A stretch of 64,000 nt of DNA from assembly GCA_015661005.1 (NCBI GenBank), contig JACTTX010000002.1, positions 856 to 64,855 of the forward strand, written 5' to 3'. This document shows, piece by piece, positions 1 to 64,000 of this stretch. The notes under the pieces were generated by a model. That model was not told the DNA's origin. It searched no databases and saw only the letters and a program-made list of their open reading frames with translations. How positions within the stretch are numbered: the first letter of the stretch is position 1; each line of letters begins with the position of its first letter. Source of the DNA: Candidatus Magasanikiibacteriota bacterium (GTDB taxonomy: Bacteria > Patescibacteriota > Patescibacteriia > Magasanikbacterales > JACTTX01). Made by a program: the position numbers and the translations under genes.

Positions 1-130
1 CCAAACCGCTTCTATCCCGCAGATCAAAAAAAGCAATCTTGCCCAAATTGCGGCGCACATGCACCCAACCCGAAAGGGTCATTGACTCCCCGACACGCCC
101 GACAATTTCTACCGCGTAAATTCTTTTCAT
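1..130 (-). CDS. aspS: aspartate--tRNA ligase, N-terminal fragment (gene continues beyond window start)
   Basis: Minus-strand translation MKRIYAVEIVGRVGESMTLSGWVHVRRNLGKIAFFDLRDRSGL matches the class IIb aaRS anticodon-binding OB fold N-terminus (GWV..RR..G...F.DLRDR.G). AsnRS is encoded separately downstream, so AspRS is the more likely identity. Confidence 0.55.
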   Translation of the reverse strand, partial: MKRIYAVEIVGRVGESMTLSGWVHVRRNLGKIAFFDLRDRSGL

Positions 131-131
131 A

Positions 132-740
132 TTATTTACTGATGTTGAGTGATGAAATAATTTGCTGATAAACCTCGCCATAGCCAAAAATTGCCAGGTC
201 CGTTTTCCCGCCGGGCAGAGTCATAATCAACCGATCAACTTTTTGTACACCGACGACCGCGTCCTGATCGTGATAAATTTTGGCGCCATAGCCGGAGACG
301 ATAATATTTTCAATTTTTTCATCCGGCAATGGGACGCGGGGCATTCCCGGCTGAATGACCACTCTTACGGTATCAAATTTTTGCTGATCAGTGAAGATGT
401 ATTCTTGGTTGGTGGGGTCAGTGAAAGAGACGCTGACATTGTAGTCGCTCGGATAGAAAAATGTGAGCGTGCCGAACGGTAGCGCGATCGTATAATGCTT
501 GAACGGGGCCGACGGTTCACATCGTCCGGCCGCCATCTGACTCCCGCTCTCACGCCGACAGGAAAAACCAGTCGGACAAGGAATTTCAATTTCCGTTCCG
601 CAGACCGCCGCTTGTCCAATCTTGATAGATTCGGTTGGTAATGTGCCGCGCCGTGAAATCGTGAAGACACCACTAAAATATGCGAGGATACCAATCAGTC
701 CGATGAGCAAGATGATGGCCGTGATCACACGCAGGGACAT
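132..740 (-). CDS. hypothetical membrane-anchored protein
   Basis: 202-aa ORF with a single N-terminal hydrophobic helix (ITAIILLIGLIGILAYF) and no recognisable motifs. Confidence 0.5.
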   Translation of the reverse strand: MSLRVITAIILLIGLIGILAYFSGVFTISRRGTLPTESIKIGQAAVCGTEIEIPCPTGFSCRRESGSQMAAGRCEPSAPFKHYTIALPFGTLTFFYPSDYNVSVSFTDPTNQEYIFTDQQKFDTVRVVIQPGMPRVPLPDEKIENIIVSGYGAKIYHDQDAVVGVQKVDRLIMTLPGGKTDLAIFGYGEVYQQIISSLNISK

Positions 741-767
741 AAAAGTTTCCGCGAAAATAAATTCTGA

Positions 768-2060
768 TTAAGGTGTTAAACGATTCAACATTCGCGGAAA
801 AGGAATGGTTTCCCGAACATGTTCCAACCCGCAGATCCAGGCGACGGTGCGCTCCAAACCAATTCCAAATCCGGAATGCGGAACGGAACCGTAGCGGCGC
901 AAATCCGTGTACCACTTAAACGCCTCCGGCGGCAGGTTGTGCTCTTTAATCCGTTGTTCCAGCAATGCCAAATCAGCAATCCGCTCGGAGCCGCCGATAA
1001 TTTCTCCGTATCCCTCCGGCGCCAGCAAATCATTATTCAGAACGCGCGCCGAATCCTCCGGATCCGGTTTCATATAAAACGCTTTGATGTTAACCGGATA
1101 ATGATGAATGAAAATCGGGCGGTCAAATTGTTTGGTGAGAATGGTTTCATCATCACCGCCAAAATCGTCGCCGGATTTGATATCTGATCCGAGGCGCGTG
1201 AGCTGGCTCACCGCTTCATCATAATGCAAACGCGGAAAATTTCCTTCCGCCGTTTTTTGGAGAGCCGTTAAATCACGCTCCAAAATTTTTAAATCATCGG
1301 CCCGGCGTTCCAGCACGCGGCGAACGACGTACACAACCAGTTCTTCCTGTAATTGCATATTCTCCTGCCAGTCCATAAAACTGGCTTCGGCTTCCAGCAT
1401 CCAAAACTCGGTCAGATGTCGGCGTGTTTTTGATTTTTCACTGCGAAAGGTCGGACCAAAACAATAGGTCTTCCCCAAAGCCGCGCTCGTTGCCTCCTGA
1501 TAAAGCTGGCCGGACTGCGAAAGATAGGCCACATCATCAAAATATTTCACTTCAAATAAATCCGTGGTGCCTTCAACGGCATTAGCCGTGAAAATCGGCG
1601 AATCGGCGCAAACAAAACCACGCTGGTGAAAAAATTCCCGGAAAGAAAACTCAATCTCATCTCTAATTTTCATTATGGCCGTTTGCCGCGCCGCGCGTAA
1701 CCAGAGGTGACGGTTGTCCATCAAAAAATCCGGACCATGCTCTTTTTTGGAAATTGGAAATTCTTCGGCGCGCTGAATAAGCGTAACGGATGTTCCCTGG
1801 ACTTCAAAACCGGACGGCGCGCGCGGTTCTTTTTTGACGACGCCGGTAATCAGAACCGATGACTCAATGGTGATTTTTTCACACGCCCCCCAAGCGGCGG
1901 CGCTGACCTCACTTTTAGAAATAACAATTTGTGCGCGGCCCGTGCCATCGCGAAATTGCAAAAAGAAAATACTTCCCGAGGAGCGGAAGTTATAGATCCA
2001 GCCCTTCAAGGTGATTTCTTTTCCTTCAAATTGCGCGATTTCTGACACGCTCGGCATACG
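768..2060 (-). CDS. asnS: asparagine--tRNA ligase
   Basis: Class II aaRS motifs: FGPTFRSEKSKTRRHLTEFWMLEAE, GEIIGGSER and DLRRYGSVPHSGFGIGLERTVAWICGLEHVRETIPFPR closely parallel E. coli AsnRS. Start moved to the internal Met (MPSVSEIAQ) from the longer ORF 768..2153. Confidence 0.85.
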   Translation of the reverse strand, partial: RMPSVSEIAQFEGKEITLKGWIYNFRSSGSIFFLQFRDGTGRAQIVISKSEVSAAAWGACEKITIESSVLITGVVKKEPRAPSGFEVQGTSVTLIQRAEEFPISKKEHGPDFLMDNRHLWLRAARQTAIMKIRDEIEFSFREFFHQRGFVCADSPIFTANAVEGTTDLFEVKYFDDVAYLSQSGQLYQEATSAALGKTYCFGPTFRSEKSKTRRHLTEFWMLEAEASFMDWQENMQLQEELVVYVVRRVLERRADDLKILERDLTALQKTAEGNFPRLHYDEAVSQLTRLGSDIKSGDDFGGDDETILTKQFDRPIFIHHYPVNIKAFYMKPDPEDSARVLNNDLLAPEGYGEIIGGSERIADLALLEQRIKEHNLPPEAFKWYTDLRRYGSVPHSGFGIGLERTVAWICGLEHVRETIPFPRMLNRLTP

Positions 2061-2149
2061 AAAAGCACTGGAAATTATAGAAAAAAATGGCCGGAAAGGC
2101 AATGGCTCGCAGAAAGGCGGGGCCGCGGCGCGGCCGCGGCCTAATGCGC

Positions 2150-2659
2150 TCATCCTAAACTTTTCAAATCAAATTCCAGATATTTTTGCACGGCGGCGCG
2201 GGCGTCTCCGATCACCGCGCCATAACCGAGACGCTTGATAACTTTTTTAGCGAATTCTTCCCACACTTCACGGCAAGCAATCAAGTTTGGGGCGGCATCA
2301 AGAGCATTCTCGGCCAAAAAAAATTCATCAAAAAGCGCCGGGTCGGAAACGCCGTCACGAGTCGCGCGCAAAAGCAATTCAGCGGCCGCGCTAAATAAAA
2401 CCAACCGCTCATGGGAGATATTTTTTGGCCGCCAAAGAGATTGCGCCTGCGCCACTTTGTCAAATCGCCGTCCGGCGGCGATCATCACTCTCACCATGGT
2501 GAATGGCTCTAAATGTCCGGAGAGTTTGCTGGTAATTTTTTTAGCGCCAACGGCAACCGCCGTGAGCCGACCACGCCCTTTGGTGTAGAAAGTCAAACGC
2601 TTATCGTTTTCACGGAAGTTTGTGCGTTCCAACACGATGGCCGAGTCGGTGAAGGTCAT
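2150..2659 (-). CDS. recO: DNA repair protein RecO-like (short form, N-terminal OB domain only)
   Basis: N-terminal pattern AIVLER..F.E.D+.LT.+T...G+L...A.GA+K..SKL.G.LEPF resembles the RecO OB fold. At 169 aa it lacks the C-terminal zinc domain. Confidence 0.5.
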   Translation of the reverse strand: MTFTDSAIVLERTNFRENDKRLTFYTKGRGRLTAVAVGAKKITSKLSGHLEPFTMVRVMIAAGRRFDKVAQAQSLWRPKNISHERLVLFSAAAELLLRATRDGVSDPALFDEFFLAENALDAAPNLIACREVWEEFAKKVIKRLGYGAVIGDARAAVQKYLEFDLKSLG

Positions 2660-3042
2660 ACTGCCCTCTTCTGCATATATGCCGCCAAAATCTCCACCGC
2701 CGCGCCAATATCTTTTTGCTTGGCGCCGGCTTTGTCCGCGGCGATGCTGGTGAAACGTTCATCCATCAAATCAACCGGCGTGTGAACGCGCTCCCGCAAA
2801 GCGCTAACAAAATCCTGCACAACAATGGCCTGCGGCCCAACCTTGCCGGATAAAGTCAAGGGCATTCCAACCACAATCCGGCTTACGTCTTCCGCAACAA
2901 CAATTTTGGCAATCTCCGCACACAACTCTTTCACCCCGCGATTTTCTAATACGCCGTAACCAACCGCCAAAGTACTCCCCTCATCGGCAATCGCCAATCC
3001 CACTCTCCGCTCGCCATAATCAATTCCCAAAACGCGTTTCAT
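2656..3042 (-). CDS. ruvX: putative pre-16S rRNA nuclease / Holliday junction resolvase-like YqgF
   Basis: MKRVLGIDYGERRVGLAIAD is the canonical YqgF/RuvX N-terminus; length 128 aa fits. Confidence 0.8.
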   Translation of the reverse strand: MKRVLGIDYGERRVGLAIADEGSTLAVGYGVLENRGVKELCAEIAKIVVAEDVSRIVVGMPLTLSGKVGPQAIVVQDFVSALRERVHTPVDLMDERFTSIAADKAGAKQKDIGAAVEILAAYMQKRAV

Positions 3043-3839
3043 ATTGTCTCACTTGGCCGCCGCGTCAAAACCTCCGCGCCTTTTTCCGTGATGGCAATCG
3101 TGTGCTCAAAATGGGCGGCCAATGATCCGTCTTCCGTTTTCACGGTCCAACCGTCTTTGTCAATGAAAACTTTTGAACCGCCGCTGGTGATCATCGGCTC
3201 AATGGCAATCACCAGTCCGGGCTTCATTTCCACCACCGGCGATTTTGGATCAACGTAGTTCGGAACTTTCGGTTCTTCATGCACTTCATAACCAACGCCG
3301 TGTCCGACATATTGCCGCACAATTCCAAAACCGAACGGCTTGATGTATTCCTGAACGGTCGCGCCGATGTCGGAAATTTTTGCGCCCGGCTCTGCCACGG
3401 CAATGGCGCGATACAAACTTTCCCGCGTGGCGTCCACCAGCTCATAAGATTTTTTGGAGCCGCGGCCGACAATGACCGTCAAAGCCGTGTCCGTGTATAA
3501 TCCGCGCCCCTTGGCCGGATAAATCATCCCAATATCCAAACCAACCACATCGCCGGTTTTCAAATGATGCTCGTGCGACGGAACGCCGTGAACAACTTCA
3601 TTGTTCACGGAAACGCAGATGGCGCAAGGGAACGATGCGTTCGGACTGCCGTAACCTTTGAAAGCTGGTCGTCCGCCCGCTTCCAGAATCCATTTCTCGG
3701 CCAAGACGTCAATTTCACCGGTGGTTTTGATTTGGCCGGAGGCAACGCCGCGCTCAAGGCGTTCTAAAATCGCGCCCAATTTCAAACCGCCCTCGCGAAG
3801 GACGGCAATTTCATCTTTTGATTTATATGTTATTGGCAT
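3039..3839 (-). CDS. map: methionine aminopeptidase type I
   Basis: 266 aa with the pita-bread fold motifs (PCAICVSVNNEVVHGVP, GDVVGLDIG, HGVGYEVHEEP). Confidence 0.9.
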   Translation of the reverse strand: MPITYKSKDEIAVLREGGLKLGAILERLERGVASGQIKTTGEIDVLAEKWILEAGGRPAFKGYGSPNASFPCAICVSVNNEVVHGVPSHEHHLKTGDVVGLDIGMIYPAKGRGLYTDTALTVIVGRGSKKSYELVDATRESLYRAIAVAEPGAKISDIGATVQEYIKPFGFGIVRQYVGHGVGYEVHEEPKVPNYVDPKSPVVEMKPGLVIAIEPMITSGGSKVFIDKDGWTVKTEDGSLAAHFEHTIAITEKGAEVLTRRPSETI

Positions 3840-3861
3840 CTTTGTGTCCGCAATTTCATAC

Positions 3862-4512
3862 CTATCTGTTCAACACGGGTCCCAAAATTGCTTTTATCTC
3901 CGCAAAAACATCATCAATGGATCCGGCGGCGTAGATTTTACGCACCAATCCTTTTTGCTCAAAAGCGGCCAAGACCGGCTCGGTATCCGCGTGATAAATT
4001 TTCAGACGTTCGCGAATGGCTGACGGTTTGTCGTCATCGCGCTGAATCAAAGCGCCGCCGCATTTGTCGCAAATCCCTTCCGCGGTCGGCGGATTGGTGA
4101 TGGTGTTATAAACGGCGCCGCATTTCTGACAAGTAAGCCGCGCGGACAAACGTTCCACCGCCACATCATCCGGCAAATCAAGCAAGATAACGTGACTGAC
4201 CGGACGCAAGGCGCCCAAAGCCGCCAACTGTTCGACGTCCCGCGGGTAGCCGTCCAAAATTACGCCGCCGCTCACATCATCTTTGTCCAAACGTTCCGCG
4301 ACAATCCGATTGGTGAGTTCCGATGGCGCCAATTTTCCGGCATTAATGTATTCCTTGATCTTGGCGCCAATCGGCGATTCGTTCTGAATGTGCGTGCGAA
4401 AAAGATCGCCGGTGGAGACGGCGGGAATGCCGTAGGCCGCGGATATTTTTGCGGCTTGCGTTCCTTTCCCTGATCCCTGCGGCCCAATGAGCACGATATT
4501 AAGTTGCGCCAT
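3862..4512 (-). CDS. adk: adenylate kinase with zinc-binding LID
   Basis: P-loop IVLIGPQGSGKGTQA and LID cysteines CQKCG...CDKCG. Confidence 0.92.
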   Translation of the reverse strand: MAQLNIVLIGPQGSGKGTQAAKISAAYGIPAVSTGDLFRTHIQNESPIGAKIKEYINAGKLAPSELTNRIVAERLDKDDVSGGVILDGYPRDVEQLAALGALRPVSHVILLDLPDDVAVERLSARLTCQKCGAVYNTITNPPTAEGICDKCGGALIQRDDDKPSAIRERLKIYHADTEPVLAAFEQKGLVRKIYAAGSIDDVFAEIKAILGPVLNR

Positions 4513-4550
4513 AAATTATATTTTACGATGCGATATAAATTCCGCCGGAT

Positions 4551-4835
4551 TTATTTACTCCGGCGCGTTAAAATTTTTTCCAAAAGTTTTTGCTTGCGGG
4601 CCAGATATTCGTTCGGATAAAGATACAGCAAAATCCTCTGCGCTTTTTCTCCGTAAAGCCAGCGGCCGGAGCGGGCGTGTTTAAGCGCCTCGTAAACGGT
4701 ACCGAAGACGCTGTGATCATCCGTGTGATGATGCTTTGTCCGCGGAAAACCAATCTCAAAAATCCAGCGTTTCAGGTCAATGCTCGGAACGTAGTACATG
4801 GCGTTCAAGGAACCGCGGCGTTTTTCTTCAGCCAT
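4551..4835 (-). CDS. hypothetical small protein
   Basis: 94-aa ORF filling the secY-adk gap, on the same strand as its neighbours; no recognisable motif. Confidence 0.35.
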   Translation of the reverse strand: MAEEKRRGSLNAMYYVPSIDLKRWIFEIGFPRTKHHHTDDHSVFGTVYEALKHARSGRWLYGEKAQRILLYLYPNEYLARKQKLLEKILTRRSK

Positions 4836-4873
4836 ACATCGTCAAATTAAAGACGCCAGTTTGAGAATGATCT

Positions 4874-6151
4874 CTACACGCGGTCGTATTGGCGCATGGT
4901 CAGTTGCGCATCAATCTGATTCACGATTTCAATCGCGACCGAAACCACAATCAAAAGCGACGTGCCGCCGACAACCAATGAACGCGTATGCGTCAAAAAT
5001 TGTTGAACGGCCAACGGCAAAACGGCAATGATGCCCAAAAATAACGCGCCGGCCAAAACAATCCGCACCATCACTTGTCCCAAATAAGCGGAAGTGGCCG
5101 TGCCCGGCCGAATGCCGGGAATGAAACCGCCCTGCTTTTGCAAATTTTCCGCCACTTTGTCCGGCTGAAAAATCACGGCCGTGTAAAAAAAAGTGAAACC
5201 GATGACGAGCAGAAAATAAATCACGCCATAGACCAATTGATTTTGAAAAGTGCGGATGACCCATTCGGCGGCGCTCACAATCCAAGCGGTTTTGGCCTTG
5301 ACCAAAAATTGCGCGATCATCGGCGGAAAAAGAATCATGGAAATGGCAAAGATGATCGGGATGACGCCGGCCATATTCACTTTAAGCGGCAGGAAACTGG
5401 TTGAGGCCGCCGTCATTCTGGTCCCGCGCATCTGCCGCGCATACTGCACCGGAATGTTGCGCTGACCTTGAGTGATGACCACAACGCCAATGATGGTAAT
5501 GAGCGCCAGCGCCACAAAAAGCACCGTATCAAAAAGCTGGGACTGATCATAAGTGGCGTAGAGTTGCTGGGCGTAAGTTGGCAAACTGGAAACAATGCCG
5601 GCAAAAATTAAAAGGGAAATGCCGTTCCCGATTTTTTTTTCGGAAATCAATTCACCAATCCACATCAGAAACATGGTGCCGCCGGTGATGGTGATCATGA
5701 TGGTGATGATTTGAAAGGCCGACAAATCCCCAATGACACCTTGGGCGCTCGTACGCAAAAGCGTAATCATGCCGTAAGATTGAAGAAGCGCCAACGGCAC
5801 CGCCAAAAGACGCGTGTACTGATTGATTTTTTGCTGACCCTGCTCCCCTTCTTTGCCCAACTCTTCAAGTTGCGGCACGATCATTTGTAAGAGCTGAAGA
5901 ATAATGGAAGCGGTGATGTACGGAGCAACGCCCATCAGCACCACGGAAAAATTTTCAAAAGTGCCGCCGGAAAAAATGTTCAAGAGTCCGAAGACCTGAT
6001 TGCTTTCCAAAAAGAGCCGCAACTTCACCAGGTCCACGCCCGGCACCGGAATGTGCGCGACAAACCGAAAAAGCACCAGCATCCCCAAAACAAAGAGGAT
6101 GCTTTTACGCAACTCCGGAACGGTCCAGATTTGTTTAAACTTTTCCCACAT
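4874..6151 (-). CDS. secY: preprotein translocase subunit SecY
   Basis: 425 aa, ten hydrophobic segments, SecY-like N-terminus, and the expected position after L15. Confidence 0.93.
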   Translation of the reverse strand: MWEKFKQIWTVPELRKSILFVLGMLVLFRFVAHIPVPGVDLVKLRLFLESNQVFGLLNIFSGGTFENFSVVLMGVAPYITASIILQLLQMIVPQLEELGKEGEQGQQKINQYTRLLAVPLALLQSYGMITLLRTSAQGVIGDLSAFQIITIMITITGGTMFLMWIGELISEKKIGNGISLLIFAGIVSSLPTYAQQLYATYDQSQLFDTVLFVALALITIIGVVVITQGQRNIPVQYARQMRGTRMTAASTSFLPLKVNMAGVIPIIFAISMILFPPMIAQFLVKAKTAWIVSAAEWVIRTFQNQLVYGVIYFLLVIGFTFFYTAVIFQPDKVAENLQKQGGFIPGIRPGTATSAYLGQVMVRIVLAGALFLGIIAVLPLAVQQFLTHTRSLVVGGTSLLIVVSVAIEIVNQIDAQLTMRQYDRV

Positions 6152-6185
6152 ATATAGAGTAAGTGGGCTGCCTCATAAGCGCATA

Positions 6186-6614
6186 TTATTCCGTTATTGA
6201 CCCACCAGCGCTGATGATCTTTTCTTTAGCGCCCGCTGAAGCCGCCACGCCTTTGACCGCCAACTTTTTTGTCATTGTACCATTCCCCAGCACTTTGACG
6301 CGAGCGCCCAATCCCTTCTTTTTGAGCGTTTCCGGTGAAACAGTTTCGCCATCATTGAAAAGACGCGCGAGCGTATCCAGATCAACAACCTCCGGTCGCT
6401 CCTTTTGTGATTTGACCCCGCGCAGTTTGGGCGTCTGCAAAATATTGCCGCGCATACCCAAAAGATGCAAACCCTTGCGTCCGCCGGTGCGCGCGCGCTG
6501 TCCTTTGGTTCCGCGTCCGGCCGTGGTTCCCAAACCCGTGCCGTGACCGCGCCCAACCTTAAACTTTTTTTTCCTGGCGCCTTTATTTGATTTTAGCGAG
6601 TGCATGGTAATCAT
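6186..6614 (-). CDS. rplO: 50S ribosomal protein L15
   Basis: Gly/Arg-rich N-terminal half (GRGHGTGLGTTAGRGTKGQRAR) typical of uL15. It overlaps the rpsE stop directly, so no L30 gene lies between S5 and L15. Confidence 0.9.
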   Translation of the reverse strand: MITMHSLKSNKGARKKKFKVGRGHGTGLGTTAGRGTKGQRARTGGRKGLHLLGMRGNILQTPKLRGVKSQKERPEVVDLDTLARLFNDGETVSPETLKKKGLGARVKVLGNGTMTKKLAVKGVAASAGAKEKIISAGGSITE

Positions 6615-7192
6615 ACCGTTTGTTTTCTCCGTAACTGTTGAAGCGCTGCAAATGTTGCTCGCACATTATTAACCTTGTTCTTTCCACCCATAATTTTGCT
6701 GGAAATATTCGGCACACCAGCCAATTCCAGCACCACCCGAACCGCCCCGCCAGCAATAACACCCGATCCTTTTGGCGCCGGCATCAATAAAACTTTAGCC
6801 GCGCCGTCTTTGACAAAAGAGCGGTGCGGAATGGATTCATTGATGAGCGGAACGGTGATCACGCGTTTGCGCGCCTGCCGCGCCGCCTTATTGATGGCAA
6901 TGGACACATCTGCGCCTTTGGCCAAACCATAGCCGACGCGCCCTTTGCGATCACCAATGATAATCAAAGCCCGAAAACGCATCCGCTTGCCGCCTTTGGT
7001 CACGCGCGTCACGCGGGAAAGTTCCAACGTTGCTTGATCAAACTCTTTATCTTCCTGTTCACGATCAAACCCGCCGCGGCGTTCACGCCGTTCACGATCG
7101 CCGCCACCGCCGCCTCCCCGCCCCTGTCCGCCGCCACGTCCTTGTCCCGGTCCGCGTCCGCGCTGATTAAATTGTCGTTGAGGTCCTGGCAT
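6611..7192 (-). CDS. rpsE: 30S ribosomal protein S5 with Gly/Arg-rich N-terminal extension
   Basis: uS5 core VTRVTKGGKRMRFRALIIIGDRKGRVGYGLAKGADVSIAINKA, preceded by a ~60-aa RGG/GGQG low-complexity extension. Confidence 0.9.
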   Translation of the reverse strand: MPGPQRQFNQRGRGPGQGRGGGQGRGGGGGGDRERRERRGGFDREQEDKEFDQATLELSRVTRVTKGGKRMRFRALIIIGDRKGRVGYGLAKGADVSIAINKAARQARKRVITVPLINESIPHRSFVKDGAAKVLLMPAPKGSGVIAGGAVRVVLELAGVPNISSKIMGGKNKVNNVRATFAALQQLRRKQTV

Positions 7193-7227
7193 AACAGTTG
7201 AATTGAGAATTGAGAATATGGAAGTGA

Positions 7228-7596
7228 TTAAAATTTCAATCCACCATCGCGGGCGCCGTCGGCTAGGGCGGCGACACGTCCTTGATAAGCAAACCCGCCG
7301 CGATCAAAAACAACAGCGTCAACTCCTTTGGCCAGGGCTTTTTCCGCCAACAACTTCCCGGTCAAATAAGCGGCCGCCACTTTCCCCTTCCGTTCGCCGG
7401 CGTTCCCTTTTAATCCGCGGCTCTCTGCGGCCACCAAAGTTTTTCCAGTAGCATCGTCAATCAATTGCGCCGTAACATAACGCAAACTCCGAAAAACGGC
7501 TAATCGCGGACGGACGGCCGTGCCAATAATCTTGGCGCGCACCCGCTTGTGCCGCCGTTCCCGTTTCATCAATTTTTCTTTGGCCTTTGATTTCAT
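7228..7596 (-). CDS. rplR: 50S ribosomal protein L18
   Basis: uL18 motifs ([18 protein letters not shown]...GFAYQGRV). Start set at the internal ATG (MKSKAKEK, 122 aa) of ORF 7228..7758. Confidence 0.85.
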
Positions 7597-7612
7597 ATTC
7601 CCGCTTAAAACT

Positions 7613-8164
7613 TTACGCCGCTCCGGCCGACTTGGCCGCCTTACCGGCCTTGCGACGAATGACTTCATCCAGATATTTAATACCTTTACCCTTATACGGC
7701 TCCGGCGGACGCAAATGCCGGATTCGCGCCGCCGTTTCCCCAACCAACTGCTTGTCAACGCCGCTCAAAGTAATTATATTCTTCTCAATAACCGCGGCGA
7801 CTCCCGCTGGCAGTTTGAATTCCACCGGATGAGAAAAACCGAGTTCCAGTTTCAAAGCGCTACCTGCCACGGCCACGCGAAAACCAATGCCGTTCACTTC
7901 CAATTTCTTTTCATAACCGGCCGTGACGCCAAGAACCAAATTCTTGACGAGCGCGCCGAACAATCCCCAAAGAGCGCGATTCTTTTTGACCGTCTCATCG
8001 GAAACATGAACATGCAACCCGTCATCTTCTTTAACAACCGTGATATGCGGATGCAAAACCAATTCCAATTTTCCTTTTGGTCCTTGGACGCCAACCTTCC
8101 CATCAGTCAACGTCACGTTGACTCCGGTTGGCACGGCAATTATTTGTTTTCCGATTCTGGACAT
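7613..8164 (-). CDS. rplF: 50S ribosomal protein L6
   Basis: [19 protein letters not shown]...GIGFRV is a uL6 signature; 183 aa. Confidence 0.92.
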
Positions 8165-8165
8165 A

Positions 8166-8555
8166 TTAGTAGACCTCGCAGATCATCTCTCCGCCCAACT
8201 TCTGTTTGTGCGCTTCTTTATTGGTCATCAAACCCTTGGACGTTGAAAGAATAGATATGCCAAACCCGCTCTGCACCACTTTAAGCTCATCCGCCTTAAC
8301 ATAAGCGCGATGCCCGGGCTTGCTGACGCGCTGAATGGAAGTAATGGCTGGCGCGCGTTCCGCATACTTCAGACGAATCCTAATCTGCGCAAATTTATCA
8401 TCCGTTTTTTCCACGCGACCCACATATCCTTCCCGTTCTAAAATCTGCGCGATATTCATTTTTAATTTTGAGTGCGGCAAAACCACCAGCGGCATATGGG
8501 CCTGCTGGGCGTTTCTGATTCTCGTCAACATGTCGGCGATGGGATCGGTCATCAT
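8166..8555 (-). CDS. rpsH: 30S ribosomal protein S8
   Basis: MTDPIADMLTRIRNA is the uS8 N-terminus. Start trimmed to an internal Met of ORF 8166..8672. Confidence 0.88.
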   Translation of the reverse strand: MMTDPIADMLTRIRNAQQAHMPLVVLPHSKLKMNIAQILEREGYVGRVEKTDDKFAQIRIRLKYAERAPAITSIQRVSKPGHRAYVKADELKVVQSGFGISILSTSKGLMTNKEAHKQKLGGEMICEVY

Positions 8556-8557
8556 AT

Positions 8558-8743
8558 TTACCAACTTGATTTTGTAATTCCCGGAATCTCTCCGCGATTG
8601 GCAAGTTCCCGGAAGCAAATGCGGCACATTCCGAAATCGCGCATAAAACCGCGCGCCCGTCCGCAACGCCAACAGCGATGCACAACGCGGGTGCGGAATT
8701 TTGGTTTCTTTTGCGACTTGGAAATTTGTGCTTCAGTTGCCAT
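8558..8743 (-). CDS. rpsZ: 30S ribosomal protein S14 type Z (zinc-binding)
   Basis: 61 aa with CWRCGRARG...CRIC zinc ribbon. Confidence 0.9.
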   Translation of the reverse strand: MATEAQISKSQKKPKFRTRVVHRCWRCGRARGFMRDFGMCRICFRELANRGEIPGITKSSW

Positions 8744-8763
8744 ACAATAATTAATGTTGTCTG

Positions 8764-9312
8764 TTATTTGTTGTTTGTTGTCTGTTGGAATGGAAACCCC
8801 AGGGCTTTGGCCAGCGCCAGACCTTCCGCAGAATTCCTGGCGGTTGTCCGCACCGTCACCTGTACGCCATGGACGGCTTCCACTTCATCCGGACGAATTT
8901 CCGGAAAGGCCAAGTGTTCGGTGAAACCAAGAGAAAAATTTCCTCCGGCATCCATAATCTTTGGCGAGAGACCGCGAAAGTCCCTCACCCGAGGAAAGGT
9001 CACGTGCACGAGCTTCTCCAAAAAGTCGTACATGCGCTTTCCCCGCAAAGTGCATTTGAGGCCAACCACTTGACCCTCGCGCACTTTGAAATTAGAAATG
9101 GATTTACGCGCCTTGGTCTCCGTCGGCTTTTGCCCGCAGATGCGCGTCAAGGTCTTCACGGCCGCGTCCACATTTTTCTGATCCTTGCTCATCTTGCCGA
9201 CGCCAACATGAACCACCACCACCGAAACTTTTGGCGCCTGCATGATGTTTTTGTAACCAAACTCGGCCTGGAGTTTTGGGATGATTTCTTTTTGGTAGCG
9301 TTCTTTCAACAT
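8764..9312 (-). CDS. rplE: 50S ribosomal protein L5
   Basis: MLKERYQKEIIPKLQAEFGYKNIMQAPKV is the uL5 N-terminus. Confidence 0.92.
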   Translation of the reverse strand: MLKERYQKEIIPKLQAEFGYKNIMQAPKVSVVVVHVGVGKMSKDQKNVDAAVKTLTRICGQKPTETKARKSISNFKVREGQVVGLKCTLRGKRMYDFLEKLVHVTFPRVRDFRGLSPKIMDAGGNFSLGFTEHLAFPEIRPDEVEAVHGVQVTVRTTARNSAEGLALAKALGFPFQQTTNNK

Positions 9313-9325
9313 ATCATTTCACGAT

Positions 9326-9577
9326 TTATTTGGCCCGATGACGCACCGGCTTACCGGCCTCATTCAATAGCATCACGTTGGAAGCGTCAAGGGGCGCCGC
9401 CAATTCAATCTTTTGTCCTTTTTCTCCGCGCTTGCGGCTACGCAAATGCTTTTTCATGACATTGGCGCCTTCCACGACAACTTTATTGGCCGCTTTGAAG
9501 ACCTGAAGTACCTTGCCGGTTTTCCCGGCATCTTTTCCGCGCATTACTTTGACATTGTCTCCGGTTTTAATCTTCAT
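9326..9577 (-). CDS. rplX: 50S ribosomal protein L24
   Basis: MKIKTGDNVKVMRGKDAGKTGKVLQV is a KOW motif; 83 aa. Confidence 0.9.
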   Translation of the reverse strand: MKIKTGDNVKVMRGKDAGKTGKVLQVFKAANKVVVEGANVMKKHLRSRKRGEKGQKIELAAPLDASNVMLLNEAGKPVRHRAK

Positions 9578-9602
9578 ATTCTTTATTCGTCAAATAGTGA
9601 TG

Positions 9603-9974
9603 TTAGAGCACTTCCGGCGCGAGCGAGATTATCTTCTGAAACCCGCGGGTGCGCAATTCCCGAGCGACCGGCCCAAAAATGCGACTGCCCTTTGGTTCAC
9701 CATTGGCTTTATCAATGATGACGGCCGCGTTCTCGTCAAAACGGATGGCTGTGCCGTCCGGCCGCGTGCTTTCTTTGCGCGTCCGCACCAAAACGGCGTG
9801 GACAACATCTCCTTTTTTCACCAATCCGTGCGGCACCGCTTCTTTGACGGCGCACGTAACAACATCCCCCACGCGGGCATAATGTTTTTTATACCCGCCG
9901 AGGACGCGAATACACTGGAGCTTTTTAGCGCCGGTATTATCCGCAACCACGAGCATGGAACGATGTTGAATCAT
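9603..9974 (-). CDS. rplN: 50S ribosomal protein L14
   Basis: [17 protein letters not shown] is the uL14 N-terminus; start overlaps the rpsQ stop as ATGA. Confidence 0.92.
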
Positions 9975-10207
9975 ATAACGCGCCAACGTTTATCTTTGGA
10001 GAGCGGCCTAGTTTCCACAAACCGCACAACGCTTCCAACCGGATGCCCGCCTTTTTCATCATGAACTTTGTACTTTTTGGAAACGACGTACTGTTTGTGA
10101 TATTTGGGATGCGCTTTCGTCCGGTCAACCTTAACCACGATGGTCTTGACCATCTTATTGGAAACAACTGTTCCCGTAAATTCTCTTTTGTGTCCAGTAT
10201 GCTCCAT
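9971..10207 (-). CDS. rpsQ: 30S ribosomal protein S17
   Basis: 78-aa OB-fold sequence [16 protein letters not shown]....HPKYHK. Confidence 0.9.
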
Positions 10208-10224
10208 ATTCCGTTCGTAATGTT

Positions 10225-10422
10225 TTATGTTTTATGTTTTATGTTAGCTTTAAGAATAGTCAGCGCTTGCGCCACCGTTTTTTTGGCATCGCGATACTGA
10301 TGGGAACGTTTCATCTGCCCTTGCATTGACTTAAGTTTCAATTCCAACACACTCCGGCGGCTGTCCGCAAGAATCCGCTGTAACTCCGCTTCCGATTTTT
10401 CCCGCAATTCTTTCATCTTCAT
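10225..10422 (-). CDS. rpmC: 50S ribosomal protein L29
   Basis: MKMKELREKSEAELQRIL is the uL29 N-terminus. Start set to the internal Met of ORF 10225..10521. Confidence 0.85.
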   Translation of the reverse strand: MKMKELREKSEAELQRILADSRRSVLELKLKSMQGQMKRSHQYRDAKKTVAQALTILKANIKHKT

Positions 10423-10423
10423 A

Positions 10424-10837
10424 TTATTCTCTGGCCACCACTTTACTGGTAACCGGCAACTTATATCCGGCCAAATGCAGGGCTTTCTTGGCATCCGCTG
10501 ACGGCACACCGTCAATTTCAAACATCACGGTGCCCGCTTTCACGATAGCCACATAATGATCAACCGCGCCTTTTCCCTTGCCCATGGGCGTCTCCGATCC
10601 CTTTTGGGTGATGGGCTTGTCCGGAAAAATGCGGATCCAAACTTTTCCGCCGCGCTTCACAAAACCGGTAATGACACGCCGCGCCGCTTCAATCTGCCTT
10701 GAGCTTACCCAGCCATATTCCATGGACTTCAAGCCGAACGCGCCGAAAGCCACGGTCGTTTTGCTGGTGGCGATGCCGGTATTTCGACGCCGCCCTTTGT
10801 GCCATTTACGATGTTTAACTTTTTTTGGAAGCAACAT
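10424..10837 (-). CDS. rplP: 50S ribosomal protein L16
   Basis: [16 protein letters not shown] is the uL16 N-terminus. Confidence 0.93.
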
Positions 10838-10846
10838 ATCTTAATT

Positions 10847-11551
10847 TCACGATTCAGTCCTGACCTTTTGTTTATCCTTTTGTTCACCGGCGCCGCGGAC
10901 AGTCGGTTTTTTCTTTTCTTCAAAGATATCCCCGCGATAAATCCAGACCTGAATGCCGATGGTGCCGTAAATTGTCCGGGCAATACCATACGCAAAATCA
11001 ATGTCGGCGCGCAAGCTGGTCAAGGGAATTTTTCCGCTGGCCAATTTTTCCGTACGCGCGATTTCCGCGCCGTTCAACCGTCCGGACATCCGCACTTTGA
11101 CACCATGGGCTCCGGCTTTCTCAATGCGATCAATCCCCATTTTCATCACGCGACGAAAAGGCATGCGTTTTTCAATATCCGTAATCATATTCTGCACCAC
11201 GATCGGCGCGGAAAGCGAGGGACGCGTAACTTCCTGAATGTTCAACTTGACATTGCCTTTGCCGAAGAATTTTTTCTGGAGCTTTTTGCGCAATTCTTCC
11301 GCGCCGGCGCCGCCCCGCCCAATCACGAACCCGGGCTTGGCCACGTTCAAAGTGATGGTTACTTCATGCTGATTGCGTTCAATCACCACGGAATCCAAAC
11401 CGGCGTCTTTCAGTTCACCGGTTAAAAATTCGCGGACATGAAAATCCTGCGCCAAAAGTTTTGGCATTTCTTTTTTACGCGAATACCATCGCGAGTCCCA
11501 AGTGCGGGTCATGCCAATGCGGAAAATTTTTGGGTGGACTTTGTGAGGCAT
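10847..11551 (-). CDS. rpsC: 30S ribosomal protein S3
   Basis: KH domain and MPHKVHPKIFRIGM N-terminus. Start set to the internal Met of ORF 10847..11629. Confidence 0.88.
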   Translation of the reverse strand: MPHKVHPKIFRIGMTRTWDSRWYSRKKEMPKLLAQDFHVREFLTGELKDAGLDSVVIERNQHEVTITLNVAKPGFVIGRGGAGAEELRKKLQKKFFGKGNVKLNIQEVTRPSLSAPIVVQNMITDIEKRMPFRRVMKMGIDRIEKAGAHGVKVRMSGRLNGAEIARTEKLASGKIPLTSLRADIDFAYGIARTIYGTIGIQVWIYRGDIFEEKKKPTVRGAGEQKDKQKVRTES

Positions 11552-11555
11552 ATAT

Positions 11556-11978
11556 TTACGCGATCTTTTTGACGCGCTGGACGCGTTTTTCTTTGTCGAC
11601 GCCGACGAATTTCTTTCCCGGACACGCAACCTTCATCTTTGGCGGTTCTGTGTCCAGCACGAGCATGATGTGCGAAGTGCGTTTTCTGATGGGTGCGGCC
11701 CGCCCATGCGCGCGCGGATGCGAACGTTTGAGTACCGGACCGCCGTCAACGTAAGCGGTTTTGACCCACAAGTCAGCGGCATTCAACTGCTGATTGTGTT
11801 CGGCGTTGGCAATGGCGGACTTGAGAAGTTTCCAAACCGGCTTGGCCGCGGCTTTCGGCATAAATTGCAGATGCGTCAAAGCGTCATTCACGCGTAAGCC
11901 GCGAACAACATCAACCACTAATCGCACCTTGCGGGGCGACATGCGGAGCATTCGGAGTTGTGCGCGGGTTTGACTCAT
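11556..11978 (-). CDS. rplV: 50S ribosomal protein L22
   Basis: uL22 fold; MSPRKVRLVVDVVRG at the N-terminus. Confidence 0.9.
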   Translation of the reverse strand: MSQTRAQLRMLRMSPRKVRLVVDVVRGLRVNDALTHLQFMPKAAAKPVWKLLKSAIANAEHNQQLNAADLWVKTAYVDGGPVLKRSHPRAHGRAAPIRKRTSHIMLVLDTEPPKMKVACPGKKFVGVDKEKRVQRVKKIA

Positions 11979-11981
11979 AAA

Positions 11982-12317
11982 TTATTTTTTACCCGGTCCA
12001 GCCGCAGGCGCTGGCGCGGCTTTGGTTCCTTCCGCTTGCTTGGTTTCCAATTCTTTCTGCATCTTACCGCCGTGGCGCGTGAACTTGCGGGTTGGCGAAA
12101 ATTCACCGAGCTTGTGTCCGACCATATTTTCCACCACATAGACGCTGATGAAATCGCGGCCATTGTGCACGGCAAAAGTGTGCCCGACCATTTCCGGGGT
12201 GATGGTGCTGGCGCGCGCCCACGTCTTCAAGACCTTCTTCTCACCCTGACGAAGATTTTGGACTTTTTTCATCAATTTTTGATCCGTGTACGGACCTTTC
12301 TTTAAACTTCGTGACAT
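11982..12317 (-). CDS. rpsS: 30S ribosomal protein S19
   Basis: [19 protein letters not shown]...[10 protein letters not shown]. Start set to the internal Met of ORF 11982..12497. Confidence 0.88.
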
Positions 12318-12318
12318 A

Positions 12319-13179
12319 TTATTTGACTTTGATGGCGCCTTCCACCTTCTGCCCGCCGCGGCGTTGAATGATGAATTTGTTTGACCATTTGTTGCGCCGA
12401 CGAGTTTTGATGCCAAATGCCGGTTTGCCCCAAACATTTTTTGGCGCCTTGAGACCAATCGGGTGCTTGCCTTCACCGCCGCCGTGCGGATGATCAACCG
12501 GATTCATGGCCTTGCCGCGAACGTGCGGACGAATGCCGCGCAAACGCATCCGGCCGGCCTTGCCCCAACGAATCAACCGACGATCCGGATTTCCCATCTG
12601 TCCAATTGAGGCGCGACAATCCTTGGCAACGGTGCGCATTTCTCCGGACGGCAGGCGCACGATGGCGTACTTTCCCTCAATGGCCATGAGTTCAGCGCTC
12701 AACCCGGCGCCGCGCACCATTTTTCCGCCGCGGCCCGCCGCGAGTTCAATAGAGTGTACCATGACGCCGGTCGGAATGAACGCCAGCGGCATACGGTTTC
12801 CGGTTTTCACTTCAATTTTTTTCTCTGACGAAAGCGCTTCATCCCCAACTTTTAATCCAAGCGGCGCCAAGATATAACGGCGTTCTTTATCAGCGTATTC
12901 CACTAGGGCAATTCTCGGGCCGCGGTTCGGGTCATATTCTATCGCGATAACTTTGGCCGGAGCGTCCAGTTTATCCTGCAAAAAATCCACGATGCGAATG
13001 AAGCGCTTGACACCGGCGCCGCGGCGGCGCACGGTAATTTTTCCGTTCATCCGTCCGGCCATTTCTTTTTTGAAGACAATTAAATTCTTCTCCGGTTCAA
13101 ACTTGGTGATGTCGGCAAAATCGTCAACCGAAGAAAAACGACGACCGGATTTATTTTTTTTGTGGAGTTTGACGGACAT
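12319..13179 (-). CDS. rplB: 50S ribosomal protein L2
   Basis: 286 aa with the GRNxxGxITxRxRGGGHKR-type motif near the C-terminus ([21 protein letters not shown]). Confidence 0.93.
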
Positions 13180-13217
13180 AGGGGTTAGAAGCCGGAAGTT
13201 GGAGAATGGAAGTGGAA

Positions 13218-13658
13218 TTAGACGCCCTCGTGCAGGGTTAACGTTTCTCCCTTCTTCAGCGTGACGATAGCGTGTTTGCGCACGCTGCGTTTTCCGGTCA
13301 AGCGTCCATAATGGACAACTTTGGCCGGCAAACGCACCATGCGCACTTGAATTGGGTGGACGCCGTAAAGACGTTGCACCGCTTTGGCGACTTCATTTTT
13401 ATTAACGCCGTCATCAACGATAAACGTGTACACGCCGAACTGTTCGCGCCCGGCGCTTTTTTCCGTCACGTGCACGCCGCGGATCAGATGCAAAGGAATG
13501 GCGGCCGTCTCTTTGATGGCCGTCAAGACGGCCTCCGGTTTTTTTTCCGCCAAATCCGCCACCGCTTTTTTCTCCGCCACGGTTTGAACCGAACCGACCG
13601 CGCCTTTGCCCGGTTCTTCTTTTTTCTTTCCTTTTTTGAAGATATCAAACCAGCCCAT
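13218..13658 (-). CDS. rplW: 50S ribosomal protein L23 with N-terminal Lys/Glu/Ala-rich extension
   Basis: uL23 core (AIPLHLIRGVHVTEKS...KVVHYGR) preceded by a ~50-aa charged extension. Start set at the internal Met (MGWFDIF). Confidence 0.8.
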   Translation of the reverse strand: MGWFDIFKKGKKKEEPGKGAVGSVQTVAEKKAVADLAEKKPEAVLTAIKETAAIPLHLIRGVHVTEKSAGREQFGVYTFIVDDGVNKNEVAKAVQRLYGVHPIQVRMVRLPAKVVHYGRLTGKRSVRKHAIVTLKKGETLTLHEGV

Positions 13659-13659
13659 A

Positions 13660-14295
13660 TTATGACAAACGTTTTTCCAGCGCTTTAACGGCCTCAACAC
13701 TCAAAATCACATAATCATTATTGATGAGTGACAAGATATCCGCGTTCCGCGCTTCTTCGGCGGTGATCTTGGGAATGTTTTTCACGATTCGCACCAGACC
13801 GCGATCCAATACCGGCGTCAGCACCAATGTTTTCCGTCCGCTTCCCGGAAGCGCGGCGCGCACTTTGGAAAACCATTTGGTTTTAAGCTCAACCGGTTTC
13901 AAATCATCAACCACAATCAGTCGTTCGGTTTTTGCTTTATCCGTCATCACCATGCGCAAAGCCACTTTAGCCAGACCGTGATTGATCTTGCGCTTATAAT
14001 TTTCCGCGTTGCGCGGACCCCAGACTACGCCGCCGCCCTTCCAGATTGGCGAACGGATGGAACCATGACGAGCGCGACCAGTGCCCTTCTGCGCCCAAGG
14101 TTTCTTGCCGCCGCCCTTAACTTCCCCTCTGGTTTTGGTATGGGCCGTGCCTTGACGGGCATTCCCGGCGGCCGCTGTCACGACTTCATGAACAACGCCG
14201 GGTTTTATAATCGCGCCAAACACACGATCCGAGAGTTCAACTTCTCCGATCGTTTGTCCGGCGAGATTGTAGAGTTTTGTTTTCATATCAGACAA
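13660..14295 (-). CDS. rplD: 50S ribosomal protein L4
   Basis: uL4 motifs (KPWAQKGTGRARHGSIRSPIWKGGG); position between L3 and L23. Confidence 0.9.
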   Translation of the reverse strand: MSDMKTKLYNLAGQTIGEVELSDRVFGAIIKPGVVHEVVTAAAGNARQGTAHTKTRGEVKGGGKKPWAQKGTGRARHGSIRSPIWKGGGVVWGPRNAENYKRKINHGLAKVALRMVMTDKAKTERLIVVDDLKPVELKTKWFSKVRAALPGSGRKTLVLTPVLDRGLVRIVKNIPKITAEEARNADILSLINNDYVILSVEAVKALEKRLS

Positions 14296-14304
14296 CAGAT
14301 AACA

Positions 14305-15021
14305 TTAGACGGATGGAGGGACGGTTTGCTCCGGCGCCGCCGACACCACTTCTTCTGCCGACGCCGCTTCCGGCGCCGTTTCAGCTTGCGGGGCAACCTC
14401 AACCTGCAATTCTCCCGGCCCTTTGATGATGAGCAGTGATCCAAAAGCGCCCGGCACCGCGCCTTTCAAAAGCAGTTCGTTTTTCTCCGCATCAATAGCC
14501 ACGACTTCCAAATTTTTAATGGTCACGCGTTCGCCGCCCATTCGTCCGGCCATGCGCACGCCTTTGAAAACCCGTTGCACGCCGCCGGCGCCGATGGCGC
14601 CCGGCGCGCGCAGGTTGTCTTTGTGTCCATGCGAGGCCGGACCGCCGGCAAAATGATGGCGCTTGACAACACCGGCAAACCCTTTTCCTTTGGAGGTGCC
14701 AATCACTTCCACCATATCTCCGGGCGCGAATGTTTTAACGGTGATGATCGCGCCACGCGTTATGTTCTCTCCAATTTTTTCCGGTTGAATGTCGCGCAAA
14801 AAACGCATTGGGGCAAGACCTTTCAGATGTCCCAGTTGGGGTTTAGCCAAATTTCTGGAAGAAGCAAAACCAATCTGGACGGCGGCGACGCCATCCTTCT
14901 CTTTGGTTTTGACTTGCGTGATGACACAAGGTCCGGCGGCCACTTTGGTAACCGGCCAAACTGTTCCGTCATCGCGGAAAACCTGTGACATCATCATTTT
15001 TTTCCCCAGGATCGCTTTCAT
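14305..15021 (-). CDS. rplC: 50S ribosomal protein L3 with Ala/Glu/Pro-rich C-terminal tail
   Basis: uL3 core (MKAILGKKMMMSQVF...GKGFAGVVKRHHF) followed by an acidic low-complexity tail. ATG at 15021 chosen inside ORF 14305..15171. Confidence 0.85.
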   Translation of the reverse strand: MKAILGKKMMMSQVFRDDGTVWPVTKVAAGPCVITQVKTKEKDGVAAVQIGFASSRNLAKPQLGHLKGLAPMRFLRDIQPEKIGENITRGAIITVKTFAPGDMVEVIGTSKGKGFAGVVKRHHFAGGPASHGHKDNLRAPGAIGAGGVQRVFKGVRMAGRMGGERVTIKNLEVVAIDAEKNELLLKGAVPGAFGSLLIIKGPGELQVEVAPQAETAPEAASAEEVVSAAPEQTVPPSV

Positions 15022-15188
15022 ATCTATCCGGCTTTTATGTTTTAAACAAAAAGCCAGAAGTCGTTTCACCACGATTGGACGTGATGGAGCGGCTTCTCGG
15101 CCTTTCGTCTTCCTCACCCCAAGGGTATCCGCTTTCCTGCCCGGACCCGTCAGGGTTTTTGCGAACGGCATTCTTAATTGACAATCTA

Positions 15189-15542
15189 TTACATTTTAAT
15201 TTCTATGTCAACACCGGCCGGCAGATTTAAACTCATCAAGGCATCAATGGTCTTTGGCGTTGGATCAATGATGTCAATTAATCTTTTGTGCACGCGCATT
15301 TCATATTGCTCGCGCGCGTCCTTATGCACAAAACTGGAACGGTTCACCGTGTATTTGGATTTCTCCGTGGGCAGTGGCACCGGCCCGACCACTTGGGCGC
15401 CACTGCGTTCAGCGGTATCCATAATGGTTTTAGTGGCCGCGTCAATGATCTTGTGATCATAAGCGCGAATCTTTATACGGATCCGCTGACCGTTGCCGGT
15501 TTCTTCTTTTTTCTTAACTTGTGTGGCTGTTGCTTCCGCCAT
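15189..15542 (-). CDS. rpsJ: 30S ribosomal protein S10
   Basis: [16 protein letters not shown]...[19 protein letters not shown] is the uS10 signature. Confidence 0.92.
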
Positions 15543-15607
15543 ACGGCTGGAATATCCAGTTTATGAACTCTGAAGCCCGCCGCTATTCTGCGACGGGCTT
15601 CCAACAA

Positions 15608-16798
15608 TTACTTAATTATCTTCACGACCGCGCCCGCGCCCACGGTTTTGCCGCCTTCGCGAATGGCGAAACGTTGTTTCTCTTCAAGCGCCACCGGCGT
15701 GATCAGCTTGACCGTGATGTCCACCGTGTCGCCGGGCATCACCATTTCCGTGCCGGCCGGCAAGGTTACTTCACCGGTCACGTCTGTGGTGCGCATATAA
15801 AACTGCGGCTTGTAACCGTTCATAAACGGCTTGTGACGTCCGCCTTCCTCTTTGGTCAGCGCATAAACCTGCGTTTCAAATTCCGTGTGCGGTGTCACAC
15901 TTCCCGGCTTGGCCAAAACCATGCCGCGTTCCACTTCATCTTTCTTGGTGCCACGCAACAAGAGTCCGGCGTTGTCACCAGCGCGACCTTCATCCAACTG
16001 CTTATTGAACATTTCAATGCCGGTCACCACGGTTTTGCGCGTTTCCGCCAAACCGACGATTTCCACTTCTTCATTGATATTAATCTTTCCGCGCTCAATA
16101 CGTCCGGTTACCACCGTGCCGCGGCCTTCAATGGAGAAGACATCTTCAATCGGCATGAGGAACGGTTTGTCTACATCGCGCTGTGGTTCAGGAATGTATG
16201 TATCCAGAGTGCTGATCAAATCCAAAATTGGTTTGGAAGCGACTTCATCCGAGGGATTCTCCAGCGCTTTCAAAGCCGAACCGCGGATGATTGGCGTGGT
16301 GTCCCCAGGGAATTGGTATTTTTTCAAAAGGTCTTTGATTTCCTCTTCCACCAAATCAATGAGTTCCGGATCCGACACTTGGTCAACTTTATTCAAAAAT
16401 ACCACGATGTAAGGCACACCAACCTGACGAGCGAGCAAAATGTGCTCACGGGTCTGGGGCATGGGGCCGTCCGCGGCGGAAACCACAAGAATGGCGGCAT
16501 CCATTTGCGCCGCGCCGGTGATCATGTTTTTAACGTAGTCAGCGTGACCCGGACAATCAACGTGCGCATAATGGCGCGCCGCCGACTCATACTCAACGTG
16601 AGCCGTGGCAATGGTGATGCCGCGGGCTTTTTCTTCCGGCGCGGCGTCAATTTCATCAACTTTCTTATCTTGAGCCGTCATGCCGTGGGCCTTCAAAACC
16701 TGAAGAATGGCCGCGGTTAAAGTTGTTTTACCGTGATCAACGTGACCGATCGTGCCCACATTGACGTGGGGCTTGGTGCGTTCAAACTTTCCTGCCAT
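15608..16798 (-). CDS. tuf: elongation factor Tu
   Basis: 396 aa; [11 protein letters not shown]1 motif, [12 protein letters not shown]. Confidence 0.97.
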
Positions 16799-16905
16799 AT
16801 TATTGGTATTTTAGGATTTTTTGAGTGAATAAAAGAGACGGCCGCAAGTATAACAGAGGGATAAAAATCGTGCAAGTGGGGCTGTGGAATAATTGCCGAG
16901 CGGGT

Positions 16906-17391
16906 TTACTCCACCGGCTCAAAAAAGAATTGCGTTTCCGTTTTCTTTTCTTCTTTTTCCGGCCCCAAAGCCGCTGGCGATTCTTCATCTTGCGTCTCCA
17001 TCAAAATATCTCTAAGCGCGGACAACCCGCTCCAAGCCGGAGCCGCGACCGGTTCCAAGTATTGCGGTTCTTCTGAAGGTGTCACTTCTAAAGGTGCCAC
17101 TTCTAAATTTTCTCTTACAGACGCCGCCAAATCCTCCGTCGTTTTTTCTTTCTTTTGAGTTTCTCTCCAGAGCGCCACATCGCGATTGATTTTATCAATC
17201 AACTGTTCACCGCCGGTTTCTATTGGCGCCGCCGGAGCCGCCGAGTTTCCGTCCACTGCGGGCAAAACTAACCGTTCATATTCAGGCACGGTCATGACGA
17301 CGTAGGAATTATCACCGTCAATCACAATGGCGCGATCTCCGGTTTTTTGAATGAGTTTAAGGAGGCGTTCAATGGGAAACATAGTGAACAT
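16906..17391 (-). CDS. hypothetical protein, Phd/YefM-like N-terminal fold followed by an acidic disordered tail
   Basis: N-terminus ERLLKLIQKTGDRAIVIDGDNSYVVMTVPEYERL resembles the Phd/YefM antitoxin fold. The rest is E/P/A-rich. A sigma70-like promoter (TTGACT-17-TAAAAT) lies about 30 nt upstream. Confidence 0.4.
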   Translation of the reverse strand: MFTMFPIERLLKLIQKTGDRAIVIDGDNSYVVMTVPEYERLVLPAVDGNSAAPAAPIETGGEQLIDKINRDVALWRETQKKEKTTEDLAASVRENLEVAPLEVTPSEEPQYLEPVAAPAWSGLSALRDILMETQDEESPAALGPEKEEKKTETQFFFEPVE

Positions 17392-17515
17392 AGTGTGGTT
17401 ATTTTAAAACCTTTATGAATACGAGTCAAATAATTAGGTTTACCGCCATCATTGACTTTCAATCTTTTAATATGATATACTCGCATTGTAGGTAATCCCT
17501 ACCGGATTTTGATCA

Positions 17516-17550
17516 AGGCCCGCCCCGCCAGGGGCTGGCCTTTGAAATTT
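17516..17550. terminator. GC-rich hairpin plus T-run, possible intrinsic terminator
   Basis: GGCCCGCCCC-gcca-GGGGCTGGCC stem followed by TTTGAAATTTT, immediately 3' of the NYN gene stop. Confidence 0.4.
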
Positions 17551-18161
17551 TATCGTCTCTGGAAACGATCCATATCTAAGCGATATTTAAAATCGTCGGC
17601 ATACAAAAGTCTCTGAATCACCCCATCTTTTACAGCATCGACAACTTCTCGCCCCACATGTCCGCGGGCACCAAATACATAGGACATCTTACGAAACGCA
17701 TCTCTCAAGTATCTAAGCGCATATACTAAATCGCCATCGCCAGAAAATAAAACAATGTCATCGTACTGATCACGCAAACGTATCAAATCCACTGCCATTT
17801 CAACATCAAAATCGCATTTCTTTTCATACCCGTTCGCCTTCAACGAATCATGAATATATTTTACCGGCTTTGTGATCACTTCAAAGCGATTCATGTTAGC
17901 CCGATTCAAAATACTAGCGGACCACAAAGAAAGTGTCGTTGATCGTTCTTTGGGTCCGAAATCGGAACCATAATAAAAGCGACGTAGTTCTTTATTGCCG
18001 TAGGAAAAAATCTTCACCAACCGCGATAGTTCCTGAATACCAACTTTCCATCCAAGATTTTCCTTCCATTTATCAACATTCCCGAAATCAACCACAACAA
18101 TAATGCGTTCCTGTTTTTGCGTAAACGAGTTAAGAAAAGTTGTAATCTCCGCAGGATTCAT
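17550..18161 (-). CDS. NYN/LabA-like (PIN-like) domain protein
   Basis: IIVVVDFGNV N-terminal acidic motif and the DIVLFSGDGDLVYALRYL 'SGDGD' motif of the LabA/NYN (DUF88) family. AT-rich gene. Confidence 0.6.
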   Translation of the reverse strand: MNPAEITTFLNSFTQKQERIIVVVDFGNVDKWKENLGWKVGIQELSRLVKIFSYGNKELRRFYYGSDFGPKERSTTLSLWSASILNRANMNRFEVITKPVKYIHDSLKANGYEKKCDFDVEMAVDLIRLRDQYDDIVLFSGDGDLVYALRYLRDAFRKMSYVFGARGHVGREVVDAVKDGVIQRLLYADDFKYRLDMDRFQRR

Positions 18162-18212
18162 ATATCGACTTTAGGAGATTATGACGAATCATTTAAGAGA
18201 GGCCGTCGTTCT

Positions 18213-19376
18213 TCAAAACAACGGCGCCGGAATGCCGAGATTCAGTGATTTAATGTCCGTTACATTTAACGGAATGGCGCCGGTGATGGCTTCCCAACCG
18301 TTTGGCGTCTGTTTTACATAGACACGCGCGACATCATCTCCCGCATAGGTCTGCACACCAACGCGAGCGTAGGATCCCAAAATTTGTTCCGTGTGGGCAA
18401 AGGCTTTTTGTTTGTACTCCGGGTCAGCGTTAATTTTTGCTTGCGCCGCTTTTTCCATTTTTTGTTTCTCGCCGGAATCAAGCTCATCGGTTTGATCGCG
18501 ATACAAAATCATTTCCGACGGCAAACGATAATCACCGGTTGATTTCCAATCATTTAATTTCCAAAGCAGAGTGCCGTCTTTTTGATAATTCAAGGAGGCC
18601 GCGCCGAGAACTTTTTCCGTTCCAACAATGCGAAAATTCACGGAAGAATTGTTTGGAACGGTGAACTCGCCGCTCATATCTCCTTCCAAAGTGCGAATGG
18701 CCGGAGCCGCGGCGGATAAAACCGCCACTAATTTGCCGCTGAATCTTGTCCCGGCCTGTTGGCTGTTCAAGACAACGGAATTGGTGGCGGGCGCGCCGTC
18801 AAAAGTCGTAACTTCAAGACCCGTCCATTTGCCGACGTATTTTTCCGGCGCAATGATGGCTTCTGCCGATGGAACCGTTGGCGCCGCCGCCGCTGATTTT
18901 TCCGCAATGGACGCAAAAACGCCGCGTGAGTCCGCATCATCCGTCACATACTCGGCATAAAAACGGTACGACGGTAAAATTTTGCGCGCCGTTTTTACGA
19001 TTTCCGGTTTGGCGGCCTTTTCAAAATCCGTTCGCGCGTCTTGGTTGTCCGCCTTGTCCGGCACAATGTAGATCCAAAGATGATTTTTATCTAAACCCTC
19101 ACCCGAAAAAATCCGAAAAGTATTTATTTTCATTGAAGTCACCCACGATGGATTGGCCGCCAGCGCATAACCCCAATACTTCGGGAGATTGATGGTGGAT
19201 GATTCACCGTAAGAATCGTCAAAAAAATCAACGCGCTCCCCGACTTCAGCGCTTGGCGCCGCGCTGGCCGCCGCCGGACTCTTTGACGGTTCAGTGGTTG
19301 GGCCGGTTTTCCCGCATCCGGCGCCAAGGAGCATCAACATTGTAAACGCGCTAACCAATAAAAATATTTTTTTCAT
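18213..19376 (-). CDS. lipoprotein, hypothetical
   Basis: Signal peptide with lipobox LLGAGC, then an Ala/Pro/Ser linker. Confidence 0.6.
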   Translation of the reverse strand: MKKIFLLVSAFTMLMLLGAGCGKTGPTTEPSKSPAAASAAPSAEVGERVDFFDDSYGESSTINLPKYWGYALAANPSWVTSMKINTFRIFSGEGLDKNHLWIYIVPDKADNQDARTDFEKAAKPEIVKTARKILPSYRFYAEYVTDDADSRGVFASIAEKSAAAAPTVPSAEAIIAPEKYVGKWTGLEVTTFDGAPATNSVVLNSQQAGTRFSGKLVAVLSAAAPAIRTLEGDMSGEFTVPNNSSVNFRIVGTEKVLGAASLNYQKDGTLLWKLNDWKSTGDYRLPSEMILYRDQTDELDSGEKQKMEKAAQAKINADPEYKQKAFAHTEQILGSYARVGVQTYAGDDVARVYVKQTPNGWEAITGAIPLNVTDIKSLNLGIPAPLF

Positions 19377-19492
19377 AATTTTTTGATCAAAATTATTCGC
19401 GCCTTCTTGTCGGCTTTTTTCTTTAATTTATTTGCGGCAACTAATCCTCCGGTTCCGCCGCCTAAAATGATGACTGTTTTTTGATCGGCCAT
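19373..19492 (-). pseudogene. remnant (39 codons) of an FAD/NAD(P)-binding oxidoreductase N-terminus (sulfide:quinone oxidoreductase / NDH-2-like)
   Basis: MADQKTVIILGGGTGGLVAANKLKKK is a Rossmann GxGxxG dinucleotide-binding start. It ends after 39 codons with a TGA that overlaps the lipoprotein ATG, and its start overlaps the pyrD stop. Confidence 0.5.
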
Positions 19493-19494
19493 AG

Positions 19495-20556
19495 TTATTG
19501 ATTAATCCCTTTATTTATTTCTCCGATAAGCTGAGGGCCTTCGTAAATCATTCCTGTTATCAATTGAATCAAGTCCGCTCCTGCGCTCAATCTTTCTCGC
19601 GCATCGTCTGCCGAGAAAATGCCGCCACAACCGACAATCACCACATTCTTACCAAAGACATCCCTGGTGTGCTTAATGAGTCTTTTCGAATTTTCGGCCG
19701 TCGGTTTGCCGCTAAAATTGCCTTTTACGTCTTTAACTCTGAAAATTTCTTTCTTGTCAAACGCCTGATTGTTTCTGTCTTTGACAAGATTAGAAAAAAT
19801 AAAACCACGAATGCCATTCTCTAAGGCCGAGCGTACCAACGTATCACTTTTGTCAAAATCGATTTCATTTGGCATTTTTACGAATATAGGTTGTGTTATA
19901 CCGCAAGAAGCCACAGCTTGGACAAGCTCCTTAAAATTTTTTAGATTAGAAAATGATTCCGACATTACCGCGTTAGGACAGCTTATATTCAGTTCAAAAT
20001 ATTTGACATAGGGTTTATCTTTGAATATGCGAAAAGTCTCCAAATAGTCATCTATGGCTTTGTTGATAGTGTTGACATCTGGAACATTGGAACTCCCCAC
20101 GCTTATACCGATCAAATGCCCCTCTAATCTTTTCCCATCTAAACGCTTGGCAACAGCTTCTGCTCCATCTGATTTAAAACCTTTATTCACCAAAATCGAT
20201 TTTGATCGTGGAAGTCGCGCAAGACGCGGCGGCTTGTTCCCCGCATATTTTTGCGCCGTTACTGTTCCCACTGTATTAAAACCAAACCCCACATGCCTCA
20301 TAACTTTTGCTAAATGTCCATTATAATCAAAACCAGCCGCCAGACCAACAAAACTTTCAAATTCCAAGCCCAAAATATTCTTTTTGATAGTTTTCTCTCC
20401 GCGCGGCAATAAAAAGCCTAGCGGCCATTTCCGATTCTCAAGACCTTCACCGATTTGCGTCACCATATTATGAACAAACTCGGCATCCAATTGGAAAAGC
20501 GCGGGCTTGATGAGATTTTTATACAAAACGCCGACTATTTTATTGTTCATATTCAA
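19495..20556 (-). CDS. pyrD: dihydroorotate dehydrogenase (quinone), class 2
   Basis: Close parallel to E. coli PyrD: KPALFQLDAEFVH, GLEFESFVGLAAGFDYNG, GFGFNTVGTVTAQKYAGNKPPRLARL, ELNISCPN, IVGCGGIFSADDARERLSAGADLIQLITGMIYEGPQLIGEI. Confidence 0.85.
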   Translation of the reverse strand: MNMNNKIVGVLYKNLIKPALFQLDAEFVHNMVTQIGEGLENRKWPLGFLLPRGEKTIKKNILGLEFESFVGLAAGFDYNGHLAKVMRHVGFGFNTVGTVTAQKYAGNKPPRLARLPRSKSILVNKGFKSDGAEAVAKRLDGKRLEGHLIGISVGSSNVPDVNTINKAIDDYLETFRIFKDKPYVKYFELNISCPNAVMSESFSNLKNFKELVQAVASCGITQPIFVKMPNEIDFDKSDTLVRSALENGIRGFIFSNLVKDRNNQAFDKKEIFRVKDVKGNFSGKPTAENSKRLIKHTRDVFGKNVVIVGCGGIFSADDARERLSAGADLIQLITGMIYEGPQLIGEINKGINQ

Positions 20557-20557
20557 T

Positions 20558-20908
20558 TTAAAATGTTAAAACTTTATCACTTTCCTTGATCAAGTTTGCC
20601 AGATCGCTCATGTGTCCCACAACAATTCCATCAATCAGTTTTTCTCGGCTTATACCACAAACTTTGAGACAGCTGGAACAGGCGACAAAAGGAACATTTT
20701 TTGCGAGCAATTCTTTCGTCAGCTCTTCCAAATTATATTCCTTTCCTTTCGCCTCTTGGTTTTCTTTACCAACATCCACGCCGTCTTCCAAGAGAAAAAT
20801 TTTAACTTTTACATCTTGGTCTAATAATTCACCGACAAGCCGTAGCGCGTTCCACGCTTTATCGTTTTTGTAGGGAAGCTCATTGATAATAATAGTAATT
20901 GTTTGCAT
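20558..20908 (-). CDS. DsrE/DsrF/TusD-like sulfur-relay family protein
   Basis: 116 aa; IIINELPYKNDKAWNALRLV...FLLEDGV...VACSSCLKVCGI matches the DsrE-family pattern with a conserved Cys. Confidence 0.6.
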   Translation of the reverse strand: MQTITIIINELPYKNDKAWNALRLVGELLDQDVKVKIFLLEDGVDVGKENQEAKGKEYNLEELTKELLAKNVPFVACSSCLKVCGISREKLIDGIVVGHMSDLANLIKESDKVLTF

Positions 20909-20912
20909 AGCG

Positions 20913-21251
20913 TTAAAATTTTTCTAATAATTTACCGTCGGCTTCCAGTTGGTCTTTCAGGGCTTTTCTTAAAGCATCATAAGCCACAAGAATTTTAGGA
21001 TTGGCGAGGGAATAGAGAATAGCGACGCCATCCCGCCGAGTTTTAACGATGTTTTGCTGACGCATTAAGCTCAGGTGTTGGGAAACATTGGCTTTCATAA
21101 TACCAAGCTTTTCAGCCATTTTAGAAACGCCCATTTCTTTTTCATCACGAAGCAAATCAATGATCTCGAGTCTCTTGGGATGAGAGAGCGTTTTACGTAC
21201 CTCGGCGTGAAGCTCAAAAATTCTTTTGTCCAGATGGTTTTTATCAGTCAT
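20913..21251 (-). CDS. ArsR/SmtB-family transcriptional regulator (no cysteines)
   Basis: HPKRLEIIDLL...VSKMAEKLGIMKANVSQHLSLMRQQNIV...RDG..ILYSL winged-HTH. It has no Cys and no alpha5 His cluster, so a metal or persulfide sensor is unlikely. Confidence 0.8.
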   Translation of the reverse strand: MTDKNHLDKRIFELHAEVRKTLSHPKRLEIIDLLRDEKEMGVSKMAEKLGIMKANVSQHLSLMRQQNIVKTRRDGVAILYSLANPKILVAYDALRKALKDQLEADGKLLEKF

Positions 21252-21540
21252 AATTATCTATTTGCAGAGTTTCGCATATATGATATATTGTAAGTATATG
21301 AAATAAAATGCCAACCAAGTTTATCCTGCCAATGAATAATATTTTGCCAATCAATATAAACATTCGACGTTTTATTAAAAATATCTTCAAGTTCTTTGAT
21401 GACCCATGGAAACAACTCTGCCAATCTTTCAATTCTTTTTGTCTTTGGAACAAACTTACATCTAAAACGCGAACATTATAGCCCGCGCACCTTTTTTTGC
21501 AAACAATTTTTTGCCAATCGCCCCGAATGTAAATCGCGCC

Positions 21541-23619
21541 TTATTTTTTCTTTCCTTCAATCACTTGCTGGGCAACATTGTTGGGCACTTCGGCGTAATG
21601 AGAAAATTCCATGGAGTATGAACCGCGGCCTTGAGTGGCGCTCCGCAATTCCGTGGCGTAACCGAACATTTCGGCCAGTGGCACCTGTGCGTCCACCACT
21701 TTAATGCCAACGCGATCGCGCATTTCCTGAATTTGTCCGCGTTTGGAATTCAAATTGCCAATAACGTCTCCCATAAATTGTTCCGGGATCAAAACTTCCA
21801 CTTTCATCATTGGCTCCAGCAATACCAAACCGGCGCGCTTGGCGCCCTCCTGAAAAGCCATGGAACCGGCAATTTTAAAAGCCGCTTCCGAGGAGTCCAC
21901 CTCATGATACGTTCCGTCATAAACGGCAACGCGAGCGTCAACCAAAGGATAGCCGGCCAAAACGCCTTTTTCCATTGCTTCTTTGATGCCTTTTTGAATG
22001 GCCGGAATATATTCGCGCGGAATGGCGCCGCCTTTGATCTCATCAACAAATTCAAAACCTGTTCCGCGCGCCATTGATTCCACGCGCAACCAGCAATGCC
22101 CGTACTGTCCGCGGCCGCCGGACTGTTTGATGTACTTCCCTTCCGCTTCCGCCGTCCCCTTGACGGTTTCTTTATACGCCACCTGCGGCGTGCCGACATT
22201 GGCTTCCACTTTGAATTCCCGTTTCATCCGGTCAACAATAATATCCAAATGCAACTCACCCATGCCGGAAATAATTGTTTGCAAGGTCTCTTCATCTGAA
22301 CGCACGCGGAAAGTGGGGTCTTCTTCCGCCAATTTGGAAAGAGCCATGCCCATCTTTTCCTGATCCTGTTTAGTTTTCGGTTCAATCGCCAGAGAAATAA
22401 CCGGCTCCGGAAACTTTATCTCTTCCAAAATAACACGATGGTCTTCATCCGAAAGAGTGTGGCCGGTGGCCGTATTTTTCAAACCAACGGCGGCCGCGAT
22501 TTCTCCGGCGTAAACATCCGTCACATCTTCCCGCGTGTTGGCGTGAAGCCGCACGATGCGCCCGATCCGTTCCTTTTCACCATTGGTGGTGTTCAAAACG
22601 TAAGATCCAGCGGAAAGATGTCCGGCGTAGACGCGAAAAAAAGTCAGTTTGCCGACAAAAGGATCCGAGGCCACTTTGAAAGCCAAGGCCGTGAACGGCT
22701 CATCGTCCGAAGCCGGACGCGCCACCACTTTTGTTTTGTCCTTGGGATCAAAAGCCAAAGTGGGAGGAATGTCCAAGGGCGAGGGCAAATAATCCTTGAC
22801 CGCGTCTAACATAAATTGCACCCCTTTATTTTTAAGGGCGCTACCACAGAGCACCGGTACAATTTCAAAGGCGCAAACGGCCTTGCGCAAAACGCGCTTG
22901 AGTTCTTCAAGTATTGGTTCGGTCCCGGCCAAATACTGATTCATCAATACCTCGTCATTCTCCACAATTTTTTCAATCAATCGCGCCCGATATTCTTCAA
23001 CCTTTTCTTTCATATCCGCCGGAACGTCTTCTTCTCTAATGTCTTTGCCCAAATCGTCCAAATAAATGTAGGCCTTGCGGGTCAGCAAATCCACGATTCC
23101 GCGAAAATTGGCTTCGGTGCCAATGGGGAGCTGTAAAGGATAAGCGTTTTTGGTCAAACGATCATGAATGGAAGCCAGATCAGTGTAAAAATCCGCGCCG
23201 GTGCGATCCAATTTATTGATAAAGCAAAGACGGGGAACTTTATAATCATCGGCGTAATGCCAGTTGGTTTCCGATTGCGGCTCAACGCCGGCCACGCCGT
23301 CAAAAATCACGCAAGCGCCGTCCAGCACGCGCAAAGAACGTTTCACTTCCACGGTAAAATCAATATGCCCGGGGGTGTCAATCAAATTAATGCGAATGCC
23401 TTTCCAAAAACAAGTGGTGGCCGCGGCCGTGATGGTGATGCCGCGCTCGCGCTCCTGTTCCATCCAGTCCATGGTGGCTTCCCCTTCATGGACTTCACCG
23501 ATTTTATGTTTCTTACCGGTATAAAATAAAATACGCTCGGAGACCGTGGTCTTGCCGGCGTCAATATGCGCGATGATGCCGATGTTCCTAGTGTTTTCCA
23601 ATGAATATTCTCTGGGCAT
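21541..23619 (-). CDS. fusA: elongation factor G
   Basis: 692 aa; [10 protein letters not shown]1 motif, DTPGHIDF, and EF-G domain IV/V signatures. Confidence 0.97.
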
Positions 23620-23714
23620 AAATTGTCCCTCTGTCGAATTGTCCCTCTGTCGATCTGATGTCTGCTGTCTCTATCCATCTGTTTGCTGTCTAACTGTCGG
23701 CCGCTCCTCTGTCC

Positions 23715-24182
23715 TCACCGCGCAAAATGCGCAAAGGCCTTGTTGGCCTCCGCCATGCGGTGCACGTCATTGCGTTTTTTGACGGCGTCGCCTTCGCCGT
23801 TGGCGGCCATCAAAAGTTCTTCCGCCAATTTTTGCACCATTGGTTTTCCGTGCCGATTGGCGGCCGCGCGAATAATCCATTTGACGCCCAAAGCAAAACG
23901 GCGTTCGCCGCGCACCGGAATTGGCACCTGATAATTGGCGCCGCCCACGCGTCTTGATTTCACTTCCACGCTCGGCCCGACATTTTTCATGGCTTCTTCA
24001 AAAATTTCCACCGGTTCTTTTTTGGATTTTTCTTTGACAATTTCAAAAGCGCCGTACACAATTTTCTGGGCGACGGATTTCTTGCCGCGTTGCATCACAT
24101 AATTGATGAGCTTGGCAATATCCGTCCGTCGAAACTTGGGATCAGGATTGATTTCTCGTTTGGGGGCTTGTTTTCCTCTCAT
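23715..24182 (-). CDS. rpsG: 30S ribosomal protein S7
   Basis: 155 aa; uS7 motifs [31 protein letters not shown]. Confidence 0.93.
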
Positions 24183-24227
24183 ACCTTTATATTCGTATTA
24201 TTAGTGCCCATTCGCATATTAGTATCG

Positions 24228-24641
24228 TTACTTTTTCTTGGCACCGTAGAGTGAGCGGCTCCGTTTGCGGTTGGCCACTCCCTGCGTGTCATAAACGCCG
24301 CGCAGGATATGGTAACGAACGCCCGGCAAATCTTTGACGCGGCCGCCGCGGATCATCACAATGGAGTGCTCCTGCAGATTGTGGCCTTCGCCGGGAATGT
24401 AAGCCGTCACTTCCATGCCGTTGGATAATCTAACGCGCGCGATTTTACGTAAAGCCGAGTTTGGTTTCTTAGGCGTCATCGTGCGGACAACAGTGCAAAC
24501 CCCACGGCGAAAGGGAGCGCCTTTGGGAAAGTCCGTGCGGCGGCGGTGCAAAGAATCAAGCCCGACCTGCATGGCCGGCGCTTTGGACTTGTAATTGATT
24601 TTCTTGCGGCCATGGCGCAAAAGTTGTCGCATCGTGGGCAT
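24228..24641 (-). CDS. rpsL: 30S ribosomal protein S12
   Basis: [14 protein letters not shown]...[10 protein letters not shown]. Start set to the internal Met of ORF 24228..24767. Confidence 0.9.
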
Positions 24642-24900
24642 ATAAAGGTATGGCGATAGTTTATAGGAAACAAAAAAAGGCGTCAATAGGCGAAACATTT
24701 GGGAGTCATCCCATAAATTCCTCTTTGGGAATCTTTGATTGTTTAACGATTGCGAGCAACGCCCCAATGTGGATCGGTTCGTTTTTCCCGTGTACGGGCG
24801 CCGACACCATTATTCCGGATTCTCCATGCCTATAGATCAGGGGCTTCCTCTGTGCCGCACGAGCATAAAACCGTTGCGCTCCAATACGACAACGAGTTTC

Positions 24901-25179
24901 TTAGCCGAAATTGGGCGCATACAGAATCTTTGCCTTCTTTGGCGCTCGTGCCTCTACCTCGTCAATAATTGGACGCAAAGCATGAGCCGGAATCTCCGCG
25001 CCTGATTCAGCCAATTCTTCCAACCAAAGCTCAAGAACTTCATGCGCCATTTTTTTTGCTTCTTCAAAAGTTCTGCCAAAAGTTACGCAACCGGGCAGCG
25101 CCGGAAATGAAACGTTATACCCACCTTCTTCGGCCGGTTCAAAAACCGCAGGATATTGTAAAATTGTCTCTTTTTTCAT
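24901..25179 (-). CDS. HicB-like (UPF0150) antitoxin-fold protein, apparently orphan
   Basis: YPAVFEPAEEGGYNVSFPALPGCVTFGRTFEEAKKMAHEVLELWLEEL is the HicB N-terminal RNase-H-like fold. No HicA-like ORF is adjacent. Confidence 0.55.
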   Translation of the reverse strand: MKKETILQYPAVFEPAEEGGYNVSFPALPGCVTFGRTFEEAKKMAHEVLELWLEELAESGAEIPAHALRPIIDEVEARAPKKAKILYAPNFG

Positions 25180-25353
25180 ATATGCACAGTGTATAATGTT
25201 GCGCATAAAAAATCAAAAGACTTAGGCGATTTAACGCATGGTGTTTTTGCCGTGTGCGAAACTGGAAAAAATCTAATTTTATTTAGATTGCAATTTTTGT
25301 TGCAGATTTTTTAATTTTAGCGTACTATAATGACTAATTACTGAATTAACCAT

Positions 25354-26145
25354 GTGATAAAACCCTACTTCGATAAACCGAATTTCAAACTCTACCGCGC
25401 TAACAGCATTGACCTGCTGGCTGAACTCCCCGAGAACTCCGTGGATATGATTTTTGCCGACCCGCCCTATCTTCTATCAAACGGCGGTTTTACCGTTCAC
25501 GCCGGTAAAATGGTAAGTGTAAATAAAGGCGAATGGGATGTCAGCAATGGTCTAAAAAAAGATTTTGAATTTCAACTGACATGGATTGAAGCGTGCCGCC
25601 GAGTATTGAAACCTGGCGGCACCATTTGGATTAGTGGCACCTACCACTCAATTTACCAATGCGGCTTTGCGTTGCAGGTTAAACACTTTCATATTCTTAA
25701 TGATATTGCGTGGTTTAAACCAAATGCCTCGCCAAATTTAAGTTGCCGTTTTTTTACGGCTAGCCACGAGACACTTATTTGGGCTCGCAAAGAAAAGAAA
25801 GCCAAACACAAATTTAATTACGAGACAATGAAAAATGGCCATTGGCCAGATGATTTTTTGAAAAAACCCAATCTACAAATGCGCAGTGTGTGGGCTGTAT
25901 ATCCGCCAAAAAGTTCGGAAAAAATCCATGGGAAACATCCGACCCAAAAACCGATTGATTTACTCGTACGTATTATTATGGCCAGCACTGACAGAGGCGA
26001 TGTAATTTTAGATCCTTTTACCGGCTCATCAACGACAGGTTTAGCGGCTATGCTAAACGATCGAAAATTCATCGGGATTGATTTAGAAAAAAAATACCTG
26101 GACTTATCAATCAAACGTTACAACGACTTAAAAAAATTGATATGA
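25354..26145 (+). CDS. type II DNA methyltransferase, beta-class N6-adenine (or N4-cytosine) MTase
   Basis: Motif IV FADPPY at the N-terminus and the AdoMet motif ILDPFTGSSTTG near the C-terminus give the beta-class order. DPPY favours N6-adenine. Strongly AT-rich. Confidence 0.85.
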   Translation: MIKPYFDKPNFKLYRANSIDLLAELPENSVDMIFADPPYLLSNGGFTVHAGKMVSVNKGEWDVSNGLKKDFEFQLTWIEACRRVLKPGGTIWISGTYHSIYQCGFALQVKHFHILNDIAWFKPNASPNLSCRFFTASHETLIWARKEKKAKHKFNYETMKNGHWPDDFLKKPNLQMRSVWAVYPPKSSEKIHGKHPTQKPIDLLVRIIMASTDRGDVILDPFTGSSTTGLAAMLNDRKFIGIDLEKKYLDLSIKRYNDLKKLI

Positions 26146-26666
26146 AAAAACGCGGAAAAGGCGGGGCAAACACACAAACAGGATTAAGATTTGAAAGCAA
26201 AGTTGATTTTTTGACTTTTATAAAAAACCAAGAAAAGTACAGCGTCAAAGGCGCTGTTATTTTTTATGATGGCAAAAAGGTCGGTCTAACTTTTAAAAAA
26301 CACGGATTTTACAAATATCTGGGGGAGAAAGGAATTGATTACAAAGAAATAATTTCACAAAAATTGCTTCCGGATGACGCAATATTTGTTATTGCTAATA
26401 ACACCATGCACATTATTGAAATTAAATTCCAAGAAGGAAGCGGATCAACTGATGAAAAATTACAAACTTGCGATTTTAAAATAAAACAATACAGAAAATT
26501 GTTATCAAGATTGAATGCGGAGGTTAAATATATTTACATCTTGAACGAGTGGTTCAAAAAACCAGGGTACAAAGATGTATTGGACTACATCATCTCCGTT
26601 GAGGGTTGCGCCTACTATTTTAATTATCTGCCTTTGCAAAAAATTGGATTGCCAGTGCCAAAATAA
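26142..26666 (+). CDS. putative type II restriction endonuclease (PD-(D/E)XK)
   Basis: Start overlaps the MTase stop (ATGA). 174 aa with PDDAIFVIANNTMHIIEIK, a PD...EIK nuclease motif. Same AT-rich composition. Confidence 0.5.
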   Translation: MKKRGKGGANTQTGLRFESKVDFLTFIKNQEKYSVKGAVIFYDGKKVGLTFKKHGFYKYLGEKGIDYKEIISQKLLPDDAIFVIANNTMHIIEIKFQEGSGSTDEKLQTCDFKIKQYRKLLSRLNAEVKYIYILNEWFKKPGYKDVLDYIISVEGCAYYFNYLPLQKIGLPVPK

Positions 26667-26757
26667 TGATGTTTTATGAACGAAATTATTTACATTCCCA
26701 TTAACGAAGTAATGCCCGGATATGTGAAAATTGGCCGAACTTCGACAGACGTCCAAA

Positions 26758-27399
26758 TTATATCGGCAACGTTCCCCCGCCAACAAACAACTGAAACAAC
26801 CAATTAATGACCGGCCGCAGGGCCTCAAAGAAAAAGAAGATGAAAATGAAAAGCAAAATTATTCCGTAGCGCTCCAAAAAAAATTTAACATTGTCATAGC
26901 GTGGCGGCAAAAAAGCGTATAAAACTTTGGAGCCGTCCAAGGGCGGAATCGGCACTAAATTGAAAACGGCCAAGAGGACGTTCGCGTAGACAATAATCGC
27001 GAGCAAACCGGAAAAAGCCCCCAAAGGCAAAACACGAACAATCATTCCAAAAACCAAAGCCACCAATAGATTGGCGCCCGGCCCGGCCAAACCAACCAAA
27101 GCCGACCCCCATTGCTGATTTTTGAGATTATACGGATTGTAGGGCACGGGCTTGGCATAAGCAAAAACAAACGAGCCCTGCGAAATCAAAAATAAAAAGA
27201 GCGGCATTAAGATGGTGCCGTAAAGATCAATGTGCGCCAAAGGATTCAAGGTGAGCCGTCCGGCCAAACGCGCCGTTGGATCGCCCATGGAGTTGGCGGC
27301 TAAGCCGTGGGCGTATTCATGGAGAATCGCGGAGGGAATAATGATGAGAAAAAAGAAGAGAAGTTGCATGCTTGCAGAATTTTTTGGAGAATGATACAA
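26758..27399 (-). CDS. site-2 protease family (M50) zinc metallopeptidase
   Basis: HExxH (LHEYAHGLAA) in a transmembrane helix plus NLVPIPPLDGSKV (LDG motif). The true start may be the internal Met at 27369. Confidence 0.8.
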   Translation of the reverse strand: MYHSPKNSASMQLLFFFLIIIPSAILHEYAHGLAANSMGDPTARLAGRLTLNPLAHIDLYGTILMPLFLFLISQGSFVFAYAKPVPYNPYNLKNQQWGSALVGLAGPGANLLVALVFGMIVRVLPLGAFSGLLAIIVYANVLLAVFNLVPIPPLDGSKVLYAFLPPRYDNVKFFLERYGIILLFIFIFFFFEALRPVINWLFQLFVGGGTLPI

Positions 27400-27432
27400 T
27401 CACTCTATCATAATTTTTCACGATTAACCAGT

Positions 27433-27609
27433 ATGGCAAAAATCTGCATTGCCTGCGGCCGCGGCCCGGTCATTGGCGCCTCGCGCAGTCACTCCAACAT
27501 CAAATCAAAAAAGTGGGTCTATCCAAATTTGCAATGGAAACGCGTTGATAATAAACGCGTGCGTCTTTGCACCAGTTGCATTAAGACAAAAATTAAAAAA
27601 GTCAGATAA
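27433..27609 (+). CDS. rpmB: 50S ribosomal protein L28
   Basis: MAKICIACGRGPVIGASRSHSNIKSKKWVYPNLQ matches bL28. ATG at 27433 lies inside ORF 27307..27609. Confidence 0.85.
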   Translation: MAKICIACGRGPVIGASRSHSNIKSKKWVYPNLQWKRVDNKRVRLCTSCIKTKIKKVR

Positions 27610-27611
27610 GC

Positions 27612-27684
27612 AAAAAGGACAGCGCATTGCAAATAGCGTGTTCTTCAATCAAGAACGCCATTGGCAATGCGCTGTCCTTTTTTG
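27612..27684. terminator. bidirectional intrinsic terminator / palindromic element, copy A
   Basis: 14-bp perfect outer stem GGACAGCGCATTGC/GCAATGCGCTGTCC around the inner core CGTGTTCTtCAATCAAGAACG. Flanked by an A-run on the 5' side and a T-run on the 3' side, between convergent rpmB and 27701..28174. Confidence 0.6.
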
Positions 27685-27700
27685 TCCCTTTGTCCATCTG

Positions 27701-28174
27701 TCACTCAAACCGAATTTCAATTTGATCCTTGTCTTTCATTTTATAATTTTCAAAGTCGCTGTTCGGCGCGCCGTTCACAAAAAATTTAACCGTGCCGTCC
27801 GACCCGTTGCACTGGTCAAAAATACAATCGCGATCAAACTTTTTTCCCCAGATGCCAAAAAATCGGCCGAGCTTAGTGTCACTTTCATGCACTGTGCCGC
27901 CGTATTCCAGATGAATAATGCCGTCGGCGGCATGGGTGTGTAGCGGACTTTCCACCGGCCCTAAACCCACTTCTTCCGGAATTTCTTGCGCTACACCTTT
28001 GATAGAGATGGCAAGATGCGGATGCCAGTGAATACCAGAACGAGAAATAATTTGATCCCCGCTCACAGTTGCTCCATTTTCTTGGGCGGCGTTTCCTTTA
28101 TGCGCCACCAGCCAACCAAAGCCGGCAATGACCGCAACGACGGCAATAATTTCCAAAATAATTTTCTTGTTCAT
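27701..28174 (-). CDS. hypothetical membrane-anchored protein with HWHPH motif
   Basis: N-terminal TM helix, then GIHWHPHLAI...HTHAADGIIHLEYGG His-rich motifs suggesting metal binding. Last gene of the BlaI-headed operon. Confidence 0.5.
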   Translation of the reverse strand: MNKKIILEIIAVVAVIAGFGWLVAHKGNAAQENGATVSGDQIISRSGIHWHPHLAISIKGVAQEIPEEVGLGPVESPLHTHAADGIIHLEYGGTVHESDTKLGRFFGIWGKKFDRDCIFDQCNGSDGTVKFFVNGAPNSDFENYKMKDKDQIEIRFE

Positions 28175-28176
28175 AG

Positions 28177-28785
28177 TTATTGGTGGTGAGAGTTATGTTC
28201 AGCGGCGGACATAGTGTTCGGCGCCAGTGGAACGGAAACGGCCGCTGTCCGCGCTGACGGCGTCGCGACGGTCATTTCTTTTTTCACTGTCGCGATCAAC
28301 CATTGATTATACACAAGCAAAACTATAATAACCGCGCCAACGGTTCTTGGCAACGTTAGCCAACGGCTTTGAAGAAGGATAGCGCCCAAAGAAAAAATTG
28401 CCGCGCCGTATCCAATCCCTTGAAACCAGAGACGCAGGCCGGTGATATCCGGCATCCACGGCAATGCCGCCAAGAGCAATCCGGCATTCAAGGTCAAAAG
28501 ATTTTTTGTGAGCGTCGTCCGGTGTCCGCGATAAGCCAAAAATCCCAGAAGCAAAAAAATTATACCAGCCACCCAAAAATATTTCTGATACGTTACGGCA
28601 AACATGAAGGGCAGAAAATTGAGCGTCAATCCAAGCGACGCCAAGACAGTTACAATCCCTAAACATACCGAATGACAAACCGACGGCGCACTGCCAAGCG
28701 AACTCAAAGCCGCGCAAAGAATCGACGAACGCTTGGCCGGCATTATAGCGGATGGTGTGGCGGGCATACTTTTTAACGCGCTCAA
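28177..28785 (-). CDS. hypothetical polytopic membrane protein
   Basis: 202 aa, about 5 hydrophobic helices, N-terminal Cys cluster (ILCAALSSLGSAPSVCHSVC). Confidence 0.5.
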   Translation of the reverse strand: MSALKSMPATPSAIMPAKRSSILCAALSSLGSAPSVCHSVCLGIVTVLASLGLTLNFLPFMFAVTYQKYFWVAGIIFLLLGFLAYRGHRTTLTKNLLTLNAGLLLAALPWMPDITGLRLWFQGIGYGAAIFSLGAILLQSRWLTLPRTVGAVIIVLLVYNQWLIATVKKEMTVATPSARTAAVSVPLAPNTMSAAEHNSHHQ

Positions 28786-28786
28786 A

Positions 28787-29125
28787 TTAACAGCCGCCGA
28801 CCATATCCGGCAGAGCGGCGTTGCTTCCCGCGGCGGCAGCCGGAGCGGCGGACGACGCGCCGCCGGTAGCCGCCTTCACGGTCAAAGCGCCGGCTTTGGA
28901 TTTCAAACTGTACAATTGCACCGTCTGAAAGATGGTGACAATCGCCAAAAGCGCCAAAACAATCACCTGCATGTTCAGTTTTGGAATGCTGATCGTTAAA
29001 GTGCGGGCGGCGCTTTGCGGCGCTGACGCATTTGGCGACGCGGCGGCAGGCGCGACTGGCGTGCCGGACGCGTTAGCCGCGGCTGGCGCTTGTCCCTCCG
29101 AAAACGCGTGATTAAAGTAGTCCAT
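28787..29125 (-). CDS. hypothetical small membrane protein ending in GGC
   Basis: 112 aa; Ala/Pro-rich with one TM helix and a C-terminal MVGGC. Confidence 0.4.
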   Translation of the reverse strand: MDYFNHAFSEGQAPAAANASGTPVAPAAASPNASAPQSAARTLTISIPKLNMQVIVLALLAIVTIFQTVQLYSLKSKAGALTVKAATGGASSAAPAAAAGSNAALPDMVGGC

Positions 29126-29150
29126 AAGATTGAATTAAAGAATTAATAAA

Positions 29151-30461
29151 TTAAAGTTTGAAGCCGTGCATACCGTCGCTCCCCGCGCCGCCGTGATTGG
29201 CATGACCCAAAACATTTCCTCGTCCGGTGGCCAAAAGATAATCTTCAATCACGCCTTTCGGATACCAAACACCTTTCCAACGCTGAAGCTCGCCTAAAAT
29301 TTCCTCATCGGAATATTTATCGCCGTAATTTTTCAAGAGATATTTGGCAATGCTCCTCCATGCTTGGGCATGGCGACAGCCGCAATTGTTGATGTGAGTA
29401 ACGCGCGTCGGTCCGCCACAGCAATAATCGCAAGTCATCGTGCTGATAATTTTTTCAAAGCGCGATTCCAACGCGCCGTCCAAAGTGATTTGCGATTCAT
29501 ATGACTGCCAGCGTTCCAATGATCCCTCTCCGTCATCAAAAGAAATTCCTTCCGGCGCGTAAAAAGGGACGCCAGTTGGCACCATCACCACCCGCGCGTC
29601 CGCCACCGTGTCTCCGGTGTTGGGCTCGGCCGGAACTTCGGTGATGGTGGGCCACGAACCCAAGGTGGTGGTGCGCCCGTCCGGATTTAATTTGGTGGAA
29701 ATAATTTGTTTGGCGGCCGCCGCTGATGGTTTAAACAGATTCGCAATGGCGGACAACCCGGTTGTTTTTAAACCCATCGCCAACGCGGCTTGTCCAATCA
29801 TAAAGTGATTGAAAGTGAGAACGATGATCAACACGGCTGTCACCATACTTTCAATGGAGAAAATTTTAGGCAAAACTTCCGCCGGGCGCGACGTATTTTC
29901 TTCAGACGCATTTTCTTCCATTGCTTTGTCCGGAATTTCGCAGTCGGAACATTCGGCGTTCATGGCTGCCGCCGATTTTTTTGCCGAATACATTGTTGTG
30001 AAAGCCAAAAAACCAATGCTCGCGATTTTAAACTCCAATCCTTTCAACGGAAAAGCGGCTACACCACTCGCCACGCCGAGGAGTTGCAATAAAAATGCGC
30101 CGCAGATCGGGCAAGCGGAACCGAACGCGCCAAAAATCGCGCCGAAACTACCAACGCTCCCGATTTTTATTTTTCCCAATCGCGAATGCCGCCAATGCCA
30201 AGCCGTAAACGCGGCGGCCGCGCCGAACAGCAAAATCATTATGACGGTGAGCAAAATATAAGTGACGGCGTAAGCCACGCTGAAACGCCCGAAATCTCCC
30301 GTTTTAGTCATGCTGATAAACTGCCCGATAGTGGTAACTTGAAGAAACAGCCAATAATTCAGATACGCAAACCCCAAAGCGGCAACCAACGCCAACCAGC
30401 GGTAAAACCGCGTTTTGAAAACCAAACGGCCGAAAGAAATTGTTTGTTTCAACAAATTCAT
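29151..30461 (-). CDS. Cys/His-rich polytopic membrane protein with CPIC motif and C-terminal putative metal-binding domain
   Basis: N-terminal half has about 6 TM helices with GSACPICGAFLLQLL. The C-terminal soluble part carries CDYCCGGP...NNCGCRHAQ and HANHGGAGSDGMHG. Confidence 0.5.
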   Translation of the reverse strand: MNLLKQTISFGRLVFKTRFYRWLALVAALGFAYLNYWLFLQVTTIGQFISMTKTGDFGRFSVAYAVTYILLTVIMILLFGAAAAFTAWHWRHSRLGKIKIGSVGSFGAIFGAFGSACPICGAFLLQLLGVASGVAAFPLKGLEFKIASIGFLAFTTMYSAKKSAAAMNAECSDCEIPDKAMEENASEENTSRPAEVLPKIFSIESMVTAVLIIVLTFNHFMIGQAALAMGLKTTGLSAIANLFKPSAAAAKQIISTKLNPDGRTTTLGSWPTITEVPAEPNTGDTVADARVVMVPTGVPFYAPEGISFDDGEGSLERWQSYESQITLDGALESRFEKIISTMTCDYCCGGPTRVTHINNCGCRHAQAWRSIAKYLLKNYGDKYSDEEILGELQRWKGVWYPKGVIEDYLLATGRGNVLGHANHGGAGSDGMHGFKL

Positions 30462-30462
30462 A

Positions 30463-31614
30463 TCACTGGGGTGTTCCGGTGGCGCTCAAACCTGCCGCCG
30501 CGGTCTTGGCGGCCGGACGAATCACCAAATTTTTAGTCAGGTCTTTATAGATAACATCGCCAATGGCCTCAATTTTTCTGAAAACGTAAGCGCCGTCTTT
30601 TTCCACGGTTCCGACCGCCGGCCAAACGCTTTTGAGCTGGTTGTACACATCTGCATCTTTAGAAAGAATAATTGTCGGCACGTTGACGATTTTATATTGA
30701 TTGACCAATCCTTTTCCTTGAGGCGAAGACACATCAACTACTTCACTGTTGGTCACCGCCACGCCCATACTGGATAAAAGGCCATTGTGTTTGGCAGGAT
30801 CATAACATTCATTACACGATTTGTCGGCGAGCATGGTCATTCGCAATTTGCCGAGAATTTTATTTTGCGCCAGATCAAAATATGGCGGGATCATTTGCCG
30901 GAAAACGTAAACGCCGTCGCTTTGCGTTTCACCGATAGTTAAATTTTTAAAGATGTCATAATACTTCACGTCCTCGGAAAGAATGATTTGCGGAAAAGCG
31001 GTAATTTTATATTTTGCCGTCAAACTTTTTCCATCTTCGGAAAAAGGCGACACGGTTTTGGTATCGGCAATAAAAATGCCGGCATTCTTCATTTGATTGA
31101 TGAGCTCGCTCGGCTGCGCACAGCCAACGCATAATTTAGGATCGTTCAAAATAGTAACATAAATTTTTCCGCGCTCGGCGCCGTCTTTGGGATCAATGTA
31201 GACCGGCGGGGTTTTGGTGAAAATAAAATTATTGTTAGCCAGTCGGCCGTTTTGCGCAATAAACCCCGCCAGCTTTTCATTGGTAACGTCTCCGCTCGCC
31301 ACAAAAGTTGGAAGCCGCTCCAGTCCAAAATCCGCCACCAGTTTTTTCCCTTCTTCGCTGTCAAAGATCAGCGTCTTTTCCGCCGTCACTTCCACCGGAA
31401 ACTTTTTAAACGCCGCCACGGCTTTCTGAATATCAAAACAATCTGGACAACTCGGCGTCGTCAATATCTGGAGTGTGATTTTTGCCGGTTGATTTTTTTC
31501 TTCGGCCACTTTGATTTGTTTGCCAATGGCGGTGTTAGTTTGAAAAGAAATAATAGCGCCAGACAGTGCGGCAAGAAAAGCAATCCCAAGTAGCGCGCGA
31601 TTGACAGTGATCAT
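30463..31614 (-). CDS. membrane-anchored protein with three tandem thioredoxin-like CxxC domains
   Basis: Three ~110-aa internal repeats, each with a CxxC (SCPDC, CVGC, CNEC) and a downstream cis-Pro-like motif (LPTFVAS, FPQIIL, VPTIIL). Confidence 0.7.
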   Translation of the reverse strand: MITVNRALLGIAFLAALSGAIISFQTNTAIGKQIKVAEEKNQPAKITLQILTTPSCPDCFDIQKAVAAFKKFPVEVTAEKTLIFDSEEGKKLVADFGLERLPTFVASGDVTNEKLAGFIAQNGRLANNNFIFTKTPPVYIDPKDGAERGKIYVTILNDPKLCVGCAQPSELINQMKNAGIFIADTKTVSPFSEDGKSLTAKYKITAFPQIILSEDVKYYDIFKNLTIGETQSDGVYVFRQMIPPYFDLAQNKILGKLRMTMLADKSCNECYDPAKHNGLLSSMGVAVTNSEVVDVSSPQGKGLVNQYKIVNVPTIILSKDADVYNQLKSVWPAVGTVEKDGAYVFRKIEAIGDVIYKDLTKNLVIRPAAKTAAAGLSATGTPQ

Positions 31615-32432
31615 AAATTATAGGGAATTTTGTGAATCGGATTTAAAATCATTGGCGACTCGGCGGATTGACTTTCCGAACACGGCAAAACGGCAACCGT
31701 TTGCGCTTTTGTTGACGGGACAAAGGCCGCCAGTAAAATCGCGAGTACCATAACGCTCACAAAAATCTTTGTCAAGGTGAGCGGCGCAAATTTCAATCCC
31801 CTGCCTTCCAAAACAGCGATGCGAATGGCAAGAGTTGACTGTTCGGCAAATCCAAAAAATGCGGCCGGTGCGGACGGACGTCCCGAGAGTTTAATCAGAG
31901 CCGAGACCAAAGAAATTTTTCCCTTCTCACCGTTTTGAGCGGCGGCATCAGCGGCCACTTCTCTGGCGGCCAGCCATCTTTTTTCAAAATCCGCCACGAT
32001 TGGCAAAAACCAAAAAGCGGTGCGTGCGGCGTGAAGCAAAGCGCCCATCAGCGGATCATATGATTGCTGATGATGCCGCTCATGAGATAAAACCGCCAGC
32101 AGTTCCGCCTCCGTCAGAACGCTCGCCGCCGAGGTACTCAAATAAATTTGCGGTTTAAAAAATCCAACGCAAAAACATTTTGATTGATCGGACGCAAAAA
32201 TCCGAATATTATTTATTTGCTTGTTTTCAATCAAAGCGGCAAGACGCGGCGGAACCGCCGCCGACGCCAACAATGAGAGTGAGCGCAATAATTTTCCGGT
32301 GGCCAGAACTTGGCGAACCAAAGAAACAATAAAAATTCCTAAAACCGACAATCCGGCCGCCCAACCAACGCCATGCCAAAAATTGCCATGCGTAATCGCG
32401 GAAAAAAAATTGTCACAGCGAGTGATCGCCAT
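31611..32432 (-). CDS. BlaR1/MecR1-like M56 peptidase-domain membrane protein (no sensor domain)
   Basis: HERHHQQ is an HExxH in an M56-like 4-TM context, and the gene lies immediately downstream of a BlaI-family repressor. At 273 aa it lacks a C-terminal sensor domain. Confidence 0.6.
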   Translation of the reverse strand: MAITRCDNFFSAITHGNFWHGVGWAAGLSVLGIFIVSLVRQVLATGKLLRSLSLLASAAVPPRLAALIENKQINNIRIFASDQSKCFCVGFFKPQIYLSTSAASVLTEAELLAVLSHERHHQQSYDPLMGALLHAARTAFWFLPIVADFEKRWLAAREVAADAAAQNGEKGKISLVSALIKLSGRPSAPAAFFGFAEQSTLAIRIAVLEGRGLKFAPLTLTKIFVSVMVLAILLAAFVPSTKAQTVAVLPCSESQSAESPMILNPIHKIPYNL

Positions 32433-32433
32433 A

Positions 32434-32826
32434 TTAACTCCGGCCGCGTTTTAAATCCGCCAACAACTTTTTCAACTTCTTGCGATCAACTTTGTCCGTC
32501 TCTTCCAAAAAACAAGCAATGGCAACCTCTCCGAATTCTTTTCTAATCCGTCCGAGCGTTTCTCCGGCCAGCGTCCGATAAAATTCTTGCCGCGTCAGAC
32601 GCGGACAAAAAACATGCTGACCGGCGCGAATATTTTTTTTGAGCACGCCTTTCTTAACCAGCCGATTCATAATGGTCATGATGGTGGTATAGGCGACATC
32701 AATTTTTTTATGCAAATGATCAACGACGTCCCGCACCGAACCCCCCTCCGGACGCGACCACAAAATATCCAGGATGTCTTTTTCCCGTTCGCCAAGCAAG
32801 CGTCCAACATGAGACGGTGTCCGCAT
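32434..32826 (-). CDS. BlaI/MecI/CopY-family transcriptional repressor
   Basis: LGEREKDILDILWSRPEGGSVRDVVDHL...YTTIMTIMNRLVKKGVLKK winged helix of the penicillinase-repressor family. No C-terminal Cys cluster, so BlaI-like rather than CopY-like. Confidence 0.8.
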   Translation of the reverse strand: MRTPSHVGRLLGEREKDILDILWSRPEGGSVRDVVDHLHKKIDVAYTTIMTIMNRLVKKGVLKKNIRAGQHVFCPRLTRQEFYRTLAGETLGRIRKEFGEVAIACFLEETDKVDRKKLKKLLADLKRGRS

Positions 32827-32837
32827 ATAAAAATTTA

Positions 32838-32857
32838 TCTACTACATTATGTAGAAG
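32838..32857. promoter_or_regulatory. putative BlaI-family operator (palindrome CTACA-TTA-TGTAG)
   Basis: The 13-bp perfect dyad contains TACA/TGTA half-sites like bla/mec/cop boxes. It sits 12 bp upstream of the blaI-like start and shares the 11-mer TACTACATTAT with 33311..33325. Confidence 0.5.
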
Positions 32858-32920
32858 ACAAGTCCAACGGTCAACCGGTTTTATCCACAGCGCAAAATTT
32901 TACCTCAACCATTCCCGTTT

Positions 32921-33301
32921 TCATCTGACCCACTCCCGCCACGATTTTGGCCAACCGCGTAGCAACAACAAGGCCAGAGGCGCGCCCCAGTTGGCCCATC
33001 TTTCCACAAAATCCCAAAACGATTCGCCAACCAACGGACGTAAAATGGCGGTCCAGAAACCCCAAACGGCGGCCCAAGCCAGCACACCGCGCACCGGCTT
33101 CACCAAAATAATCAAAGCCACAATCAGATCCATAATACCAATCGCCAACAAAATTTTGCCGGCCAAGACGGCGTCTGTCTGCAAAATTTCCTGAATCCAT
33201 TTGATCCACTGCGCTTTGCCTTGAATGGCAAAGACGCCGTGTCCGACGAATTCTCCAAAAATCGCGAGCCGCAAGGCCCAATGAGCAAGTTTATTTTCCA
33301 T
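32921..33301 (-). CDS. DoxX-like small membrane protein
   Basis: 126 aa with 3-4 TM helices and DoxX-like topology; weak assignment. Confidence 0.4.
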   Translation of the reverse strand: MENKLAHWALRLAIFGEFVGHGVFAIQGKAQWIKWIQEILQTDAVLAGKILLAIGIMDLIVALIILVKPVRGVLAWAAVWGFWTAILRPLVGESFWDFVERWANWGAPLALLLLRGWPKSWREWVR

Positions 33302-33310
33302 ATATTTATT

Positions 33311-33325
33311 TTACTACATTATACC
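33311..33325. promoter_or_regulatory. second TACTACATTAT box (operator half-site)
   Basis: ATTTATTTTACTACATTATACC lies 10 bp upstream of the DoxX-like start and shares ATTTAT..TACTACATTAT with the blaI operator region. Confidence 0.4.
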
Positions 33326-33329
33326 ACGA

Positions 33330-33716
33330 TTACTTGACGCCCTCCGGAAGAACGCAACCGCTTTCCCGCGCCAATCCGCTTAATCCTAATTCCCCCGCTA
33401 ACTTGCGACCGTCGGAAAAGATCCAGGTCGGATATTTTTCCACACCCTTATCAAGGCATGTTTGGGGATTATTCGGACACTCCACGTACTTCACAAATTG
33501 GAACGCGTCCCCGAAAGCCGCTTTTTCATTCTGGCAATGCGGACACCAGGCGGCGCCGTACATCGTGATGTCTTTTGTGGCAAGGCATTGGGCAAAAGAA
33601 TCCAGCGGCGCGGTGGCTGATTTTTTTTCCGACCATCTTGATATCGTCACAATTCCCGCAACAATGAGCGCGACTACCCCCGCCGAAATTAATAATGATT
33701 TCATATCATACAGCAA
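33330..33716 (-). CDS. membrane-anchored thioredoxin-like protein (VKOR-associated Trx-like type)
   Basis: MYGAAWCPHCQNEKAAFGDAF...YVEC closely matches the Trx-like domain usually fused to bacterial VKOR homologues. Confidence 0.7.
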   Translation of the reverse strand: MLYDMKSLLISAGVVALIVAGIVTISRWSEKKSATAPLDSFAQCLATKDITMYGAAWCPHCQNEKAAFGDAFQFVKYVECPNNPQTCLDKGVEKYPTWIFSDGRKLAGELGLSGLARESGCVLPEGVK

Positions 33717-33747
33717 ATATTTGAATTTTGAAAGTGACCTGCCAGTG

Positions 33748-33882
33748 GCGAATGGAAAGGCGCAAATGTCGTGTTGCTTAGAACAATAACGCTACAGTGA
33801 CTGGAGAATGGAAGGACGCAAATATCGTGTTCTCCAATCAAGAACGATATTTGCGTCCTTCCATTCTCTATTCTCTATTCTC
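33748..33882. repeat. palindromic element copy B (plus a degenerate half copy upstream)
   Basis: 24-bp perfect inverted repeat GAGAATGGAAGGACGCAAATATCG/CGATATTTGCGTCCTTCCATTCTC around the same inner core CGTGTTCTcCAATCAAGAACG as copy A. It is preceded by a partial left-arm copy and followed by a (TTCTCTA)n run. Confidence 0.6.
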
Positions 33883-33884
33883 TG

Positions 33885-34340
33885 TCAACAACATTGTTCC
33901 ATCTTCTTCTCCAGATCTTCCACGCGCCGCTGACTCCCGCCGGACTTACCAACACGCAGGCATATGGCGGCCGTCACGAGCATCACCGTCAAAGCCAAAA
34001 GCAGAATCCACCACCAACTTTGAGTCACGCCATAAACGGCCGTGAAGCCGGCCGGAATAAAAATCATTTTCCAAGCGAGCGGCTTAATGTGCGGCGCCAG
34101 ATATTTCTCCGCTTGATAAGCAATGCCGACAACGGATCCGCCCATCAGAATTGTCGGCACAAAAAGATCAATCGTGAATCCCGCCGGATGCCAGCCGCCA
34201 AAATAAAGCGCCAACATCCAAATCCAAGTTCCGGCCGCACCGGCGCAAATTGGACACAAACGCTTGCCGGTCGCGCGGTTAAGCAGCGCCGCCAGCCCGG
34301 CAATCGTGTAAAGGGAAATTAAAGCGATGAGAATATTCAT
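33885..34340 (-). CDS. DsbB/VKOR-like candidate: small polytopic membrane protein with CPIC motif
   Basis: 151 aa, about 4-5 TM helices, LCPICAGAAG at a TM boundary, C-terminal QCC. Neighbours a Trx-like protein of the VKOR-partner type and CcdA. Confidence 0.4.
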   Translation of the reverse strand: MNILIALISLYTIAGLAALLNRATGKRLCPICAGAAGTWIWMLALYFGGWHPAGFTIDLFVPTILMGGSVVGIAYQAEKYLAPHIKPLAWKMIFIPAGFTAVYGVTQSWWWILLLALTVMLVTAAICLRVGKSGGSQRRVEDLEKKMEQCC

Positions 34341-35119
34341 AACAGAAAAATTATTACACCAAGAATGACCATCAACAAGCCGTCGGCCCAGCGCATTTTT
34401 CCGCGGACGCGCGCCTGCCAGACCTGAACTTTTTCAATGACCGCGCTTTTACTCGCGATTACTAAAATAATCACGAGCGGCAGAATAAAGATTAAATTGT
34501 AGTAGAGAAGATACGCCAAACCGCGCAGGAAGGTGGCGTTGTCATGCAAGAGTCCGAGCACCATGAGATACGGGCCGCCAGTGCAGGGAAATTCGCAAAG
34601 CCCAACGAGCGCTCCCAAAAGAAAAGCCGTTGGCGCGGAAGCGCGATCCATAAGCGCGGCCATGCGATGATGAACGCCTTGCGGAATACGGAGCTTGATT
34701 GGGAACGAAGGAAAGTATTCATTCACCAAATTCACGAGACCAAGTACAATCAAAATCCCGGCGCCGATCTTGGCCATGAAATGCGGCGTGTTGAAAAGAT
34801 GCAGGGTCTGCAAAATCCCCAGCCCAATCAAGATGTAGACCGCAAAAATCCCAAAAATGTAAGTGCCGCCAATAGCCAGAATCCGCCCGCGCAATTTTCC
34901 GATGCTTGCCAAAAAGGCAATCGTCAGAATCAAGATGGAAAAAGCGCAGGGGTTGATGCTGTCAACAACGGCCGCCACGGTAACGAGCGGCAGGAGCAAT
35001 TGTCCGCCATTGCTGATTTTCCACAAAACACCGGCCCCGGCCGCGCCGGAAAAACCGATAATTGATACAACAACAAACGCCGCCGACACTACAATAATGA
35101 ACAACCATTTTTTTTTCAT
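34337..35119 (-). CDS. ccdA: cytochrome c-type biogenesis protein CcdA / DsbD transmembrane-domain family
   Basis: Conserved Cys in TM1 (DSINPCAF) and TM4 (LCEFPCTGGPYL); 260 aa. Confidence 0.8.
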   Translation of the reverse strand: MKKKWLFIIVVSAAFVVVSIIGFSGAAGAGVLWKISNGGQLLLPLVTVAAVVDSINPCAFSILILTIAFLASIGKLRGRILAIGGTYIFGIFAVYILIGLGILQTLHLFNTPHFMAKIGAGILIVLGLVNLVNEYFPSFPIKLRIPQGVHHRMAALMDRASAPTAFLLGALVGLCEFPCTGGPYLMVLGLLHDNATFLRGLAYLLYYNLIFILPLVIILVIASKSAVIEKVQVWQARVRGKMRWADGLLMVILGVIIFLL

Positions 35120-35127
35120 AATCGCGA

Positions 35128-35622
35128 TTAAGGCGTGACCGTGGCCGTAAAATTCAACTCCAGCGGCCGACCGTTCGGATTATCCAAGTAAACGATGCGG
35201 GAGATTTTTCCAACACCGGCCGGTCCGTGCGCCGCCGGATCAAACGTTACTTCCACGGTGGCCTCTTCACCCGCTTCTATAACTTCATTGATGGTCGGAA
35301 CCGGCAGATGTCCGGGCATACCAACCGGTCCGAAAGTTTTTCCGTTATGCATGACTTTCGCCTCCGTGCACATGCAGGACGTATAGAACTTCACGATTTT
35401 CGCCGACTCACTGCCGTTGTTTTTAACTTTGAATTCATGGGTAACTTTCCCTTTGGCCATGGAAACCGTGCCGAAGTCATAAGAATTTTCCAGTGCGGTC
35501 AAAACGCCTTTGGCGTCAATGGTTTGTTTTTCCTCCGGCGCCGCGCCGGATCGGGCAAACCAAATCAGGGCTCCGGCAATGACGGCAATCGCCGCCACGT
35601 TGATAATCATTTTTGAATTCAT
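35128..35622 (-). CDS. DUF1573 domain-containing membrane-anchored protein
   Basis: N-terminal TM helix, then an Ig-like domain with the CMC motif (FYTSCMCTEAK) typical of DUF1573. Confidence 0.6.
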   Translation of the reverse strand: MNSKMIINVAAIAVIAGALIWFARSGAAPEEKQTIDAKGVLTALENSYDFGTVSMAKGKVTHEFKVKNNGSESAKIVKFYTSCMCTEAKVMHNGKTFGPVGMPGHLPVPTINEVIEAGEEATVEVTFDPAAHGPAGVGKISRIVYLDNPNGRPLELNFTATVTP

Positions 35623-35719
35623 ATAATTTTTGGTGATTAAACACGTTTACTCGCGAAACAAAAAATCCGCGTGAACGTATGAAACCGGCCGCCCCGACGT
35701 AATGTCAAGACCGACCGGA

Positions 35720-36106
35720 CTAAATCAATGACGGGCTGAATTCCAATTGCGCCAACCAGCGCAAAAAACTTTTTTGCCTTTGCAAAATTGCTTTCAGAAA
35801 AAGACGTTGCCGCGTTTTTACAAACCGCGTTCCATCAACGGCACAGGCAGTGTAAAATGACAAGAAAAAAACAGCGCCCAGCAAACCCAAAAAAATAAAA
35901 TCAACAATGACGGCGTTGGTAAAATTACGGAAGGCGGCAAAATGAAAAGCCATGGAGTCATCGGTGTGGCGCTCGTTCGGACATTCGGCGCCAAAAGCAA
36001 TGGCCGCCAAGCAACGGCCGTTTTGCGCGCCGCGACCCATTCCGCTGAATGCGCCGACGGAAATTATCACCAGCAAGGCAACAGTAATGGCAATAAAAAA
36101 TTTCAT
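35720..36106 (-). CDS. hypothetical small membrane protein
   Basis: MKFFIAITVALLVIISVGAF signal/TM region followed by a GxC...AEC segment. Start taken at the ATG at 36106, which follows the structured leader. Confidence 0.35.
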   Translation of the reverse strand: MKFFIAITVALLVIISVGAFSGMGRGAQNGRCLAAIAFGAECPNERHTDDSMAFHFAAFRNFTNAVIVDFIFLGLLGAVFFLSFYTACAVDGTRFVKTRQRLFLKAILQRQKSFLRWLAQLEFSPSLI

Positions 36107-36332
36107 GAAGCGAGTATAAACGTTTTTCAAAAAAATTACAATGGGAGTCCCCTCTGCGACCGCCGGACTCGTGACCTATCCCGTGAGGAACAGGTGGGTC
36201 GCCGCACGCGTGGCCCAAGGGCCGCGCAAATATTGGCATCCCTATTGATGAGATTGTAGAGAAAGTCATCGCCCGACGGCGGCAGGAAGAGGACACTTTC
36301 AATATACCGCGCCGCCAAGCGCGATGCAACAT
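36107..36332 (-). promoter_or_regulatory. promoter and structured ~190-nt 5' leader with terminator/antiterminator-like alternative pairings
   Basis: Minus strand: TTGCAT-17-TATATT promoter at 36329..36301. The leader ends in the hairpin GAGUCC-(14 nt)-GGACUC followed by UUGUAAUUUUUUU about 30 nt before the ATG. The 5' segment GUCCUCUUCCUGCCGCCG is complementary to the loop and 3' half of that hairpin. Confidence 0.4.
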
Positions 36333-36351
36333 GACGTAATATGCCGCAACA

Positions 36352-36391
36352 CGCGACAAAAAAAGAACGACCACTGATGTTAACAGTGGTC
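36352..36391 (-). terminator. intrinsic terminator
   Basis: Minus strand GACCACUG-uuaacau-CAGUGGUC (8-bp perfect stem) followed by GUUCUUUUUUUUG, about 55 nt after the stop of the 91-aa ORF. Confidence 0.65.
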
Positions 36392-36445
36392 GCCCCCTTA
36401 ATTCGTGTTGCCCCCTTGGACAGTGCCCTTGTTCACAGGACACTG

Positions 36446-36721
36446 TTACACTGTTGTACCGAAGACATGCTCGTCGCCGGAGAGTATAGCATCCAGATGT
36501 TCGTACGACTGGAATCTCCCGGTCCACTCCAGCTCGAGCTGACGTAGCTGTTCCACATGTAGCGGCTCCGCAAGGCCACTATTCACGCGCTGCTGCAAAG
36601 AATAGATGGCCATGTCCAAACGGGCGAGCGCTGTTTCTTGCTTGGCGTGCGCCGTCGTGACTGCTGGATAGCTGTCGCTGATCCTTCGCCAACGAACTTT
36701 CCTACCATCACCTTCTTCCAT
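36446..36721 (-). CDS. hypothetical small protein (91 aa)
   Basis: ATG at 36721 is preceded by AAGGGGG 6 nt upstream. Protein-like composition (MEEGDGRKVRWRRISDSYPAVTTAHAKQETALARLDMAIYSLQQ...). The unit is bounded by a leader upstream and the strong terminator downstream, with locally higher GC. Confidence 0.4.
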   Translation of the reverse strand: MEEGDGRKVRWRRISDSYPAVTTAHAKQETALARLDMAIYSLQQRVNSGLAEPLHVEQLRQLELEWTGRFQSYEHLDAILSGDEHVFGTTV

Positions 36722-36799
36722 ACAGCCCCCTTGGTTGATGTCCGTGTGGTCGGCCTTCGCGCCCCCTTTGAGGCGAAAGCCAAACCATTCGTGCGGCAA

Positions 36800-36890
36800 C
36801 CATATAAACTAAACCGCCCCGACGGACGTCGGGGCGGTGTGTGTCTTTCGTAATCTTATCTCATACGACACCGCCCCGGCTCAAGGATAG
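36800..36890 (-). promoter_or_regulatory. GC-rich alternative hairpins (three GGGGCGG/CCGCCCC segments) followed by U-run; either the ndk terminator or an attenuator
   Basis: Minus strand GGGGCGGUG-(29 nt)-CACCGCCCC GACGUCCGUC GGGGCGG UUUAGUUUAUAU. The middle CCGCCCC can pair with either flanking GGGGCGG, so the two structures are mutually exclusive. Confidence 0.35.
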
Positions 36891-37008
36891 CAAAAAGGAC
36901 GAACACCTTCTTAATGGTCATCGCGCGATCCGAGTGGCGGCAAACTTGCGTCATACTTTATCTATCAGACCACGGCGGCAAAAACCCTGTCAAATGAGTT
37001 ATCCACAA

Positions 37009-37461
37009 TTACTCCAGCTCCTCCGCCACATAAACGTGGATGTATTCACCCTTGTCATATTCCAAAAGTTCTTCCGGTTTAAAAAATCGCGCGATTTCTT
37101 TGGCCGCCGTCTCCACGGAATCCGAAGCGTGCACAACGTTGCAAGCCACACTCATGGCCAAATCTCCGCGGATGGAACCGGCTTCGGCGGCGCGCGCTTT
37201 AGTGATGCCGGAAATTAAACGCACCGCTTGCACGACTTCCAATCCTTCCCAAACGGAAACCACAACCGGCGAACTTTGCATAAATTGAGCGACGCCCGGG
37301 AAAAAAGGTTTGTCGGCAATGTGGGAATAATGCTCGCGCAGAACGGCTTCATCAAGACGCATCATTTTTGCGGCGACAAGTTTCAATCCTTTTTTTTCCA
37401 AACGATTAAAAACTTCCCCGACCAGTCCGCGTTGGACGCCATCCGGTTTCACGATGACCAA
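37009..37461 (-). CDS. ndk: nucleoside diphosphate kinase
   Basis: NVVHASDS (NxxHGSD) active-site motif; TLVIVKPDGVQRGLVGEV N-terminus, apparently with a TTG start. Confidence 0.9.
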   Translation of the reverse strand: MVIVKPDGVQRGLVGEVFNRLEKKGLKLVAAKMMRLDEAVLREHYSHIADKPFFPGVAQFMQSSPVVVSVWEGLEVVQAVRLISGITKARAAEAGSIRGDLAMSVACNVVHASDSVETAAKEIARFFKPEELLEYDKGEYIHVYVAEELE

Positions 37462-37600
37462 AGTTTTTTCTTTGACGCTGTGTCAACGTCAAGCCACTAA
37501 AGCCAGAACCCGAAGCGTTGGCTTCGGGTCCCGTATTGTTTCACAATATCAAAAACGCGAACTGTCCGCCAGTCCGCGTTCCCGCAAAAAAACGAATTTT

Positions 37601-39007
37601 CTAAAACGGCTGATTACCCATGCCACCGAACATGCCGCCAGTATTGGATGGTCCGCCATTATCGGACGGTCCGCCGCTGAAACCTTTTGGAATTTGCATT
37701 TGGCTGAACTGTTGAGGCGCGTTCCCCGGCATAAATCCTTCCTGTTCATGCTGTTGTCCGGTCAGTTCATCAACGCCATCGCGGAACTCGGACATCTTTT
37801 GTCCGAATTCTTCAAAAGAAGCAATCATGGAATCAGGGTCGGTCACGTTTTTAATCGCGGCCTTGACTTCCTCAAAGTTACTTTTAATTTCATTCTGCAG
37901 GGTCTGAAGTTCTTCAACGTCCAATTTCTTGGCTTTGAGCTGGCGAATCATCGCGTCATTTTTTTTAATCTCGGCCGCGATCTGTTTGGCGTACCGTGTA
38001 AATCCGGTGACCGCGTCAACAACCCCGCGAAGCTGACGCAACTCATCCATTTTCTCAAAAACATTGGTCTGTAGAGTGTCCATCACTTCTTGCGCATCTC
38101 CGCCTTTGAAAGCCTCACCGGCATGATTACGGCCGTCTTTGATGGCGGTGATTGCGGCGCTCATATTACTCAAGAGCTCACCGGCTTCAACACCGGTTCG
38201 TTTCAACCGCGCCACATCTTGAATAAATGTTTTATCTAGTTTGGCAATTTCACGATCAACTTTCTTGAACATTTCCGGAACACGGCTCAACTGTTCCAAA
38301 TCCCGCATTTTTTCATTCAAGTCCTGCATTAAATCGCCGATGTCGCCCATATCCACATCTTCAATTTCATCCATTAATTGCGCGTTGGTAACGCTCGCAA
38401 CAATGCTTTTTAATTTTCCCAGGGTCTCTAAAATTTCAGCAGGCGGTTCAATGCTGACTTTCTTGCGAAAACGGGTCAACTGTTTATCAAACTGCGTGAT
38501 CATTCGCGAAATCTGTTTGACATTTTGTTTCATCTGTTTCAAACGCTGTTCGTCTTGGCGTTTCTGTTGTTCATCCTGCATTTTTTGTTGCCGCTCCATA
38601 TCCTCATTCTGCCGATCTTCATTCATTTGATCCGGCATTTGTTTCATCATCGGCTGGGTTGACGGCAAAGGTTGCGCTTCAAATGATTTCATCTCTTGCT
38701 TTTGTTGCGGCTCCATTTGTCCTGACCGTTCTGATTTCTGCATCGGCTCAACACTTGGCATCGGCGCCGACATTGGCGAAAAACTCTGGCCGCCCGAATT
38801 CTCCTCTGCATAAACCACCTCGGCCATGGAGGATGGCGTCACATAAGCGGCGTAAGTTGAAAATGAACCCACAATAACACCAAAAAGACCAATCAAAAGC
38901 GGTCTGACGGCCGAAGATAAAAGAGCTGATAACATATATAAAGAACGAAAAGGTGATGGATTGTCTTCCCCAAGGCGCTTATCGCCGCGAAGAACAAAAT
39001 CCATCAC
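37601..39007 (-). CDS. hypothetical membrane-anchored protein with Gln/Met/Glu-rich low-complexity region and coiled coil
   Basis: The long ORF reaches 39109 and overlaps uvrD, so an internal start was chosen (Met at 39007 or 38935). TM helix LLIGLFGVIVGSF, then a QQKQEMK/MPDQMNEDRQNED low-complexity stretch and heptad-like repeats. Confidence 0.5.
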   Translation of the reverse strand: MMDFVLRGDKRLGEDNPSPFRSLYMLSALLSSAVRPLLIGLFGVIVGSFSTYAAYVTPSSMAEVVYAEENSGGQSFSPMSAPMPSVEPMQKSERSGQMEPQQKQEMKSFEAQPLPSTQPMMKQMPDQMNEDRQNEDMERQQKMQDEQQKRQDEQRLKQMKQNVKQISRMITQFDKQLTRFRKKVSIEPPAEILETLGKLKSIVASVTNAQLMDEIEDVDMGDIGDLMQDLNEKMRDLEQLSRVPEMFKKVDREIAKLDKTFIQDVARLKRTGVEAGELLSNMSAAITAIKDGRNHAGEAFKGGDAQEVMDTLQTNVFEKMDELRQLRGVVDAVTGFTRYAKQIAAEIKKNDAMIRQLKAKKLDVEELQTLQNEIKSNFEEVKAAIKNVTDPDSMIASFEEFGQKMSEFRDGVDELTGQQHEQEGFMPGNAPQQFSQMQIPKGFSGGPSDNGGPSNTGGMFGGMGNQPF

Positions 39008-39096
39008 CCATTTAATTACCGCATCAGTATACCATTTTTTGCACGATTTGGCAAGTTTTTGCAGTGCGACGTAAAAAATATTCTTTGTTGCGCGAT

Positions 39097-41136
39097 TTAC
39101 GCCGACCAAAGCAACCGCTTTCCTATTTTAGACGCGGACTTGGCTTCTCCGTCGTCATCAACATATCGAGCGTCCTCATTACCCAAAGTCCCGACGGTTT
39201 GACCATCACGTTCTATGTCTAAGAGTCCTCTATCAACACCATCAATGAACGGCGAAGCCGCGGAAATTTGGGAAGCGTCGCGGCCGCCGAGAATGGGATA
39301 AGTCAAAAAAAGATGGCGCCGCGCCCTTGTCACGGCCACATAGAAAAGCCGCCGCTCTTCCTCAATGCCGTTTGGTTCTTTGAGCGCGCGCTCGTTGGGA
39401 AATCCGCCATCCGTCAAATTAATCACAAAAACCGCGTCCCATTCCAAACCTTTGGCTTGATGAACGGTGGAGAGCACCACTTGCTCGCGTTGATTTTCTT
39501 TTTGATCGCGATCGCTGGCGTAGGATTCTGAAAGCGAAGCGTCCGCCAAAAAATGAGAAAGGTCGCGGGAGCGTTCGGCAAAACGAGTGAGCTGTTCAAT
39601 GTCATCCAAGCGATCGCGCCAATTGGTGAACTCCCCTTCCACAAACTCTTTGTAAAAAGAATTAACGCAAGCGCGAATCAGTTCCGCCGGTCTTTCTTTG
39701 GAGGCCGAGATCATGGCCTCGGCAATGCGCTGAACTTGCGCCCAGCCAGTGGCGGCGCGCGGCCCAATCTGCGCCGCCACATCCATCAAGACCACGTCTT
39801 CAAATTTCTCCATCTGCTTTAGGGCGGCGGTTATTTCTTGCGCCGTCCGCTCCCCCACTCCGGCTTGCAGTTTCAAAATTCTTGACCAAGCAATGACATC
39901 GTGGACATTGTTGAAAATGCGCAAAAATGAAAGCACGTCTTTTACATGCGCGCGGTCAAAAAATTTGAGTCCGCCGCGATAATCATACGCCACGCCGCGC
40001 TTCATCAATTCCAATTCCAACATTTGCGAATGAAAAGTGGCGCGAAAAAGCACGGCAATCTCTTTGGCGGGCACGCCGCGATTCAGAAGGGAAATAATTT
40101 TGTCGGCAATGATATGCGCTTCTTCATATTGAGTGGGCGCGGGAACAAGCAAAGGTTTGGCGAGTGGCCCACAGACGGCTTTCAAATTTTTTGGGTATTG
40201 TTTGACGTTTTGCGCAATGACGCAGTTGGCCAGATTCAAAATATCCGGCGTGGAACGATAATTGGTTTCTAAGCGGAAAACTTTGGCGCCGAAAAATTGT
40301 TTTTCAAACGCCAAAATATTTTGGATGTCGGCGGCGCGAAAAGAATAAATGGATTGGGCGTCGTCCCCGACAACCAGAATATTTTTGTGATGCGAAGACA
40401 AGGCATTTACAATACTCGCCTGAAGGCGATTAGTGTCTTGATACTCGTCAACCAGCACATATTGAAATTGTTCGGAAAATTTCTGACGCACGGACGCGTT
40501 TGTCAATAAAAGATTATTTAATTTCACCAATAAATCATCAAAGTCCATCACATTGGCCTCGCGTTTTTTTTGTTCATATTGCCGACTGATGTGTTCAATC
40601 ATTTCCAGCCGATCTAAAAATCGCGGATACTTGAGATCAAGAGTGTCGGAAATTGTGCCTTCGGCATTGCGAGAATAGGATAAGGTATCTTGAATGATGG
40701 CCAATGACGGCATTTGTTTATTTTTAACATCAATGCCTTCATCGCGCGCCACAAGTGCGATCATGCTCTGGCTGTCATCGCTGTCCAAGATGGTAAAATT
40801 AGGAGTGTGCCCCACTTCTTGAGCGTAGGCACGCAAGATTCGCAAAGCGATACGATGAAAAGTACCGCCCCAAAGCCGCGGCAAAGTCCGGCCAAGAATT
40901 GTTTCCACGCGGCCGAGCATTTCCCGCGACGCTTTGTTGGTAAAAGTAACGAGCAAGATGCGATCCTCCGGAATGCCCTGCTCCAGAAGATAAGCGACGC
41001 GATAAGTGATGGCCCGCGTTTTGCCGGAACCGGCGCCAGCCAAAACTAAACAAGCGCCGTCGCCTTTGGTCACAACGGTATACTGCTCATCATTTAAATC
41101 GGCGCGAAAATCAATCATGGAAAATCCACGAGACAA
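39097..41136 (-). CDS. uvrD: ATP-dependent DNA helicase, UvrD/PcrA/Rep family
   Basis: Helicase motifs I (AGAGSGKTRAIT), Ia (TFTNKASREM), II (VLVDEYQDTN), III, V (VHQAKGLEWDAVFV) and VI (LFYVAVTRAR). Confidence 0.93.
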   Translation of the reverse strand: MSRGFSMIDFRADLNDEQYTVVTKGDGACLVLAGAGSGKTRAITYRVAYLLEQGIPEDRILLVTFTNKASREMLGRVETILGRTLPRLWGGTFHRIALRILRAYAQEVGHTPNFTILDSDDSQSMIALVARDEGIDVKNKQMPSLAIIQDTLSYSRNAEGTISDTLDLKYPRFLDRLEMIEHISRQYEQKKREANVMDFDDLLVKLNNLLLTNASVRQKFSEQFQYVLVDEYQDTNRLQASIVNALSSHHKNILVVGDDAQSIYSFRAADIQNILAFEKQFFGAKVFRLETNYRSTPDILNLANCVIAQNVKQYPKNLKAVCGPLAKPLLVPAPTQYEEAHIIADKIISLLNRGVPAKEIAVLFRATFHSQMLELELMKRGVAYDYRGGLKFFDRAHVKDVLSFLRIFNNVHDVIAWSRILKLQAGVGERTAQEITAALKQMEKFEDVVLMDVAAQIGPRAATGWAQVQRIAEAMISASKERPAELIRACVNSFYKEFVEGEFTNWRDRLDDIEQLTRFAERSRDLSHFLADASLSESYASDRDQKENQREQVVLSTVHQAKGLEWDAVFVINLTDGGFPNERALKEPNGIEEERRLFYVAVTRARRHLFLTYPILGGRDASQISAASPFIDGVDRGLLDIERDGQTVGTLGNEDARYVDDDGEAKSASKIGKRLLWSA

Positions 41137-41177
41137 AGAGGGCGGCCTAAGCTGGCCACCCTCTTTAATTCATGCGC

Positions 41178-41627
41178 TTACGCTACCCGCAGGCGATGCA
41201 ACATCATTGCCGATGATTTTGGTATCGCTTTTTCTTCCGCCAAAACATCAATCAGCATATCAAACTTCTTATCAACGCGATTGAACCCGCCCTGAACTTC
41301 CAATCGCGTAAGTTCAAGCGTTTCCCGAAGCTCGCCAATCTGCGGAAGAATGTTCACATCCATGAACTCAATAATGTCTTGACGGAGACGATCAATTTTA
41401 TTATCTTGGGTCTCAAACCGCTTGTCCATGGTGGCAAAACGCACATCAATGGCGTCAAACCGCTTGTCCATGGTGGCAAAACGCACATCAATGGCGTCAA
41501 ACCGCTTGTCCATCATTTTTCCCAATTTTTCTAGGTCTTTATCATCCAACATATATGGTCTTTCACACATTAAAAGCGTTCGACCTTTCCCTGTCCCCCA
41601 CAAGGAACCCTCCTTGCAAAAAGACAA
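41178..41627 (-). CDS. hypothetical protein with internal 14-aa tandem repeat (DKRFDAIDVRFATM x2.3)
   Basis: The ORF contains a 42-bp direct DNA repeat. The start is uncertain (Met at 41552 or 41570 are alternatives). Confidence 0.45.
   Translation of the reverse strand: MSFCKEGSLWGTGKGRTLLMCERPYMLDDKDLEKLGKMMDKRFDAIDVRFATMDKRFDAIDVRFATMDKRFETQDNKIDRLRQDIIEFMDVNILPQIGELRETLELTRLEVQGGFNRVDKKFDMLIDVLAEEKAIPKSSAMMLHRLRVA
41417..41513. repeat. 42-bp perfect tandem direct repeat, 2.3 copies, in-frame within the CDS
   Basis: ACCGCTTGTCCATGGTGGCAAAACGCACATCAATGGCGTCAA occurs twice, followed by a 13-bp partial third copy. Confidence 0.85.
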
Positions 41628-41718
41628 CGCCTCTGGGTCATTATATCGGCAGAAAAATCAATGTCAAACAGTCAAATTGCGTGCAAATTCCAACAATGTG
41701 GATAAACTGTGGACACTA

Positions 41719-43077
41719 TTACGATCCAGCAATAATAATCATGACCTTGGCTCCGCTGGCTTTCTTTTCCGGCGGCACCCAATCGTGGGCGGCGTTCAAA
41801 ACAACATTTTTGTCATATAAATAATTTTCACCTTTGCGCGTTCCCGGATCATTGGTGATGAATTTGTCTTTGGTGAATCCTTTGATCACGAGCATATGAT
41901 ATTCCGGCCCGCCGTTTCTAAAATTGGGATTACCGAGCATTTTACCATTGGCTGGCACAATGACCGGCACGCCACGCGCTACACTCCGTTCAATCGCGTC
42001 AAGAGTCAGCGGCGCGACGGAAACATTTTTATAACCAAAATATTCTCGCGCGATTATTGCCGTTTCTTCCGCGGTGGTGTCTTCAAAATATCCAAAACGC
42101 GTTTTCTGCCAAGCAACAAGTTTGAGTAAGGCATCTTCGGCCGATACTTTCGTCAATGACTTTGTGCCTTTGAAGTACGCATCCACCATAATAAGCGATG
42201 CTTCTTCACATGTCTCTTCATGAACCGGATCCCAGTTGGCAAATGGCGCCTGCGACGTGAAAGGCACGGCCAGATTTTTTTGCGTGCCGACCGTTGGCGT
42301 TGACACCGAGGCGACCACAGAATTAATTTCCGGCGGCGGGCTTTCTTTGGTAACATCAGTAAAAAGCTCCGCCGTCGGGACCGCCACTTGTTTACGCAAA
42401 TCATCAAAGGCATCGCGTAAACGAACGCGATAAAAAAAGGCGAACACCGATAACGCCAGAACGAGAGCGATGAACAGTCCGGCCAGCCGCGATTTTGATT
42501 CGGAAATTGTTTTTTTTCGCCAGAACATAATAAGAATGATTAACGTTAGCACGATCAATCCATAATTGGCAAGCATGAAGACCGGCGTTCCCCAGGAAAT
42601 GCCGTTGACATATGGCGTCGTCAGCGGAAAAAGAAAGGGGGTTGGGAAAAATACTTCGGCGTGTGTGGGGATATCAATTAAAATATGCAGGCCCCAAGAC
42701 AGGAATGGCCAAAAAAAATATTCGCGCCATTGGTGACGGGCGCCGGGACGCAGACGGGCCAGGTGATTCCGCCGCAAAATGGAAAACAGAATCAGCAGGA
42801 GAATAAAAACAAACAGCGAATGGGTAAGATTGTAGGCAACATGAACATACGAGGGCACAACAAAAGTCCGCGGATCAAATTTTCTCACGAGCCGACCGAC
42901 AACGTTTGGTAGTTCAAATAAAAATTGCAGGCCAAAAGAAAATAGGTCCGGCGCGATGCCAAAAAAAATGGCCAGCCAGCGATCCCTTTTTCTGAATCGC
43001 GTAAAAACAATGTTGCTCCAAAGACCATGAGCGAAGATGTCCATGCGATTGATTATAACAGATAACATGAAACGCAA
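41719..43077 (-). CDS. polytopic membrane protein with C-terminal papain-like (peptidase C39-like) domain
   Basis: N-terminal ~230 aa has about 6 TM helices. The C-terminal domain has a Cys-containing segment (APFANWDPVHEETCEEAS) and His/Asn further on, resembling C39_2/BtrH-like folds. Weak assignment. Confidence 0.4.
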   Translation of the reverse strand: MRFMLSVIINRMDIFAHGLWSNIVFTRFRKRDRWLAIFFGIAPDLFSFGLQFLFELPNVVGRLVRKFDPRTFVVPSYVHVAYNLTHSLFVFILLLILFSILRRNHLARLRPGARHQWREYFFWPFLSWGLHILIDIPTHAEVFFPTPFLFPLTTPYVNGISWGTPVFMLANYGLIVLTLIILIMFWRKKTISESKSRLAGLFIALVLALSVFAFFYRVRLRDAFDDLRKQVAVPTAELFTDVTKESPPPEINSVVASVSTPTVGTQKNLAVPFTSQAPFANWDPVHEETCEEASLIMVDAYFKGTKSLTKVSAEDALLKLVAWQKTRFGYFEDTTAEETAIIAREYFGYKNVSVAPLTLDAIERSVARGVPVIVPANGKMLGNPNFRNGGPEYHMLVIKGFTKDKFITNDPGTRKGENYLYDKNVVLNAAHDWVPPEKKASGAKVMIIIAGS

Positions 43078-43129
43078 AACATGGGAATACTTGCGGCGAC
43101 GATGATTTCACGATACACTTTTGCCGATT

Positions 43130-44365
43130 ATGGAAATTTTTTTTGAACGGACATCACAAGACGGTCGCGCCCGCGCGGGCGTGCTTCACACCGCTCACGG
43201 CGATGTGGAAACGCCGGTCTTTATGCCTGTTGGCACGCAGGCCACGGTCAAAGCCCTGGACTCGCGGGATCTGGCGGAGAGCGGCGCGGAAATTATTTTG
43301 GCCAATACTTATCATCTTCATTTGCGTCCGGATGAAGACGTCATCGCCCGCGCCGGCGGCATTCATAAATTTATGAATTGGAACCGCGCGCTCTTGACGG
43401 ACAGTGGCGGTTTCCAGGTTTTCAGTTTGGCGCAAAAAAAACATACTGGGGACAGGCACCCGACGCTTCGCGTCGTGAGCCAGTCCCAAGTGTTGGACCA
43501 GCCCCCAACACTTGTCTCCATTGACGACGACGGCGTTACCTTCCGTTCGCACTTGGACGGTTCCACGCATCGCTTCACGCCGGAGGAATCAATCATGATT
43601 CAGAAAAAAATTGGCGCTGATATTATTATGGCGTTTGACGAATGCACGCCGGACGACGCTGATCGCGCCCGCGTACAGGACGCAATGGACCGCACGCACG
43701 CCTGGGCTGAACGCTCTTTGGCGGAACATAAAAAAAATCCGGAGAGCATTGTGTTCGGGAACGACGGCGCCGTAAGAGGCCACCGTCAATTTCTTTTTGG
43801 CATCATTCAAGGCGGGTCGTATAAAGATTTGCGAGAGGAAAGCGCTCGCGCCATTGCTACTCTTCCCTTTGACGGCATTGCCATCGGCGGCGAATCAATT
43901 GGTTACAATATGTCAGCGACGGCGCATATTTTGGATTGGCTAGCGCCGCTCTTGCCGGAAAATAAACCGCGCTACACCATGGGCGTTGGCGTTTCACCGC
44001 TGGATCTTTTTGAAGTTGTAGAACGCGGCGTTGATATGTTTGATTGCGTGGCGCCAACGCGCATGGCGCGCAATGGTTCACTTTACTTAAAATCCGCCGG
44101 TGTTAAAAATAAATTCCGTCTTAACATCACGAACGCGCAATTTTCCGAAGATCAAGGCGCGATTGATCCCGATTGCCGTTGTTTCACTTGCGTCAATCAC
44201 ACACGCGCTTACCTCCATCATCTTTTCAAAGCTGAAGAACTGCTGGCTTACCGTCTAGCCACCATTCATAATATTCATTTTCTGCTGTCGCTAATGCAAG
44301 AGATGCGTCAAAACATCAAAAACGGAAAATTCCGCGAGTTTAAACAATCGTGGGTTGACGCCTAA
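43130..44365 (+). CDS. tgt: queuine tRNA-ribosyltransferase
   Basis: GRARAGVL..HG.VETPVFMPVGTQATVK, LTDSGGFQVFSL, and the C-terminal zinc site CRCFTC...H. Confidence 0.92.
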   Translation: MEIFFERTSQDGRARAGVLHTAHGDVETPVFMPVGTQATVKALDSRDLAESGAEIILANTYHLHLRPDEDVIARAGGIHKFMNWNRALLTDSGGFQVFSLAQKKHTGDRHPTLRVVSQSQVLDQPPTLVSIDDDGVTFRSHLDGSTHRFTPEESIMIQKKIGADIIMAFDECTPDDADRARVQDAMDRTHAWAERSLAEHKKNPESIVFGNDGAVRGHRQFLFGIIQGGSYKDLREESARAIATLPFDGIAIGGESIGYNMSATAHILDWLAPLLPENKPRYTMGVGVSPLDLFEVVERGVDMFDCVAPTRMARNGSLYLKSAGVKNKFRLNITNAQFSEDQGAIDPDCRCFTCVNHTRAYLHHLFKAEELLAYRLATIHNIHFLLSLMQEMRQNIKNGKFREFKQSWVDA

Positions 44366-44401
44366 TGTCTTTTGGACGATCTTCCGCTATAATGTGCGTA
44401 T

Positions 44402-44800
44402 ATGGAAGGTGAAGGCCGGGACAAACCCATTCCCTTAAACGCCAAACTAGAAATGAAACAAGAGCGGCTCAAAGCTGACGGCCTTTTTTTAATTGACATC
44501 ATCCCGGGCGGCGCCAAACAGAGCGACTATGGCCTGTTCAAACAAGAAGAGGTTGAACAAATTAATCAACATTTAGCGCACCTGAACCAAACATTATTGA
44601 ATGGTGAATATGGGCACGCTTTGCGCCATGTAAAAAAAATTGCCGGGGAACTGGAAAAGATATTTGAGGAGCGCAAACATGAGTCGCGATTTTTAAAAAT
44701 CAAGGCCGGAAATTTAATTGACTTAGACGCTCCGGTGCGAGCATCCCTCAAAAAAATAAAAGAACTCGCCGCAATTTTAAAAACTAAAATCACAAAATAA
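44402..44800 (+). CDS. hypothetical protein
   Basis: 132-aa ORF downstream of tgt; helical and charged; no recognisable motif. Confidence 0.4.
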   Translation: MEGEGRDKPIPLNAKLEMKQERLKADGLFLIDIIPGGAKQSDYGLFKQEEVEQINQHLAHLNQTLLNGEYGHALRHVKKIAGELEKIFEERKHESRFLKIKAGNLIDLDAPVRASLKKIKELAAILKTKITK

Positions 44801-44801
44801 T

Positions 44802-45482
44802 ATGCATCCTTTTCAATTTACACTGGCCCTTCTTGAACAAACCGTCAAAGGCGCGCCGCGATGGTTTGCCGAAGAACGGCGGCAATCAATGTTGGAGACG
44901 CTCAAAGCATATGAAATGAATCCCACCGTCGGGCGGGAAGAATTGGACAATGTCATCATTGCTTTTGGAAAAGAAATTTGGCCTTACCGCAAAGCGCTGG
45001 CCGCTTTGCATGAAAAATACGCCGCCCCGCGCGAAGAAAAATATATTCGCGCCGCTTTGGGTCAGGCGCTGGTCGGAAAATTTGATACCTATCTGCGGGA
45101 AGGCAATTCCATCACGGATTTCAAACAAGGCAAGCAGTTTGAGACATTCTTCACGCCGGACGAGCAGGCGGAAATTGTGGCCAAATACTTGGACGCTCAT
45201 GACAAAGTGATGGATGAATTCCAAAGCGAGTGCATGGGACCGCGGTTGGATGAGTGCAATCAGTTGGTGGAAGATTTTAAAAATGAATTGCCAAAAATTG
45301 AAGACGCCATTATGCGGCTTTCACTCTTGGCTGATGAATCACCAAAATGGCGCGATGAAATCATGGATAAAGTGCGCGTTTTTGAAGAGGGCTGGAGCGG
45401 CGAGGAAAAAGACGTCACGCGGGAGACGGCGGAAAAAGAAATTGAGTTTTATAAGGATGCCATTCAAGGGGAAACGGAATGA
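44802..45482 (+). CDS. hypothetical protein
   Basis: 226-aa ORF adjacent to the previous one; no recognisable motif. Confidence 0.4.
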   Translation: MHPFQFTLALLEQTVKGAPRWFAEERRQSMLETLKAYEMNPTVGREELDNVIIAFGKEIWPYRKALAALHEKYAAPREEKYIRAALGQALVGKFDTYLREGNSITDFKQGKQFETFFTPDEQAEIVAKYLDAHDKVMDEFQSECMGPRLDECNQLVEDFKNELPKIEDAIMRLSLLADESPKWRDEIMDKVRVFEEGWSGEEKDVTRETAEKEIEFYKDAIQGETE

Positions 45483-45539
45483 CGCGCGGGCAGATCAATA
45501 GCCGGAAATAAACCCGACCCCGCGGCAAGTCGCGGGTTA

Positions 45540-46592
45540 TTACGGGCTGGCAATAAACATCGCGTCGCCAAAAGAAAAAAACCGATATTTTTTGGCAATG
45601 GCTTTTTTGTAGGCGGCCAGAATAGTTTGACGGCCGACAAAAGCGGCAACGAGCATCAGGAGCGTTGATTTTGGCAGATGAAAATTGGTAATCAGCCCGT
45701 CAATAATTTGGAACTGGAACGCGGGCGTAATGAAGATATTAATGTCGCCGGAAAATTTTTTGACCGATCCATTTTTTTGCGCCACGCCTTCAAGAGCGCG
45801 CACCGCCGTTGTGCCAACGGCAATCACTCGCCTTCCTTTTTTTTTGGCGGCGCGGATTTTTTGCGCCGCCGCCGCGTCAATCTGAACCCACTCGCTGTGC
45901 ATGGTGTGATCTTCAATTTTTTCCGCCTTAACCGGACGGAAAGTTCCGACGCCGACGTGCAAAGTGATGGTTGTTGTTTTTACGCCCAAACTTTTAAGCT
46001 GGCGGAGTAGATGTTTGGTGAAATGAAAAGAAGCCGTCGGCGCGGCCACGGAACCGACGCGTTTGGCGAAAATTGTTTGATATTCTTCAAAATTCTGCGG
46101 CTCGGTCTTTATATATGGCGGAACCGGAATATGCCCAACGCGGTTAGCCAGCGCGATCACCCGCTCCGACGCCATGGGAAATTTTACCAAGAGTCGACCG
46201 TCAGAAAATTTTTCCGTCACCTCGCACCAAAATTTTTTTGTGAACTCCACGCGGGTGCCAATAGACAGAATTTTTCCGGGCCGACCAAGCGCTTCCCAAT
46301 TGTTGCCGCTCGTCGGCCTTAACAAAAAAATTTCCGCGTCGCGCCCGCGAGGTTCGCCTGTATTCGCGGACGTTCTAATCGCGCCAAGCAAACGCGCTTT
46401 GAAAACTTTGGTGTCGTTAAAAACTAAGAGATCGCCGGGCCGCAAAAATTTCGGCAGATCAAAAAAATGACGGTGTTTGAGAGAACCGCTCCGGCGGTCA
46501 AAAATCATGAGACGTGAGTGATCCCGGGGCTGAATGGATTCTTGAGCGATCAATTCTTTGGGTAGTAAATAATCGAAAAGGGAGGTAAACAT
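45540..46592 (-). CDS. queA: S-adenosylmethionine:tRNA ribosyltransferase-isomerase
   Basis: MFTSLFDYLLPKELIAQ..PRD.SRLM N-terminus and VGTTAVRALE motif. Start at 46592 inside ORF 45540..46667. Confidence 0.88.
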   Translation of the reverse strand: MFTSLFDYLLPKELIAQESIQPRDHSRLMIFDRRSGSLKHRHFFDLPKFLRPGDLLVFNDTKVFKARLLGAIRTSANTGEPRGRDAEIFLLRPTSGNNWEALGRPGKILSIGTRVEFTKKFWCEVTEKFSDGRLLVKFPMASERVIALANRVGHIPVPPYIKTEPQNFEEYQTIFAKRVGSVAAPTASFHFTKHLLRQLKSLGVKTTTITLHVGVGTFRPVKAEKIEDHTMHSEWVQIDAAAAQKIRAAKKKGRRVIAVGTTAVRALEGVAQKNGSVKKFSGDINIFITPAFQFQIIDGLITNFHLPKSTLLMLVAAFVGRQTILAAYKKAIAKKYRFFSFGDAMFIASP

Positions 46593-46596
46593 ATTT

Positions 46597-46665
46597 GGGG
46601 ACAGTTCTAAAGGGGACACTTCTAAACGCAAAGCGTTTAGAAGTGTCCCCTTTAGAACTGTCCCC
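46597..46665. repeat. 69-bp perfect palindrome (33-bp arms, 3-nt loop)
   Basis: GGGGACAGTTCTAAAGGGGACACTTCTAAACGC-aaa-GCGTTTAGAAGTGTCCCCTTTAGAACTGTCCCC lies between the queA start and the mltG stop. Confidence 0.9.
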
Positions 46666-46673
46666 ATCCCATC

Positions 46674-47705
46674 TCAAAGAAACTTTCGGTTGGAGGCATG
46701 TTCTTCAAGCGTTCGTCCGTAATGGACAACACCGTCGCGACCGGTCAAATAAAACCAAAAAGAGTTGGACTTGGGACGCAAAGCCGCTTCAATGGTGGCG
46801 ACACCCGGATTGCTGATGGGAGAGAGCGGCAAACCCGGATATTTATAAGTGTTCCAAAAAGAATCCACTTGACGATCATCAGCCGTTGTAAACAATCCTT
46901 CTTTGCCGGTCAAATAATTCACCGAGGAATCAACTTGCAAAGCCATTCCCCGTTTGAGCCGCCGCCACAAAATGTCCGCCACCATAGCGCGATCAGTGAC
47001 CTGCGGCACTTCTTTTTCCAAAATTGACGCCACAATCACAATCTCATAAAGCGAATGTCCACTCTTGTCAATCTCGCTACCGTAGACATCCACAATTTTT
47101 TTCTGAAACGTACCGAGCATTTTTTTAATAACATCTTCAAGCGTGGCATTTTTGGCTACGCGATAAGTATCGGGAAACAAAAAACCTTCCAGACTCACAT
47201 AACTCGGTTTCACTTTCAAAAAAACAAAATCATTGGAAAAATTATCGGGCTGGGGCGCGGTTTTATTCCGACGATAATCTATCGCGACTTGACCGGAAAC
47301 GGCAAAAAAATCTTTCTGCGCCGCAATCCCTTTGCTTTCAAAATATTCGGCGATCTCCCGCAGATCCCAGCCCTCGGGAATCGTGATTGTTTCTTCGGAA
47401 GTGACAGATGAGAGTAAACGCGCCAGCGCGTCTTGGATGCTCAAACCCGCGGGCATTGTGAAACTGCCGGCTTTAAGCGCGCCGGCCTTTTTTGTAATTT
47501 TGGCATACCATTCAAAAAGACGCGGATAAGTGATGACGCCTTTTTTTGCCAACTCCGCGGCAATCATGGCCGCACTCTGTCCTTTCTCAATAAAAATTGG
47601 AACCGTCGGCGCGTTGGTTTTTGGACTGCGCCAATAAACCTGATACGCGTACCAGAGAGAACCGGCGACAAAAAGAAAAATAATTAATTTCACCAACTTA
47701 AACAT
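46674..47705 (-). CDS. mltG: endolytic murein transglycosylase MltG (YceG family)
   Basis: N-terminal TM anchor and YceG-like core (TIPEGW..REIA; LASILEKE). Confidence 0.85.
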   Translation of the reverse strand: MFKLVKLIIFLFVAGSLWYAYQVYWRSPKTNAPTVPIFIEKGQSAAMIAAELAKKGVITYPRLFEWYAKITKKAGALKAGSFTMPAGLSIQDALARLLSSVTSEETITIPEGWDLREIAEYFESKGIAAQKDFFAVSGQVAIDYRRNKTAPQPDNFSNDFVFLKVKPSYVSLEGFLFPDTYRVAKNATLEDVIKKMLGTFQKKIVDVYGSEIDKSGHSLYEIVIVASILEKEVPQVTDRAMVADILWRRLKRGMALQVDSSVNYLTGKEGLFTTADDRQVDSFWNTYKYPGLPLSPISNPGVATIEAALRPKSNSFWFYLTGRDGVVHYGRTLEEHASNRKFL

Positions 47706-47708
47706 ACT

Positions 47709-48785
47709 TCACAAATATTGTTCCATCCCCCGTTTCTTCAATTCTTCCACAATATCTTTGACCTCCGCCACCCGATCTAGCGGCACCACCAAAAGCGCGT
47801 CCGGCGTGTCCACAATCACCAGATTATCAACGCCGACGGCGGTAACAACTTTCCCTTCCGGCGCATAAATCAAGGAACAAGTGGTGTCTTTGTGAATCAC
47901 AGCGCCGCGCGTTACCACATCCGAATGCGACGTGGCCAAGAGTTTCCGCACCAGCGACCACTTCCCAATGTCCGACCAGCCGACGGCGTTGGAAGTGCTC
48001 ATGATTAAGTCCGGCGCGCTGTGCGTGATGGCCGACTCAATCGTGATTGGAGAAAGCGTGGCAAAAAGTTCCCGCGCCCGCTCAAAATTATTTTGGCGTT
48101 GCGCATGGACCGCTTGTTCCACGATCATGGCCATCTCCGGACGCAACTCGCGAAACAAATTCCAAATGGCGCCGAGCCGCCAAACGTACATGCCGGTGTG
48201 AGCAAAATACCGGCCGCTCGCCACCAACTCTTCGCAAAATTCCTGCGACGGTTTTTCCACCCAGCGTTTGACGGTAAAGAGCGCCTCTTCTCCACCGTCG
48301 CTGACGCGGTCTCCCATTTCCAAATAACTGAAGCCAACGTCAACGTGACGGGGCAGGACCGCCGGTGTGACAATCGCGTCAGGATTTTTTTTAATGTAAT
48401 TTTCCGCCAGCCGCAACATTGCCGCAAAGGCCTCCACGTTCACAATGGCGTCATCCGAGGGCAGGGTGGCCACAATGGTTTCCGCGCCCCAAAGATCAAT
48501 CAGAGAAGCCACTTCAAAAGCAATCGCCGGGCCGGTATTGCGCATCTGCGGCTCTTCAATAATTTGCACGCGCGGATCGGGAATGAGCGCCCGCACGCGC
48601 GGGCTAAAATTAACATTGCTCGTGACGGCAATACTTTCCGGCGACGCAAAATGTGAAACGCGATCAAACGTTTCTTCAAGAAGCGTCCGCTCGGAGATGA
48701 GCGGCAAAAATTGCTTGGGATTATTTTGGCGGGAGAGCGGCCAGAGCCGACTGCCTGAACCGCCGGCGCGAATCACGACGTTCAT
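47709..48785 (-). CDS. manC: mannose-1-phosphate guanylyltransferase
   Basis: VIRAGGSGSRLWPLSR..PKQF nucleotidyltransferase N-terminus; 358 aa. Confidence 0.8.
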   Translation of the reverse strand: MNVVIRAGGSGSRLWPLSRQNNPKQFLPLISERTLLEETFDRVSHFASPESIAVTSNVNFSPRVRALIPDPRVQIIEEPQMRNTGPAIAFEVASLIDLWGAETIVATLPSDDAIVNVEAFAAMLRLAENYIKKNPDAIVTPAVLPRHVDVGFSYLEMGDRVSDGGEEALFTVKRWVEKPSQEFCEELVASGRYFAHTGMYVWRLGAIWNLFRELRPEMAMIVEQAVHAQRQNNFERARELFATLSPITIESAITHSAPDLIMSTSNAVGWSDIGKWSLVRKLLATSHSDVVTRGAVIHKDTTCSLIYAPEGKVVTAVGVDNLVIVDTPDALLVVPLDRVAEVKDIVEELKKRGMEQYL

Positions 48786-48791
48786 ATTGGG

Positions 48792-49424
48792 CTACGCCTT
48801 ATTAAACGACGGCGTAGGCAATGCTTTACCCAATATATAAGCAGTGATGACGCCAAGTGTCAACCCGCCGATGATGTCCAACGGATAATGCACACCGACA
48901 AAAATGCGCCCCAGTCCAACCAACGCCGCGGCCAAAATAAACCAACGCCCCAATTTTTTGTCCAAAAAATGAATCGCGAAAGCTAAAGCGAAAGCAACCG
49001 TGGCATGACCGGACGGAAAAGATTTTTCCGCTGGCGATTTTTCTATGAGCTGATGAACACCGGGGAGCGCGACGAACGGCCGTGGCCGAAACTTGAAGGC
49101 GCCAATCATAATATTCACGCCGTAAGCGATGGTCACAATCAAAACGACTTTAACTAAGGTTTGCAAAAAAAAATGCGCACCGAATTTTTTCCAATAGGTG
49201 CACAAAAAAACAATCAGACCTACGCCCATCACCATTATTAAATACTTGGCGAAAAAAATTCCCGCCAAGTCCAAAACACGCAAGCGTCCGGCCAATTCAT
49301 TGATGGCACGGAAAAGAATGATATCAAGAATCATAATTAATATTGTACCACAAAAAAAGAAAACCGGCCTGTCTGGAAAATTATTCCAAAAGAGGCCGGT
49401 GTTGTATGCGGGAAACGCACCCAC
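48792..49424 (-). CDS. PAP2-family phosphatase (undecaprenyl-diphosphatase-like)
   Basis: KFRPRPF, PSGHAT and GRIFVGVHYPLDI form the KxxxxxxRP/PSGH/SRxxxxxHxxxD triad. Confidence 0.8.
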   Translation of the reverse strand: MGAFPAYNTGLFWNNFPDRPVFFFCGTILIMILDIILFRAINELAGRLRVLDLAGIFFAKYLIMVMGVGLIVFLCTYWKKFGAHFFLQTLVKVVLIVTIAYGVNIMIGAFKFRPRPFVALPGVHQLIEKSPAEKSFPSGHATVAFALAFAIHFLDKKLGRWFILAAALVGLGRIFVGVHYPLDIIGGLTLGVITAYILGKALPTPSFNKA

Positions 49425-49995
49425 TCGCGTTCCTGCACACTCTCCTTAGCCGCAGTTGACCCGCCGCGGCAAAAAAGTTACCACCTTCCTGCTTCTGGGG
49501 TGTTCGGTATCAGGCGTCAAAGACGCGGGCGCGTGATGTGCTCCCGAAAGAGCGGCGCGTTTATGGATTGCCGAAACACGAACGATCCTCGACTCAAAGA
49601 TCGCTAAACCGGAACAGAGAAGGTAAGGGGAAAAATTCATACAGCCAGATTCTGATGAGCGGGGACTTAACGGCGCGCAATCTCCTGGAAGTCCTGTGAA
49701 ACATTAGCGGCCAAAACTGTCGTGCCCTCAATAAACCATTTGGAGAACTGGGTCATCAAGATTGTGTGTAAAAATAGTCCGGCCAGCACTCCGCCAAAAA
49801 AAATCGCGATGACGGGCAAGCGTTTATAAACATGGCGCTTGAAAAATTTGTAAAAAAAGAATGGGCGGCGTTTTGATTTCATACGAGGTCTCCGTATGAT
49901 CCACGCTCCCATTCAGCGTCAGACCGATTTTGCGCCTAAATCACGTTAACAAAATATAGTATACCAGAAAAAATCGCTTTTGTCAAAATCTATTT

Positions 49996-50550
49996 TCAAT
50001 CACGATGGCACAAATTGTTAATCTGCTGCCTAATCCCATAACCGCGACAATGTTTCAGCACCCCCAGATACGATTGCAGACTTTGTTCAAACGCTCCATT
50101 TTCCAACAAACCTTGATTAAACTTTTCATATTTAATCTTCAAACGCTTCAATAACCGCCGCTTGGTCTTGGTTCTAAGAATTGTATAATGCGGGAACGTC
50201 ACATAACCCAAAAAATCAACGCCTTGATGCCACTTGCGGAGTACGATTTTTTTAGGGTGTAGCGTTAATTGCAGGTTGCTCTCTAAAAAATCCCGAATCA
50301 TTATGGTAATACTTTCTAAAAATATCTTGCTCCGCGCGATTACCACGATATCATCGGCATACCGAATATAATTTTGAAAGCCAAACCGTTTGGTGATAAA
50401 CTGATCCAGTTCATCGAGATAGATATTTGAGAACAGCTGACTGGTGAGATTCCCGAGCGGTATTCCCTTTCCTGGTTGGTTATGAAAGCTGTATACAATC
50501 TTTTCAATCAGTCCCATCAGCTTTTCGTCAGCAACGCGCCGCCTAATCAC
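49996..50550 (-). CDS. diversity-generating retroelement (DGR) reverse transcriptase, apparently 5'-truncated (motifs 4-7 and thumb only)
   Basis: GIPLGNLTSQLFSNIY carries the DGR-specific xGxxxSQ variant of RT motif 4. Motif 5 YADD (YIRYADDIVVIA) and motifs 6/7 plus thumb are present. The ORF starts with GTG directly after the TR hairpin, with an in-frame TAA four codons upstream. No fingers or motif A (N-terminal palm) region was found. Confidence 0.75.
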   Translation of the reverse strand: MIRRRVADEKLMGLIEKIVYSFHNQPGKGIPLGNLTSQLFSNIYLDELDQFITKRFGFQNYIRYADDIVVIARSKIFLESITIMIRDFLESNLQLTLHPKKIVLRKWHQGVDFLGYVTFPHYTILRTKTKRRLLKRLKIKYEKFNQGLLENGAFEQSLQSYLGVLKHCRGYGIRQQINNLCHRD

Positions 50551-50571
50551 CCCGGCCGTTTAGCGCCGGGG
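50550..50571 (-). promoter_or_regulatory. GC hairpin between TR and RT
   Basis: Minus strand CCCCGGC-gcuaaacg-GCCGGGG lies immediately 3' of the TR and immediately before the RT start, the usual position of the DGR TR-associated stem-loop. Confidence 0.5.
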
Positions 50572-50577
50572 CAAAGA

Positions 50578-50698
50578 CTTCGGGAGAAAGAGACACCAAG
50601 ATTGTCATTGGAGTTGTCCGGTTTCCGGTTGTTGACGTTCGCGCCATCGGCATTGAAGTTGCCAACGTTCACCAGCTTCCCATTAGACGAGCGGCGCT
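50578..50698 (-). repeat. DGR template repeat (TR), non-coding, AAY-codon-rich
   Basis: About 121 bp that is ~75% identical to the 3' ends of genes 50921..53770 and 53782..54747. Read in frame with the VRs it gives RRSSNGKLVNVGNFNADGANVNNRKPDNSNDNLGVSFSRS, with 13 AAC/AAT/AAA/AAG codons. Roughly 30 mismatches to each VR, all but 1-2 at TR adenines (coding strand). Confidence 0.85.
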
Positions 50699-50920
50699 CT
50701 CTACACCTCTCCTATCCAGGGCAAGGACAAGCGGCCAAATAAGGCCGGATGCTGTATGAGCATGTAGCGGCAGCCCGGTCGCCTCAAGCGACCAGATCCG
50801 CATGAGAAAAGTGTAAGCAGTCTTTAGATATTGGCGAGGCGCATCCGTGAACGCGCCTTCATTAGCCGAGATTAGTATACCGAAACCAAATCAAAGTTTC
50901 AAGACTCAAAGTTCAAAGTT

Positions 50921-53770
50921 TCAATGACTGCGGGAGAAAGAGACGCCAAGACCGACATCGGAGTCGCCCGGCGCCCGGTCGCTGACGAGCGCGCCACCGG
51001 CATCGAAGCGGCCAACGAGCACCAGCCCCCCACCAGACGAGCGGCGGTTAGTCCATGTAAACTTATCCTCTAATAAACGGCTGTTAGTTTCAAAATACAT
51101 TAAAAGATCATACAATACTTCGGTCGGCGATTGCCGAGTAAGTTGATTTATTTTTAAGTCACCAAGTTTTTGAGCATACTTTGGCCAGTCACTGCTTTCG
51201 AGCAATACTTGTATCTCCGAATCACTCTTGCCCTGAAAATTTTGCGCGTAATAGCGCTCAAACTCGTCAATGGCGTCTTGATATTCCTGTGGCCTGGCGG
51301 CGGAGTCCTTAAAAACTTCATCAATTACATATCTGACCAGTTCCTGCGTTTGTTGAAGATAGTTCTTACTGGTTGAATTTGGAATATTTTCTTTACTCGT
51401 CAGCGCCCAGCGTACTTCCGACGTGTCGGTTTTATAAAATTTTTCGTTTGGATACCAATCTACTTTATACAGCACTTTTCCTTTCTTGCCTTTTTCAAAT
51501 TTATCTCCCAAAAGTTTATTCATCTTCTTCATGGTCAGCGGAGCATGGTCTGACGTCTTGTCAACGCGAAGCACTAAAAATTGGCCAAGCTCTTTTGCCA
51601 GTTCAAGGTCGGCTTCGGAAAAAGGAATCTCCGGAATTTCCTTGGTGTCCAATTTGATGCCAAAGGTCGCTTCCACCGCCTCTTGGCCCAAAAAATCGGA
51701 ACCCATAATTTCTGCCGCGCGTTCCAAACTGACTTCGTTTTCTTTCCCTTTGCGCCTTTCAGGCATCTTGGCCCCTTGCTTGTACAACGATAAGACGGGC
51801 TCATTGGTATCCTTGGTGACGCCAAGGAACTCATATACTTTTCCATCGGTATGTCTGATAAAATGACCCTCGCGTGCTTTGAAATCAGGCGTATAGCGTA
51901 CCCCGCCGATATCAAGCGAAGTAATAATATACTCTATCCGCTCTCCATCCTCATTCACCAAATAACTTTCAGCCACTTCCGCCTCCTCCGTTAACACCTT
52001 TTCGTATTTTACCCGCGGCGACAAGAGACCTATATCAACGGCTGTTAAATTTTCAAACTGCCGATCTTCATCCCGGGCGGGATTGTCAACATCAATAGCA
52101 AAATTTTTTAAAAATTCTTTTACCAATATTCGATCCTCGTTCGGGTAAGCGGCGCGATCCAAAAATTGCGTTTTTAACTTTTTGCCAATGAAACTTTCTA
52201 AACTCATGGCGCGACCGAGCGCTCCATACTCCTTAAGCCAACCAAGCACGGTGCCTATGTCAATAATTAAATCTTTAACATACTGCGCGTCCCCCTTGGC
52301 CTTTAATACGGTCTCACGATGTGAGAATGATTTGTTCAGCTCGTTTAAGGCATTGGCAAAACGCCAGAGATACCCCCCGCCGTTGGTTAGTTCACGTGTT
52401 TGCACATTCGCTTTCACCATTTTCCCCGCGCGTTCAATATTCTTTTTCTTCTCTTTATAGATATACGCCGGGATCACTTCAGATTTTGCCACGCGCATCC
52501 GTCCATTTTCGTCAATCAACGCGGCGAGCATCATTTCATAAATTTCCGGATCATCTCCGCTTTGTGGCGGATAATCCAAATCAACCTTGGCGAATTTGCG
52601 GAGCACTTCCGGCGGAATCTTTTTGCGCTCATAACGTTGCGAGGCCAAATTAACCATGGCGCAGTAGAGAAAATCCAAAGCGACGGTTACTTCCTCATTC
52701 GTTACCGGCATGCGGACGCGCTTGCCCGGGGTCCAAGCGGCGATCCGCGCCAACCTCTCGGTTTGTTCCGCCGACCCGAGCAGGTTAAACTCGTCATCAG
52801 CCACAATCCGACCGCGGTGCACGGGTTCGCCATCAAGCGTACTTGTTTTCCCCGTTACCGCTTCACCAATTTCCTTATATTCGTAATAAGTTCTGCCATC
52901 GGGAGCAATTTTTGGTTTGGCGATAAGATCTTGGAACCGCACATCCTTGCCGGGCGTTTCGTTATTGACGCGTTTAGTCAGGATGATGGCCGCTTGTTCA
53001 ACTAAACGAGTTTTCCCCGTACCGGATTCACCGGAAAGTAGCACCGGCTTGCCCGAAAGCGCCGCCAATTCCATTTCTTCCAAAAACTCACGACGCGAAG
53101 GCGACCAAATAAAATTATCGCGCCGCAGTTGCCCCGAGTATCCTTTGAGCGTTTCATATTCCACAAGACCGCCGAGTTCGGGATTGGTAGTTACCAAATC
53201 CCGCAGTCGTTCACGATTTGCGGAGAGCTGCCGCTTATTAGTTTCAAACATCAAGACCTCAATCTCATCGGCGGCGCCGCTACGACCCGCAAACATTTGC
53301 CGCACTGATGCGTCAAAAGCATTCTCTGCCACCTTAATTTGCTTGTCTAACGCCAGATATTTTTCATAATTGCCGTTGATTGAATCAATTTCCTTGAGAT
53401 ACCGCTTAGAGCCGACCAGATATGCCTCTCTAGTTTTCTTGTCTTCATATAAATTTTTTAAAATTGACAAGCCATTTTTCATTTTGGAAATTTCCACAGC
53501 GCCCGCCTTGACTTTTCTTCCGCTGACCAAACCCTTGATCTCTTGGAAAGCGGCCCACAGCGATTCTGCTCGCTGTTCGGGAGAAAGATACGAAAAATCT
53601 GCCGTACTTGCAGATATCTTTGCCAGCCCGGAAATCTGGTTGCATTGCTCGATCAACAAACCTACCGGATCACTTTTGATTTTCTCCGGCTTACCTAATG
53701 GCGCTCTCTCCAAACTGCTAAATTGTATTCCTCGTTCTGCCATACGATAAATCAAAGTTTCAAGACTCAA
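50921..53770 (-). CDS. AAA+ (MoxR/AAA_5-like) ATPase-containing multidomain protein with DGR-diversified C-terminal ligand-binding domain
   Basis: 949 aa. Walker A GKPVLLSGESGTGKTRL and Walker B IVADDEFNLL of the AAA_5 type. The C-terminal ~300 aa are paralogous to gene 53782..54747. The extreme C-terminus (...GLGVSFSRSH) is VR1. Confidence 0.75.
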   Translation of the reverse strand: MSLETLIYRMAERGIQFSSLERAPLGKPEKIKSDPVGLLIEQCNQISGLAKISASTADFSYLSPEQRAESLWAAFQEIKGLVSGRKVKAGAVEISKMKNGLSILKNLYEDKKTREAYLVGSKRYLKEIDSINGNYEKYLALDKQIKVAENAFDASVRQMFAGRSGAADEIEVLMFETNKRQLSANRERLRDLVTTNPELGGLVEYETLKGYSGQLRRDNFIWSPSRREFLEEMELAALSGKPVLLSGESGTGKTRLVEQAAIILTKRVNNETPGKDVRFQDLIAKPKIAPDGRTYYEYKEIGEAVTGKTSTLDGEPVHRGRIVADDEFNLLGSAEQTERLARIAAWTPGKRVRMPVTNEEVTVALDFLYCAMVNLASQRYERKKIPPEVLRKFAKVDLDYPPQSGDDPEIYEMMLAALIDENGRMRVAKSEVIPAYIYKEKKKNIERAGKMVKANVQTRELTNGGGYLWRFANALNELNKSFSHRETVLKAKGDAQYVKDLIIDIGTVLGWLKEYGALGRAMSLESFIGKKLKTQFLDRAAYPNEDRILVKEFLKNFAIDVDNPARDEDRQFENLTAVDIGLLSPRVKYEKVLTEEAEVAESYLVNEDGERIEYIITSLDIGGVRYTPDFKAREGHFIRHTDGKVYEFLGVTKDTNEPVLSLYKQGAKMPERRKGKENEVSLERAAEIMGSDFLGQEAVEATFGIKLDTKEIPEIPFSEADLELAKELGQFLVLRVDKTSDHAPLTMKKMNKLLGDKFEKGKKGKVLYKVDWYPNEKFYKTDTSEVRWALTSKENIPNSTSKNYLQQTQELVRYVIDEVFKDSAARPQEYQDAIDEFERYYAQNFQGKSDSEIQVLLESSDWPKYAQKLGDLKINQLTRQSPTEVLYDLLMYFETNSRLLEDKFTWTNRRSSGGGLVLVGRFDAGGALVSDRAPGDSDVGLGVSFSRSH
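50924..51047 (-). repeat. DGR variable repeat 1 (VR1) at the 3' end of the AAA+ gene
   Basis: Aligns to the TR with substitutions confined to positions where the TR has A on the coding strand. A shared non-A difference near the 3' end (GGC/CGC in VR versus GGT/CGA in TR) is consistent with IMH versus IMH*. Confidence 0.85.
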
Positions 53771-53781
53771 AGTTCAAAGTT

Positions 53782-54747
53782 TCAATGACTGCGGGAGAAA
53801 GAGACGCCAAGATTGCCATAGGAGCTGTCCGGCGGCCGGTCGAAGACGCCCGCGCCACCGGCATCGAAGTCGCCAACGTCCACCAGCCTCCCATTAGACG
53901 AGCGGCGCTTGGTCCAAGTGTAATCTGTCTCTAAAATCTTCGTTCCGGTATTTTGAAAATGAATGAGCATATCATACAGAGCGTCAGCCGGAGATTGCCT
54001 AGTAAGTTCATTAAGCTGTAATTCTGAAAGTTCCTTGGCATAACGCTCCCATTCGCTATCTAATAATTGTTTGATTTGCTCGGGTGTTTTGCCTTGAAAA
54101 TTGCGATCATAGTACGTTTGAAATTCATTGATCGCGGCCTGATATTGGGGTGGCAGATCCTGGTCTTTAAAAACTTCTTCAGTCAGATATTGGATTAAGG
54201 CCTGTGTTTGTTCTACATAGTTTTTGCTCTTTGAATCCGAGATGAGAGTCCGCGATGAGAGCGCCCAAGTTGCTTGAGGCGTTTCGGTGGTAAAAAATTC
54301 TGATTTTATTTTCCACCCTTCCTTTGTATCATACAATACCTTGCCCTTCCCGGCTTGGGAAAAATCAGCTTGTAAGAGTTCGTGCATTTTCCGCATGGTG
54401 AGTGGTTGACCATCTGGGGCTTTATCCGCGCGAAGCACTAAAAACTGCCCCAGCTCCTTGGCTCGTTCCAAATCTACTTTTAAAAATGGAATCTCCGGTA
54501 TTTGCTCTCGCGCCAGCCGAATACCGAACGCTTTTTCCACCGCTTCTGGTCCAAAAAAATTCTCCCGACCGATAATTGTTTCGGCCTGTTCCATCGTCAG
54601 TTTCTCGCCTCTTTTAAATTCCGGTTGCTTGTGCTTCTCCGGCCCGCCGAGTTTAGCTACTTCAGCGGTACTTAAAACTTTAAAATGGGACGATAAAGCG
54701 TCTTTAGTAATAACAAATGGTCGGTTTGATTTCAGACCTTCACGCAT
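53782..54747 (-). CDS. stand-alone paralog of the variable C-terminal domain (DGR target 2)
   Basis: 321 aa aligning to residues ~640-949 of the AAA+ protein (FGPEAVEKAFGIRLA...EIPEIPF...AKELGQFLVLR...KNY.EQTQ....DVGDFDAGGAGVFDRPPDSSYGNLGVSFSRSH). Its 3' end is VR2. Confidence 0.7.
   Translation of the reverse strand: MREGLKSNRPFVITKDALSSHFKVLSTAEVAKLGGPEKHKQPEFKRGEKLTMEQAETIIGRENFFGPEAVEKAFGIRLAREQIPEIPFLKVDLERAKELGQFLVLRADKAPDGQPLTMRKMHELLQADFSQAGKGKVLYDTKEGWKIKSEFFTTETPQATWALSSRTLISDSKSKNYVEQTQALIQYLTEEVFKDQDLPPQYQAAINEFQTYYDRNFQGKTPEQIKQLLDSEWERYAKELSELQLNELTRQSPADALYDMLIHFQNTGTKILETDYTWTKRRSSNGRLVDVGDFDAGGAGVFDRPPDSSYGNLGVSFSRSH
53785..53909 (-). repeat. DGR variable repeat 2 (VR2)
   Basis: Same TR-derived segment. 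All mismatches to the TR but one fall at TR adenines. The 3' flank is identical to that of VR1 for ~45 nt (AACTTTGAACTTTGAGTCTTGAAACTTTGATTT after the stop). Confidence 0.85.
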
Positions 54748-54751
54748 AAAA

Positions 54752-57247
54752 CTATGTTATTTTCCGTGGCCGTAATTTTTTAAATTCGTGGACGATATCT
54801 TTACCCAATATCTTTGGCAATTCTGAAAATGAGGATAAAGGCGGAGCGGCGTCGGCGCTTTGGGAAGATCCGCCAATCGTATAACTTCTAACTATCATTC
54901 CCTTAGCCTTTAAGTGCCGATGCTTAGTTTCGGTAGCTTCAAAATCATCGGGAGCGCCATCGGAAATCTCGGCGGTGTAATGAATTGGCTGTTTTTCCAG
55001 TTGAATATTCTTTTGGCGCAAATCCGCTAATTCTTTATCCAAATCGCGCTCAATAAGCTCTAAGGTTTTATGCGTTGGCGTGCCACCGCTCGCGAGCTTG
55101 GTCAGGGCGGAATAAAACGCCCACTGTTCCTTGGGTCCCCATTTATCAGTTAAATGCAGACGCACCTCCCCGGCGTCTGAAGCTAAAGTTACCATAATCT
55201 TTAAAGGGAGTAAATCCGAATCTTCCCCTTCCTGGCGGCCAATGTAGGCGCACTGCATCAAGCCGTCAACGAACAAAAGCGCGACATCGCGCTGGACGTC
55301 CGCTTTAGTGCGGCCGCTCGCCCCGTCCGGCTCGCCCATAGAACCGGATAAATCAAAAGAAAAATAGACATTGATGCCGCCAAAGTGTGTTTCTATTTTC
55401 TCAACCACCTCATCTTTTTCAAAGCCGCCGGGGTTAAACTCGCGGGAACGGATATCAATTGCGGCCTCGACCGGATTTTCCAAACGGTCGCCTTCATCCA
55501 TCCGCACCGGCCCCCGATAATCATGTCCGGCCACTTTGCGCTCTTCCACGATCTTACGCCACTCCTCTTTCACCAGGTCGCTGATAGACACGCCGGTTTC
55601 ATCTTTAATTTCCCGCACGCGATCGAGCGCTCTTAAAAATTTCCGCGCTTGTTCAGGCGTACATTCGGCCAGCTCCGAAAAGTGTTCTTCGACAACGTCA
55701 AAACGCGATTTTTTCTTTTCTCCCCCGCCACCGGCTTCTTTCTTTTTTAGATCCTTTAATTGTTTTTTAGCTTCATCCGCGGATGCCAACTCTTCATCAG
55801 GATGTTCATAGTCGCCCTCGCCGGTTTCGCCTTCTAGATCACGTTTCTGTTCATCTTCATCAATCGTCGGATCGCCTTTTGGCGTTGCGTCTAATTTGAT
55901 CGCCCGACGACTTTGGCCGTCCCAAACTTCGAGCCAAGCGTGGCCGTTGTCGGCGTGCATAATCGCGTCACCATCTTCCGTCCGGTCTTTGACATAAAAT
56001 CCGGTGACATAACGAAAATCTTTATCTATCTCAAGAAGCGCACGACAAGCAAGATCATTAGCAATCTTGCAGTCCGCCTCTTTTTTCTCCCAAATACGGT
56101 TAAAATATTCAGCGGGTCTGGCGCGATAATAACGGTATGCTTCCGGACTGTTAGAATATTTCAAAGAGTTGTGAATTAGCTTAACAATTTCTCTTTTCAG
56201 TTTAATCTTAGGAAACCGCTTGGCTTTTAGTTCTTCAATTTTTACTTTCAGGTCATTAGGGATTTCACCGGTCATCCCGACCTCTCTGAATTTTTCCGTT
56301 TCCCCAATGTATAACCGACGCCCGGCTCGCAGATTATATTGGGACACACCGGCGGCGCTGATACGCAGATACCACAAACCGTCCTGGTTTCTTGAAAGTT
56401 CAGCTGATCCTTCGGGAGCGTCAGTTTGCAGATTTTCTGGATCAAACACCCAATCGTCGGGCAGGGGCAAAGATAGGGGTTCACCGCCGCGAATTTTTCC
56501 GAAAAAAACTTTGGCGGTAGATATTTCAAAAGATTCAGGCCCGGCTTCGCTAAACTTATTTTCTTCTTTGCTCCAGCGGCCGCTTTCAACATCAAAATTT
56601 TCAAATACCAGTTGCTTGTAATAACCACCAAAAAATGGTTTGACACGAAAGAGCGGTGTGGGCGGACCTTCTTTTTTCTCTCTTCCTGTTTCCATTGACG
56701 ATCTCGCCTCTTCACTGGTTGACGGCACATCATTTTCGTCCGGTTCAGATTCTTTTTCCTCCGCTGGGACTTCAGGCGCTTCTTTCGGTTTGGCCAAATC
56801 GGTCAGATCGCGGTCAGCCAACCATTCAAGCGCCGTCTTAATTTGTGTATCGTAAATTTTCCGCTTTAAATTCCAGGAAACATCCGTGTTGGTTAGTGTT
56901 TCAAAGACGTTGATATACCCACCCCTTGTTTTTACGTTCGCTAACGGTTGTATGAACTTCAAAACCCGAACATTAACGTCTTTAAGATCAATTAATTGTT
57001 TCTGCGCCAGACAAGCCCCCAAGGTATACAAAAACTGATCGGTTAAAGGTAGCCCGCTGTCGCTCGGGGCAGGCGCTACTCCCTTCATGGCGCTTTCGAC
57101 TAAACGGCGAACGGCATGAGGTACTTCTTGTTTCCAAATCAGATACTCCTCGGCATCGGTAGCGTCTTTAAATTCAAAAGCCGCCGCCTCTTTGCCGGTT
57201 TCAATGGTTGCAATTATGGGTCGTTTTCCTTCTCCGCGTTCAGGCAT
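54752..57247 (-). CDS. transglutaminase-like cysteine protease domain + von Willebrand factor A (vWA) domain protein
   Basis: 831 aa. TGase-like triad context CKIANDLACRALLE...HAWLEVWDG. vWA MIDAS motifs VYFSFDLSGSMG and ISDGAPDD. Lies 4 bp upstream of the paralog gene on the same strand. Confidence 0.75.
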   Translation of the reverse strand: MPERGEGKRPIIATIETGKEAAAFEFKDATDAEEYLIWKQEVPHAVRRLVESAMKGVAPAPSDSGLPLTDQFLYTLGACLAQKQLIDLKDVNVRVLKFIQPLANVKTRGGYINVFETLTNTDVSWNLKRKIYDTQIKTALEWLADRDLTDLAKPKEAPEVPAEEKESEPDENDVPSTSEEARSSMETGREKKEGPPTPLFRVKPFFGGYYKQLVFENFDVESGRWSKEENKFSEAGPESFEISTAKVFFGKIRGGEPLSLPLPDDWVFDPENLQTDAPEGSAELSRNQDGLWYLRISAAGVSQYNLRAGRRLYIGETEKFREVGMTGEIPNDLKVKIEELKAKRFPKIKLKREIVKLIHNSLKYSNSPEAYRYYRARPAEYFNRIWEKKEADCKIANDLACRALLEIDKDFRYVTGFYVKDRTEDGDAIMHADNGHAWLEVWDGQSRRAIKLDATPKGDPTIDEDEQKRDLEGETGEGDYEHPDEELASADEAKKQLKDLKKKEAGGGGEKKKSRFDVVEEHFSELAECTPEQARKFLRALDRVREIKDETGVSISDLVKEEWRKIVEERKVAGHDYRGPVRMDEGDRLENPVEAAIDIRSREFNPGGFEKDEVVEKIETHFGGINVYFSFDLSGSMGEPDGASGRTKADVQRDVALLFVDGLMQCAYIGRQEGEDSDLLPLKIMVTLASDAGEVRLHLTDKWGPKEQWAFYSALTKLASGGTPTHKTLELIERDLDKELADLRQKNIQLEKQPIHYTAEISDGAPDDFEATETKHRHLKAKGMIVRSYTIGGSSQSADAAPPLSSFSELPKILGKDIVHEFKKLRPRKIT

Positions 57248-57447
57248 TTTGACTCGTATATCAAGGTAACTCTAACATAAAAAGCGTAGCTTGCCAATTT
57301 GGCGCTCATAATTTCTGAAAAACATGACCGAATAGTGAAAGGAAAATGGGTGGAAGAACTACTGCCGATTCATTTGTTTTTAATTCCATATATGTCTGAA
57401 ACGACTATAACACGACCAACTAAAAATTGCAACTCTTTTGTCAAAAA

Positions 57448-60102
57448 TTAGATTGCTCCTTTAACGCCAACACTGCGGTATTTGCCCAAGAAAATCCGTT
57501 TTGCCGCTTCAATGATCGTGATCTCAACGGCCACAATGAGGAGAATCCACCCCCAAGCCGAAACCGTGAGCGGCACGACGCCAAGTATTTGCGTGAGTGG
57601 CGGAAAATAAATAGCCGCCATGAGAAGCAGAATCCCGCCGACCACGGCAAAGTTTAAATAGCGGTTGCCAAAAATATCGCGATTAAAAATTGCCCGCGGC
57701 AGTGACCGAATGCTGTAAGCGTAAATCAAGGAATCAAGCGCGGCGACCGCAAAAACTATACTCCGCGTTTCAGAAAGCGCCACGCCGCCGGCATTAAGCT
57801 GCCAAAAGAGACCAATCACGACGGCGGCGCTTACCAAAAAAGTAACACCCATGAAAGAGCCCATTCGCCCATCAATAATCGGATCACTAAGACGCCGCGG
57901 CGGTTCCTCCATCACGCCCTTGGTATCATGCTCGGTCGTGAGCGCCATATTCGGAAGACTGTCTTCAATCACGTTAATCCATAAAATTTGCGTCGGCAGA
58001 AGCGGCAAAGGCCAGCCGGCGATCATCGCCGCCAAGAAAAGCGCGATTTCCGCAAAATCATCGGCGAGAAGAAAAATAAAAATTTTCTGAATCGTCCGGA
58101 ACATGGCGCGTCCTTGGCCGATGGCATTCACGAGCGTATGAAAGTTGTCATCAAGAAGAACAATGTCGGCAACTTCCTTGGCGGCTTCCGTTCCTGATCC
58201 CAGAGCCACGCCAACATGCGCGCTCTTCAAAGCCGGAGCGTCATTCACGCCGTCGCCGATCATCGCCACCACTTCCCCGTTTTCACGCAAAGCCCGCACG
58301 ATTCTTAATTTATGAAGTGGCGAGACGCGCGCATAGAGAGTGATTGAGCGGACGCGCTCTCTTAGTTCAGCGTCAGACATTTGATCAAGCGCTTGACCCT
58401 CAATTGCCTCTTCCGCCGACACGGTCAACCCGGCGCGGAGAGCCACGGCCAACGCGGTATTTTTATGATCGCCCGTTACGAGCACCGTGCGCACTCCGGC
58501 GCGCGCCGTCTGGATCAGCGCCTGGCGCGCATCCGGACGCACCGGATCAGTAAGGGCAATAAAACCGATGAGCGTCAGCTCGCGGACGGCGTTTAAGAGT
58601 TCACCGCGCCGCGGCCGTTCTTTTAAATGACGGTGCGCCGCGAGGACAACCCGATACCCCTCGGCTGTAAGCTCCTCAAAGCGGCGTAAAATTTTTCCGG
58701 TGTATTCGGCAGTAAAAGGCTTTGAACCGCCATTATAATCAATCCGGTTGCACGATGGAATAAGAAAATCCGGCGCGCCCACCACTTCCAGCACATAATC
58801 GCCGTCAGTCCGCATGAGCGCAATACTCATCTTGCGCGACGAATCAAAAGGAAGATGATCCACACGCCGCGCATTTATCTTCTGCCAATCAATTCCCGCT
58901 TCCGTGGCGGCCCGCAAGAGCGCTTGTTCTGTTGGCGAACCGTGAATGATTAGATGATCGCGCGCTGAATCCGGATTCTCTATAAAAGCGGAGGAGGTTT
59001 GGACGATGGCCGTCAACGCTTTAAGGTGCGAAGCGTGATGATTATTTTTTGCGCGATCGGAATCGTGAAGAAGTTCGGCAAAAGTTGTAAGAATATTGGT
59101 GACGCGCATCTGACCGGTCGTAATCGTGCCGGTTTTGTCCGTGCAAATCACGGTAACGGCGCCGAGCGTTTCATTGGCAATGAGCCGCCGGACCAGCGCC
59201 TGGCGCTTAACGAGCCGCCGCATTCCAAAAACGAGCACAATGGTGATTCCGGGGAGCAGACCGGCGGGGATTGCGGATACGGAAAGCGCCACGGCCGAGA
59301 GAAACATTTCAAAAAGAGGAAGACCGCGCAGAAATCCCAATATGAACACGATGAGGGCAAAACCCAAAACCAGAACGCCAACGAGCCGCGCCAGTTCCGC
59401 AAGTTTTTTCTGCAGAGGTGTGGGCGGCTCTTCAATGTTCCTCACCGCGCCCACGATTTTTCCAAACTCGGTAGCGGCGCCGGTTGCCGTAACGCAGGCC
59501 GTCCCTTCCCCTTCAGCAACCGTCGTGCCAAGCCAGAGCATATTCGTCCGACTATAAAGCGGAGCGTCTTCCGGAACCGGATCAATCTTTTTTTGAACGA
59601 CATCCGATTCTCCAGTCAGCGCCGCTTCATTTGTTTTAAGCGCATGCGCTTCAATGAGCCGAGCATCAGCCGGCACTTTGGCGCCGAGCCGCACGGCAAT
59701 GATATCTCCAACAACCATATCCTCGGCGTCAATGACGCGCCATGATCCGTCGCGCAAGACAACCGCTTCGGTCTTGGCAAATTTACGCAGAGCAATGAGC
59801 GCGGTCTGGGCTTTTCGCTCCTGAATAAAACCAAGTAGGCCATTGGCGATGACAACAACCGAAATAAAAAAACCGTCTACCAGATGGCCAATCGTGAAAG
59901 TAACGGCGGCGGCAAAAATCAGAATATAACCGATCGGATTGGTAAATTGCCGGATGAAAAGACGCAAGGCCCCGAGAGGGCGCTCGCGGGGAAGCGCGTT
60001 GCGGCCCCACTGTACCAGCCGCGCCGCCACTTCCTTTTGGCTTAAACCGTTCCGGGCGGCGTCAATTTCACGAACGATATTTTGGGATGAGCGTTCACTC
60101 AT
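57448..60102 (-). CDS. cation-transporting P-type ATPase (P2-type, Ca2+/Mg2+-ATPase-like)
   Basis: 884 aa. Phosphorylation motif ICTDKTGTITTG, TGES actuator motif (LTGESD), hinge GDGVNDAPALK, about 10 TM helices. Confidence 0.9.
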   Translation of the reverse strand: MSERSSQNIVREIDAARNGLSQKEVAARLVQWGRNALPRERPLGALRLFIRQFTNPIGYILIFAAAVTFTIGHLVDGFFISVVVIANGLLGFIQERKAQTALIALRKFAKTEAVVLRDGSWRVIDAEDMVVGDIIAVRLGAKVPADARLIEAHALKTNEAALTGESDVVQKKIDPVPEDAPLYSRTNMLWLGTTVAEGEGTACVTATGAATEFGKIVGAVRNIEEPPTPLQKKLAELARLVGVLVLGFALIVFILGFLRGLPLFEMFLSAVALSVSAIPAGLLPGITIVLVFGMRRLVKRQALVRRLIANETLGAVTVICTDKTGTITTGQMRVTNILTTFAELLHDSDRAKNNHHASHLKALTAIVQTSSAFIENPDSARDHLIIHGSPTEQALLRAATEAGIDWQKINARRVDHLPFDSSRKMSIALMRTDGDYVLEVVGAPDFLIPSCNRIDYNGGSKPFTAEYTGKILRRFEELTAEGYRVVLAAHRHLKERPRRGELLNAVRELTLIGFIALTDPVRPDARQALIQTARAGVRTVLVTGDHKNTALAVALRAGLTVSAEEAIEGQALDQMSDAELRERVRSITLYARVSPLHKLRIVRALRENGEVVAMIGDGVNDAPALKSAHVGVALGSGTEAAKEVADIVLLDDNFHTLVNAIGQGRAMFRTIQKIFIFLLADDFAEIALFLAAMIAGWPLPLLPTQILWINVIEDSLPNMALTTEHDTKGVMEEPPRRLSDPIIDGRMGSFMGVTFLVSAAVVIGLFWQLNAGGVALSETRSIVFAVAALDSLIYAYSIRSLPRAIFNRDIFGNRYLNFAVVGGILLLMAAIYFPPLTQILGVVPLTVSAWGWILLIVAVEITIIEAAKRIFLGKYRSVGVKGAI

Positions 60103-60135
60103 ATAAGCTGAATCGTATATAAAGCATGAAGCGCG

Positions 60136-60963
60136 TCATTTCTGACACTTGGGACAAAAATGCGTTCCGCGGCCGCCAACGCGAATTTTTTTAATAATTC
60201 CACCGTCGTTGCGGCGACATTTTTCTCCGTCACGATCATACACTTTAAGAAACGGAACGTATGTCCCCTGCTGGCCGTGCGCGTCAAGATAAGCATCAGC
60301 GGATGTCCCGCGATTTTTGATAGCCGCGGTTAAAATTTTTTTGGCGGCCGTGAACATAATCTTTAATTCGGCGGCGGATAGCCGATTGGCCGGACGCTCC
60401 GGATGAACGCCAGCCGCAAAACAAATTTCGTCAGCGTAAATGTTACCGATGCCGGCAATACAGGTTTGCTCCATTAAGACCTGTTTAATTTTTTTTCGGC
60501 CGCGGCCGCGAATACATTCAACAAATTTTTTGAAGCTGAACGCGGCGGTCAATGGTTCGGGTCCGTAATTTTGCGCCGCCAATTCTTTTTGCAATCCGGC
60601 GTCATCCATCAATTTCAAAAATCCGAACTTGCGATAGTCCTCAAAGTAAAGATCATTCTTGCCGGAGAGAATAAATTGGATATGCGTGTGCTTATTTGGC
60701 GATGTTCCCTTTTTAACAATTAAAAACCGGCCGGTCATTTTAAGATGCCCAAGCATTCTTAACCCATTGCTTAATTCAAAGACCAAAAGTTTGGCGCGTC
60801 GGCCGACGGCAAGAATCTTTTTTCCTTTGAGCATTGTCCTAAATTTTTCTGATGAAACATTCAAGCGTTTCCTAAAATTTACAATGACGCCACGGATGGT
60901 GGCGCCAACAATTTCTTTTTGCAGTTGGCGACGGATGGTTTCAACTTCCGGAAGTTCGGGCAT
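60136..60963 (-). CDS. mutM: formamidopyrimidine-DNA glycosylase
   Basis: MPELPEVE N-terminus and C-terminal zinc finger C..C...CPKCQ. Confidence 0.9.
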   Translation of the reverse strand: MPELPEVETIRRQLQKEIVGATIRGVIVNFRKRLNVSSEKFRTMLKGKKILAVGRRAKLLVFELSNGLRMLGHLKMTGRFLIVKKGTSPNKHTHIQFILSGKNDLYFEDYRKFGFLKLMDDAGLQKELAAQNYGPEPLTAAFSFKKFVECIRGRGRKKIKQVLMEQTCIAGIGNIYADEICFAAGVHPERPANRLSAAELKIMFTAAKKILTAAIKNRGTSADAYLDAHGQQGTYVPFLKVYDRDGEKCRRNDGGIIKKIRVGGRGTHFCPKCQK

Positions 60964-60998
60964 AATAAGACAACAGACAACGCAAGAAGGGATAGCTT

Positions 60999-62597
60999 CT
61001 AAATAAGCGGCCTCCCGCTCATCTCCGGCGGCGGCGCAATCCCGAGCAGTTTCAAAATCGTGGGCGCTACATCCGCCAAAACACCAACCGGTTGGGATAA
61101 ACTCAAATCCCCTTCAATGGCGTCGTTACCCATCGCGTTTTGACCTTCCCATTGCTTGCCGCAAACAATAAAGGGGATGGGATTGGTGGAATGCTCTTTG
61201 TCCTTTTCACCGGTTTTTAGATTCACCAACTCCTCGCCGTTTCCATGATCAGCCGTGAAAACCAAAACGCCGCCATGCGCCAGCGTCAAATCCAAAATCG
61301 GCCCGAGCGCTTTATCAATCGCTTCCACGCCTCTGATTGTTGCCGCCAGATCTCCGGTGTGTCCGACCATATCAGCATTCGCGAAATTCATTAAAATGCA
61401 ATCGTACTTGCTGGATTCAATGGCCGCCGCGCATGCTTTGCCTAACTCCGCCGCCGCCATTTCCGGCGCCTCGGCGTATGATGCCACCTTGGGCGAAGGA
61501 ATAATCTGGCGATCCTCTCCCGGAAACGGATCTTCAATCGTGCCATTTAGGAAAAAAGTGATGTGGGCGTATTTTTCCGTTTCCGCCAAATGAAGTTGCT
61601 TGAGTCCGGCGTTGGCCAGAAGTTCCGCCAAAGAATTTTTAATGACGTCCGGCGGATAGGCCACCGTTACCGGCAAACCCTTTTCAAATTCAGCCATGGT
61701 GGCAAAAAAAAGATTTTGAATCCGCGGACGAGTGAACTTATCAAAACTCGGAAGCACAAATGCCTTGGTCAATTCCCGCGCGCGATCCGGACGGAAGTTC
61801 ATAAAAATGACGGCATCATTGTCTTTAACATTGCCAACGGGCGCGCCATTCTTCACCATTGTTACCGGCAAAAATTCTTCATCATACACTTTGGCGGCGT
61901 AAGACGTCTCTATGGCTTTAAGCGGATCTTCAAAGATGGGTGCGTCTGACGCTGATGTCCAAGTCATGGCGCGATACATTTTTTCCACGCGCTCCCAGCG
62001 GTTATCGCGATCCATGGCAAACATCCGTCCACCGAGCGAGGCAATTTCACCAACACCAATCTCTTTCATCCGGCTCATGGCGCGGCCGATAAAGTCCTTG
62101 CCGCTGTCAAACTTAACATCGCGACCGTCAAGAATGGCATGGACTTTAACGTTGGATATTCCTTGTTGTTTGGCAAATTGGCAAAGAGCGTAAAGATGAT
62201 CTTCGGCGCCATGGACGTTCCCCGGAGAAAGAATGCCCAAAAGATGCAAAGTGGAATTATTTTTTTTGACGTGCTCGGCGGCTTGAAGGAACGCCGTGTT
62301 TTTAAAAAATTCTCCGGTCACGATTTCTTTATTGATGCGCGGAAAAGTTTGATAGTACACGCGTCCGGCTCCAATGTTCAAATGCCCGACTTCCGAGTTG
62401 CCCATTTCTCCCCAAGAAAGTCCGACTTCAATACCGGATGCCACGATGGTAACCGCCGGATATGTCCGCACCATCCGATCAAAGTTTGGTTTTTTGGCGA
62501 GGGTAATGGCATTGCCGTCCGAAGGCGGCGCCACGCCCCAACCGTCACAGATCACAAGAACGAGCGGACGAGGACGATTGGCGGAGGCGTCAGTCAT
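60999..62597 (-). CDS. gpmI: 2,3-bisphosphoglycerate-independent phosphoglycerate mutase
   Basis: 532 aa; VICDGWG, EMGNSEVGHLNIGAGR, ILDGRDV, FTADHGN. Confidence 0.92.
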   Translation of the reverse strand: MTDASANRPRPLVLVICDGWGVAPPSDGNAITLAKKPNFDRMVRTYPAVTIVASGIEVGLSWGEMGNSEVGHLNIGAGRVYYQTFPRINKEIVTGEFFKNTAFLQAAEHVKKNNSTLHLLGILSPGNVHGAEDHLYALCQFAKQQGISNVKVHAILDGRDVKFDSGKDFIGRAMSRMKEIGVGEIASLGGRMFAMDRDNRWERVEKMYRAMTWTSASDAPIFEDPLKAIETSYAAKVYDEEFLPVTMVKNGAPVGNVKDNDAVIFMNFRPDRARELTKAFVLPSFDKFTRPRIQNLFFATMAEFEKGLPVTVAYPPDVIKNSLAELLANAGLKQLHLAETEKYAHITFFLNGTIEDPFPGEDRQIIPSPKVASYAEAPEMAAAELGKACAAAIESSKYDCILMNFANADMVGHTGDLAATIRGVEAIDKALGPILDLTLAHGGVLVFTADHGNGEELVNLKTGEKDKEHSTNPIPFIVCGKQWEGQNAMGNDAIEGDLSLSQPVGVLADVAPTILKLLGIAPPPEMSGRPLI

Positions 62598-62813
62598 ATT
62601 TTTGCGCTACAAAATTTTAATCAGATTTTCAATCGTGATATCAATATCATTTAATATAACCCTTCAGAGTTTTCGGCGCCATATCGCCGCTATGATATGG
62701 TATAACCGCAAAACGTCCATCTTTATGGCGAACAAAATAATGACTTCTTTTTTGCCGCTCAATAAAAAAGCTCGCCATGGCGCTTTTAATTCACGACCGA
62801 CAAGGTACCCGCA

Positions 62814-63044
62814 TCAACCCAATTTTTTCTTCATCTCTTCAAACTGTTTTTCCGTAATTTCTCCTTTAGCAAAGCGTTCTTTCAAAATATCAAGCGGCCG
62901 GTTGCCCGCGCCACCGCTCTTAAATTCACGGAGGAGCCAACGCGCAACCGCGGCAACGACCGCGATTATAATAACCCACCAAACAATCATCATCAACATC
63001 CCTAACCAACTAAATACTCCAGACCCGTAATATGGATACATCAT
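62814..63044 (-). CDS. SHOCT-domain small membrane protein
   Basis: N-terminal TM helix followed by DILKERFAKGEITEKQFEEMKKKL (SHOCT motif). Confidence 0.7.
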   Translation of the reverse strand: MMYPYYGSGVFSWLGMLMMIVWWVIIIAVVAAVARWLLREFKSGGAGNRPLDILKERFAKGEITEKQFEEMKKKLG

Positions 63045-63048
63045 AGAA

Positions 63049-64000
63049 TTATTTTATTTCCCGCTCAATTTCCATTAAACGATTATATTTTTCCACACGC
63101 TCGGAACGCGACAGCGATCCGGTTTTGATAAATTCGGCGTTCACGGCCACGGCCAAGTCAGCAATGAAGGTGTCCGCCGTTTCACCGGAGCGGTGCGACA
63201 CAGAAATTTTGTAATTATTTTTTTGCGCGAGGAGAATGGTATCAATGGTTTCCGAAAGCGAACCGATTTGATTTAATTTTATCAAAATGGCGTTAGCGGC
63301 TCCCGTCCGGATACCTTGAGCTAAGCGCTCCTTGTTGGTGACAAAAAAATCATCGCCGACAATCGTGAATTTGTGGCCATGCTTGCTGGTGAAAGATACC
63401 CAGTTGTCCCAATCATCTTCCGCGAGCGGATCTTCAATGGAGATGAGCGGATACTTCCGGCCCCAACCCGCCGCCATCTCCATCATTTTCTCCGGCGTAA
63501 GTTTTTTTCCTTCAAAGTTGTAAATGCCGTTTTCAAAAAATTCCGAAGCGGCCACATCCATACCGAGCATAACATCATGGCCGACCTTATATCCGGCTTT
63601 GGTGATGGCCCGAACAATAACTTGCAGAGCTTTTTCCGATCCGCCGAGCCGCGGCGCAAAACCGCCTTCATCGCCAACCGAGGTGGCAAAGCCGTCGGCT
63701 TTCAAAATGCCTTTGAGGGCGTGAAATACTTCCGCGCCCATGCGCACGCGCTCATTCATTTTATTATTTTGCGGAATAATCATAAACTCCTGCACGGAAA
63801 GGCCGGAGTCCGCGTGCACGCCGCCGTTAATAATGTTCATGGTGGCCACCGGCAGACGAAAATTTTTGTGTTTCAAATTGAAAGCTTGCCGCAGATATTG
63901 GTAGAGCGGCTCCTTTGCCGACGTGGCGGCGGCACGGGCCACAGCCAAAGAAACACCAAGGATGGCGTTCGCGCCCAATCGCGATTTATTTTTTGTGCCG
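63049..64000 (-). CDS. eno: enolase, C-terminal ~315 aa (N-terminus beyond window end)
   Basis: GANAILGVSLAVARAAA, MNIINGGVHA and SHRSGETAD. The reading frame is open to the window edge. Confidence 0.9.
   Translation of the reverse strand, partial: GTKNKSRLGANAILGVSLAVARAAATSAKEPLYQYLRQAFNLKHKNFRLPVATMNIINGGVHADSGLSVQEFMIIPQNNKMNERVRMGAEVFHALKGILKADGFATSVGDEGGFAPRLGGSEKALQVIVRAITKAGYKVGHDVMLGMDVAASEFFENGIYNFEGKKLTPEKMMEMAAGWGRKYPLISIEDPLAEDDWDNWVSFTSKHGHKFTIVGDDFFVTNKERLAQGIRTGAANAILIKLNQIGSLSETIDTILLAQKNNYKISVSHRSGETADTFIADLAVAVNAEFIKTGSLSRSERVEKYNRLMEIEREIK

Follow-up and report, generated by a model that had tools for sequence, protein, structure and literature searches.

The bacterial str operon typically runs rpsL, rpsG, fusA, tuf. 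In the window (the whole stretch of 64,000 nucleotides analyzed here), these genes lie on the minus strand in the canonical order and orientation, with rpsJ and the S10 operon directly after tuf, but the fusA-tuf spacer is 4,742 bp long, compared with 8-407 bp (median 122 bp) in 54 non-CPR loci, and it holds six further genes and gene stubs. We asked whether this interruption is one acquired island, an old arrangement, or the product of several events. Our analysis favors, with a probability of about three in four, a mosaic in which at least three separate gene gains are stacked in one variable slot, and not a single island.

Results

The insert between fusA and tuf is a genuine part of the genome

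The insert (16799-21540) spans exactly the interval from the fusA stop to the tuf start. The EF-G encoded by fusA shares 78% identity with its counterpart in a Falkowbacteria MAG. The tuf protein is present as an identical copy on two other contigs, and tuf is 86% identical to that of one relative (L001). A sequence-only reading of this DNA had described about 4.7 kb between the two genes, carrying an ArsR-family regulator, a DsrE-like protein, a class 2 dihydroorotate dehydrogenase (DHODH), the start of an oxidoreductase, a lipoprotein, an NYN/LabA-like protein, and a Phd-like protein, and this inventory was confirmed by the coordinates and by profile matches (Table 1).

Table 1. Features of the fusA-tuf interval and its borders, in order of transcription (window coordinates)
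Feature	Position	Strand	Evidence or remarks
rpsL	24228-24644	-	
rpsG	23715-24182	-	
fusA (EF-G), upstream border of slot	21541-23619	-	692-aa ORF; rpsL and rpsG upstream
Promoter-like site TTGCAA-16-TATAAT, just past fusA stop	21475..21502	-	Consensus scan 10/12; motif match only
Low-GC cassette, 2.1 kb	19373-21474	-	arsR, dsrE, pyrD, and 39-aa flavoprotein stub at one edge
Candidate NYN N-terminus remnant NVYIDWQNIIHWQDKLGW, left edge of cassette	21254..21424	-	Weak
Promoter-like site TTGGCA-16-TACAAT, upstream of arsR	21287..21314	-	Motif scan; putative
ArsR/SmtB-family winged-helix regulator	20913-21251	-	Pfam HTH_5 2.9e-11
DsrE-family small sulfur-carrier-like protein	20558-20908	-	Pfam DsrE 2e-22
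PyrD, class-2-type DHODH	19495-20550	-	Pfam DHO_dh 1e-51
39-codon stub, FAD/NAD(P)-binding oxidoreductase (SQR/NDH-2-like N terminus), right cassette edge	19373-19492	-	
Orphan lipoprotein gene	18213-19376	-	Signal peptide and lipobox LLGAGC
203-aa NYN/LabA-like (PIN-like fold) protein	17550-18161	-	Pfam NYN 3e-14
Structured 3' element of NYN unit	17481..17551	-	GC hairpin, invariant GATCAAARTCCGGTAG, second small hairpin
Promoter-like site TTGACT-17-TAAAAT, upstream of gene X	17401..17429	-	Consensus scan 10/12; motif match only
Gene X, 161 aa, Phd/YefM-like N-terminal domain	16906-17391	-	Conserved CPR protein
tuf (EF-Tu), downstream border of slot	15608-16798	-	396 aa; Pfam GTP_EFTU, D2, D3 domains
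rpsJ	15189-15542	-	

Sharp GC steps at 21.5, 19.4, 18.2, and 17.5 kb might suggest that unrelated low-GC contigs had been joined into the str operon during assembly or binning. However, the segments are covered by two assemblies made independently from other samples: an ENA assembly (L089) covers 22593-19020 of the window at 99.9% identity, from fusA through the cassette to the lipoprotein gene, and a JGI metagenome (L081) covers 18241-15267 at 99.8% identity, from the lipoprotein gene through the NYN gene, X, and tuf to rpsJ. The reading frames also abut or overlap at the junctions of the insert. Because the junctions recur in independent assemblies, the insert is not a chimera, and the chance that it is one can be neglected.

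The gene directly upstream of tuf is a resident, and the slot before it is variable

In six relatives (L001, L002, L003, L004, L007, and L030), a homolog of the Phd-like gene (gene X) immediately precedes tuf; L008 also has a homolog, right after which the contig ends. As X occupies this position in relatives, it is a resident rather than cargo, and its composition is that of the host (GC3 0.488); the earlier assignment of X to an island was therefore incorrect. We found 452 cluster representatives with homology to X at E <= 1e-3, and one homolog (P0242) is 76% identical. X resembles the Phd/YefM type II antitoxins in its N-terminal alpha-beta-beta-alpha module; the Pfam family PhdYeFM_antitox is matched by 28 of 52 members of the X family, and the best fold matches are YefM, RelJ, and Phd, although none is significant. 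X differs from these antitoxins in that it has no conserved toxin partner (in L001, L002, and L004 no other gene separates fusA from tuf), adds a conserved helix (DKINRDIAxW) and an acidic-aromatic tail (FYFEPVE), and is syntenic with tuf. The regular presence of this extra gene just before tuf distinguishes this CPR clade from the canonical str operon.

The sequence-only reading had taken the S12-S7-EF-G-EF-Tu arrangement to be universal, which does not hold in CPR: 12 CPR loci have 89-2,640 bp between fusA and tuf, and in four more tuf is absent within 3.7-10 kb of fusA. The cargo of the slot is unrelated from one CPR lineage to another (elsewhere, APH kinase and methyltransferase; His-phosphatase and GNAT; GT2; CxxCxxCC). 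Comparison of gene order with related genomes, which the same reading had proposed as a check, thus revealed a variable slot in which X is shared and the other genes of the insert are not. These other genes were found in none of 80 fusA loci, and in relatives at 63-78% EF-G identity the slot lacks the cassette, lipoprotein, and NYN genes. The search for a close relative in which the site is empty returned none; the genomes nearest to this one share only 71-78% EF-G identity, and closer contigs belong to the same species.

Low GC is confined to two parts of the insert

With the rest of the window as baseline, the GC content of the whole insert is 0.431 versus 0.491 +/- 0.019 (z = -3.1). This difference, the common orientation of all the genes, and the absence of all but X from the 80 fusA loci are as expected if the 4.7 kb were one AT-rich island acquired at an otherwise universal junction. 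However, low GC is confined to the cassette (GC 0.389, z = -3.8; tetranucleotide z = 5.7) and to an NYN unit at 17470-18212 (GC 0.415, z = -2.1; tetranucleotide z = 3.5), so that about 60% of the insert is low-GC. The GC content shifts at ~19400, the right edge of the cassette, and the low-GC genes have a GC3 of ~0.39 (0.398 for arsR, 0.387 for the NYN gene) versus 0.52 for the host. The claim that the insert is mostly low-GC and contrasts with its flanks is thus upheld for the cassette and the NYN unit, but not for X or for the lipoprotein gene (GC about 0.50, GC3 0.521, tetranucleotide z = -1.2).

The lipoprotein, whose lipobox (MKKIFLLVSAFTMLMLLGAGC) was read from the sequence, matched no Pfam or NCBIfam family, and its sole match among 5.8 billion proteins was itself (HW383_91). 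As this gene is an orphan and has the composition of the host, there is no clear sign of a foreign origin. Of the four layers of the insert, two are thus host-like in composition. The other two, the cassette and the NYN unit, have their own close homologs, which lie in contexts that differ and are not linked to each other. Given these observations, a resident X, and a junction that varies in CPR, we consider a single acquired island quite improbable.

The cassette encodes a regulator, a DsrE protein, and an atypical DHODH

The genes of the cassette are closely packed and have the orientation of the str operon. The regulator belongs to an ArsR/SmtB subfamily (NCBIfam NF033788, 80.5 bits versus a cutoff of 55). 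An AT-rich palindrome (CATATA...TATATG), read from the sequence, overlaps the promoter-like site upstream of arsR and is a candidate operator; transcription of the cassette probably starts at a promoter of its own that ArsR controls. The DsrE protein did not qualify as TusD (equivalog score 38 versus a cutoff of 89).

PyrD had been read as a class 2 (quinone) DHODH. It exceeds the curated class 2 cutoffs (TIGR01036 pyrD_sub2, 207.5 versus 200; NF003652, 268.8 versus 267) and, like the quinone-dependent, membrane-associated class 2 enzymes of E. coli (1f76) and M. tuberculosis (8ofw), it has an N-terminal extension and a GLAAGFD motif and aligns with the structures from end to end. However, the catalytic-base position holds Cys, as in class 1 enzymes, and not the Ser of class 2 (NISCPN aligns with NVSSPN of the class 2 structures), and this Cys is kept in all 120 closest homologs. 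PyrD thus scores as class 2, with the catalytic residue as a caveat. CPR bacteria generally lack quinones.

Both edges of the cassette carry gene fragments or candidates for them. The stub at the right edge begins MADQKTVIILGGGTGGLVAANKL, corresponding to a Rossmann/FAD N terminus, and its full translation is MADQKTVIILGGGTGGLVAANKLKKKADKKARIILIKKL; its NCBIfam matches are weak (the best is type III SQR, 7e-5), and its stop codon overlaps the lipoprotein ATG. Among non-self sequences of the window, an HMM built for the 203-aa NYN family matched the left-edge segment best, in the correct N-terminal register, with an E value that is not significant (0.07), and by BLASTP this segment is 41% identical to the resident NYN protein over only 17 aa. 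It is possibly the remnant of an NYN gene, and we treat it as a lead.

An ArsR protein followed by DsrE and an SQR-like stub in one packed unit recalls the ArsR/SmtB sulfur-stress operons, which combine a BigR/SqrR/SoxR-type repressor, a sulfurtransferase, and an SQR-type flavoprotein. Here, however, the regulator scores far below the BigR cutoff (59.7 versus 155), the flavoprotein is reduced to 39 codons, and a DHODH lies in the middle. The regulator also has no Cys and no His-rich sensing site, and without cysteine the dithiol or persulfide switch of those operons is impossible. The cassette may be an ArsR-regulated DsrE/DHODH accessory module related to redox or pyrimidine metabolism.

Near-identical pyrD genes in other genomes argue for transfer of the cassette

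Over 1,224 bp, window positions 19495-20717 (pyrD and the last 160 bp of dsrE) match a different CPR genome (GCA_035583565.1, L084) at 89.4% identity, and pyrD is 88.0% identical at the nucleotide level to a copy in a third context (L097); the NCBI label "Paceibacterota" is informative only at the phylum level. Homology to both breaks exactly at gene borders, and the flanks are wholly different. In L084, homology stops at the pyrD stop codon, pyrD is followed by DUF302 and preceded by a 5'-truncated dsrE, and the product of the latter is 85% identical to the last 53 codons of the window's dsrE; in L097, pyrD adjoins AbiEii and PRiA4_ORF3 genes. The pyrD dS is 0.28 between the window and L084, 0.43 between the window and L097, and 0.49 between L084 and L097. 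For a neighboring 128-aa gene, dS is 0.06 between L084 and L097 and saturated against the window copy, which indicates that adjacent genes have incongruent histories. dS for fusA against the nearest genome is also saturated. The GC content of pyrD (0.41) is near that of the L097 locus (0.408) and unlike that of the host (0.49).

Weakly selected accessory genes, too, typically have a low GC content, and the arrangement might be old and vertically inherited, with the similarity of pyrD reflecting kinship and rearrangement elsewhere. It would fit this explanation that the close relatives at hand are same-species contigs only, that such PyrD proteins are widely distributed among CPR bacteria, and that GC is heterogeneous in L084 too. 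It would not account for the sharp breaks at gene borders, the truncation of one border gene and possibly a second, the low pyrD dS beside another shared gene that is saturated, the incongruent distances among the three genomes, the unameliorated GC3, or the absence of the insert genes other than X from the slot in relatives. We therefore consider vertical inheritance unlikely, and the evidence that the cassette was acquired by horizontal transfer is good.

The NYN unit is widely disseminated

Homologs of the NYN protein occur across CPR lineages at 75-87% identity and, at 75% identity, in a mobile region of the gammaproteobacterium Sinimarinibacterium, where the gene adjoins a serine recombinase and IS3. 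With L101 as the fourth, the gene occurs in four different, unrelated contexts. The structured 3' element is kept downstream of the NYN gene in the window, L091, L101, and L095; helix 1 shows compensatory changes in 6 of 14 pairs, and the predicted MFE is -22.6 kcal/mol (z = -2.4). A covariance model of the element (R1) matched only NYN 3' ends in 0.5 Mb of sequence, and the element had no match in Rfam. The foreign composition and wide dissemination of the unit support its horizontal acquisition. The earlier suggestion of horizontal acquisition thus applies to the cassette and the NYN unit, which combine atypical composition with close homologs elsewhere, and not to the resident X or the lipoprotein gene.

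The conserved terminal element, the recombinase in Sinimarinibacterium, and the different cargo at the same junction in many CPR lineages would be consistent with an autonomous mobile element (an integrative element or transposon) specific for the fusA-tuf junction. However, Pfam and NCBIfam profile searches found no integrase, transposase, or relaxase in the insert, which also has no tRNA and is not flanked by more direct or inverted repeats than chance would give. The cargo of other lineages has no gene in common, and the NYN gene has no close relative in plasmid or phage collections. Such an element is very unlikely. The absence of a recombinase, a tRNA, and flanking repeats makes it most likely that DNA taken up from outside was integrated through illegitimate recombination or recombination at short homologies.

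Discussion

We propose that the ancestral order in this lineage (labelled Candidatus Magasanikbacteria) was fusA, then X, then tuf, and that the fusA-X junction takes up cargo in many CPR lineages. At least three gains would then have produced the present mosaic: a 2.1-kb cassette excised from another CPR genome, with arsR, dsrE, pyrD, the SQR/NDH-2-like stub, and possibly the NYN stub; an orphan lipoprotein gene that evolves fast and is host-like in composition; and a disseminated 0.7-kb unit comprising the NYN nuclease-like gene and its conserved 3' hairpin. Judging from its predicted structure, the hairpin probably serves to terminate transcription, or to process the RNA, immediately ahead of the X-tuf promoter.

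In aquifers, gene exchange has been reported to be common and to take place mostly between Patescibacteria (PMC12455944). The insert resembles the genomic islets of groundwater Patescibacteria (PMC12455944, mSystems 2025) in that a streamlined CPR genome harbors accessory genes of atypical composition, their nearest homologs belong to other CPR genomes, and R-M and toxin-antitoxin-type genes are nearby. It differs from them in being small (4.7 kb), mosaic, and devoid of mobility genes, tRNA, and repeats, and in its location within the str operon, where it occupies a junction that is variable in CPR. The insert in this ultra-small groundwater CPR bacterium is thus a real but ordinary mosaic islet, in which two pieces appear to be borrowed, a third is a home-grown gene, and the fourth is a long-standing resident, and it reflects gene exchange at a spot that is variable across the group.

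A mosaic insert separates fusA from tuf

The genes of the region are all on the minus strand, and the cargo genes carried by the insert between fusA and tuf are thus co-oriented with the str operon (see the table). The gene inventory of the sequence-only reading was right and its coordinates were exact: Pfam and NCBIfam confirmed the assignments of ArsR/SmtB (Pfam HTH_5, 43.5 bits against a cutoff of 22; NF033788, 80.5 against 55), DsrE (Pfam DsrE, 80 bits against 22.7), DHO_dh, and NYN (Pfam NYN, 54.1 bits against 24.2). Gaps of 1–7 nt or overlaps connect arsR, dsrE, pyrD, the flavoprotein stub, and the lipoprotein gene.

Features of the insert, its surroundings, and homologous loci
Feature	Sequence	Coordinates	Strand	Remarks
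rpsL	window	24228-24644	-	
rpsG	window	23715-24182	-	
fusA	window	21541-23619	-	directly before insert
insert	window	16799-21540	-	4,742 bp
cassette	window	19373-21474		low GC
56-codon ORF	window	21254-21424	-	left cassette edge
arsR	window	20913-21251	-	ArsR/SmtB by Pfam, NCBIfam
dsrE	window	20558-20908	-	DsrE by Pfam, NCBIfam
pyrD	window	19495-20550	-	DHO_dh; class 2 models above cutoff
39-codon stub	window	19373-19492	-	Rossmann FAD-binding N-terminus, MADQKTVIILGGGTGGLVAANKL...
lipoprotein gene	window	18213-19376	-	ATG overlaps stop codon of stub
NYN unit	window	17470-18212		NYN gene and 3' element
NYN gene	window	17550-18161	-	NYN by Pfam
GC-rich hairpin	window	17515-17542	-	3' of NYN
X	window	16906-17391	-	161 codons; no Pfam or NCBIfam family
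tuf	window	15608-16798	-	directly after insert
rpsJ	window	15189-15542	-	followed by S10 operon
promoter-like hexamers	window	21475-21502		after fusA; motif
promoter-like hexamers	window	21287-21314		before arsR, overlapping CATATA...TATATG palindrome; motif
promoter-like hexamers	window	17401-17429		before X, NYN 3' hairpin just upstream; motif
NYN 3' element (~70 nt)	window	17481-17551	-	
NYN 3' element	L091	6611-6679		NYN behind Cauli_VI-domain gene
NYN 3' element	L101	3854-3924		NYN behind DNA_binding_1 gene
NYN 3' element	L095	6619-6689		NYN beside large serine recombinase and IS3 transposase
170-aa NYN gene	L084	2532-3044		between rpsO and pnp
X homolog	L001	12087-12419		
X homolog	L002	12207-12452		
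X homolog	L003	13929-14297		
X homolog	L004	3897-4319		
X homolog	L007	4073-4456		
X homolog	L030	12742-13098		
126-128-aa predicted membrane protein	window	32921-33301	-	
126-128-aa predicted membrane protein	L084	12211-12597		
126-128-aa predicted membrane protein	L097	7124-7510		
CxxC thioredoxin-like protein	window	33330-33716		
BlaI/BlaR1-like pair	window	31611-32826		
second low-GC insertion	window	24901-26666		opposite str operon edge
HicB-like antitoxin gene	window	24901-25206		
type II N6/N4 DNA methyltransferase	window	25354-26145		
PD-(D/E)XK-like ORF	window	26142-26666		174 aa
184-aa ORF	window	49996-50550		RVT_1 match

The arrangement is reproduced in two contigs from the same species: an ENA contig (L089) matches the window from within fusA to within the lipoprotein gene, through arsR, dsrE, pyrD, and the stub, at 99.9% identity, and a JGI contig (L081) matches it from within the lipoprotein gene to within rpsJ, through NYN, X, and tuf, at 99.8%. 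The insert is therefore no assembly artefact, as its junctions are shared with two independent assemblies, and the proposed interruption of the fusA-tuf interval is confirmed. The source MAG at NCBI (locus tags HW383_90 and HW383_91, on a 73.9-kb contig) is labelled Candidatus Magasanikbacteria. An exact-protein look-up with PyrD (two start codons), EF-G, and the lipoprotein returned no identical entry; the recorded PyrD is one residue off that of the window.

We compared the composition of each segment with that of the remainder of the window (GC 0.49; gene GC3 0.52 ± 0.07). GC content is 0.389 in the cassette (z = -3.8) and 0.415 in the NYN unit (z = -2.1), with tetranucleotide distances of z = 5.7 and z = 3.5, respectively. 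The lipoprotein gene (GC 0.50, GC3 0.52, tetranucleotide z = -1.2) is not distinguishable from the host, and X is likewise host-like (GC3 0.49, tetranucleotide z = 0.4). The compositional contrast described in the sequence-only reading thus holds for the cassette and the NYN unit but not for the lipoprotein gene or X, and the single AT-rich island that it proposed resolves into two low-GC blocks, about 60% of the insert, separated by host-like segments. Genomic islands are expected to differ in composition from their host, which is true of these two blocks alone, and to form one contiguous acquired block, usually >10 kb, which is not true of a 4.7 kb mosaic with host-like segments among the foreign ones. 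We found no Pfam or NCBIfam match to an integrase or transposase in the insert, no tRNA across 64 kb, and no flanking repeats beyond short ones at chance level. PADLOC assigned no defence system and returned only a generic NYN match and HTH matches.

Composition also marks a second insertion, at the opposite edge of the str operon (GC 0.38, z = -3.5; tetranucleotide z = 5.2), which holds a HicB-like antitoxin gene, a DNA methyltransferase gene, and a PD-(D/E)XK-like ORF. A gene for an M50-type peptidase lies directly upstream of rpsL in L001, L002, and L009 (three of the homologous loci), and the two are ~2.1 kb apart in the window. Elsewhere in the window, the similarity of an ORF of GC 0.41 to a reverse transcriptase domain (RVT_1, 1.3e-12) is confined to the C-terminal part of that domain; the ORF is probably what remains of a group II intron or a retron-type gene.

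The lipoprotein has a signal peptide and, read from its sequence, the lipobox MKKIFLLVSAFTMLMLLGAG-C, which fits the PROSITE-type pattern. It belongs to no Pfam or NCBIfam family, and among 5.8 billion proteins it matches itself alone; the best reading is that of a lineage-specific surface protein that evolves fast.

The junction before X and tuf is a cargo slot in CPR

A search with EF-G as query, restricted to one genome per species, yielded 80 fusA loci, 17 of them from CPR. The nearest EF-G relatives are all CPR: one from Falkowbacteria (78% identity), two at 74%, one from Uhrbacteria (73%), and one at 71%. Homologs of ArsR, DsrE, PyrD, the lipoprotein, and NYN occur at none of the 80 loci, so that the cargo is missing from the same site in relatives, the closest of which has 78% EF-G identity. 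A single-protein metagenome scan with X recovered the same-species contig only, and thus no close relative in which the site is empty.

In 54 non-CPR loci, the fusA-tuf spacer measures 8–407 bp (median 122). The CPR spacers measure 89–2,640 bp in 12 loci, and in 4 further loci tuf is missing within 3.7–10 kb. Adjacency of fusA and tuf, which had been taken as universal, is thus variable in CPR, and the position of the insert looks striking against the non-CPR norm only. The insert is the largest spacer among CPR loci in which tuf was found. The cargo at this junction in other CPR lineages is unrelated to that of the window: a methyltransferase and an APH-type kinase (L003), a histidine phosphatase and a GNAT protein (L009), GT2 and membrane proteins (L008), a CYTH-like protein (L007), a CxxCxxCC protein (L044), and a 1,616-aa protein (L005). 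Because the CPR spacers vary and their cargo is unrelated between lineages, we conclude that the fusA/X-tuf junction serves CPR genomes generally as a cargo slot.

X itself is not part of this cargo. Homologs lie directly upstream of tuf in six relatives (see the table), and in L001, L002, and L004 X is the sole gene from fusA to tuf; a further homolog occurs in L008, whose contig stops right behind it. NYN lies upstream of X in the window only. The homologs have three modules in common, an N-terminal KTGDRxIVxD...VxMxLxEYExL module, a DKINRDIAxW helix, and an FYFEPVE tail, and their family is large in CPR, with 452 cluster representatives at E <= 1e-3; the closest homolog of X (P0242) is 76% identical to it. 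We conclude that X is a conserved, resident and ancestral member of the operon.

The label "Phd-like" given to X in the sequence-only reading is fair at the level of the family, as 28 of 52 family members match Pfam PhdYeFM_antitox (PF02604; best 2.2e-7), while the cargo status that came with it was mistaken. The X protein of the window has no Pfam hit. A profile of eight homologs matched YefM structures at E = 0.056, and an AlphaFold model (pLDDT 74) has an N-terminal alpha-beta-beta-alpha module; the best Foldseek matches of the model were YefM/RelJ/Phd, without significance (E = 0.35 for YefM/RelJ). X has no conserved adjacent cognate toxin, because it stands alone between fusA and tuf in L001, L002, and L004. 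Doc, the toxin partner of Phd, targets EF-Tu, and the synteny of X and tuf may therefore be meaningful.

The cassette shares pyrD with other CPR loci

PyrD homologs of the window type are common in CPR at ~60–65% identity, and a tight cluster reaches 79–87%. Two members of this cluster differ strongly in their gene context. L084 (GCA_035583565.1; the same locus as L083 and L085–L088) carries YdjM, an 80-aa ORF, a 5'-truncated dsrE, pyrD, DUF302, further genes, and a 128-aa gene; L097–L099 carry AbiEii, PRiA4_ORF3, pyrD, the 128-aa gene, and a different DsrE (29% identical). The L084 label "Candidatus Paceibacterota" is uninformative as to a class-level difference from Magasanikbacteria, since current taxonomy treats the name as a synonym of the phylum Minisyncoccota.

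Window positions 19495–20717, comprising pyrD and the last 160 bp of dsrE, are 89.4% identical to L084 over 1,224 bp, and the match stops at the pyrD stop codon. With L097, pyrD alone is 88.0% nucleotide-identical. The only other DNA match between the window and these loci is a distant copy of the 128-aa gene (126–128 aa), which adjoins pyrD in L097, lies near it in L084, and is 93% nucleotide-identical between the two. For pyrD, dS is 0.28 (window-L084), 0.43 (window-L097), and 0.49 (L084-L097). The 128-aa gene shows a dS of 0.06 when L084 is compared with L097; its comparison with the window copy is saturated, as is that of fusA with the nearest genome. Since pyrD and the 128-aa gene disagree among the three loci, the histories of these adjacent genes are incongruent, as is the mark of recombination and transfer. 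The GC content of pyrD is ~0.41 everywhere, equal to that of the L097 locus (0.408) and not to that of the window host. Judged by these sequence comparisons, the cassette appears to have been exchanged between CPR genomes. The window copy of the 128-aa gene (63% amino acid identity) lies elsewhere, by genes for a CxxC thioredoxin-like protein and a BlaI/BlaR1-like pair. The predicted membrane protein encoded by the 128-aa gene in L084 and L097 was considered as DoxX-like, an assignment rejected for want of a Pfam match.

The right edge of the cassette is a broken gene, the flavoprotein stub. At the left edge, the N-terminus of the 56-codon ORF carries the NYN-like motif NVYIDWQNIIHWQDKLGW, with weak statistics (family HMM E = 0.07, also 3e-4). 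The ORF has no DNA similarity to the resident NYN gene; it may be a remnant of an NYN gene of the donor. Broken border genes fit the cassette as a fragment excised from a donor chromosome.

PyrD combines a class 2 scaffold with a cysteine

PyrD scores above the class 2 cutoffs (TIGR01036, 207.5 against 200; NF003652, 268.8 against 267) and has an N-terminal extension, its alignment with 8ofw beginning at residue 13. The class 2 catalytic serine is absent, as NISCPN of PyrD aligns with NVSSPN of 8ofw. All 120 of the closest homologs (P0001–P0120) have N[IV]SCPN, with cysteine in place of the class 2 catalytic serine. A search of the available literature collection found no paper on DHODH in CPR/Patescibacteria.

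Of four distinct contexts, three have a dsrE gene beside pyrD, among them the one with the second DsrE (only 29% identical), and pyrD moves between genomes with such neighbours. The DsrE protein carries the Cys-rich motif VACSSCLKVCG. It was rejected as TusD (TIGR03012, 38.3 against 89), and no TusB/C or DsrF/H gene is adjacent. The 112-aa ArsR contains no cysteine, the two sensing cysteines of BigR/SqrR being absent, and it scored 59.7 with the BigR/SqrR persulfide-sensor model NF040642 (cutoff 155); a role as persulfide or thiol-metal sensor is therefore ruled out. The cysteine in 120 of 120 homologs, the adjacency of dsrE, and their joint movement hint that the cassette might be a piece of a mobile, quinone-independent CPR redox module, in which a DHODH with a class-1-type catalytic cysteine on a class 2 scaffold is functionally linked with sulfur carriers of the DsrE type and, in the donor, also with an SQR/NDH-2-like flavoprotein, a reading that we regard as improbable. 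Were it true, sulfane-sulfur or disulfide chemistry would take the place of a respiratory quinone pool as the partner of dihydroorotate oxidation.

The NYN gene is accompanied by a structured 3' element

Homologs of the 203-aa NYN protein in CPR, among them Kaiserbacteria and Giovannonibacteria, share 75–87% identity with it, and one in the gammaproteobacterium Sinimarinibacterium (L095) shares 75%. The neighbours of the gene differ in all four contexts examined (the window, L091, L101, and L095), and DNA homology between the window and L091 reaches ~80 nt beyond the NYN stop codon. Alignment of the four 3' flanks identified an element consisting of a hairpin, the invariant sequence GATCAAARTCCGGTAG, and a second small hairpin. 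The first hairpin has compensatory changes in 6 of its 14 pairs; the usable covariation statistics are those of helix 1, helix 2 being two columns out of register in model R1. The hairpin 3' of NYN has a predicted stability of -22.6 kcal/mol. From CPR to the gammaproteobacterium, the element is better conserved than the synonymous sites of the NYN gene, and a covariance model searched against 0.5 Mb of sequence located it at NYN 3' ends only. No Rfam family matches it. The invariant 16-mer also occurs in 20 IMG/VR contigs; these were rejected as instances of the element, as they have no NYN gene or hairpins and are about as numerous as expected by chance. Against a plasmid collection the NYN protein reached <=31% identity, and against phages it matched nothing. 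A different, 170-aa NYN gene splits a second conserved gene pair, rpsO (S15) and pnp (PNPase), in L084, with a gene for a XerC-like recombinase beside it.

Gene gain without mobility machinery

The horizontal acquisition proposed for the whole insert thus stands for two separate pieces, the cassette and the NYN unit, but not for the ancestral X or the host-like lipoprotein gene. Because no integrase, transposase, tRNA, or flanking repeats were found, the most economical reading would be that taken-up DNA was inserted through illegitimate or short-homology recombination. The cassette could plausibly be transcribed by read-through or from its own promoter, with autoregulation by ArsR; the transcript might then be terminated or processed at the NYN 3' element, and transcription re-initiated for X-tuf.

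Gene exchange and genomic islands are reportedly common in aquifer Patescibacteria, with the exchange mostly between Patescibacteria (PMC12455944). The insert is of the same kind as these islands, and it is small, mosaic, and without mobility genes.

The leads most worth following are the CPR-wide clade of Cys-type DHODHs, which join a class 2 scaffold to a class 1 catalytic residue, the tuf-adjacent X family, and the 203-aa NYN gene, which is very conserved and keeps its structured 3' element from CPR to Gammaproteobacteria; the DHODH clade and the NYN gene, as by-products, are possibly worth more than the island. The assumed universal adjacency of fusA and tuf is corrected, as a Phd/YefM-like gene is regular in the operon of this clade and the junction before it is a cargo slot. 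The insert itself is a clean, well-bounded case of gene gain in streamlined CPR genomes, in which short pieces of other CPR genomes, with truncated border genes, are stacked at a tolerant junction of a highly expressed operon without dedicated mobility machinery.

What the first reader, a model, noticed from the sequence alone, without database searches (positions are those of the whole stretch)
19373..21251. Quinone-dependent dihydroorotate dehydrogenase in an ArsR-DsrE context next to a sulfide:quinone-oxidoreductase-like remnant
ArsR plus DsrE/TusD-like plus SQR-type flavoprotein is a recurring sulfide/persulfide-handling arrangement. Here the flavoprotein survives only as a 39-codon Rossmann start (MADQKTVIILGGGTGG...), and the intact enzyme in the operon is a class-2 PyrD. 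Class-2 PyrD is a membrane-associated, quinone-reducing enzyme that would be unexpected in a quinone-poor CPR-type organism. It could be a pyrimidine salvage or biosynthesis remnant, or it could have been co-opted as a quinone- or electron-acceptor-linked redox enzyme. The ArsR here has no cysteines, so its signal is not a thiol or metal.
Basis: partly seen in the sequence, partly recalled or inferred. Interest (0 to 1): 0.5.

Follow-up and report, generated by a model that had tools for sequence, protein, structure and literature searches.

The report
Imported DHODH inside a broken sulfide operon
A small imported gene cassette in a CPR-type bacterium carries a regulator, a sulfur-carrier protein, an intact dihydroorotate dehydrogenase of an unusual cysteine-type variant, and the 39-codon stump of a sulfide:quinone reductase; the cassette itself is ordinary gene shuffling, but the enzyme's family is under-described.

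Summary
On the minus strand, tightly packed, lie arsR (20913-21251), dsrE (20558-20908), pyrD (19495-20550) and a 39-codon flavoprotein start (19373-19492). The stump is a real SQR remnant: it is 76-82% identical to the N-termini of intact 385-aa type III SQR genes that sit directly after near-identical arsR-dsrE pairs in metagenome contigs. None of those relatives has pyrD, so pyrD was inserted just behind the dsrE stop codon. The block is a roughly 1.9-kb low-GC import (0.40 against 0.49) between fusA and a host lipoprotein gene.

PyrD is class-2-like in fold and N-terminal domain. It carries Cys where class 2 has the catalytic Ser, and Tyr for the conserved Lys. This Cys type is widespread in CPR and DPANN, so it is not unexpected there.

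The family rarely sits with pyr genes. In 14 of 80 loci it is fused or adjacent to VKOR, and in 11 of 80 it follows a PNPOx-like flavoprotein. One 74%-identical relative lies in a pyrF-pyrE-pyrD row, and pyrF-pyrE pairs look common in Parcubacteria.

Most likely PyrD is a working DHODH feeding a late-half UMP route. The electron acceptor is unresolved. This ArsR copy has lost the single Cys its orthologues keep.

The parts
21287..21314 (-). Promoter-like site, TTGGCA-16 nt-TACAAT, upstream of arsR. The -35 part lies at the left edge of the imported block.
   Evidence: Consensus scan, 10 of 12 matches. Relatives have TTGACA-17-TATACT here. Similarity between the window and its relatives stops just upstream of the -10 region.
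21252..21312 (-). Conserved 5' leader and probable operator of the arsR-dsrE module. This marks the left end of the imported block.
   Evidence: About 60 nt are nearly invariant across all 7 aligned loci; the window differs from the consensus at one position (alignment A2). The near-palindrome ATATGC-N8-GCAAAT was noted by eye and not tested.
20913..21251 (-). arsR: ArsR/SmtB-family repressor with no Cys. It has Arg19 where all orthologues have their only Cys.
   Evidence: Pfam HTH_5 and NF033788. The closest solved structures are Rv0081, NolR, PagR and BigR. Cys19 is present in 12 of 12 orthologues at 77-95% identity. dN/dS is 0.06-0.15.
20558..20908 (-). dsrE: YchN-like DsrE-family protein. 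Cys77, Cys80 and Cys84 are conserved.
   Evidence: Pfam DsrE 2e-22. E. coli YchN 1jx7 at E 4e-18. The three Cys are present in all 16 aligned sequences. dN/dS is 0.10-0.15.
19495..20550 (-). pyrD: class-2-like dihydroorotate dehydrogenase of the CPR/DPANN Cys/Tyr type (NISCPN, GFDY). It was inserted directly behind dsrE with the 7-nt leader ATTGAAT. An alternative TTG start lies at 20556.
   Evidence: Family scores. PDB alignments. Residue mapping on E. coli PyrD. AlphaFold2 model with pLDDT 88. Foldseek TM 0.82-0.89 to class-2 DHODHs. Junctions. dN/dS is 0.14-0.24.
19373..19492 (-). sqr': the 39-codon N-terminal stump of a type III sulfide:quinone oxidoreductase. Homology ends after ...ARIILI at about codon 36.
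   Evidence: 76-82% identity to the starts of intact SQR genes in L096, L099, L100 and L110. The intact gene in L100 is 385 aa and carries FKCPAAPYE. The L088 relative scores 278 bits on NF049943.
18213..19376 (-). Host lipoprotein gene (lipobox LLGAGC). Its ATG overlaps the stump's stop codon. It marks the right edge of the imported block and is not part of the module.
   Evidence: ORF and sequence. GC 0.50 against 0.40 for the block. No Pfam hit. No relative beside any other arsR-dsrE module.
21541..23619 (-). fusA (EF-G), the host flank on the left. tuf lies at 15608-16798, so the str operon is interrupted by about 4.7 kb.
   Evidence: ORF translations read directly. GC 0.50.

Best explanation
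Shown: window 19377-21312 is a roughly 1.9-kb, low-GC piece of a mobile arsR-dsrE-(sqr or DUF302) sulfur module that circulates among CPR-like metagenome contigs and MAGs. It lies between fusA and a host lipoprotein gene. Within that module, pyrD is a secondary insertion placed exactly behind the dsrE stop codon. The same ATTGAAT leader occurs in two other lineages, and there dsrE has decayed while pyrD has not. The sqr gene is cut at about codon 37 at the right-hand junction, so the sulfide-oxidising part is dead. The regulator has lost the only Cys its family conserves. arsR, dsrE and pyrD are intact, packed without a terminator, and show purifying selection in comparisons with relatives.

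Shown: PyrD belongs to a large CPR/DPANN clade. The clade has the class-2 fold, the N-terminal two-helix domain and the quinone-site His and Arg. It carries Cys instead of the catalytic Ser and Tyr instead of the conserved Lys.

Inferred: the enzyme oxidises dihydroorotate to orotate at the inner face of the membrane. This supplies the PyrE-PyrF pair, which appears common in Parcubacteria, and so gives a late-half route to UMP in an organism that probably lacks the early steps. It is transcribed from the arsR promoter simply because that is where it landed.

Inferred, weakly: the electron acceptor is not an endogenous respiratory quinone pool. It may be a scavenged quinone or a non-quinone acceptor such as a flavin or fumarate, by analogy with the Cys-type class-II enzymes of anaerobic fungi.
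For: - Architecture and identities.
- Low GC: the block is 0.396, against 0.488 for the window and 0.50 for fusA and the lipoprotein gene.
- Independent assembly L001 agrees at 99.9% over 3574 nt.
- Of the 42 DsrE loci, 7 have dsrE followed by an intact SQR gene (an orthologous arsR was found upstream in 4 of them), 15 have DUF302 after dsrE (arsR in 10, including two 3' remnants), and none has pyrD.
- Junction sequences: reference dsrE-TAA-TT-ATG-sqr; window dsrE-TAA-ATTGAAT-ATG-pyrD...TAA-CT-ATG-sqr'. L003 and L093 have the same leader with 53 and 10 remaining dsrE codons.
- The window and L003 share only 1224 nt, running from dsrE codon 65 to the pyrD stop.
- dN/dS: PyrD 0.14-0.24, DsrE 0.10-0.15, ArsR 0.06-0.15.
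- Promoter-like site, and no terminator-like site inside the operon.
- Class-2 fold: PDB phmmer 1e-38 against 1e-9 for class 1; model pLDDT 88 with helices 3-20 and 25-38; TM 0.82-0.89 to E. coli, human and M. tuberculosis DHODH.
- Family residues across 198 sequences: Cys at E. coli S175 in 194; His19 in 190; Arg102 in 192; Lys217, Asn172 and Asn177 kept; Lys66 replaced by Tyr in 174.
- 120 of the best 150 cluster representatives have Cys at this position.
- Pyrimidine link: L092 has pyrF'-pyrE-pyrD on one strand, with PyrD 74% identical. The PyrE-like protein has 3328 relatives, the best 120 at 68-76% identity, and follows OMP decarboxylase in 3 of 3 contexts checked.
- Literature: fungal class-II DHODs with Cys in place of Ser work anaerobically, and one uses free FMN/FAD rather than quinone (PMC8520639). 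93% of Patescibacteria genomes lack de novo nucleotide synthesis (bioRxiv 10.64898/2026.06.21.733656). CPR genomes in one soil study lack quinone biosynthesis genes (PMC8407418).
Against: - No pyrE, pyrF or other pyr gene lies in the 64-kb window, or within 8 kb of pyrD in any of the 80 GTDB loci. Whether this genome has PyrE and PyrF is unknown.
- The pyrF in L092 looks internally deleted (148 aa), so even that operon may be decaying.
- The family's recurrent partners are redox proteins, not pyr genes: VKOR fused or adjacent in 14 of 80 loci, and a PNPOx-like gene adjacent in 11 of 80.
- Replacement of the conserved Lys by Tyr, and a shifted Asn in the N-x-x-G-F loop, could mean an altered substrate.
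- The dsrE-pyrD junction is kept in the window and in two of its three closest relatives, as decayed dsrE remnants (L003, L093; none was detected in L089). This could reflect function rather than shared descent.
- The dN/dS values are pairwise, so they mostly reflect selection in the past or in other lineages.
Confidence: 0.55

Rival explanations
1. Co-opted redox enzyme. The CPR Cys-type PyrD is not there for pyrimidines. It is a membrane flavoprotein that links a thiol, sulfur or quinone redox process to the DHO/orotate couple or to a shared scavenged quinone. In this operon it works with DsrE, and originally with SQR. Elsewhere it works with VKOR or a PNPOx-like flavoprotein.
For: - VKOR-PyrD fusions occur in six distinct 50%-identity clusters and as single ORFs in 12 GTDB loci. 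VKOR is fused or directly upstream in 14 of 80 loci and present in 21 of 80.
- A PNPOx-like gene lies directly upstream in 11 of 80 loci.
- No pyr genes lie near pyrD in the 80 loci.
- pyrD sits just behind dsrE, or behind a decayed remnant of it, in the window and in two of its three closest relatives.
- SQR, VKOR and class-2 DHODH all use membrane quinone (established knowledge).
- 93% of the phylum lacks de novo nucleotide synthesis.
Against: - dsrE decays to 53 codons, 10 codons or no detectable remnant in the closest relatives while pyrD stays intact, so PyrD does not depend on DsrE.
- The DsrE link is confined to one shallow subclade (at least 84% identity). None of the 42 DsrE loci has pyrD.
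- There is a pyrF'-pyrE-pyrD row at 74% identity.
- All the pyrimidine-binding Asn residues and Lys217 are kept.
- Thermodynamics (reasoned, not computed): quinol cannot reduce orotate. VKOR, SQR and DHODH would all reduce quinone, and no oxidiser is known.
Confidence: 0.25
2. Ordinary quinone-dependent pyrD. The organism has a complete pyrimidine pathway and makes or uses menaquinone, and the operon context is irrelevant.
For: - The protein passes two NCBIfam class-2 equivalog cutoffs.
- It has the class-2 fold and N-terminal domain.
- The quinone-site His and Arg are conserved.
- About 7% of Patescibacteria do have de novo synthesis.
Against: - Cys replaces the catalytic Ser and Tyr replaces the conserved Lys.
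- The NCBIfam cutoffs are passed by less than 8 bits.
- There are no pyr, men or ubi genes in the 64 kb.
- CPR genomes are reported to lack quinone biosynthesis.
- The gene is a recent import in a foreign cassette.
Confidence: 0.1
3. Decaying debris. The whole cassette, PyrD included, is a non-functional hitchhiker on its way to loss.
For: - sqr is truncated.
- ArsR lost its conserved Cys.
- The native -35 box was replaced at the junction.
- dsrE is eroded in sister lineages.
Against: - Three ORFs are intact, with dN/dS of 0.06-0.24.
- pyrD is intact in every lineage examined.
- All catalytic and FMN-binding residues are present.
- A usable promoter-like site exists.
- The arrangement is identical in a second sample.
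Confidence: 0.07

Closest known systems
Class 2 (quinone-dependent, membrane-associated) dihydroorotate dehydrogenase, e.g. E. coli PyrD (1f76) and human DHODH
   Same: - TIM-barrel fold and the N-terminal two-helix domain (TM 0.82-0.89).
- The His19 and Arg102 equivalents, Lys217, Asn172 and Asn177 are kept.
- Best sequence matches in the PDB (1e-38).
   Different: - Cys instead of the catalytic Ser175.
- Tyr instead of Lys66.
- Ser instead of Asn139.
- A shifted Asn in the N-x-x-G-F loop.
- Host organisms that reportedly lack quinone synthesis.
- The gene is usually not next to pyr genes.
Cys-type class-II DHODs of anaerobic or facultative fungi (A. robustus ArUra9, S. japonicus SjUra9, D. 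bruxellensis DbUra9; PMC8520639)
   Same: - A class-2 scaffold with the catalytic Ser replaced by Cys.
- Occurrence in organisms or conditions without aerobic respiration.
- SjUra9 and DbUra9 also keep the quinone-site residues.
   Different: - These are eukaryotic enzymes with a demonstrated pyrimidine role.
- ArUra9 lacks the N-terminal domain, which the CPR enzyme keeps.
- The Lys-to-Tyr change and the VKOR fusions are not described there.
- No sequence comparison with the fungal proteins was run here.
ArsR/BigR/SqrR-type regulator + DsrE/TusA-type sulfur carrier + SQR sulfide-detoxification operons
   Same: Regulator, DsrE-family protein and SQR lie in one tight operon. The form with all three genes detected is seen in L096, L099, L100 and L119. 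L100 also has a second DsrE-like gene downstream.
   Different: - The regulator has one Cys, in helix 1, not the two-Cys BigR/SqrR arrangement, and none at all in the window.
- The SQR here is reduced to 39 codons.
- A DHODH gene is interposed.
- The hosts look like CPR.
Bacterial VKOR homologues (DsbB-like thiol oxidases), often fused to a thioredoxin-like domain
   Same: In the family's VKOR-PyrD fusions the VKOR domain has the loop Cys pair and the CXXC motif.
   Different: The fusion partner is a cytoplasmic-side flavoenzyme, not a periplasmic thioredoxin fold. No VKOR gene was found in the window. No paper describing the fusion was found.

Membership tests
Class 2 dihydroorotate dehydrogenase | DHO_dh TIM-barrel domain with FMN- and pyrimidine-binding Asn and Lys residues | tested here: met
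   Pfam DHO_dh E 1e-51. The Asn172, Asn177 and Lys217 equivalents are present in at least 192 of 198 sequences.
Class 2 dihydroorotate dehydrogenase | N-terminal two-helix domain that forms the quinone tunnel and membrane anchor | tested here: met
   The alignment to E. coli PyrD starts at its residue 2. The model has helices 3-20 and 25-38. Foldseek aligns 343 columns against the 336-residue 1f76.
Class 2 dihydroorotate dehydrogenase | Serine as catalytic base (E. coli Ser175, human Ser215) | tested here: not met
   NISCPN aligns with NVSSPN/NISSPN. Cys is present in 194 of 198 family members and in 120 of the best 150 cluster representatives.
Class 2 dihydroorotate dehydrogenase | Quinone-site His and Arg (E. 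coli His19 and Arg102) | tested here: met
   His in 190 of 198 and Arg in 192 of 198 sequences. That these residues bind quinone or inhibitors is taken from my own knowledge of published structures.
Class 2 dihydroorotate dehydrogenase | Conserved Lys of the GLAAGxDK motif (E. coli Lys66) | tested here: not met
   Tyr in 174 of 198 sequences; the rest have Asn, Trp, His or a gap. More distant Cys-type relatives keep Lys.
Class 2 dihydroorotate dehydrogenase | Curated family score cutoffs | tested here: met
   NF003652 scores 268.8 against 267 and TIGR01036 scores 207.5 against 200. Both pass narrowly. Eight other class-2 equivalog models are not reached.
Class 2 dihydroorotate dehydrogenase | DHO oxidation with quinone as acceptor | not testable with these tools
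   This needs an enzyme assay.
Class 1 (1A/1B) dihydroorotate dehydrogenase | Cysteine catalytic base | tested here: met
   Cys191 in the 351-aa numbering.
Class 1 (1A/1B) dihydroorotate dehydrogenase | Soluble enzyme without the N-terminal domain; closest sequence similarity to class 1 | tested here: not met
   The N-terminal domain is present. Class 1 structures match at only 1e-9 to 1e-6, against 1e-38 for class 2. The class 1 NCBIfam models score far below their cutoffs.
Type III sulfide:quinone oxidoreductase (the 39-codon ORF) | N-terminal FAD Rossmann motif homologous to SQR | tested here: met
   76-82% identity to intact SQR N-termini in the same operon position. Relatives score 278 bits on NF049943 and match SQR structures at 1e-42.
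Type III sulfide:quinone oxidoreductase (the 39-codon ORF) | Full-length protein with the redox-active Cys residues (FKCPAAPYE and the C-terminal Cys) | tested here: not met
   The ORF stops after 39 codons and homology ends at about codon 36. The intact relative is 385 aa.
DsrE/TusD/YchN family | DsrE fold domain and the conserved active-site Cys | tested here: met
   Pfam DsrE 2e-22. YchN 1jx7 at 4e-18, with Cys77 and Cys80 aligned to the YchN Cys residues. Cys77, Cys80 and Cys84 are present in 16 of 16 sequences. The TusD and TusC equivalog cutoffs are not reached, so this is not a Tus or Dsr complex subunit.
ArsR/SmtB regulators that sense metals or persulfide (BigR/SqrR type) | Winged-helix HTH_5 domain | tested here: met
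   HTH_5 at 2.9e-11; NF033788 at 80.5 bits against a cutoff of 55.
ArsR/SmtB regulators that sense metals or persulfide (BigR/SqrR type) | Sensing Cys pair or metal ligands | tested here: not met
   There is no Cys in the window copy. Orthologues have a single Cys19. The BigR model scores 59.7 against a cutoff of 155.

The most novel reading that the evidence does not exclude
The Cys/Tyr-type class-2-like 'PyrD' of CPR and DPANN is mainly a membrane redox module rather than a pyrimidine enzyme. Fused to VKOR, it would let organisms without a respiratory chain re-oxidise the disulfide-forming machinery. This could work with orotate, fumarate or a flavin as the sink, or by sharing a host-derived quinone. 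Its landing beside DsrE and SQR would reflect the same thiol, sulfur and quinone network. That would be a previously undescribed way of running extracytoplasmic thiol oxidation in quinone-less symbionts.
Probability: 0.15. Interest if true: 0.8.

Novelty: new variant of a known kind. Interest (0 to 1): 0.5.

Why it matters
The locus itself is an example of cassette shuffling in CPR genomes. A single gene was dropped precisely behind a stop codon in a mobile sulfur operon, the neighbouring gene was then cut, and the regulator lost its conserved Cys.

The wider point concerns the enzyme. Annotation pipelines call it 'quinone-dependent DHODH', yet it belongs to a large and apparently undescribed CPR/DPANN clade with a class-1-type cysteine base on a class-2 scaffold. 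That clade occurs in organisms reported to lack both quinone synthesis and, mostly, de novo pyrimidine synthesis. It is repeatedly fused to VKOR or paired with a small flavoprotein.

This gives a concrete, cloneable handle on an open question: what membrane dehydrogenases such as DHODH, SQR and VKOR use as electron acceptor in these reduced symbionts. It also bears on whether these organisms run a late-half route from DHO or orotate to UMP on host-derived intermediates.

Tried and rejected
- Exact look-up of the 353-aa TTG-start PyrD found nothing. The recorded gene starts at the ATG, giving 351 aa.
- The 39-aa fragment was too short for the big protein search. A 41-aa version gave one hit only, a frameshifted SQR in L088. 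The decisive evidence came instead from the DsrE-anchored metagenome scan.
- I expected DsrE or ArsR to be general neighbours of CPR PyrD. This was rejected: they occur only in the window's own shallow subclade.
- I looked for pyrE and pyrF near PyrD in the 80 GTDB loci and in the window. None was found.
- Three literature searches for DHODH in CPR/Patescibacteria and one for a VKOR-DHODH fusion found nothing relevant.
- Assembly chimera was considered and rejected on L001.
- I considered that the 56-aa ORF at 21254-21424 is a conserved gene of the module. Its apparent conservation is only the shared 51-nt arsR leader. Its likeness to an NYN N-terminus is weak.
- The first MAFFT run on 199 sequences timed out and was rerun with fast settings. 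That alignment is unreliable around E. coli Asn246, so I make no claim there.

Full report
**1. What is there**

Between fusA (21541-23619) and tuf (15608-16798), all on the minus strand, the usual str-operon continuity is broken by about 4.7 kb. The left part of that insert is the finding. It contains arsR (20913-21251), dsrE (20558-20908), pyrD (19495-20556, or 20550 from the ATG) and a 39-codon ORF (19373-19492). The genes are separated by only a few nucleotides. The short ORF's TGA overlaps the ATG of a 387-aa lipoprotein gene (18213-19376).

Family searches confirm the three identities:
- ArsR/SmtB: HTH_5 at 2.9e-11.
- DsrE: 2e-22.
- DHO_dh: 1e-51.

PyrD just passes two class-2 NCBIfam cutoffs. 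The short ORF gives only weak Rossmann matches, with type III SQR on top.

The block has GC 0.396, against 0.488 for the window and 0.50 for both flanking genes. An independent assembly from another sample (L001) matches 3574 nt across every junction at 99.9% identity. The arrangement is therefore real and not a chimera.

The organism looks like a CPR bacterium. The nearest named PyrD relatives are Paceibacterota. S5 is followed directly by L15 with no uL30 gene between them (read by eye), which is a trait reported for CPR (abstract of PMC9297842).

**2. The stump is an SQR, and ArsR-DsrE-SQR is the native operon**

A metagenome scan seeded with DsrE returned 42 loci. In these, dsrE is followed either by a full-length SQR gene (L096, L099, L100, L101, L106, L110, L119) or by a DUF302 gene (15 loci). 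An orthologous arsR, where its sequence was compared at 77-95% identity, precedes dsrE in 16 loci where both genes were detected.

The window's 39 residues are 76-82% identical to the N-termini of those SQRs. Compare MADQKTVIILGGGTGGLVAANKLKKKADKKARIILIKKL* with MADQKTIVILGGGTGGLVAANELKKRAGEKARIILIDKNQHHIYAPSF... in L099. Homology ends after 'ILI'.

The intact gene in L100 is 385 aa and carries the FKCPAAPYE motif. A more distant relative, L088, scores 278 bits on the type III SQR model and 1e-42 against human SQOR.

The 'recurring arrangement' is confirmed.

**3. pyrD is a secondary insertion**

None of the 42 DsrE loci contains pyrD. The junctions are as follows:
- Reference: dsrE-TAA-TT-ATG-sqr.
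- Window: dsrE-TAA-ATTGAAT-ATG-pyrD...TAA-CT-ATG-sqr'.

The closest PyrD relatives are 84-87% identical and lie at other genomic places. They carry the traces of the same event:
- L003: the last 53 codons of dsrE, the same ATTGAAT leader, pyrD, then DUF302.
- L093: the last 10 dsrE codons, then pyrD, then a DUF302 start.
- L089: pyrD followed by DUF302, with no dsrE remnant detected.

The window and L003 share exactly 1224 nt at 89%, running from dsrE codon 65 to the pyrD stop.

The module sits in unrelated genomic contexts in different contigs, so it is mobile.

On the left, about 60 nt upstream of arsR are nearly invariant across all loci. Similarity then stops just where relatives have their -35 box. 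The window still offers TTGGCA-16-TACAAT.

The imported piece therefore runs from about 21312 to about 19377. It ends inside sqr, against a host gene of normal GC.

**4. State of the three intact genes**

Pairwise dN/dS against relatives is 0.06-0.15 for ArsR, 0.10-0.15 for DsrE and 0.14-0.24 for PyrD.

DsrE is closest to E. coli YchN (1jx7, 4e-18) and keeps Cys77, Cys80 and Cys84 in all 16 sequences.

ArsR is closest to the non-metal members Rv0081, NolR and PagR, and then to BigR. All 12 orthologues have one Cys (Cys19...HAKVCKTL...). The window copy, and L001, have Arg there.

It is a lineage-specific loss in a family that may well sense through that Cys. It coincides with loss of the SQR. 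That link is inference.

**5. What kind of PyrD**

The PDB sequence search puts class-2 enzymes far ahead of class 1 (1e-38 against 1e-9). An AlphaFold2 model (pLDDT 88.4, pTM 0.89) has the two N-terminal helices. It superposes on E. coli, human and M. tuberculosis DHODH with TM 0.82-0.89.

At the catalytic-base position, however, the protein has Cys: NISCPN against NISSPN or NVSSPN. I mapped 198 family sequences on E. coli PyrD, fetched:

| E. coli position | In the family |
|---|---|
| Ser175 | Cys in 194 of 198 |
| His19 | kept in 190 |
| Arg102 | kept in 192 |
| Asn172, Asn177, Lys217 | kept |
| Lys66 | Tyr in 174 |
| Asn139 | Ser in 192 |

In a search of 1.84 billion cluster representatives, 120 of the best 150 have Cys. 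Ser types appear only below about 190 bits. The nearest ~40 mostly (31 of the 37 in which the motif could be read) also have GFDY in place of GFDK.

Named members are all CPR: Paceibacterota, Woesebacteria, Amesbacteria, WWE3, Saccharimonadia, Peribacteraceae and Magasanikbacteria. The GTDB scan also returned three DPANN genomes.

The enzyme is thus common in CPR, not an oddity there. It is not a canonical class-2 enzyme either.

The nearest documented analogue is the set of fungal class-II DHODs that carry Cys instead of Ser and support anaerobic, respiration-independent pyrimidine synthesis. One of them uses free FMN or FAD and not quinone (PMC8520639). I found no paper on DHODH in CPR.

**6. 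What it is for**

Evidence for a pyrimidine role:
- A 74%-identical relative lies in a pyrF'-pyrE-pyrD row (L092).
- That PyrE-like protein has 3328 relatives, the best 120 at 68-76% identity and the named ones all from Parcubacteria-type lineages. It follows an OMP decarboxylase gene in all three contexts examined.

The last two steps to UMP thus look common in these organisms, even though 93% of Patescibacteria genomes are scored as lacking the de novo pathway. A PyrD would extend that late-half route back to dihydroorotate.

Evidence against, or at least complicating:
- No pyr gene lies within 8 kb of pyrD in 80 GTDB loci, or anywhere in the 64-kb window.
- The recurrent partners of the family are redox proteins. 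An N-terminal VKOR domain (Pfam 1e-16 to 1e-26, with loop Cys pair and CXXC) is fused or directly upstream in 14 of 80 loci and present in 21 of 80. All of these are in the 40-48%-identity half of the family.
- A PNPOx-like flavoprotein gene is directly upstream in 11 of 80 loci, in the 55-65%-identity half.
- PAP2-PyrD and PyrD-cytidylyltransferase fusions also occur.
- CPR genomes are reported to lack quinone biosynthesis (PMC8407418).

The VKOR fusions argue that the clade works at the membrane, next to a quinone-using protein. The Cys base and the fungal precedent argue that the acceptor need not be a respiratory quinone. I cannot decide between a scavenged quinone, a flavin or flavoprotein, and fumarate.

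**7. Verdict on mechanism**

Most likely, at about 0.55: an intact DHODH, imported as a passenger in a fragment of a sulfur operon. It is expressed from the arsR promoter and makes orotate for PyrE and PyrF.

The DsrE link is probably historical. dsrE decays in sister lineages while pyrD does not.

The co-opted redox reading stays at about 0.25 because of the fusions. An ordinary quinone-dependent pyrD in a full pathway is at about 0.1. Pure debris is at about 0.07.

**8. Novelty and score**

The cassette is ordinary mosaic evolution. The enzyme clade is a new variant of a known kind as far as the searchable literature goes: Cys/Tyr-type, class-2-like, CPR/DPANN-wide, often fused to VKOR. It offers a direct experimental route to the question of electron acceptors in these symbionts. 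Interest 0.5.

Noticed in passing
L058, L061, L062, L063, L064, L071, L072, L078, L079, L082, L085, L087 (single ORFs spanning roughly 7500-9100 in most of these loci); proteins P0128-P0131, P0133, P0137: VKOR-PyrD fusion proteins of 490-590 aa. An N-terminal vitamin-K-epoxide-reductase domain, with its loop Cys pair and CXXC, is joined to a complete Cys/Tyr-type class-2-like DHODH. VKOR is fused or directly upstream in 14 of 80 GTDB loci. No description was found in the literature search.
   Followed up: partly
L012, L015, L017, L019, L021, L022, L023, L025, L031, L040, L053, immediately upstream of pyrD: A gene for a PNPOx-like (FMN-binding split-barrel) protein of about 156-163 aa sits directly upstream of pyrD in 11 of 80 loci. 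In six it is co-directional, apparently abutting or slightly overlapping the pyrD start (exact gaps depend on the uncertain start calls); in five it is divergent. It is a possible electron-transfer partner.
   Followed up: partly
window 20913-21251, codon 19: The ArsR has Arg19 where all 12 orthologues (77-95% identical) have the family's only cysteine. The loss coincides with truncation of the SQR gene in the same operon.
   Followed up: yes
L137-L141 and L092:744-1855: An OMP decarboxylase gene followed by a PyrE-like phosphoribosyltransferase gene appears common in Parcubacteria. The PRT has 3328 relatives, the best 120 at 68-76% identity. In L092 the pyrF is only 148 aa and seems to have lost its middle part.
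   Followed up: partly
L096:6354-7520, L099:1743-2900, L100:1622-2779, L110:418-1570: Intact type III SQR genes (385 aa in L100) occur in contigs whose other genes resemble this CPR genome. This is another quinone-reducing enzyme in organisms said to lack quinone synthesis. In L100 it is followed by a small membrane protein and a second DsrE-like gene.
   Followed up: partly
window 21254-21424 (-): A 56-codon ORF between fusA and arsR weakly resembles the N-terminus of the NYN-domain protein encoded at 17550-18161 (7 of 17 identical at the same position). It may be a gene remnant. Its last 17 codons are simply the conserved arsR leader.
   Followed up: partly
window 6186-7192 (-): Ribosomal protein S5 is followed directly by L15, overlapping by 4 nt, with no uL30 gene between them. 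This fits a CPR origin.
   Followed up: no
window 30463-35622 (-): A cluster of probable extracytoplasmic thiol-redox and related genes. It includes a 383-aa protein with two weak thioredoxin-like hits, a BlaR1-like M56 peptidase with a BlaI-like repressor, a CcdA/DsbD-like membrane protein (by eye), and small Cys-containing membrane proteins. No VKOR was detected by homology to the fused domains.
   Followed up: partly
window 62814-63044 (-); L088:9-344; L003:12096-12167: Small membrane proteins ending in a SHOCT motif (...ILKERFAKGEITEKQFEE). One such gene sits directly upstream of the SQR in L088, and SHOCT fragments follow pyrD-DUF302 in L003 and L089.
   Followed up: no
window 49996-50550 (-) and 25354-26666 (+): A 184-aa ORF with a reverse-transcriptase-like YADD motif, probably a fragment. 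Separately, a DNA methyltransferase-like gene (DPPY motif) followed by a 174-aa ORF, possibly a restriction-modification pair. Both were read by eye only.
   Followed up: no
proteins P0158 and P0140: Further fusions in the Cys-type clade: PAP2 membrane phosphatase-PyrD, and PyrD-cytidylyltransferase-like.
   Followed up: no

Follow-up and report, generated by a model that had tools for sequence, protein, structure and literature searches.

Palindromic hairpin elements with a conserved asymmetric apical core in a Candidatus Magasanikbacteria species

The window analyzed here is a 64,000-nucleotide stretch of contig JACTTX010000002.1 from a Candidatus Magasanikiibacteriota bacterium. It contains two long hairpins, copies A and B, both located at gene 3' ends (Table 1). 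Copy A begins after a gap of 2 nt from the stop codon of rpmB, and the stop codon of the facing gene lies 18 nt past its other end. The first-pass annotation of a long hairpin between convergent genes was thus correct. By direct reading, copy A has the layout AAAAAGGACAGCGCATTGCAAATAG-CGTGTTCTTCAATCAAGAACG-CCATTGGCAATGCGCTGTCCTTTTT, with 25-nt arms containing two mismatches and with A5 and T5 tracts within the outer 18 bp. Its 14-bp stem, GGACAGCGCATTGC, is bordered by A5 and T5-6. In an intrinsic terminator, a U-tract comes after a GC-rich stem; copy A has an A5 and a T6 tract, one per side, as in a bidirectional terminator, and could plausibly act as one. The predicted RNA fold of copy A reaches −43.4 kcal/mol on the plus strand and −46.9 kcal/mol on the minus strand.

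Copy B is organized as GAGAATGGAAGGACGCAAATAT-CGTGTTCTCCAATCAAGAACG-ATATTTGCGTCCTTCCATTCTC, with a perfect part at 33804-33868 and imperfect pairing that reaches the ends given in Table 1. Its arms are perfect over 22 nt, or 24 bp when the CG of the core is included, and its predicted RNA folds reach −48.8 and −49.8 kcal/mol (plus and minus strand, respectively). It sits between two minus-strand genes and has no flanking T-run, as had been noted. A promoter-like site was observed at 33732-33705, between copy B and the thioredoxin-like gene.

Table 1. Features of the two hairpin loci in the window (CM: covariance model).
Feature	Position	Strand	Details
rpmB (ribosomal protein L28)	27433..27609	+	PF00830, 4.4e-12
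Copy A, complete hairpin element	27612..27682	+	CM 79.6 bits
Copy A core, CGTGTTCTTCAATCAAGAACG	27637..27657	+	
Hypothetical protein HW383_103 (MBF8280330.1)	27701..28174	-	Convergent with rpmB
Thioredoxin-like gene	33330..33716	-	Downstream of copy B on the minus strand
Older, broken family member (half-copy upstream of copy B)	33733..33791	+	Left arm and core2; right arm absent
Copy B, complete hairpin element	33796..33876	+	CM 86.5 bits
Copy B core, CGTGTTCTCCAATCAAGAACG	33826..33846	+	
(ATTCTCT)3 tandem run	33863..33883	+	Threefold repeat of the outer end of the right arm of copy B
Membrane-protein ORF	33885..34340	-	Copy B follows its 3' end on the minus strand

The half-copy upstream of copy B consists of a left arm (33733-33769, GTGAC..GGCGAATGGAAAGGCGCAAATGT) resembling that of copy B, followed by a second core variant, core2 (CGTGTTGCTTAGAACAATAACG, 33770-33791). 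The half-copy had been described as degenerate; it is real, but core2 is also carried by a complete hairpin elsewhere (metagenome locus L007, 1674-1739). Judging from its sequence, it belongs to the family as an older member whose core is variant, and is not a degenerate duplicate of copy B. The composite of half-copy and copy B is 89.5% identical over 105 nt to an unrelated locus, L008, whose flanks are unrelated. On the other side of copy B, the threefold heptamer run was also found as described; its first unit is the end of the right arm of copy B, and the run abuts the stop codon of the membrane-protein ORF.

Copies A and B are near-perfect hairpins that have in common an exact asymmetric 21-mer, CGTGTTCTYCAATCAAGAACG, and 27 of 29 bases are identical between them over GCAAATAKCGTGTTCTYCAATCAAGAACG. 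Even a search tolerating three mismatches finds the 21-mer exactly twice in the window, for an expected number of 0.02, and none of 100 shuffles contained two matches. It forms a 6-bp mini-hairpin with a 2-nt bulge and a 7-nt loop, which in copy A reads CG, TG bulge, TTCT, 7-nt loop, AGAA, CG. In the apical module, the core CGTGTTCTYCAATCAAGAACG is preceded by (G)CAAATnn and followed by nnATTTG(C). Both copies are predicted to fold stably, as RNA on either strand (z from −8.8 to −10.2) and as DNA (−29.5 to −30.7 kcal/mol, z from −10 to −12). These results are in agreement with the inner core and the self-complementarity first reported for the two copies. A simple terminator scan flagged neither of them, since stems of more than 20 bp and the core bulge make it blind to these hairpins. 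A putative IHF site at AATCAAGAAC was compared by eye with WATCAANNNNTTR and rejected, as the TTR part did not agree.

The core was detected at 12 further loci in two metagenomes, 11 of them in a single one (Ga0206225), which disposes of the possibility, raised with the first description, that only two copies exist and resemble each other by chance. At 10 of the 12 loci, the core is identical to that of copy B, and the copy A variant is found at L002 and L012. There are thus at least 13 distinct loci in one species (two in the window and 11 in Ga0206225) and one in a sister species. All loci but one (about 13 of 14) are intergenic, and most copies lie 0-70 nt past the stop codons of housekeeping genes. 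The adjoining genes are unrelated (SmpB, AtpB, YebC, ROK, an ABC binding protein, and others). Five metagenome contigs terminate in or at the element, as expected of a repeat that breaks assemblies.

The strict core gave no match in 185,579 GTDB species genomes, and the family is absent from the other Magasanikbacteria among them. With a looser pattern that takes in both core variants, 17 GTDB matches were obtained in unrelated phyla, none of which fits the covariance model, and these were rejected as chance. In viral contigs, the strict core gave no match and the looser pattern one chance match. A 34-bp perfect palindrome at 46596-46666 was also rejected as a member: it lacks the core and scores 31 bits on both strands, as a generic hairpin does. 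No armless core was found by the window search or the covariance-model search.

In an alignment of 11 copies, the invariant columns are those of the apical 21-mer. The arms are highly variable in length and sequence from copy to copy, yet each is self-complementary: 96.4% of the cells are paired, 21 of the 28 stem pairs show double changes, and 86 compensatory cells stand against two one-sided changes. Only three of 308 cells are G-U, and the covariation score is 0.756 versus 0.186 in shuffles. The different but self-complementary outer stems described for the two copies were thus confirmed. Almost purely Watson-Crick arms lacking G-U intermediates point to a DNA palindrome rather than an RNA helix. 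Template switching is known to homogenize inverted-repeat arms and to flip the spacers between them (PMC8604942, PMC8794818, PMC7202029), and such homogenization of a DNA palindrome would fit the "compensatory" stems better than selection on an RNA helix. Arm subfamilies (GTGACTGGCGAATGGAAGG... and GTTGAATAGTAACC...) recur at unrelated loci. The outer arm ends vary between copies and are common only within subfamilies, so that no terminal inverted repeat is shared by the family, and a second GCAAAT-like motif is overrepresented in the outer arms.

Broken older copies lie beside half of the intact copies (7 of 14), as half-core motifs no more than 80 nt away (at most two mismatches, or three for the longer, right-hand motif); in the rest of the 64-kb window, there was one match at no more than one mismatch. 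Loci L004 and L007 contain the same composite, with an intact core in L004 and an extra hairpin replacing TCTCCAAT in L007, and their comparison shows one hairpin occupying the core loop of another. The bulge is lost in the outer layers (CGTTCTTG...CAAGAACG). Insertion junctions vary among the nested cases, with no single cleavage point and no consistent junction sequence.

The one intragenic copy lies in frame within holB in two sister species (L009 and L010). Past the hairpin, the reading frame continues into the C-terminal motif LxxN(I/V)HP(R/K)L, which does not vary among 13 homologues. The core is read as VLDWRTR in one species and as FLIGEHV in the other, in different frames, so it is the DNA that is conserved and not the peptide. 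A comparison of the two species shows 100% identity of the core, about 78% identity of the flanks, and unalignable arms. The protein with the holB copy (P0029) is MBF8280230.1, from the same MAG submission as the window protein MBF8280330.1, which places the holB copy in the genome of the window, and L009, from Ga0206225, is 99.9% identical to L034.

The orientation of the core follows strand composition. Of 13 contigs, 12 carry the forward core on their C-rich strand (p = 0.003) whatever the gene direction, in a sample that, like that of the arm motifs, is small and partly dependent, several of the about 16 copies in all being related (arm subfamilies, L009/L010 orthologues). This polarity is derived from the GC skew of 1-5-kb contigs and assumes that the G-rich strand is the leading strand in this lineage. 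The skew was calibrated by gene orientation with Pfam-verified genes only; in the window, 32 of the 36 majority-strand genes have a G-rich coding strand, and all three minority-strand genes have a C-rich one. Among the genes at the loci, the coding strand is C-rich in 3/3 with the forward core in sense and G-rich in 8/9 with its reverse complement (Fisher p = 0.018). The orientation exceptions L004, L006, and L007 track strand composition and not transcription.

An association with transposase genes or target-site duplications, which the first-pass annotation had suggested looking for, was not found among the window ORFs or at the hairpin ends. Scanned with Pfam and NCBIfam profiles, about 65 ORFs of the window revealed no transposase, HUH, Y1, or other candidate enzyme, and a profile scan of 10 ORFs from the loci no transposase. 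Likewise, neither an integron integrase nor a cassette array was seen in the window. The sole retroelement gene, lying 16 kb away, encodes a DGR-like reverse-transcriptase fragment, with no link to the hairpins seen. No consistent direct repeats were seen at the hairpin ends, the ends of the element being definable only from empty sites. No clean empty/filled orthologous site was found; the nearest relatives of the flanking proteins are at most 62% identical. For copy A, the homologues of the facing ORF, at most 62% identical, are on non-syntenic contigs that carry no family member. Rfam gave no match at the gathering threshold over the whole window, and below it only generic miRNA-precursor-like or long-hairpin noise.

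Among the explanations first envisaged for the two copies, namely a mobile REP/MITE-like palindromic element, a structured RNA, or a protein-binding module, the dispersal, the nested and broken copies, the in-frame holB copy, and the strand-tied orientation favor the mobile element; that the copies are not independent terminators was upheld. We give about an even chance to the reading that makes copies A and B members of a family of non-autonomous, mobile palindromic elements 60-80 nt long, present in one Candidatus Magasanikbacteria (CPR) species and its sister, recognized at the apical core, handled as a single-stranded DNA (ssDNA) hairpin, and with homogenized arms. Recognition would involve the apical module alone, and the long arms would need only to pair. 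A trans-acting, structure-specific enzyme would handle the hairpin as ssDNA on one replication strand at the fork, the strand reading CGTTCTTGATTGGAGAACACG being predicted as the only one processed; an HUH/Y1-type enzyme (IS200/IS605 or RAYT-like) is our best guess, as a candidate only. Preferred landing sites may be hairpin loops that are tolerated, at gene 3' ends and in the core loops of older copies, the latter leading to nested, onion-like arrays. Template switching at replication would keep the arms perfect Watson-Crick complements, so that they drift fast and seem to covary. The hairpins at gene ends probably double as terminators or 3'-end hairpins. In this reading, the existence of the family, its strict palindromy as DNA, the nesting, the holB copy, and the polarity by strand are direct observations, and ssDNA transposition, the enzyme, and the side-effect on termination are proposed.

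A more specific proposal, possible but distinctly less secure, is an undescribed replication-coupled ssDNA hairpin element. A predicted CPR enzyme would read only the asymmetric apical core and home into loops of the element's own kind, giving onion-like growth, while template switching would restore the stems to perfect palindromy: a mobile "loop" with a disposable "stem".

Several known systems resemble this family in part. REP/REPIN-RAYT systems (TnpA-REP, HUH-Y1) are also short extragenic hairpin repeats at gene 3' ends, multi-copy in one lineage and vertically persistent; their processing is believed to involve ssDNA hairpins, and they can also serve as 3' hairpins of mRNAs. The many extragenic copies per genome are found here too, in apparently tens versus hundreds of copies. 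However, REPs conserve the stem and a 5' GTAG-type tetranucleotide and leave the loop free, whereas here the apical loop/mini-hairpin is invariant and the long stems are free, with no conserved stem and 5' tetranucleotide; nor was a RAYT gene or REPtron arrangement seen among the window ORFs. IS200/IS605 elements and their miniature derivatives share an imperfect bulged hairpin as a possible recognition element and a replication-strand-biased orientation, reminiscent of coupling to the lagging-strand template (PMC5027513), to which their ssDNA transposition is coupled (PMC5027513, PMC6006769). The orientation bias was found here, with replication direction inferred from skew, but IS200/IS605 have distinct left and right subterminal hairpins, defined cleavage sites, and a tetranucleotide target, whereas here the hairpin is single and central, ends and target are not definable, and the window has no TnpA.

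Rickettsia palindromic elements (RPE) can lie in frame in protein-coding genes and be translated (PMC10969869); the present family is similar in being palindromic repeats of a reduced-genome bacterium, translated in holB. RPE differ in their length of about 100-150 bp, their conserved peptide in a fixed frame, and their often intragenic position, whereas here one of about 14 loci is intragenic, two frames are used in two species with no conserved peptide, and the sequences are not similar. Terminator-like MITEs (Correia/NEMIS, SPRITE, RUP, BOX) are likewise small non-autonomous hairpin repeats at gene ends able to terminate or stabilize transcripts, but their conserved terminal inverted repeats and target-site duplications derive from a parent IS; in the present family, it is the termini that vary, and neither duplications nor a parent IS were found. 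Integron attC sites are also structure-recognized imperfect palindromes in which bulged bases mark the active strand; their sequence varies greatly except in a short conserved stretch, and their folding as ssDNA is tied to replication. Their layout is the opposite, with R''/R' boxes at the stem base and a variable centre; conservation here is apical and not basal, and no cassette array with intI was found in the window. Finally, quasipalindrome homogenization by template switching would explain the perfect Watson-Crick arms and the bulge loss in old layers (PMC8604942, PMC8794818), and possibly the flipped core of L006 relative to L008 and copy B. It is, however, a mutational process and not an element, and leaves unexplained how an identical 21-mer came to be at unrelated loci.

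One alternative to the mobile hairpin, which we consider unlikely, is that the mobile unit is a roughly 37-nt apical module (GCAAATnn-core-nnATTTGC) homing into existing hairpin loops, the outer arms being host or target sequence. The outer stem of copy A with its A5/T6 tracts does resemble an ordinary bidirectional intrinsic terminator, every nested case is an insertion within a pre-existing hairpin loop, and arm variability would be expected to fit. However, the arm subfamilies recurring at unrelated loci, together with the copy B composite shared with L008 despite unrelated flanks, mean that at least part of the arms travels with the core, and no armless core was found.

It is rather improbable that the hairpins are a host cis-acting DNA element with replication polarity, whose core would be bound by a host protein as a priming/initiation, fork, or chromosome-organization signal and kept by selection rather than selfishness. 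The conserved loop on variable stems seen here may be analogous to plasmid ssoA-type single-strand origins, which likewise combine a conserved loop with variable stems; the strand-tied orientation would also fit. The identical core at the same place of holB in two species with diverged flanks is equally well explained by a host function under purifying selection, which counts against the mobile-element reading. Against such a signal, the in-CDS, broken, nested, and decaying copies are what selfish repeats typically show and would not be expected of a required signal, the 64-kb window has only two copies, and the family is absent from all other GTDB species genomes, other Magasanikbacteria included.

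A similarly low probability is given to a structured RNA module, a 3'-UTR hairpin acting as a terminator, mRNA stabilizer, or protein-binding loop, with the stem kept by selection for RNA pairing and the loop as an RNA motif. The position of most copies shortly past stop codons, the very stable hairpins, the A and U tracts flanking copy A, and the same (reverse-complement) core orientation in the mRNA in 8 of 10 informative cases would agree with it. However, G-U pairs and one-sided changes are nearly absent, RNase III would be expected to act on perfect 22-29-bp stems, which are atypical of RNA motifs, and the U-tract is missing from most copies, including B. In addition, the orientation of L004, L006, and L007 does not follow transcription, the holB copy is translated in two different frames, and no Rfam family was found beyond hairpin noise. 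As for two independent terminators with loops alike by chance, the position of both copies at gene 3' ends and the terminator-like tracts of copy A are outweighed by the shuffles, the 12 further copies with the identical 21-mer, and the covariation score, which refute this explanation.

No REP- or MITE-like repeat family was found described in CPR/Patescibacteria in the literature searched. The mobile palindromic elements proposed here would be the first such family in CPR bacteria, indicating that small, compact genomes do carry a self-propagating hairpin repeat, which can sit even within the essential replication gene holB. Their layout is the reverse of that of REPs, with an invariant asymmetric tip and free, perfectly complementary stems. 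They may also represent a clean natural case of DNA-level arm homogenization mimicking RNA covariation, and thus call for caution when non-coding RNAs are sought by covariation. Should the strand polarity be confirmed, the core would be a replication-strand marker in a lineage whose origins are hard to place, and it may serve as a handle for finding the predicted enzyme that recognizes it.

Two long, near-perfect hairpins (copies A and B) were found in the window, and 27 of their 29 central bases are identical, including an exact 21-mer, CGTGTTCTYCAATCAAGAACG, termed here the core. Within itself, the core forms an asymmetric mini-hairpin, composed of CG, a 2-nt TG bulge, TTCT, the 7-nt loop YCAATCA, AGAA, and CG. 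Both copies were predicted to fold very stably on either strand, as RNA (−43 to −50 kcal/mol, z about −9 to −10) as well as DNA (about −30 kcal/mol, z −10 to −12). These results bear out the first-pass annotation, which had described two palindromes with a common inner core from the sequence alone; the degenerate half-copy that it placed before copy B and the short tandem run after it were also recovered. Copy A, flanked by A5 and T6 tracts, separates the convergent rpmB and ORF 27701-28174, and a terminator role is plausible for it. Copy B is placed between two minus-strand genes; it lacks a T-run, and the absence of flanking runs had been noted. A BlaR1/M56 peptidase-like gene paired with a BlaI/MecI-type repressor (31611-32826, minus strand), with thioredoxin-like and membrane proteins on either side, lies between the two copies. 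Upstream of copy A, at a distance of about 1 kb, an N6/N4 DNA methylase overlaps with the 174-aa ORF behind it, which has no family match (25354-26666, plus strand); as minority-strand genes, the two may form a restriction-modification pair.

Hairpin copies and other repeats
Feature	Location	Description
Copy A hairpin	27612-27682	Long, near-perfect
Copy B hairpin	33804-33868; imperfect extension to 33796-33876	Long, near-perfect
Half-copy upstream of copy B	33733-33791	Left arm like that of copy B, then second core variant CGTGTTGCTTAGAACAATAACG
(ATTCTCT)3	33863-33883	Repeat of the end of the copy B right arm
In-frame hairpin in holB	L009:973-1043; L010:1271-1331	Variable linker of DNA polymerase III delta'
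Related 120-170-nt repeats	50576-50698; 50888-51055; 53749-53916	Near RVT_1 ORF

More than two copies exist, since a pattern scan of the metagenome collection found the core at 12 loci, 11 in metagenome Ga0206225 and one in Ga0105164. Every locus has the same layout: a variable outer arm of 18-29 nt, (G)CAAATnn, the invariant core, nnATTTG(C), and the complementary arm. A covariance model trained on 11 copies found one extra complete hairpin, with the second core variant (L007:1674-1739), and no members in the window beyond those already known. The strict core had no match among 185,579 GTDB species genomes, a looser pattern gave only chance matches that all failed the covariance model, nothing was found in viral contigs, and an Rfam search returned no family match. 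ORF 27701-28174 is MBF8280330.1 (HW383_103), from a MAG named 'Candidatus Magasanikbacteria bacterium', and the hairpin-bearing HolB protein P0029 is MBF8280230.1, with the same organism name and an accession 100 apart. The contig encoding P0029 (L034, sample ERZ27247315) matches L009 of Ga0206225 at 99.9% identity, and the window is likewise matched at 99.9% by a contig of ERZ27247315. Because the window and L009 both have such counterparts in this sample, the Ga0206225 copies were assigned to the window's species, which thus carries at least 13 loci of the family. The Ga0105164 contig, L010, is from a sister species, with about 78% identity in flanking DNA and 70% in HolB.

The copies adjoin unrelated housekeeping genes, mostly 0-70 nt past the stop codon, and five metagenome contigs terminate in or at the element. 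Seven of 14 intact copies have half-core motifs (≤2 mismatches, or ≤3 for the longer right-hand motif) no more than 80 nt away, and elsewhere in the 64-kb window a single match with ≤1 mismatch was seen. Loci L004 and L007 have a composite in common, in which the outer layer CAAATGG CGTTCTTG TCTTG is followed by a GTTGAATAGTAACC-type hairpin; its inner core is intact in L004, whereas in L007 another complete, perfect hairpin stands in place of its TCTCCAAT, an insertion into the core loop. Copy B recurs together with its upstream broken copy in L008 (89.5% over 105 nt) between unrelated flanks, suggesting that this composite has moved. A second GCAAAT-like motif in the outer arms exceeded shuffled arms (50.3 versus 9.5 ± 11.7, from non-independent copies) and is only suggestive of layered growth. 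Family scans of the window ORFs found no transposase, no target duplication was seen, and the homologue loci of ORF 27701-28174 yielded no empty site. From these few and partly related copies, we favour, at roughly even confidence, a non-autonomous palindromic mobile element recognised via its apical asymmetric core, with ssDNA fork processing, hairpin-loop landing, and template-switched arms. It is rather unlikely that the mobile unit is a 37-nt apical module only, entering hairpins already present.

In 12 of 13 contigs, the forward core is on the C-rich strand (binomial p = 0.003, rising to 0.006 with L009 and L010 counted once); the sole exception, L011, has a slightly negative skew in the 1 kb adjoining the element. 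When only Pfam-verified genes were used for calibration by gene orientation, the coding strand in the window was G-rich for 32 of 36 minus-strand genes and C-rich for all three plus-strand genes; the skew there belongs to the strand, not to coding. At the loci, genes with the forward core in sense (L004, L006, and L007) all had C-rich coding strands, versus G-rich ones for eight of nine genes with the reverse-complement core (Fisher p = 0.018). Since core orientation tracks C- or G-rich coding strands, the core follows the replication strand, not transcription. The G-rich strand, which carries the reverse complement of the core, CGTTCTTGATTGGAGAACACG, is by the usual rule, assumed for this lineage, the lagging-strand template, replication direction being read here from skew only. 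The same coupling to the lagging-strand template is known for IS200/IS605 ssDNA transposition (PMC5027513, PMC6006769). A host DNA signal with replication polarity is a slightly less probable explanation than the apical module.

The outer stems had been described as different in sequence and yet self-complementary, and the counts agree. In an ungapped alignment of the arms (308 cells, 28 pairs), 96.4% of cells were paired and 21 of 28 pairs were altered on both sides, with 86 compensatory cells versus two one-sided changes; the covariation score was 0.756, whereas shuffles gave 0.186 ± 0.025 and slid partners about 0.1. Selection on an RNA helix would lead through G-U intermediates. Because pairing is strictly Watson-Crick and G-U nearly missing (3/308 cells), the palindromy of the arms is that of DNA and not of an RNA helix. 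An RNA 3′-UTR module, as improbable as the host signal, is opposed by this pairing, by the scarcity of one-sided changes, and by the polarity of the core. Chance similarity of the cores can be dismissed, as the 21-mer (≤3 mismatches) matched only copies A and B in the 64 kb against 0.02 matches expected, and none of 100 shuffles gave two. Template switching between inverted-repeat arms homogenises them and can invert the spacer (PMC8604942, PMC8794818, PMC7202029), and strict Watson-Crick pairing is its expected product. In old outer layers, the 5′ half of the core now perfectly complements its 3′ half (CGTTCTTG...CAAGAACG) and the bulge is gone, and the L006 core, when compared with L008 and copy B, is inverted with respect to a flanking remnant of the second variant; both agree with template switching.

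In L009 and L010, a hairpin lies within holB and the reading frame runs on through it, adding about 6-10 residues relative to homologues. The C-terminal LxxN(I/V)HP(R/K)L..LL, invariant in 13 Magasanikbacteria homologues, is then reached in frame. Gene callers annotate P0028 (323 aa) and P0029 (328 aa) straight through the hairpin, as does the NCBI record of the latter. Translation of the identical core gives VLDWRTR in one species and FLIGEHV in the other, with arms that are not alignable, and thus the DNA core and the open frame are conserved rather than a peptide. In-frame Rickettsia palindromic elements are a parallel (PMC10969869).

Other repeats were seen in the window. Between a yceG-like gene and queA lies a 34-bp palindrome (46596-46666), perfect and with a 3-nt loop, whose arms are each made of a tandem 15-mer pair (GGGGACAnTTCTAAA); it is without the family core and was absent from all metagenome loci examined. 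A similar tandem 15-mer pair, GGTGTCACTTCTAAA GGTGCCACTTCTAAA, lies at 17078-17107 inside the unannotated ORF 16906-17391(−), and six matches were seen in the window versus 0.41 expected. An RVT_1 fragment ORF (1.3e-12; 49996-50550, minus strand) adjoins three related repeats of 85-87% identity, one overlapping the 3′ end of gene 53782-54747(−). This arrangement looks like a diversity-generating retroelement with template and variable repeats; in a quick alignment, the mismatches had no clear adenine specificity. At 7200-10300, the longest ORFs are plus-strand without a family match; small ribosomal protein genes are to be expected between S5 (6611-7192) and S3 (10847-11629), and these ORFs are probably spurious antisense readings of them.

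Literature searches found no account of such repeats in CPR bacteria. In its workings the family resembles REP/REPIN, IS200/IS605-derived, and RPE-type repeats, but it lacks their defining sequence features: here conservation is apical and not in stems or termini, the hairpin is single and central, and no conserved peptide is encoded. In the favoured reading of a mobile element, the apical core would be the recognition determinant, and a putative enzyme would act at the replication fork, on the element in its ssDNA hairpin form. The element would land in tolerated hairpin loops, at gene 3′ ends and in elements of its own kind, and template switching would keep its arms perfect.
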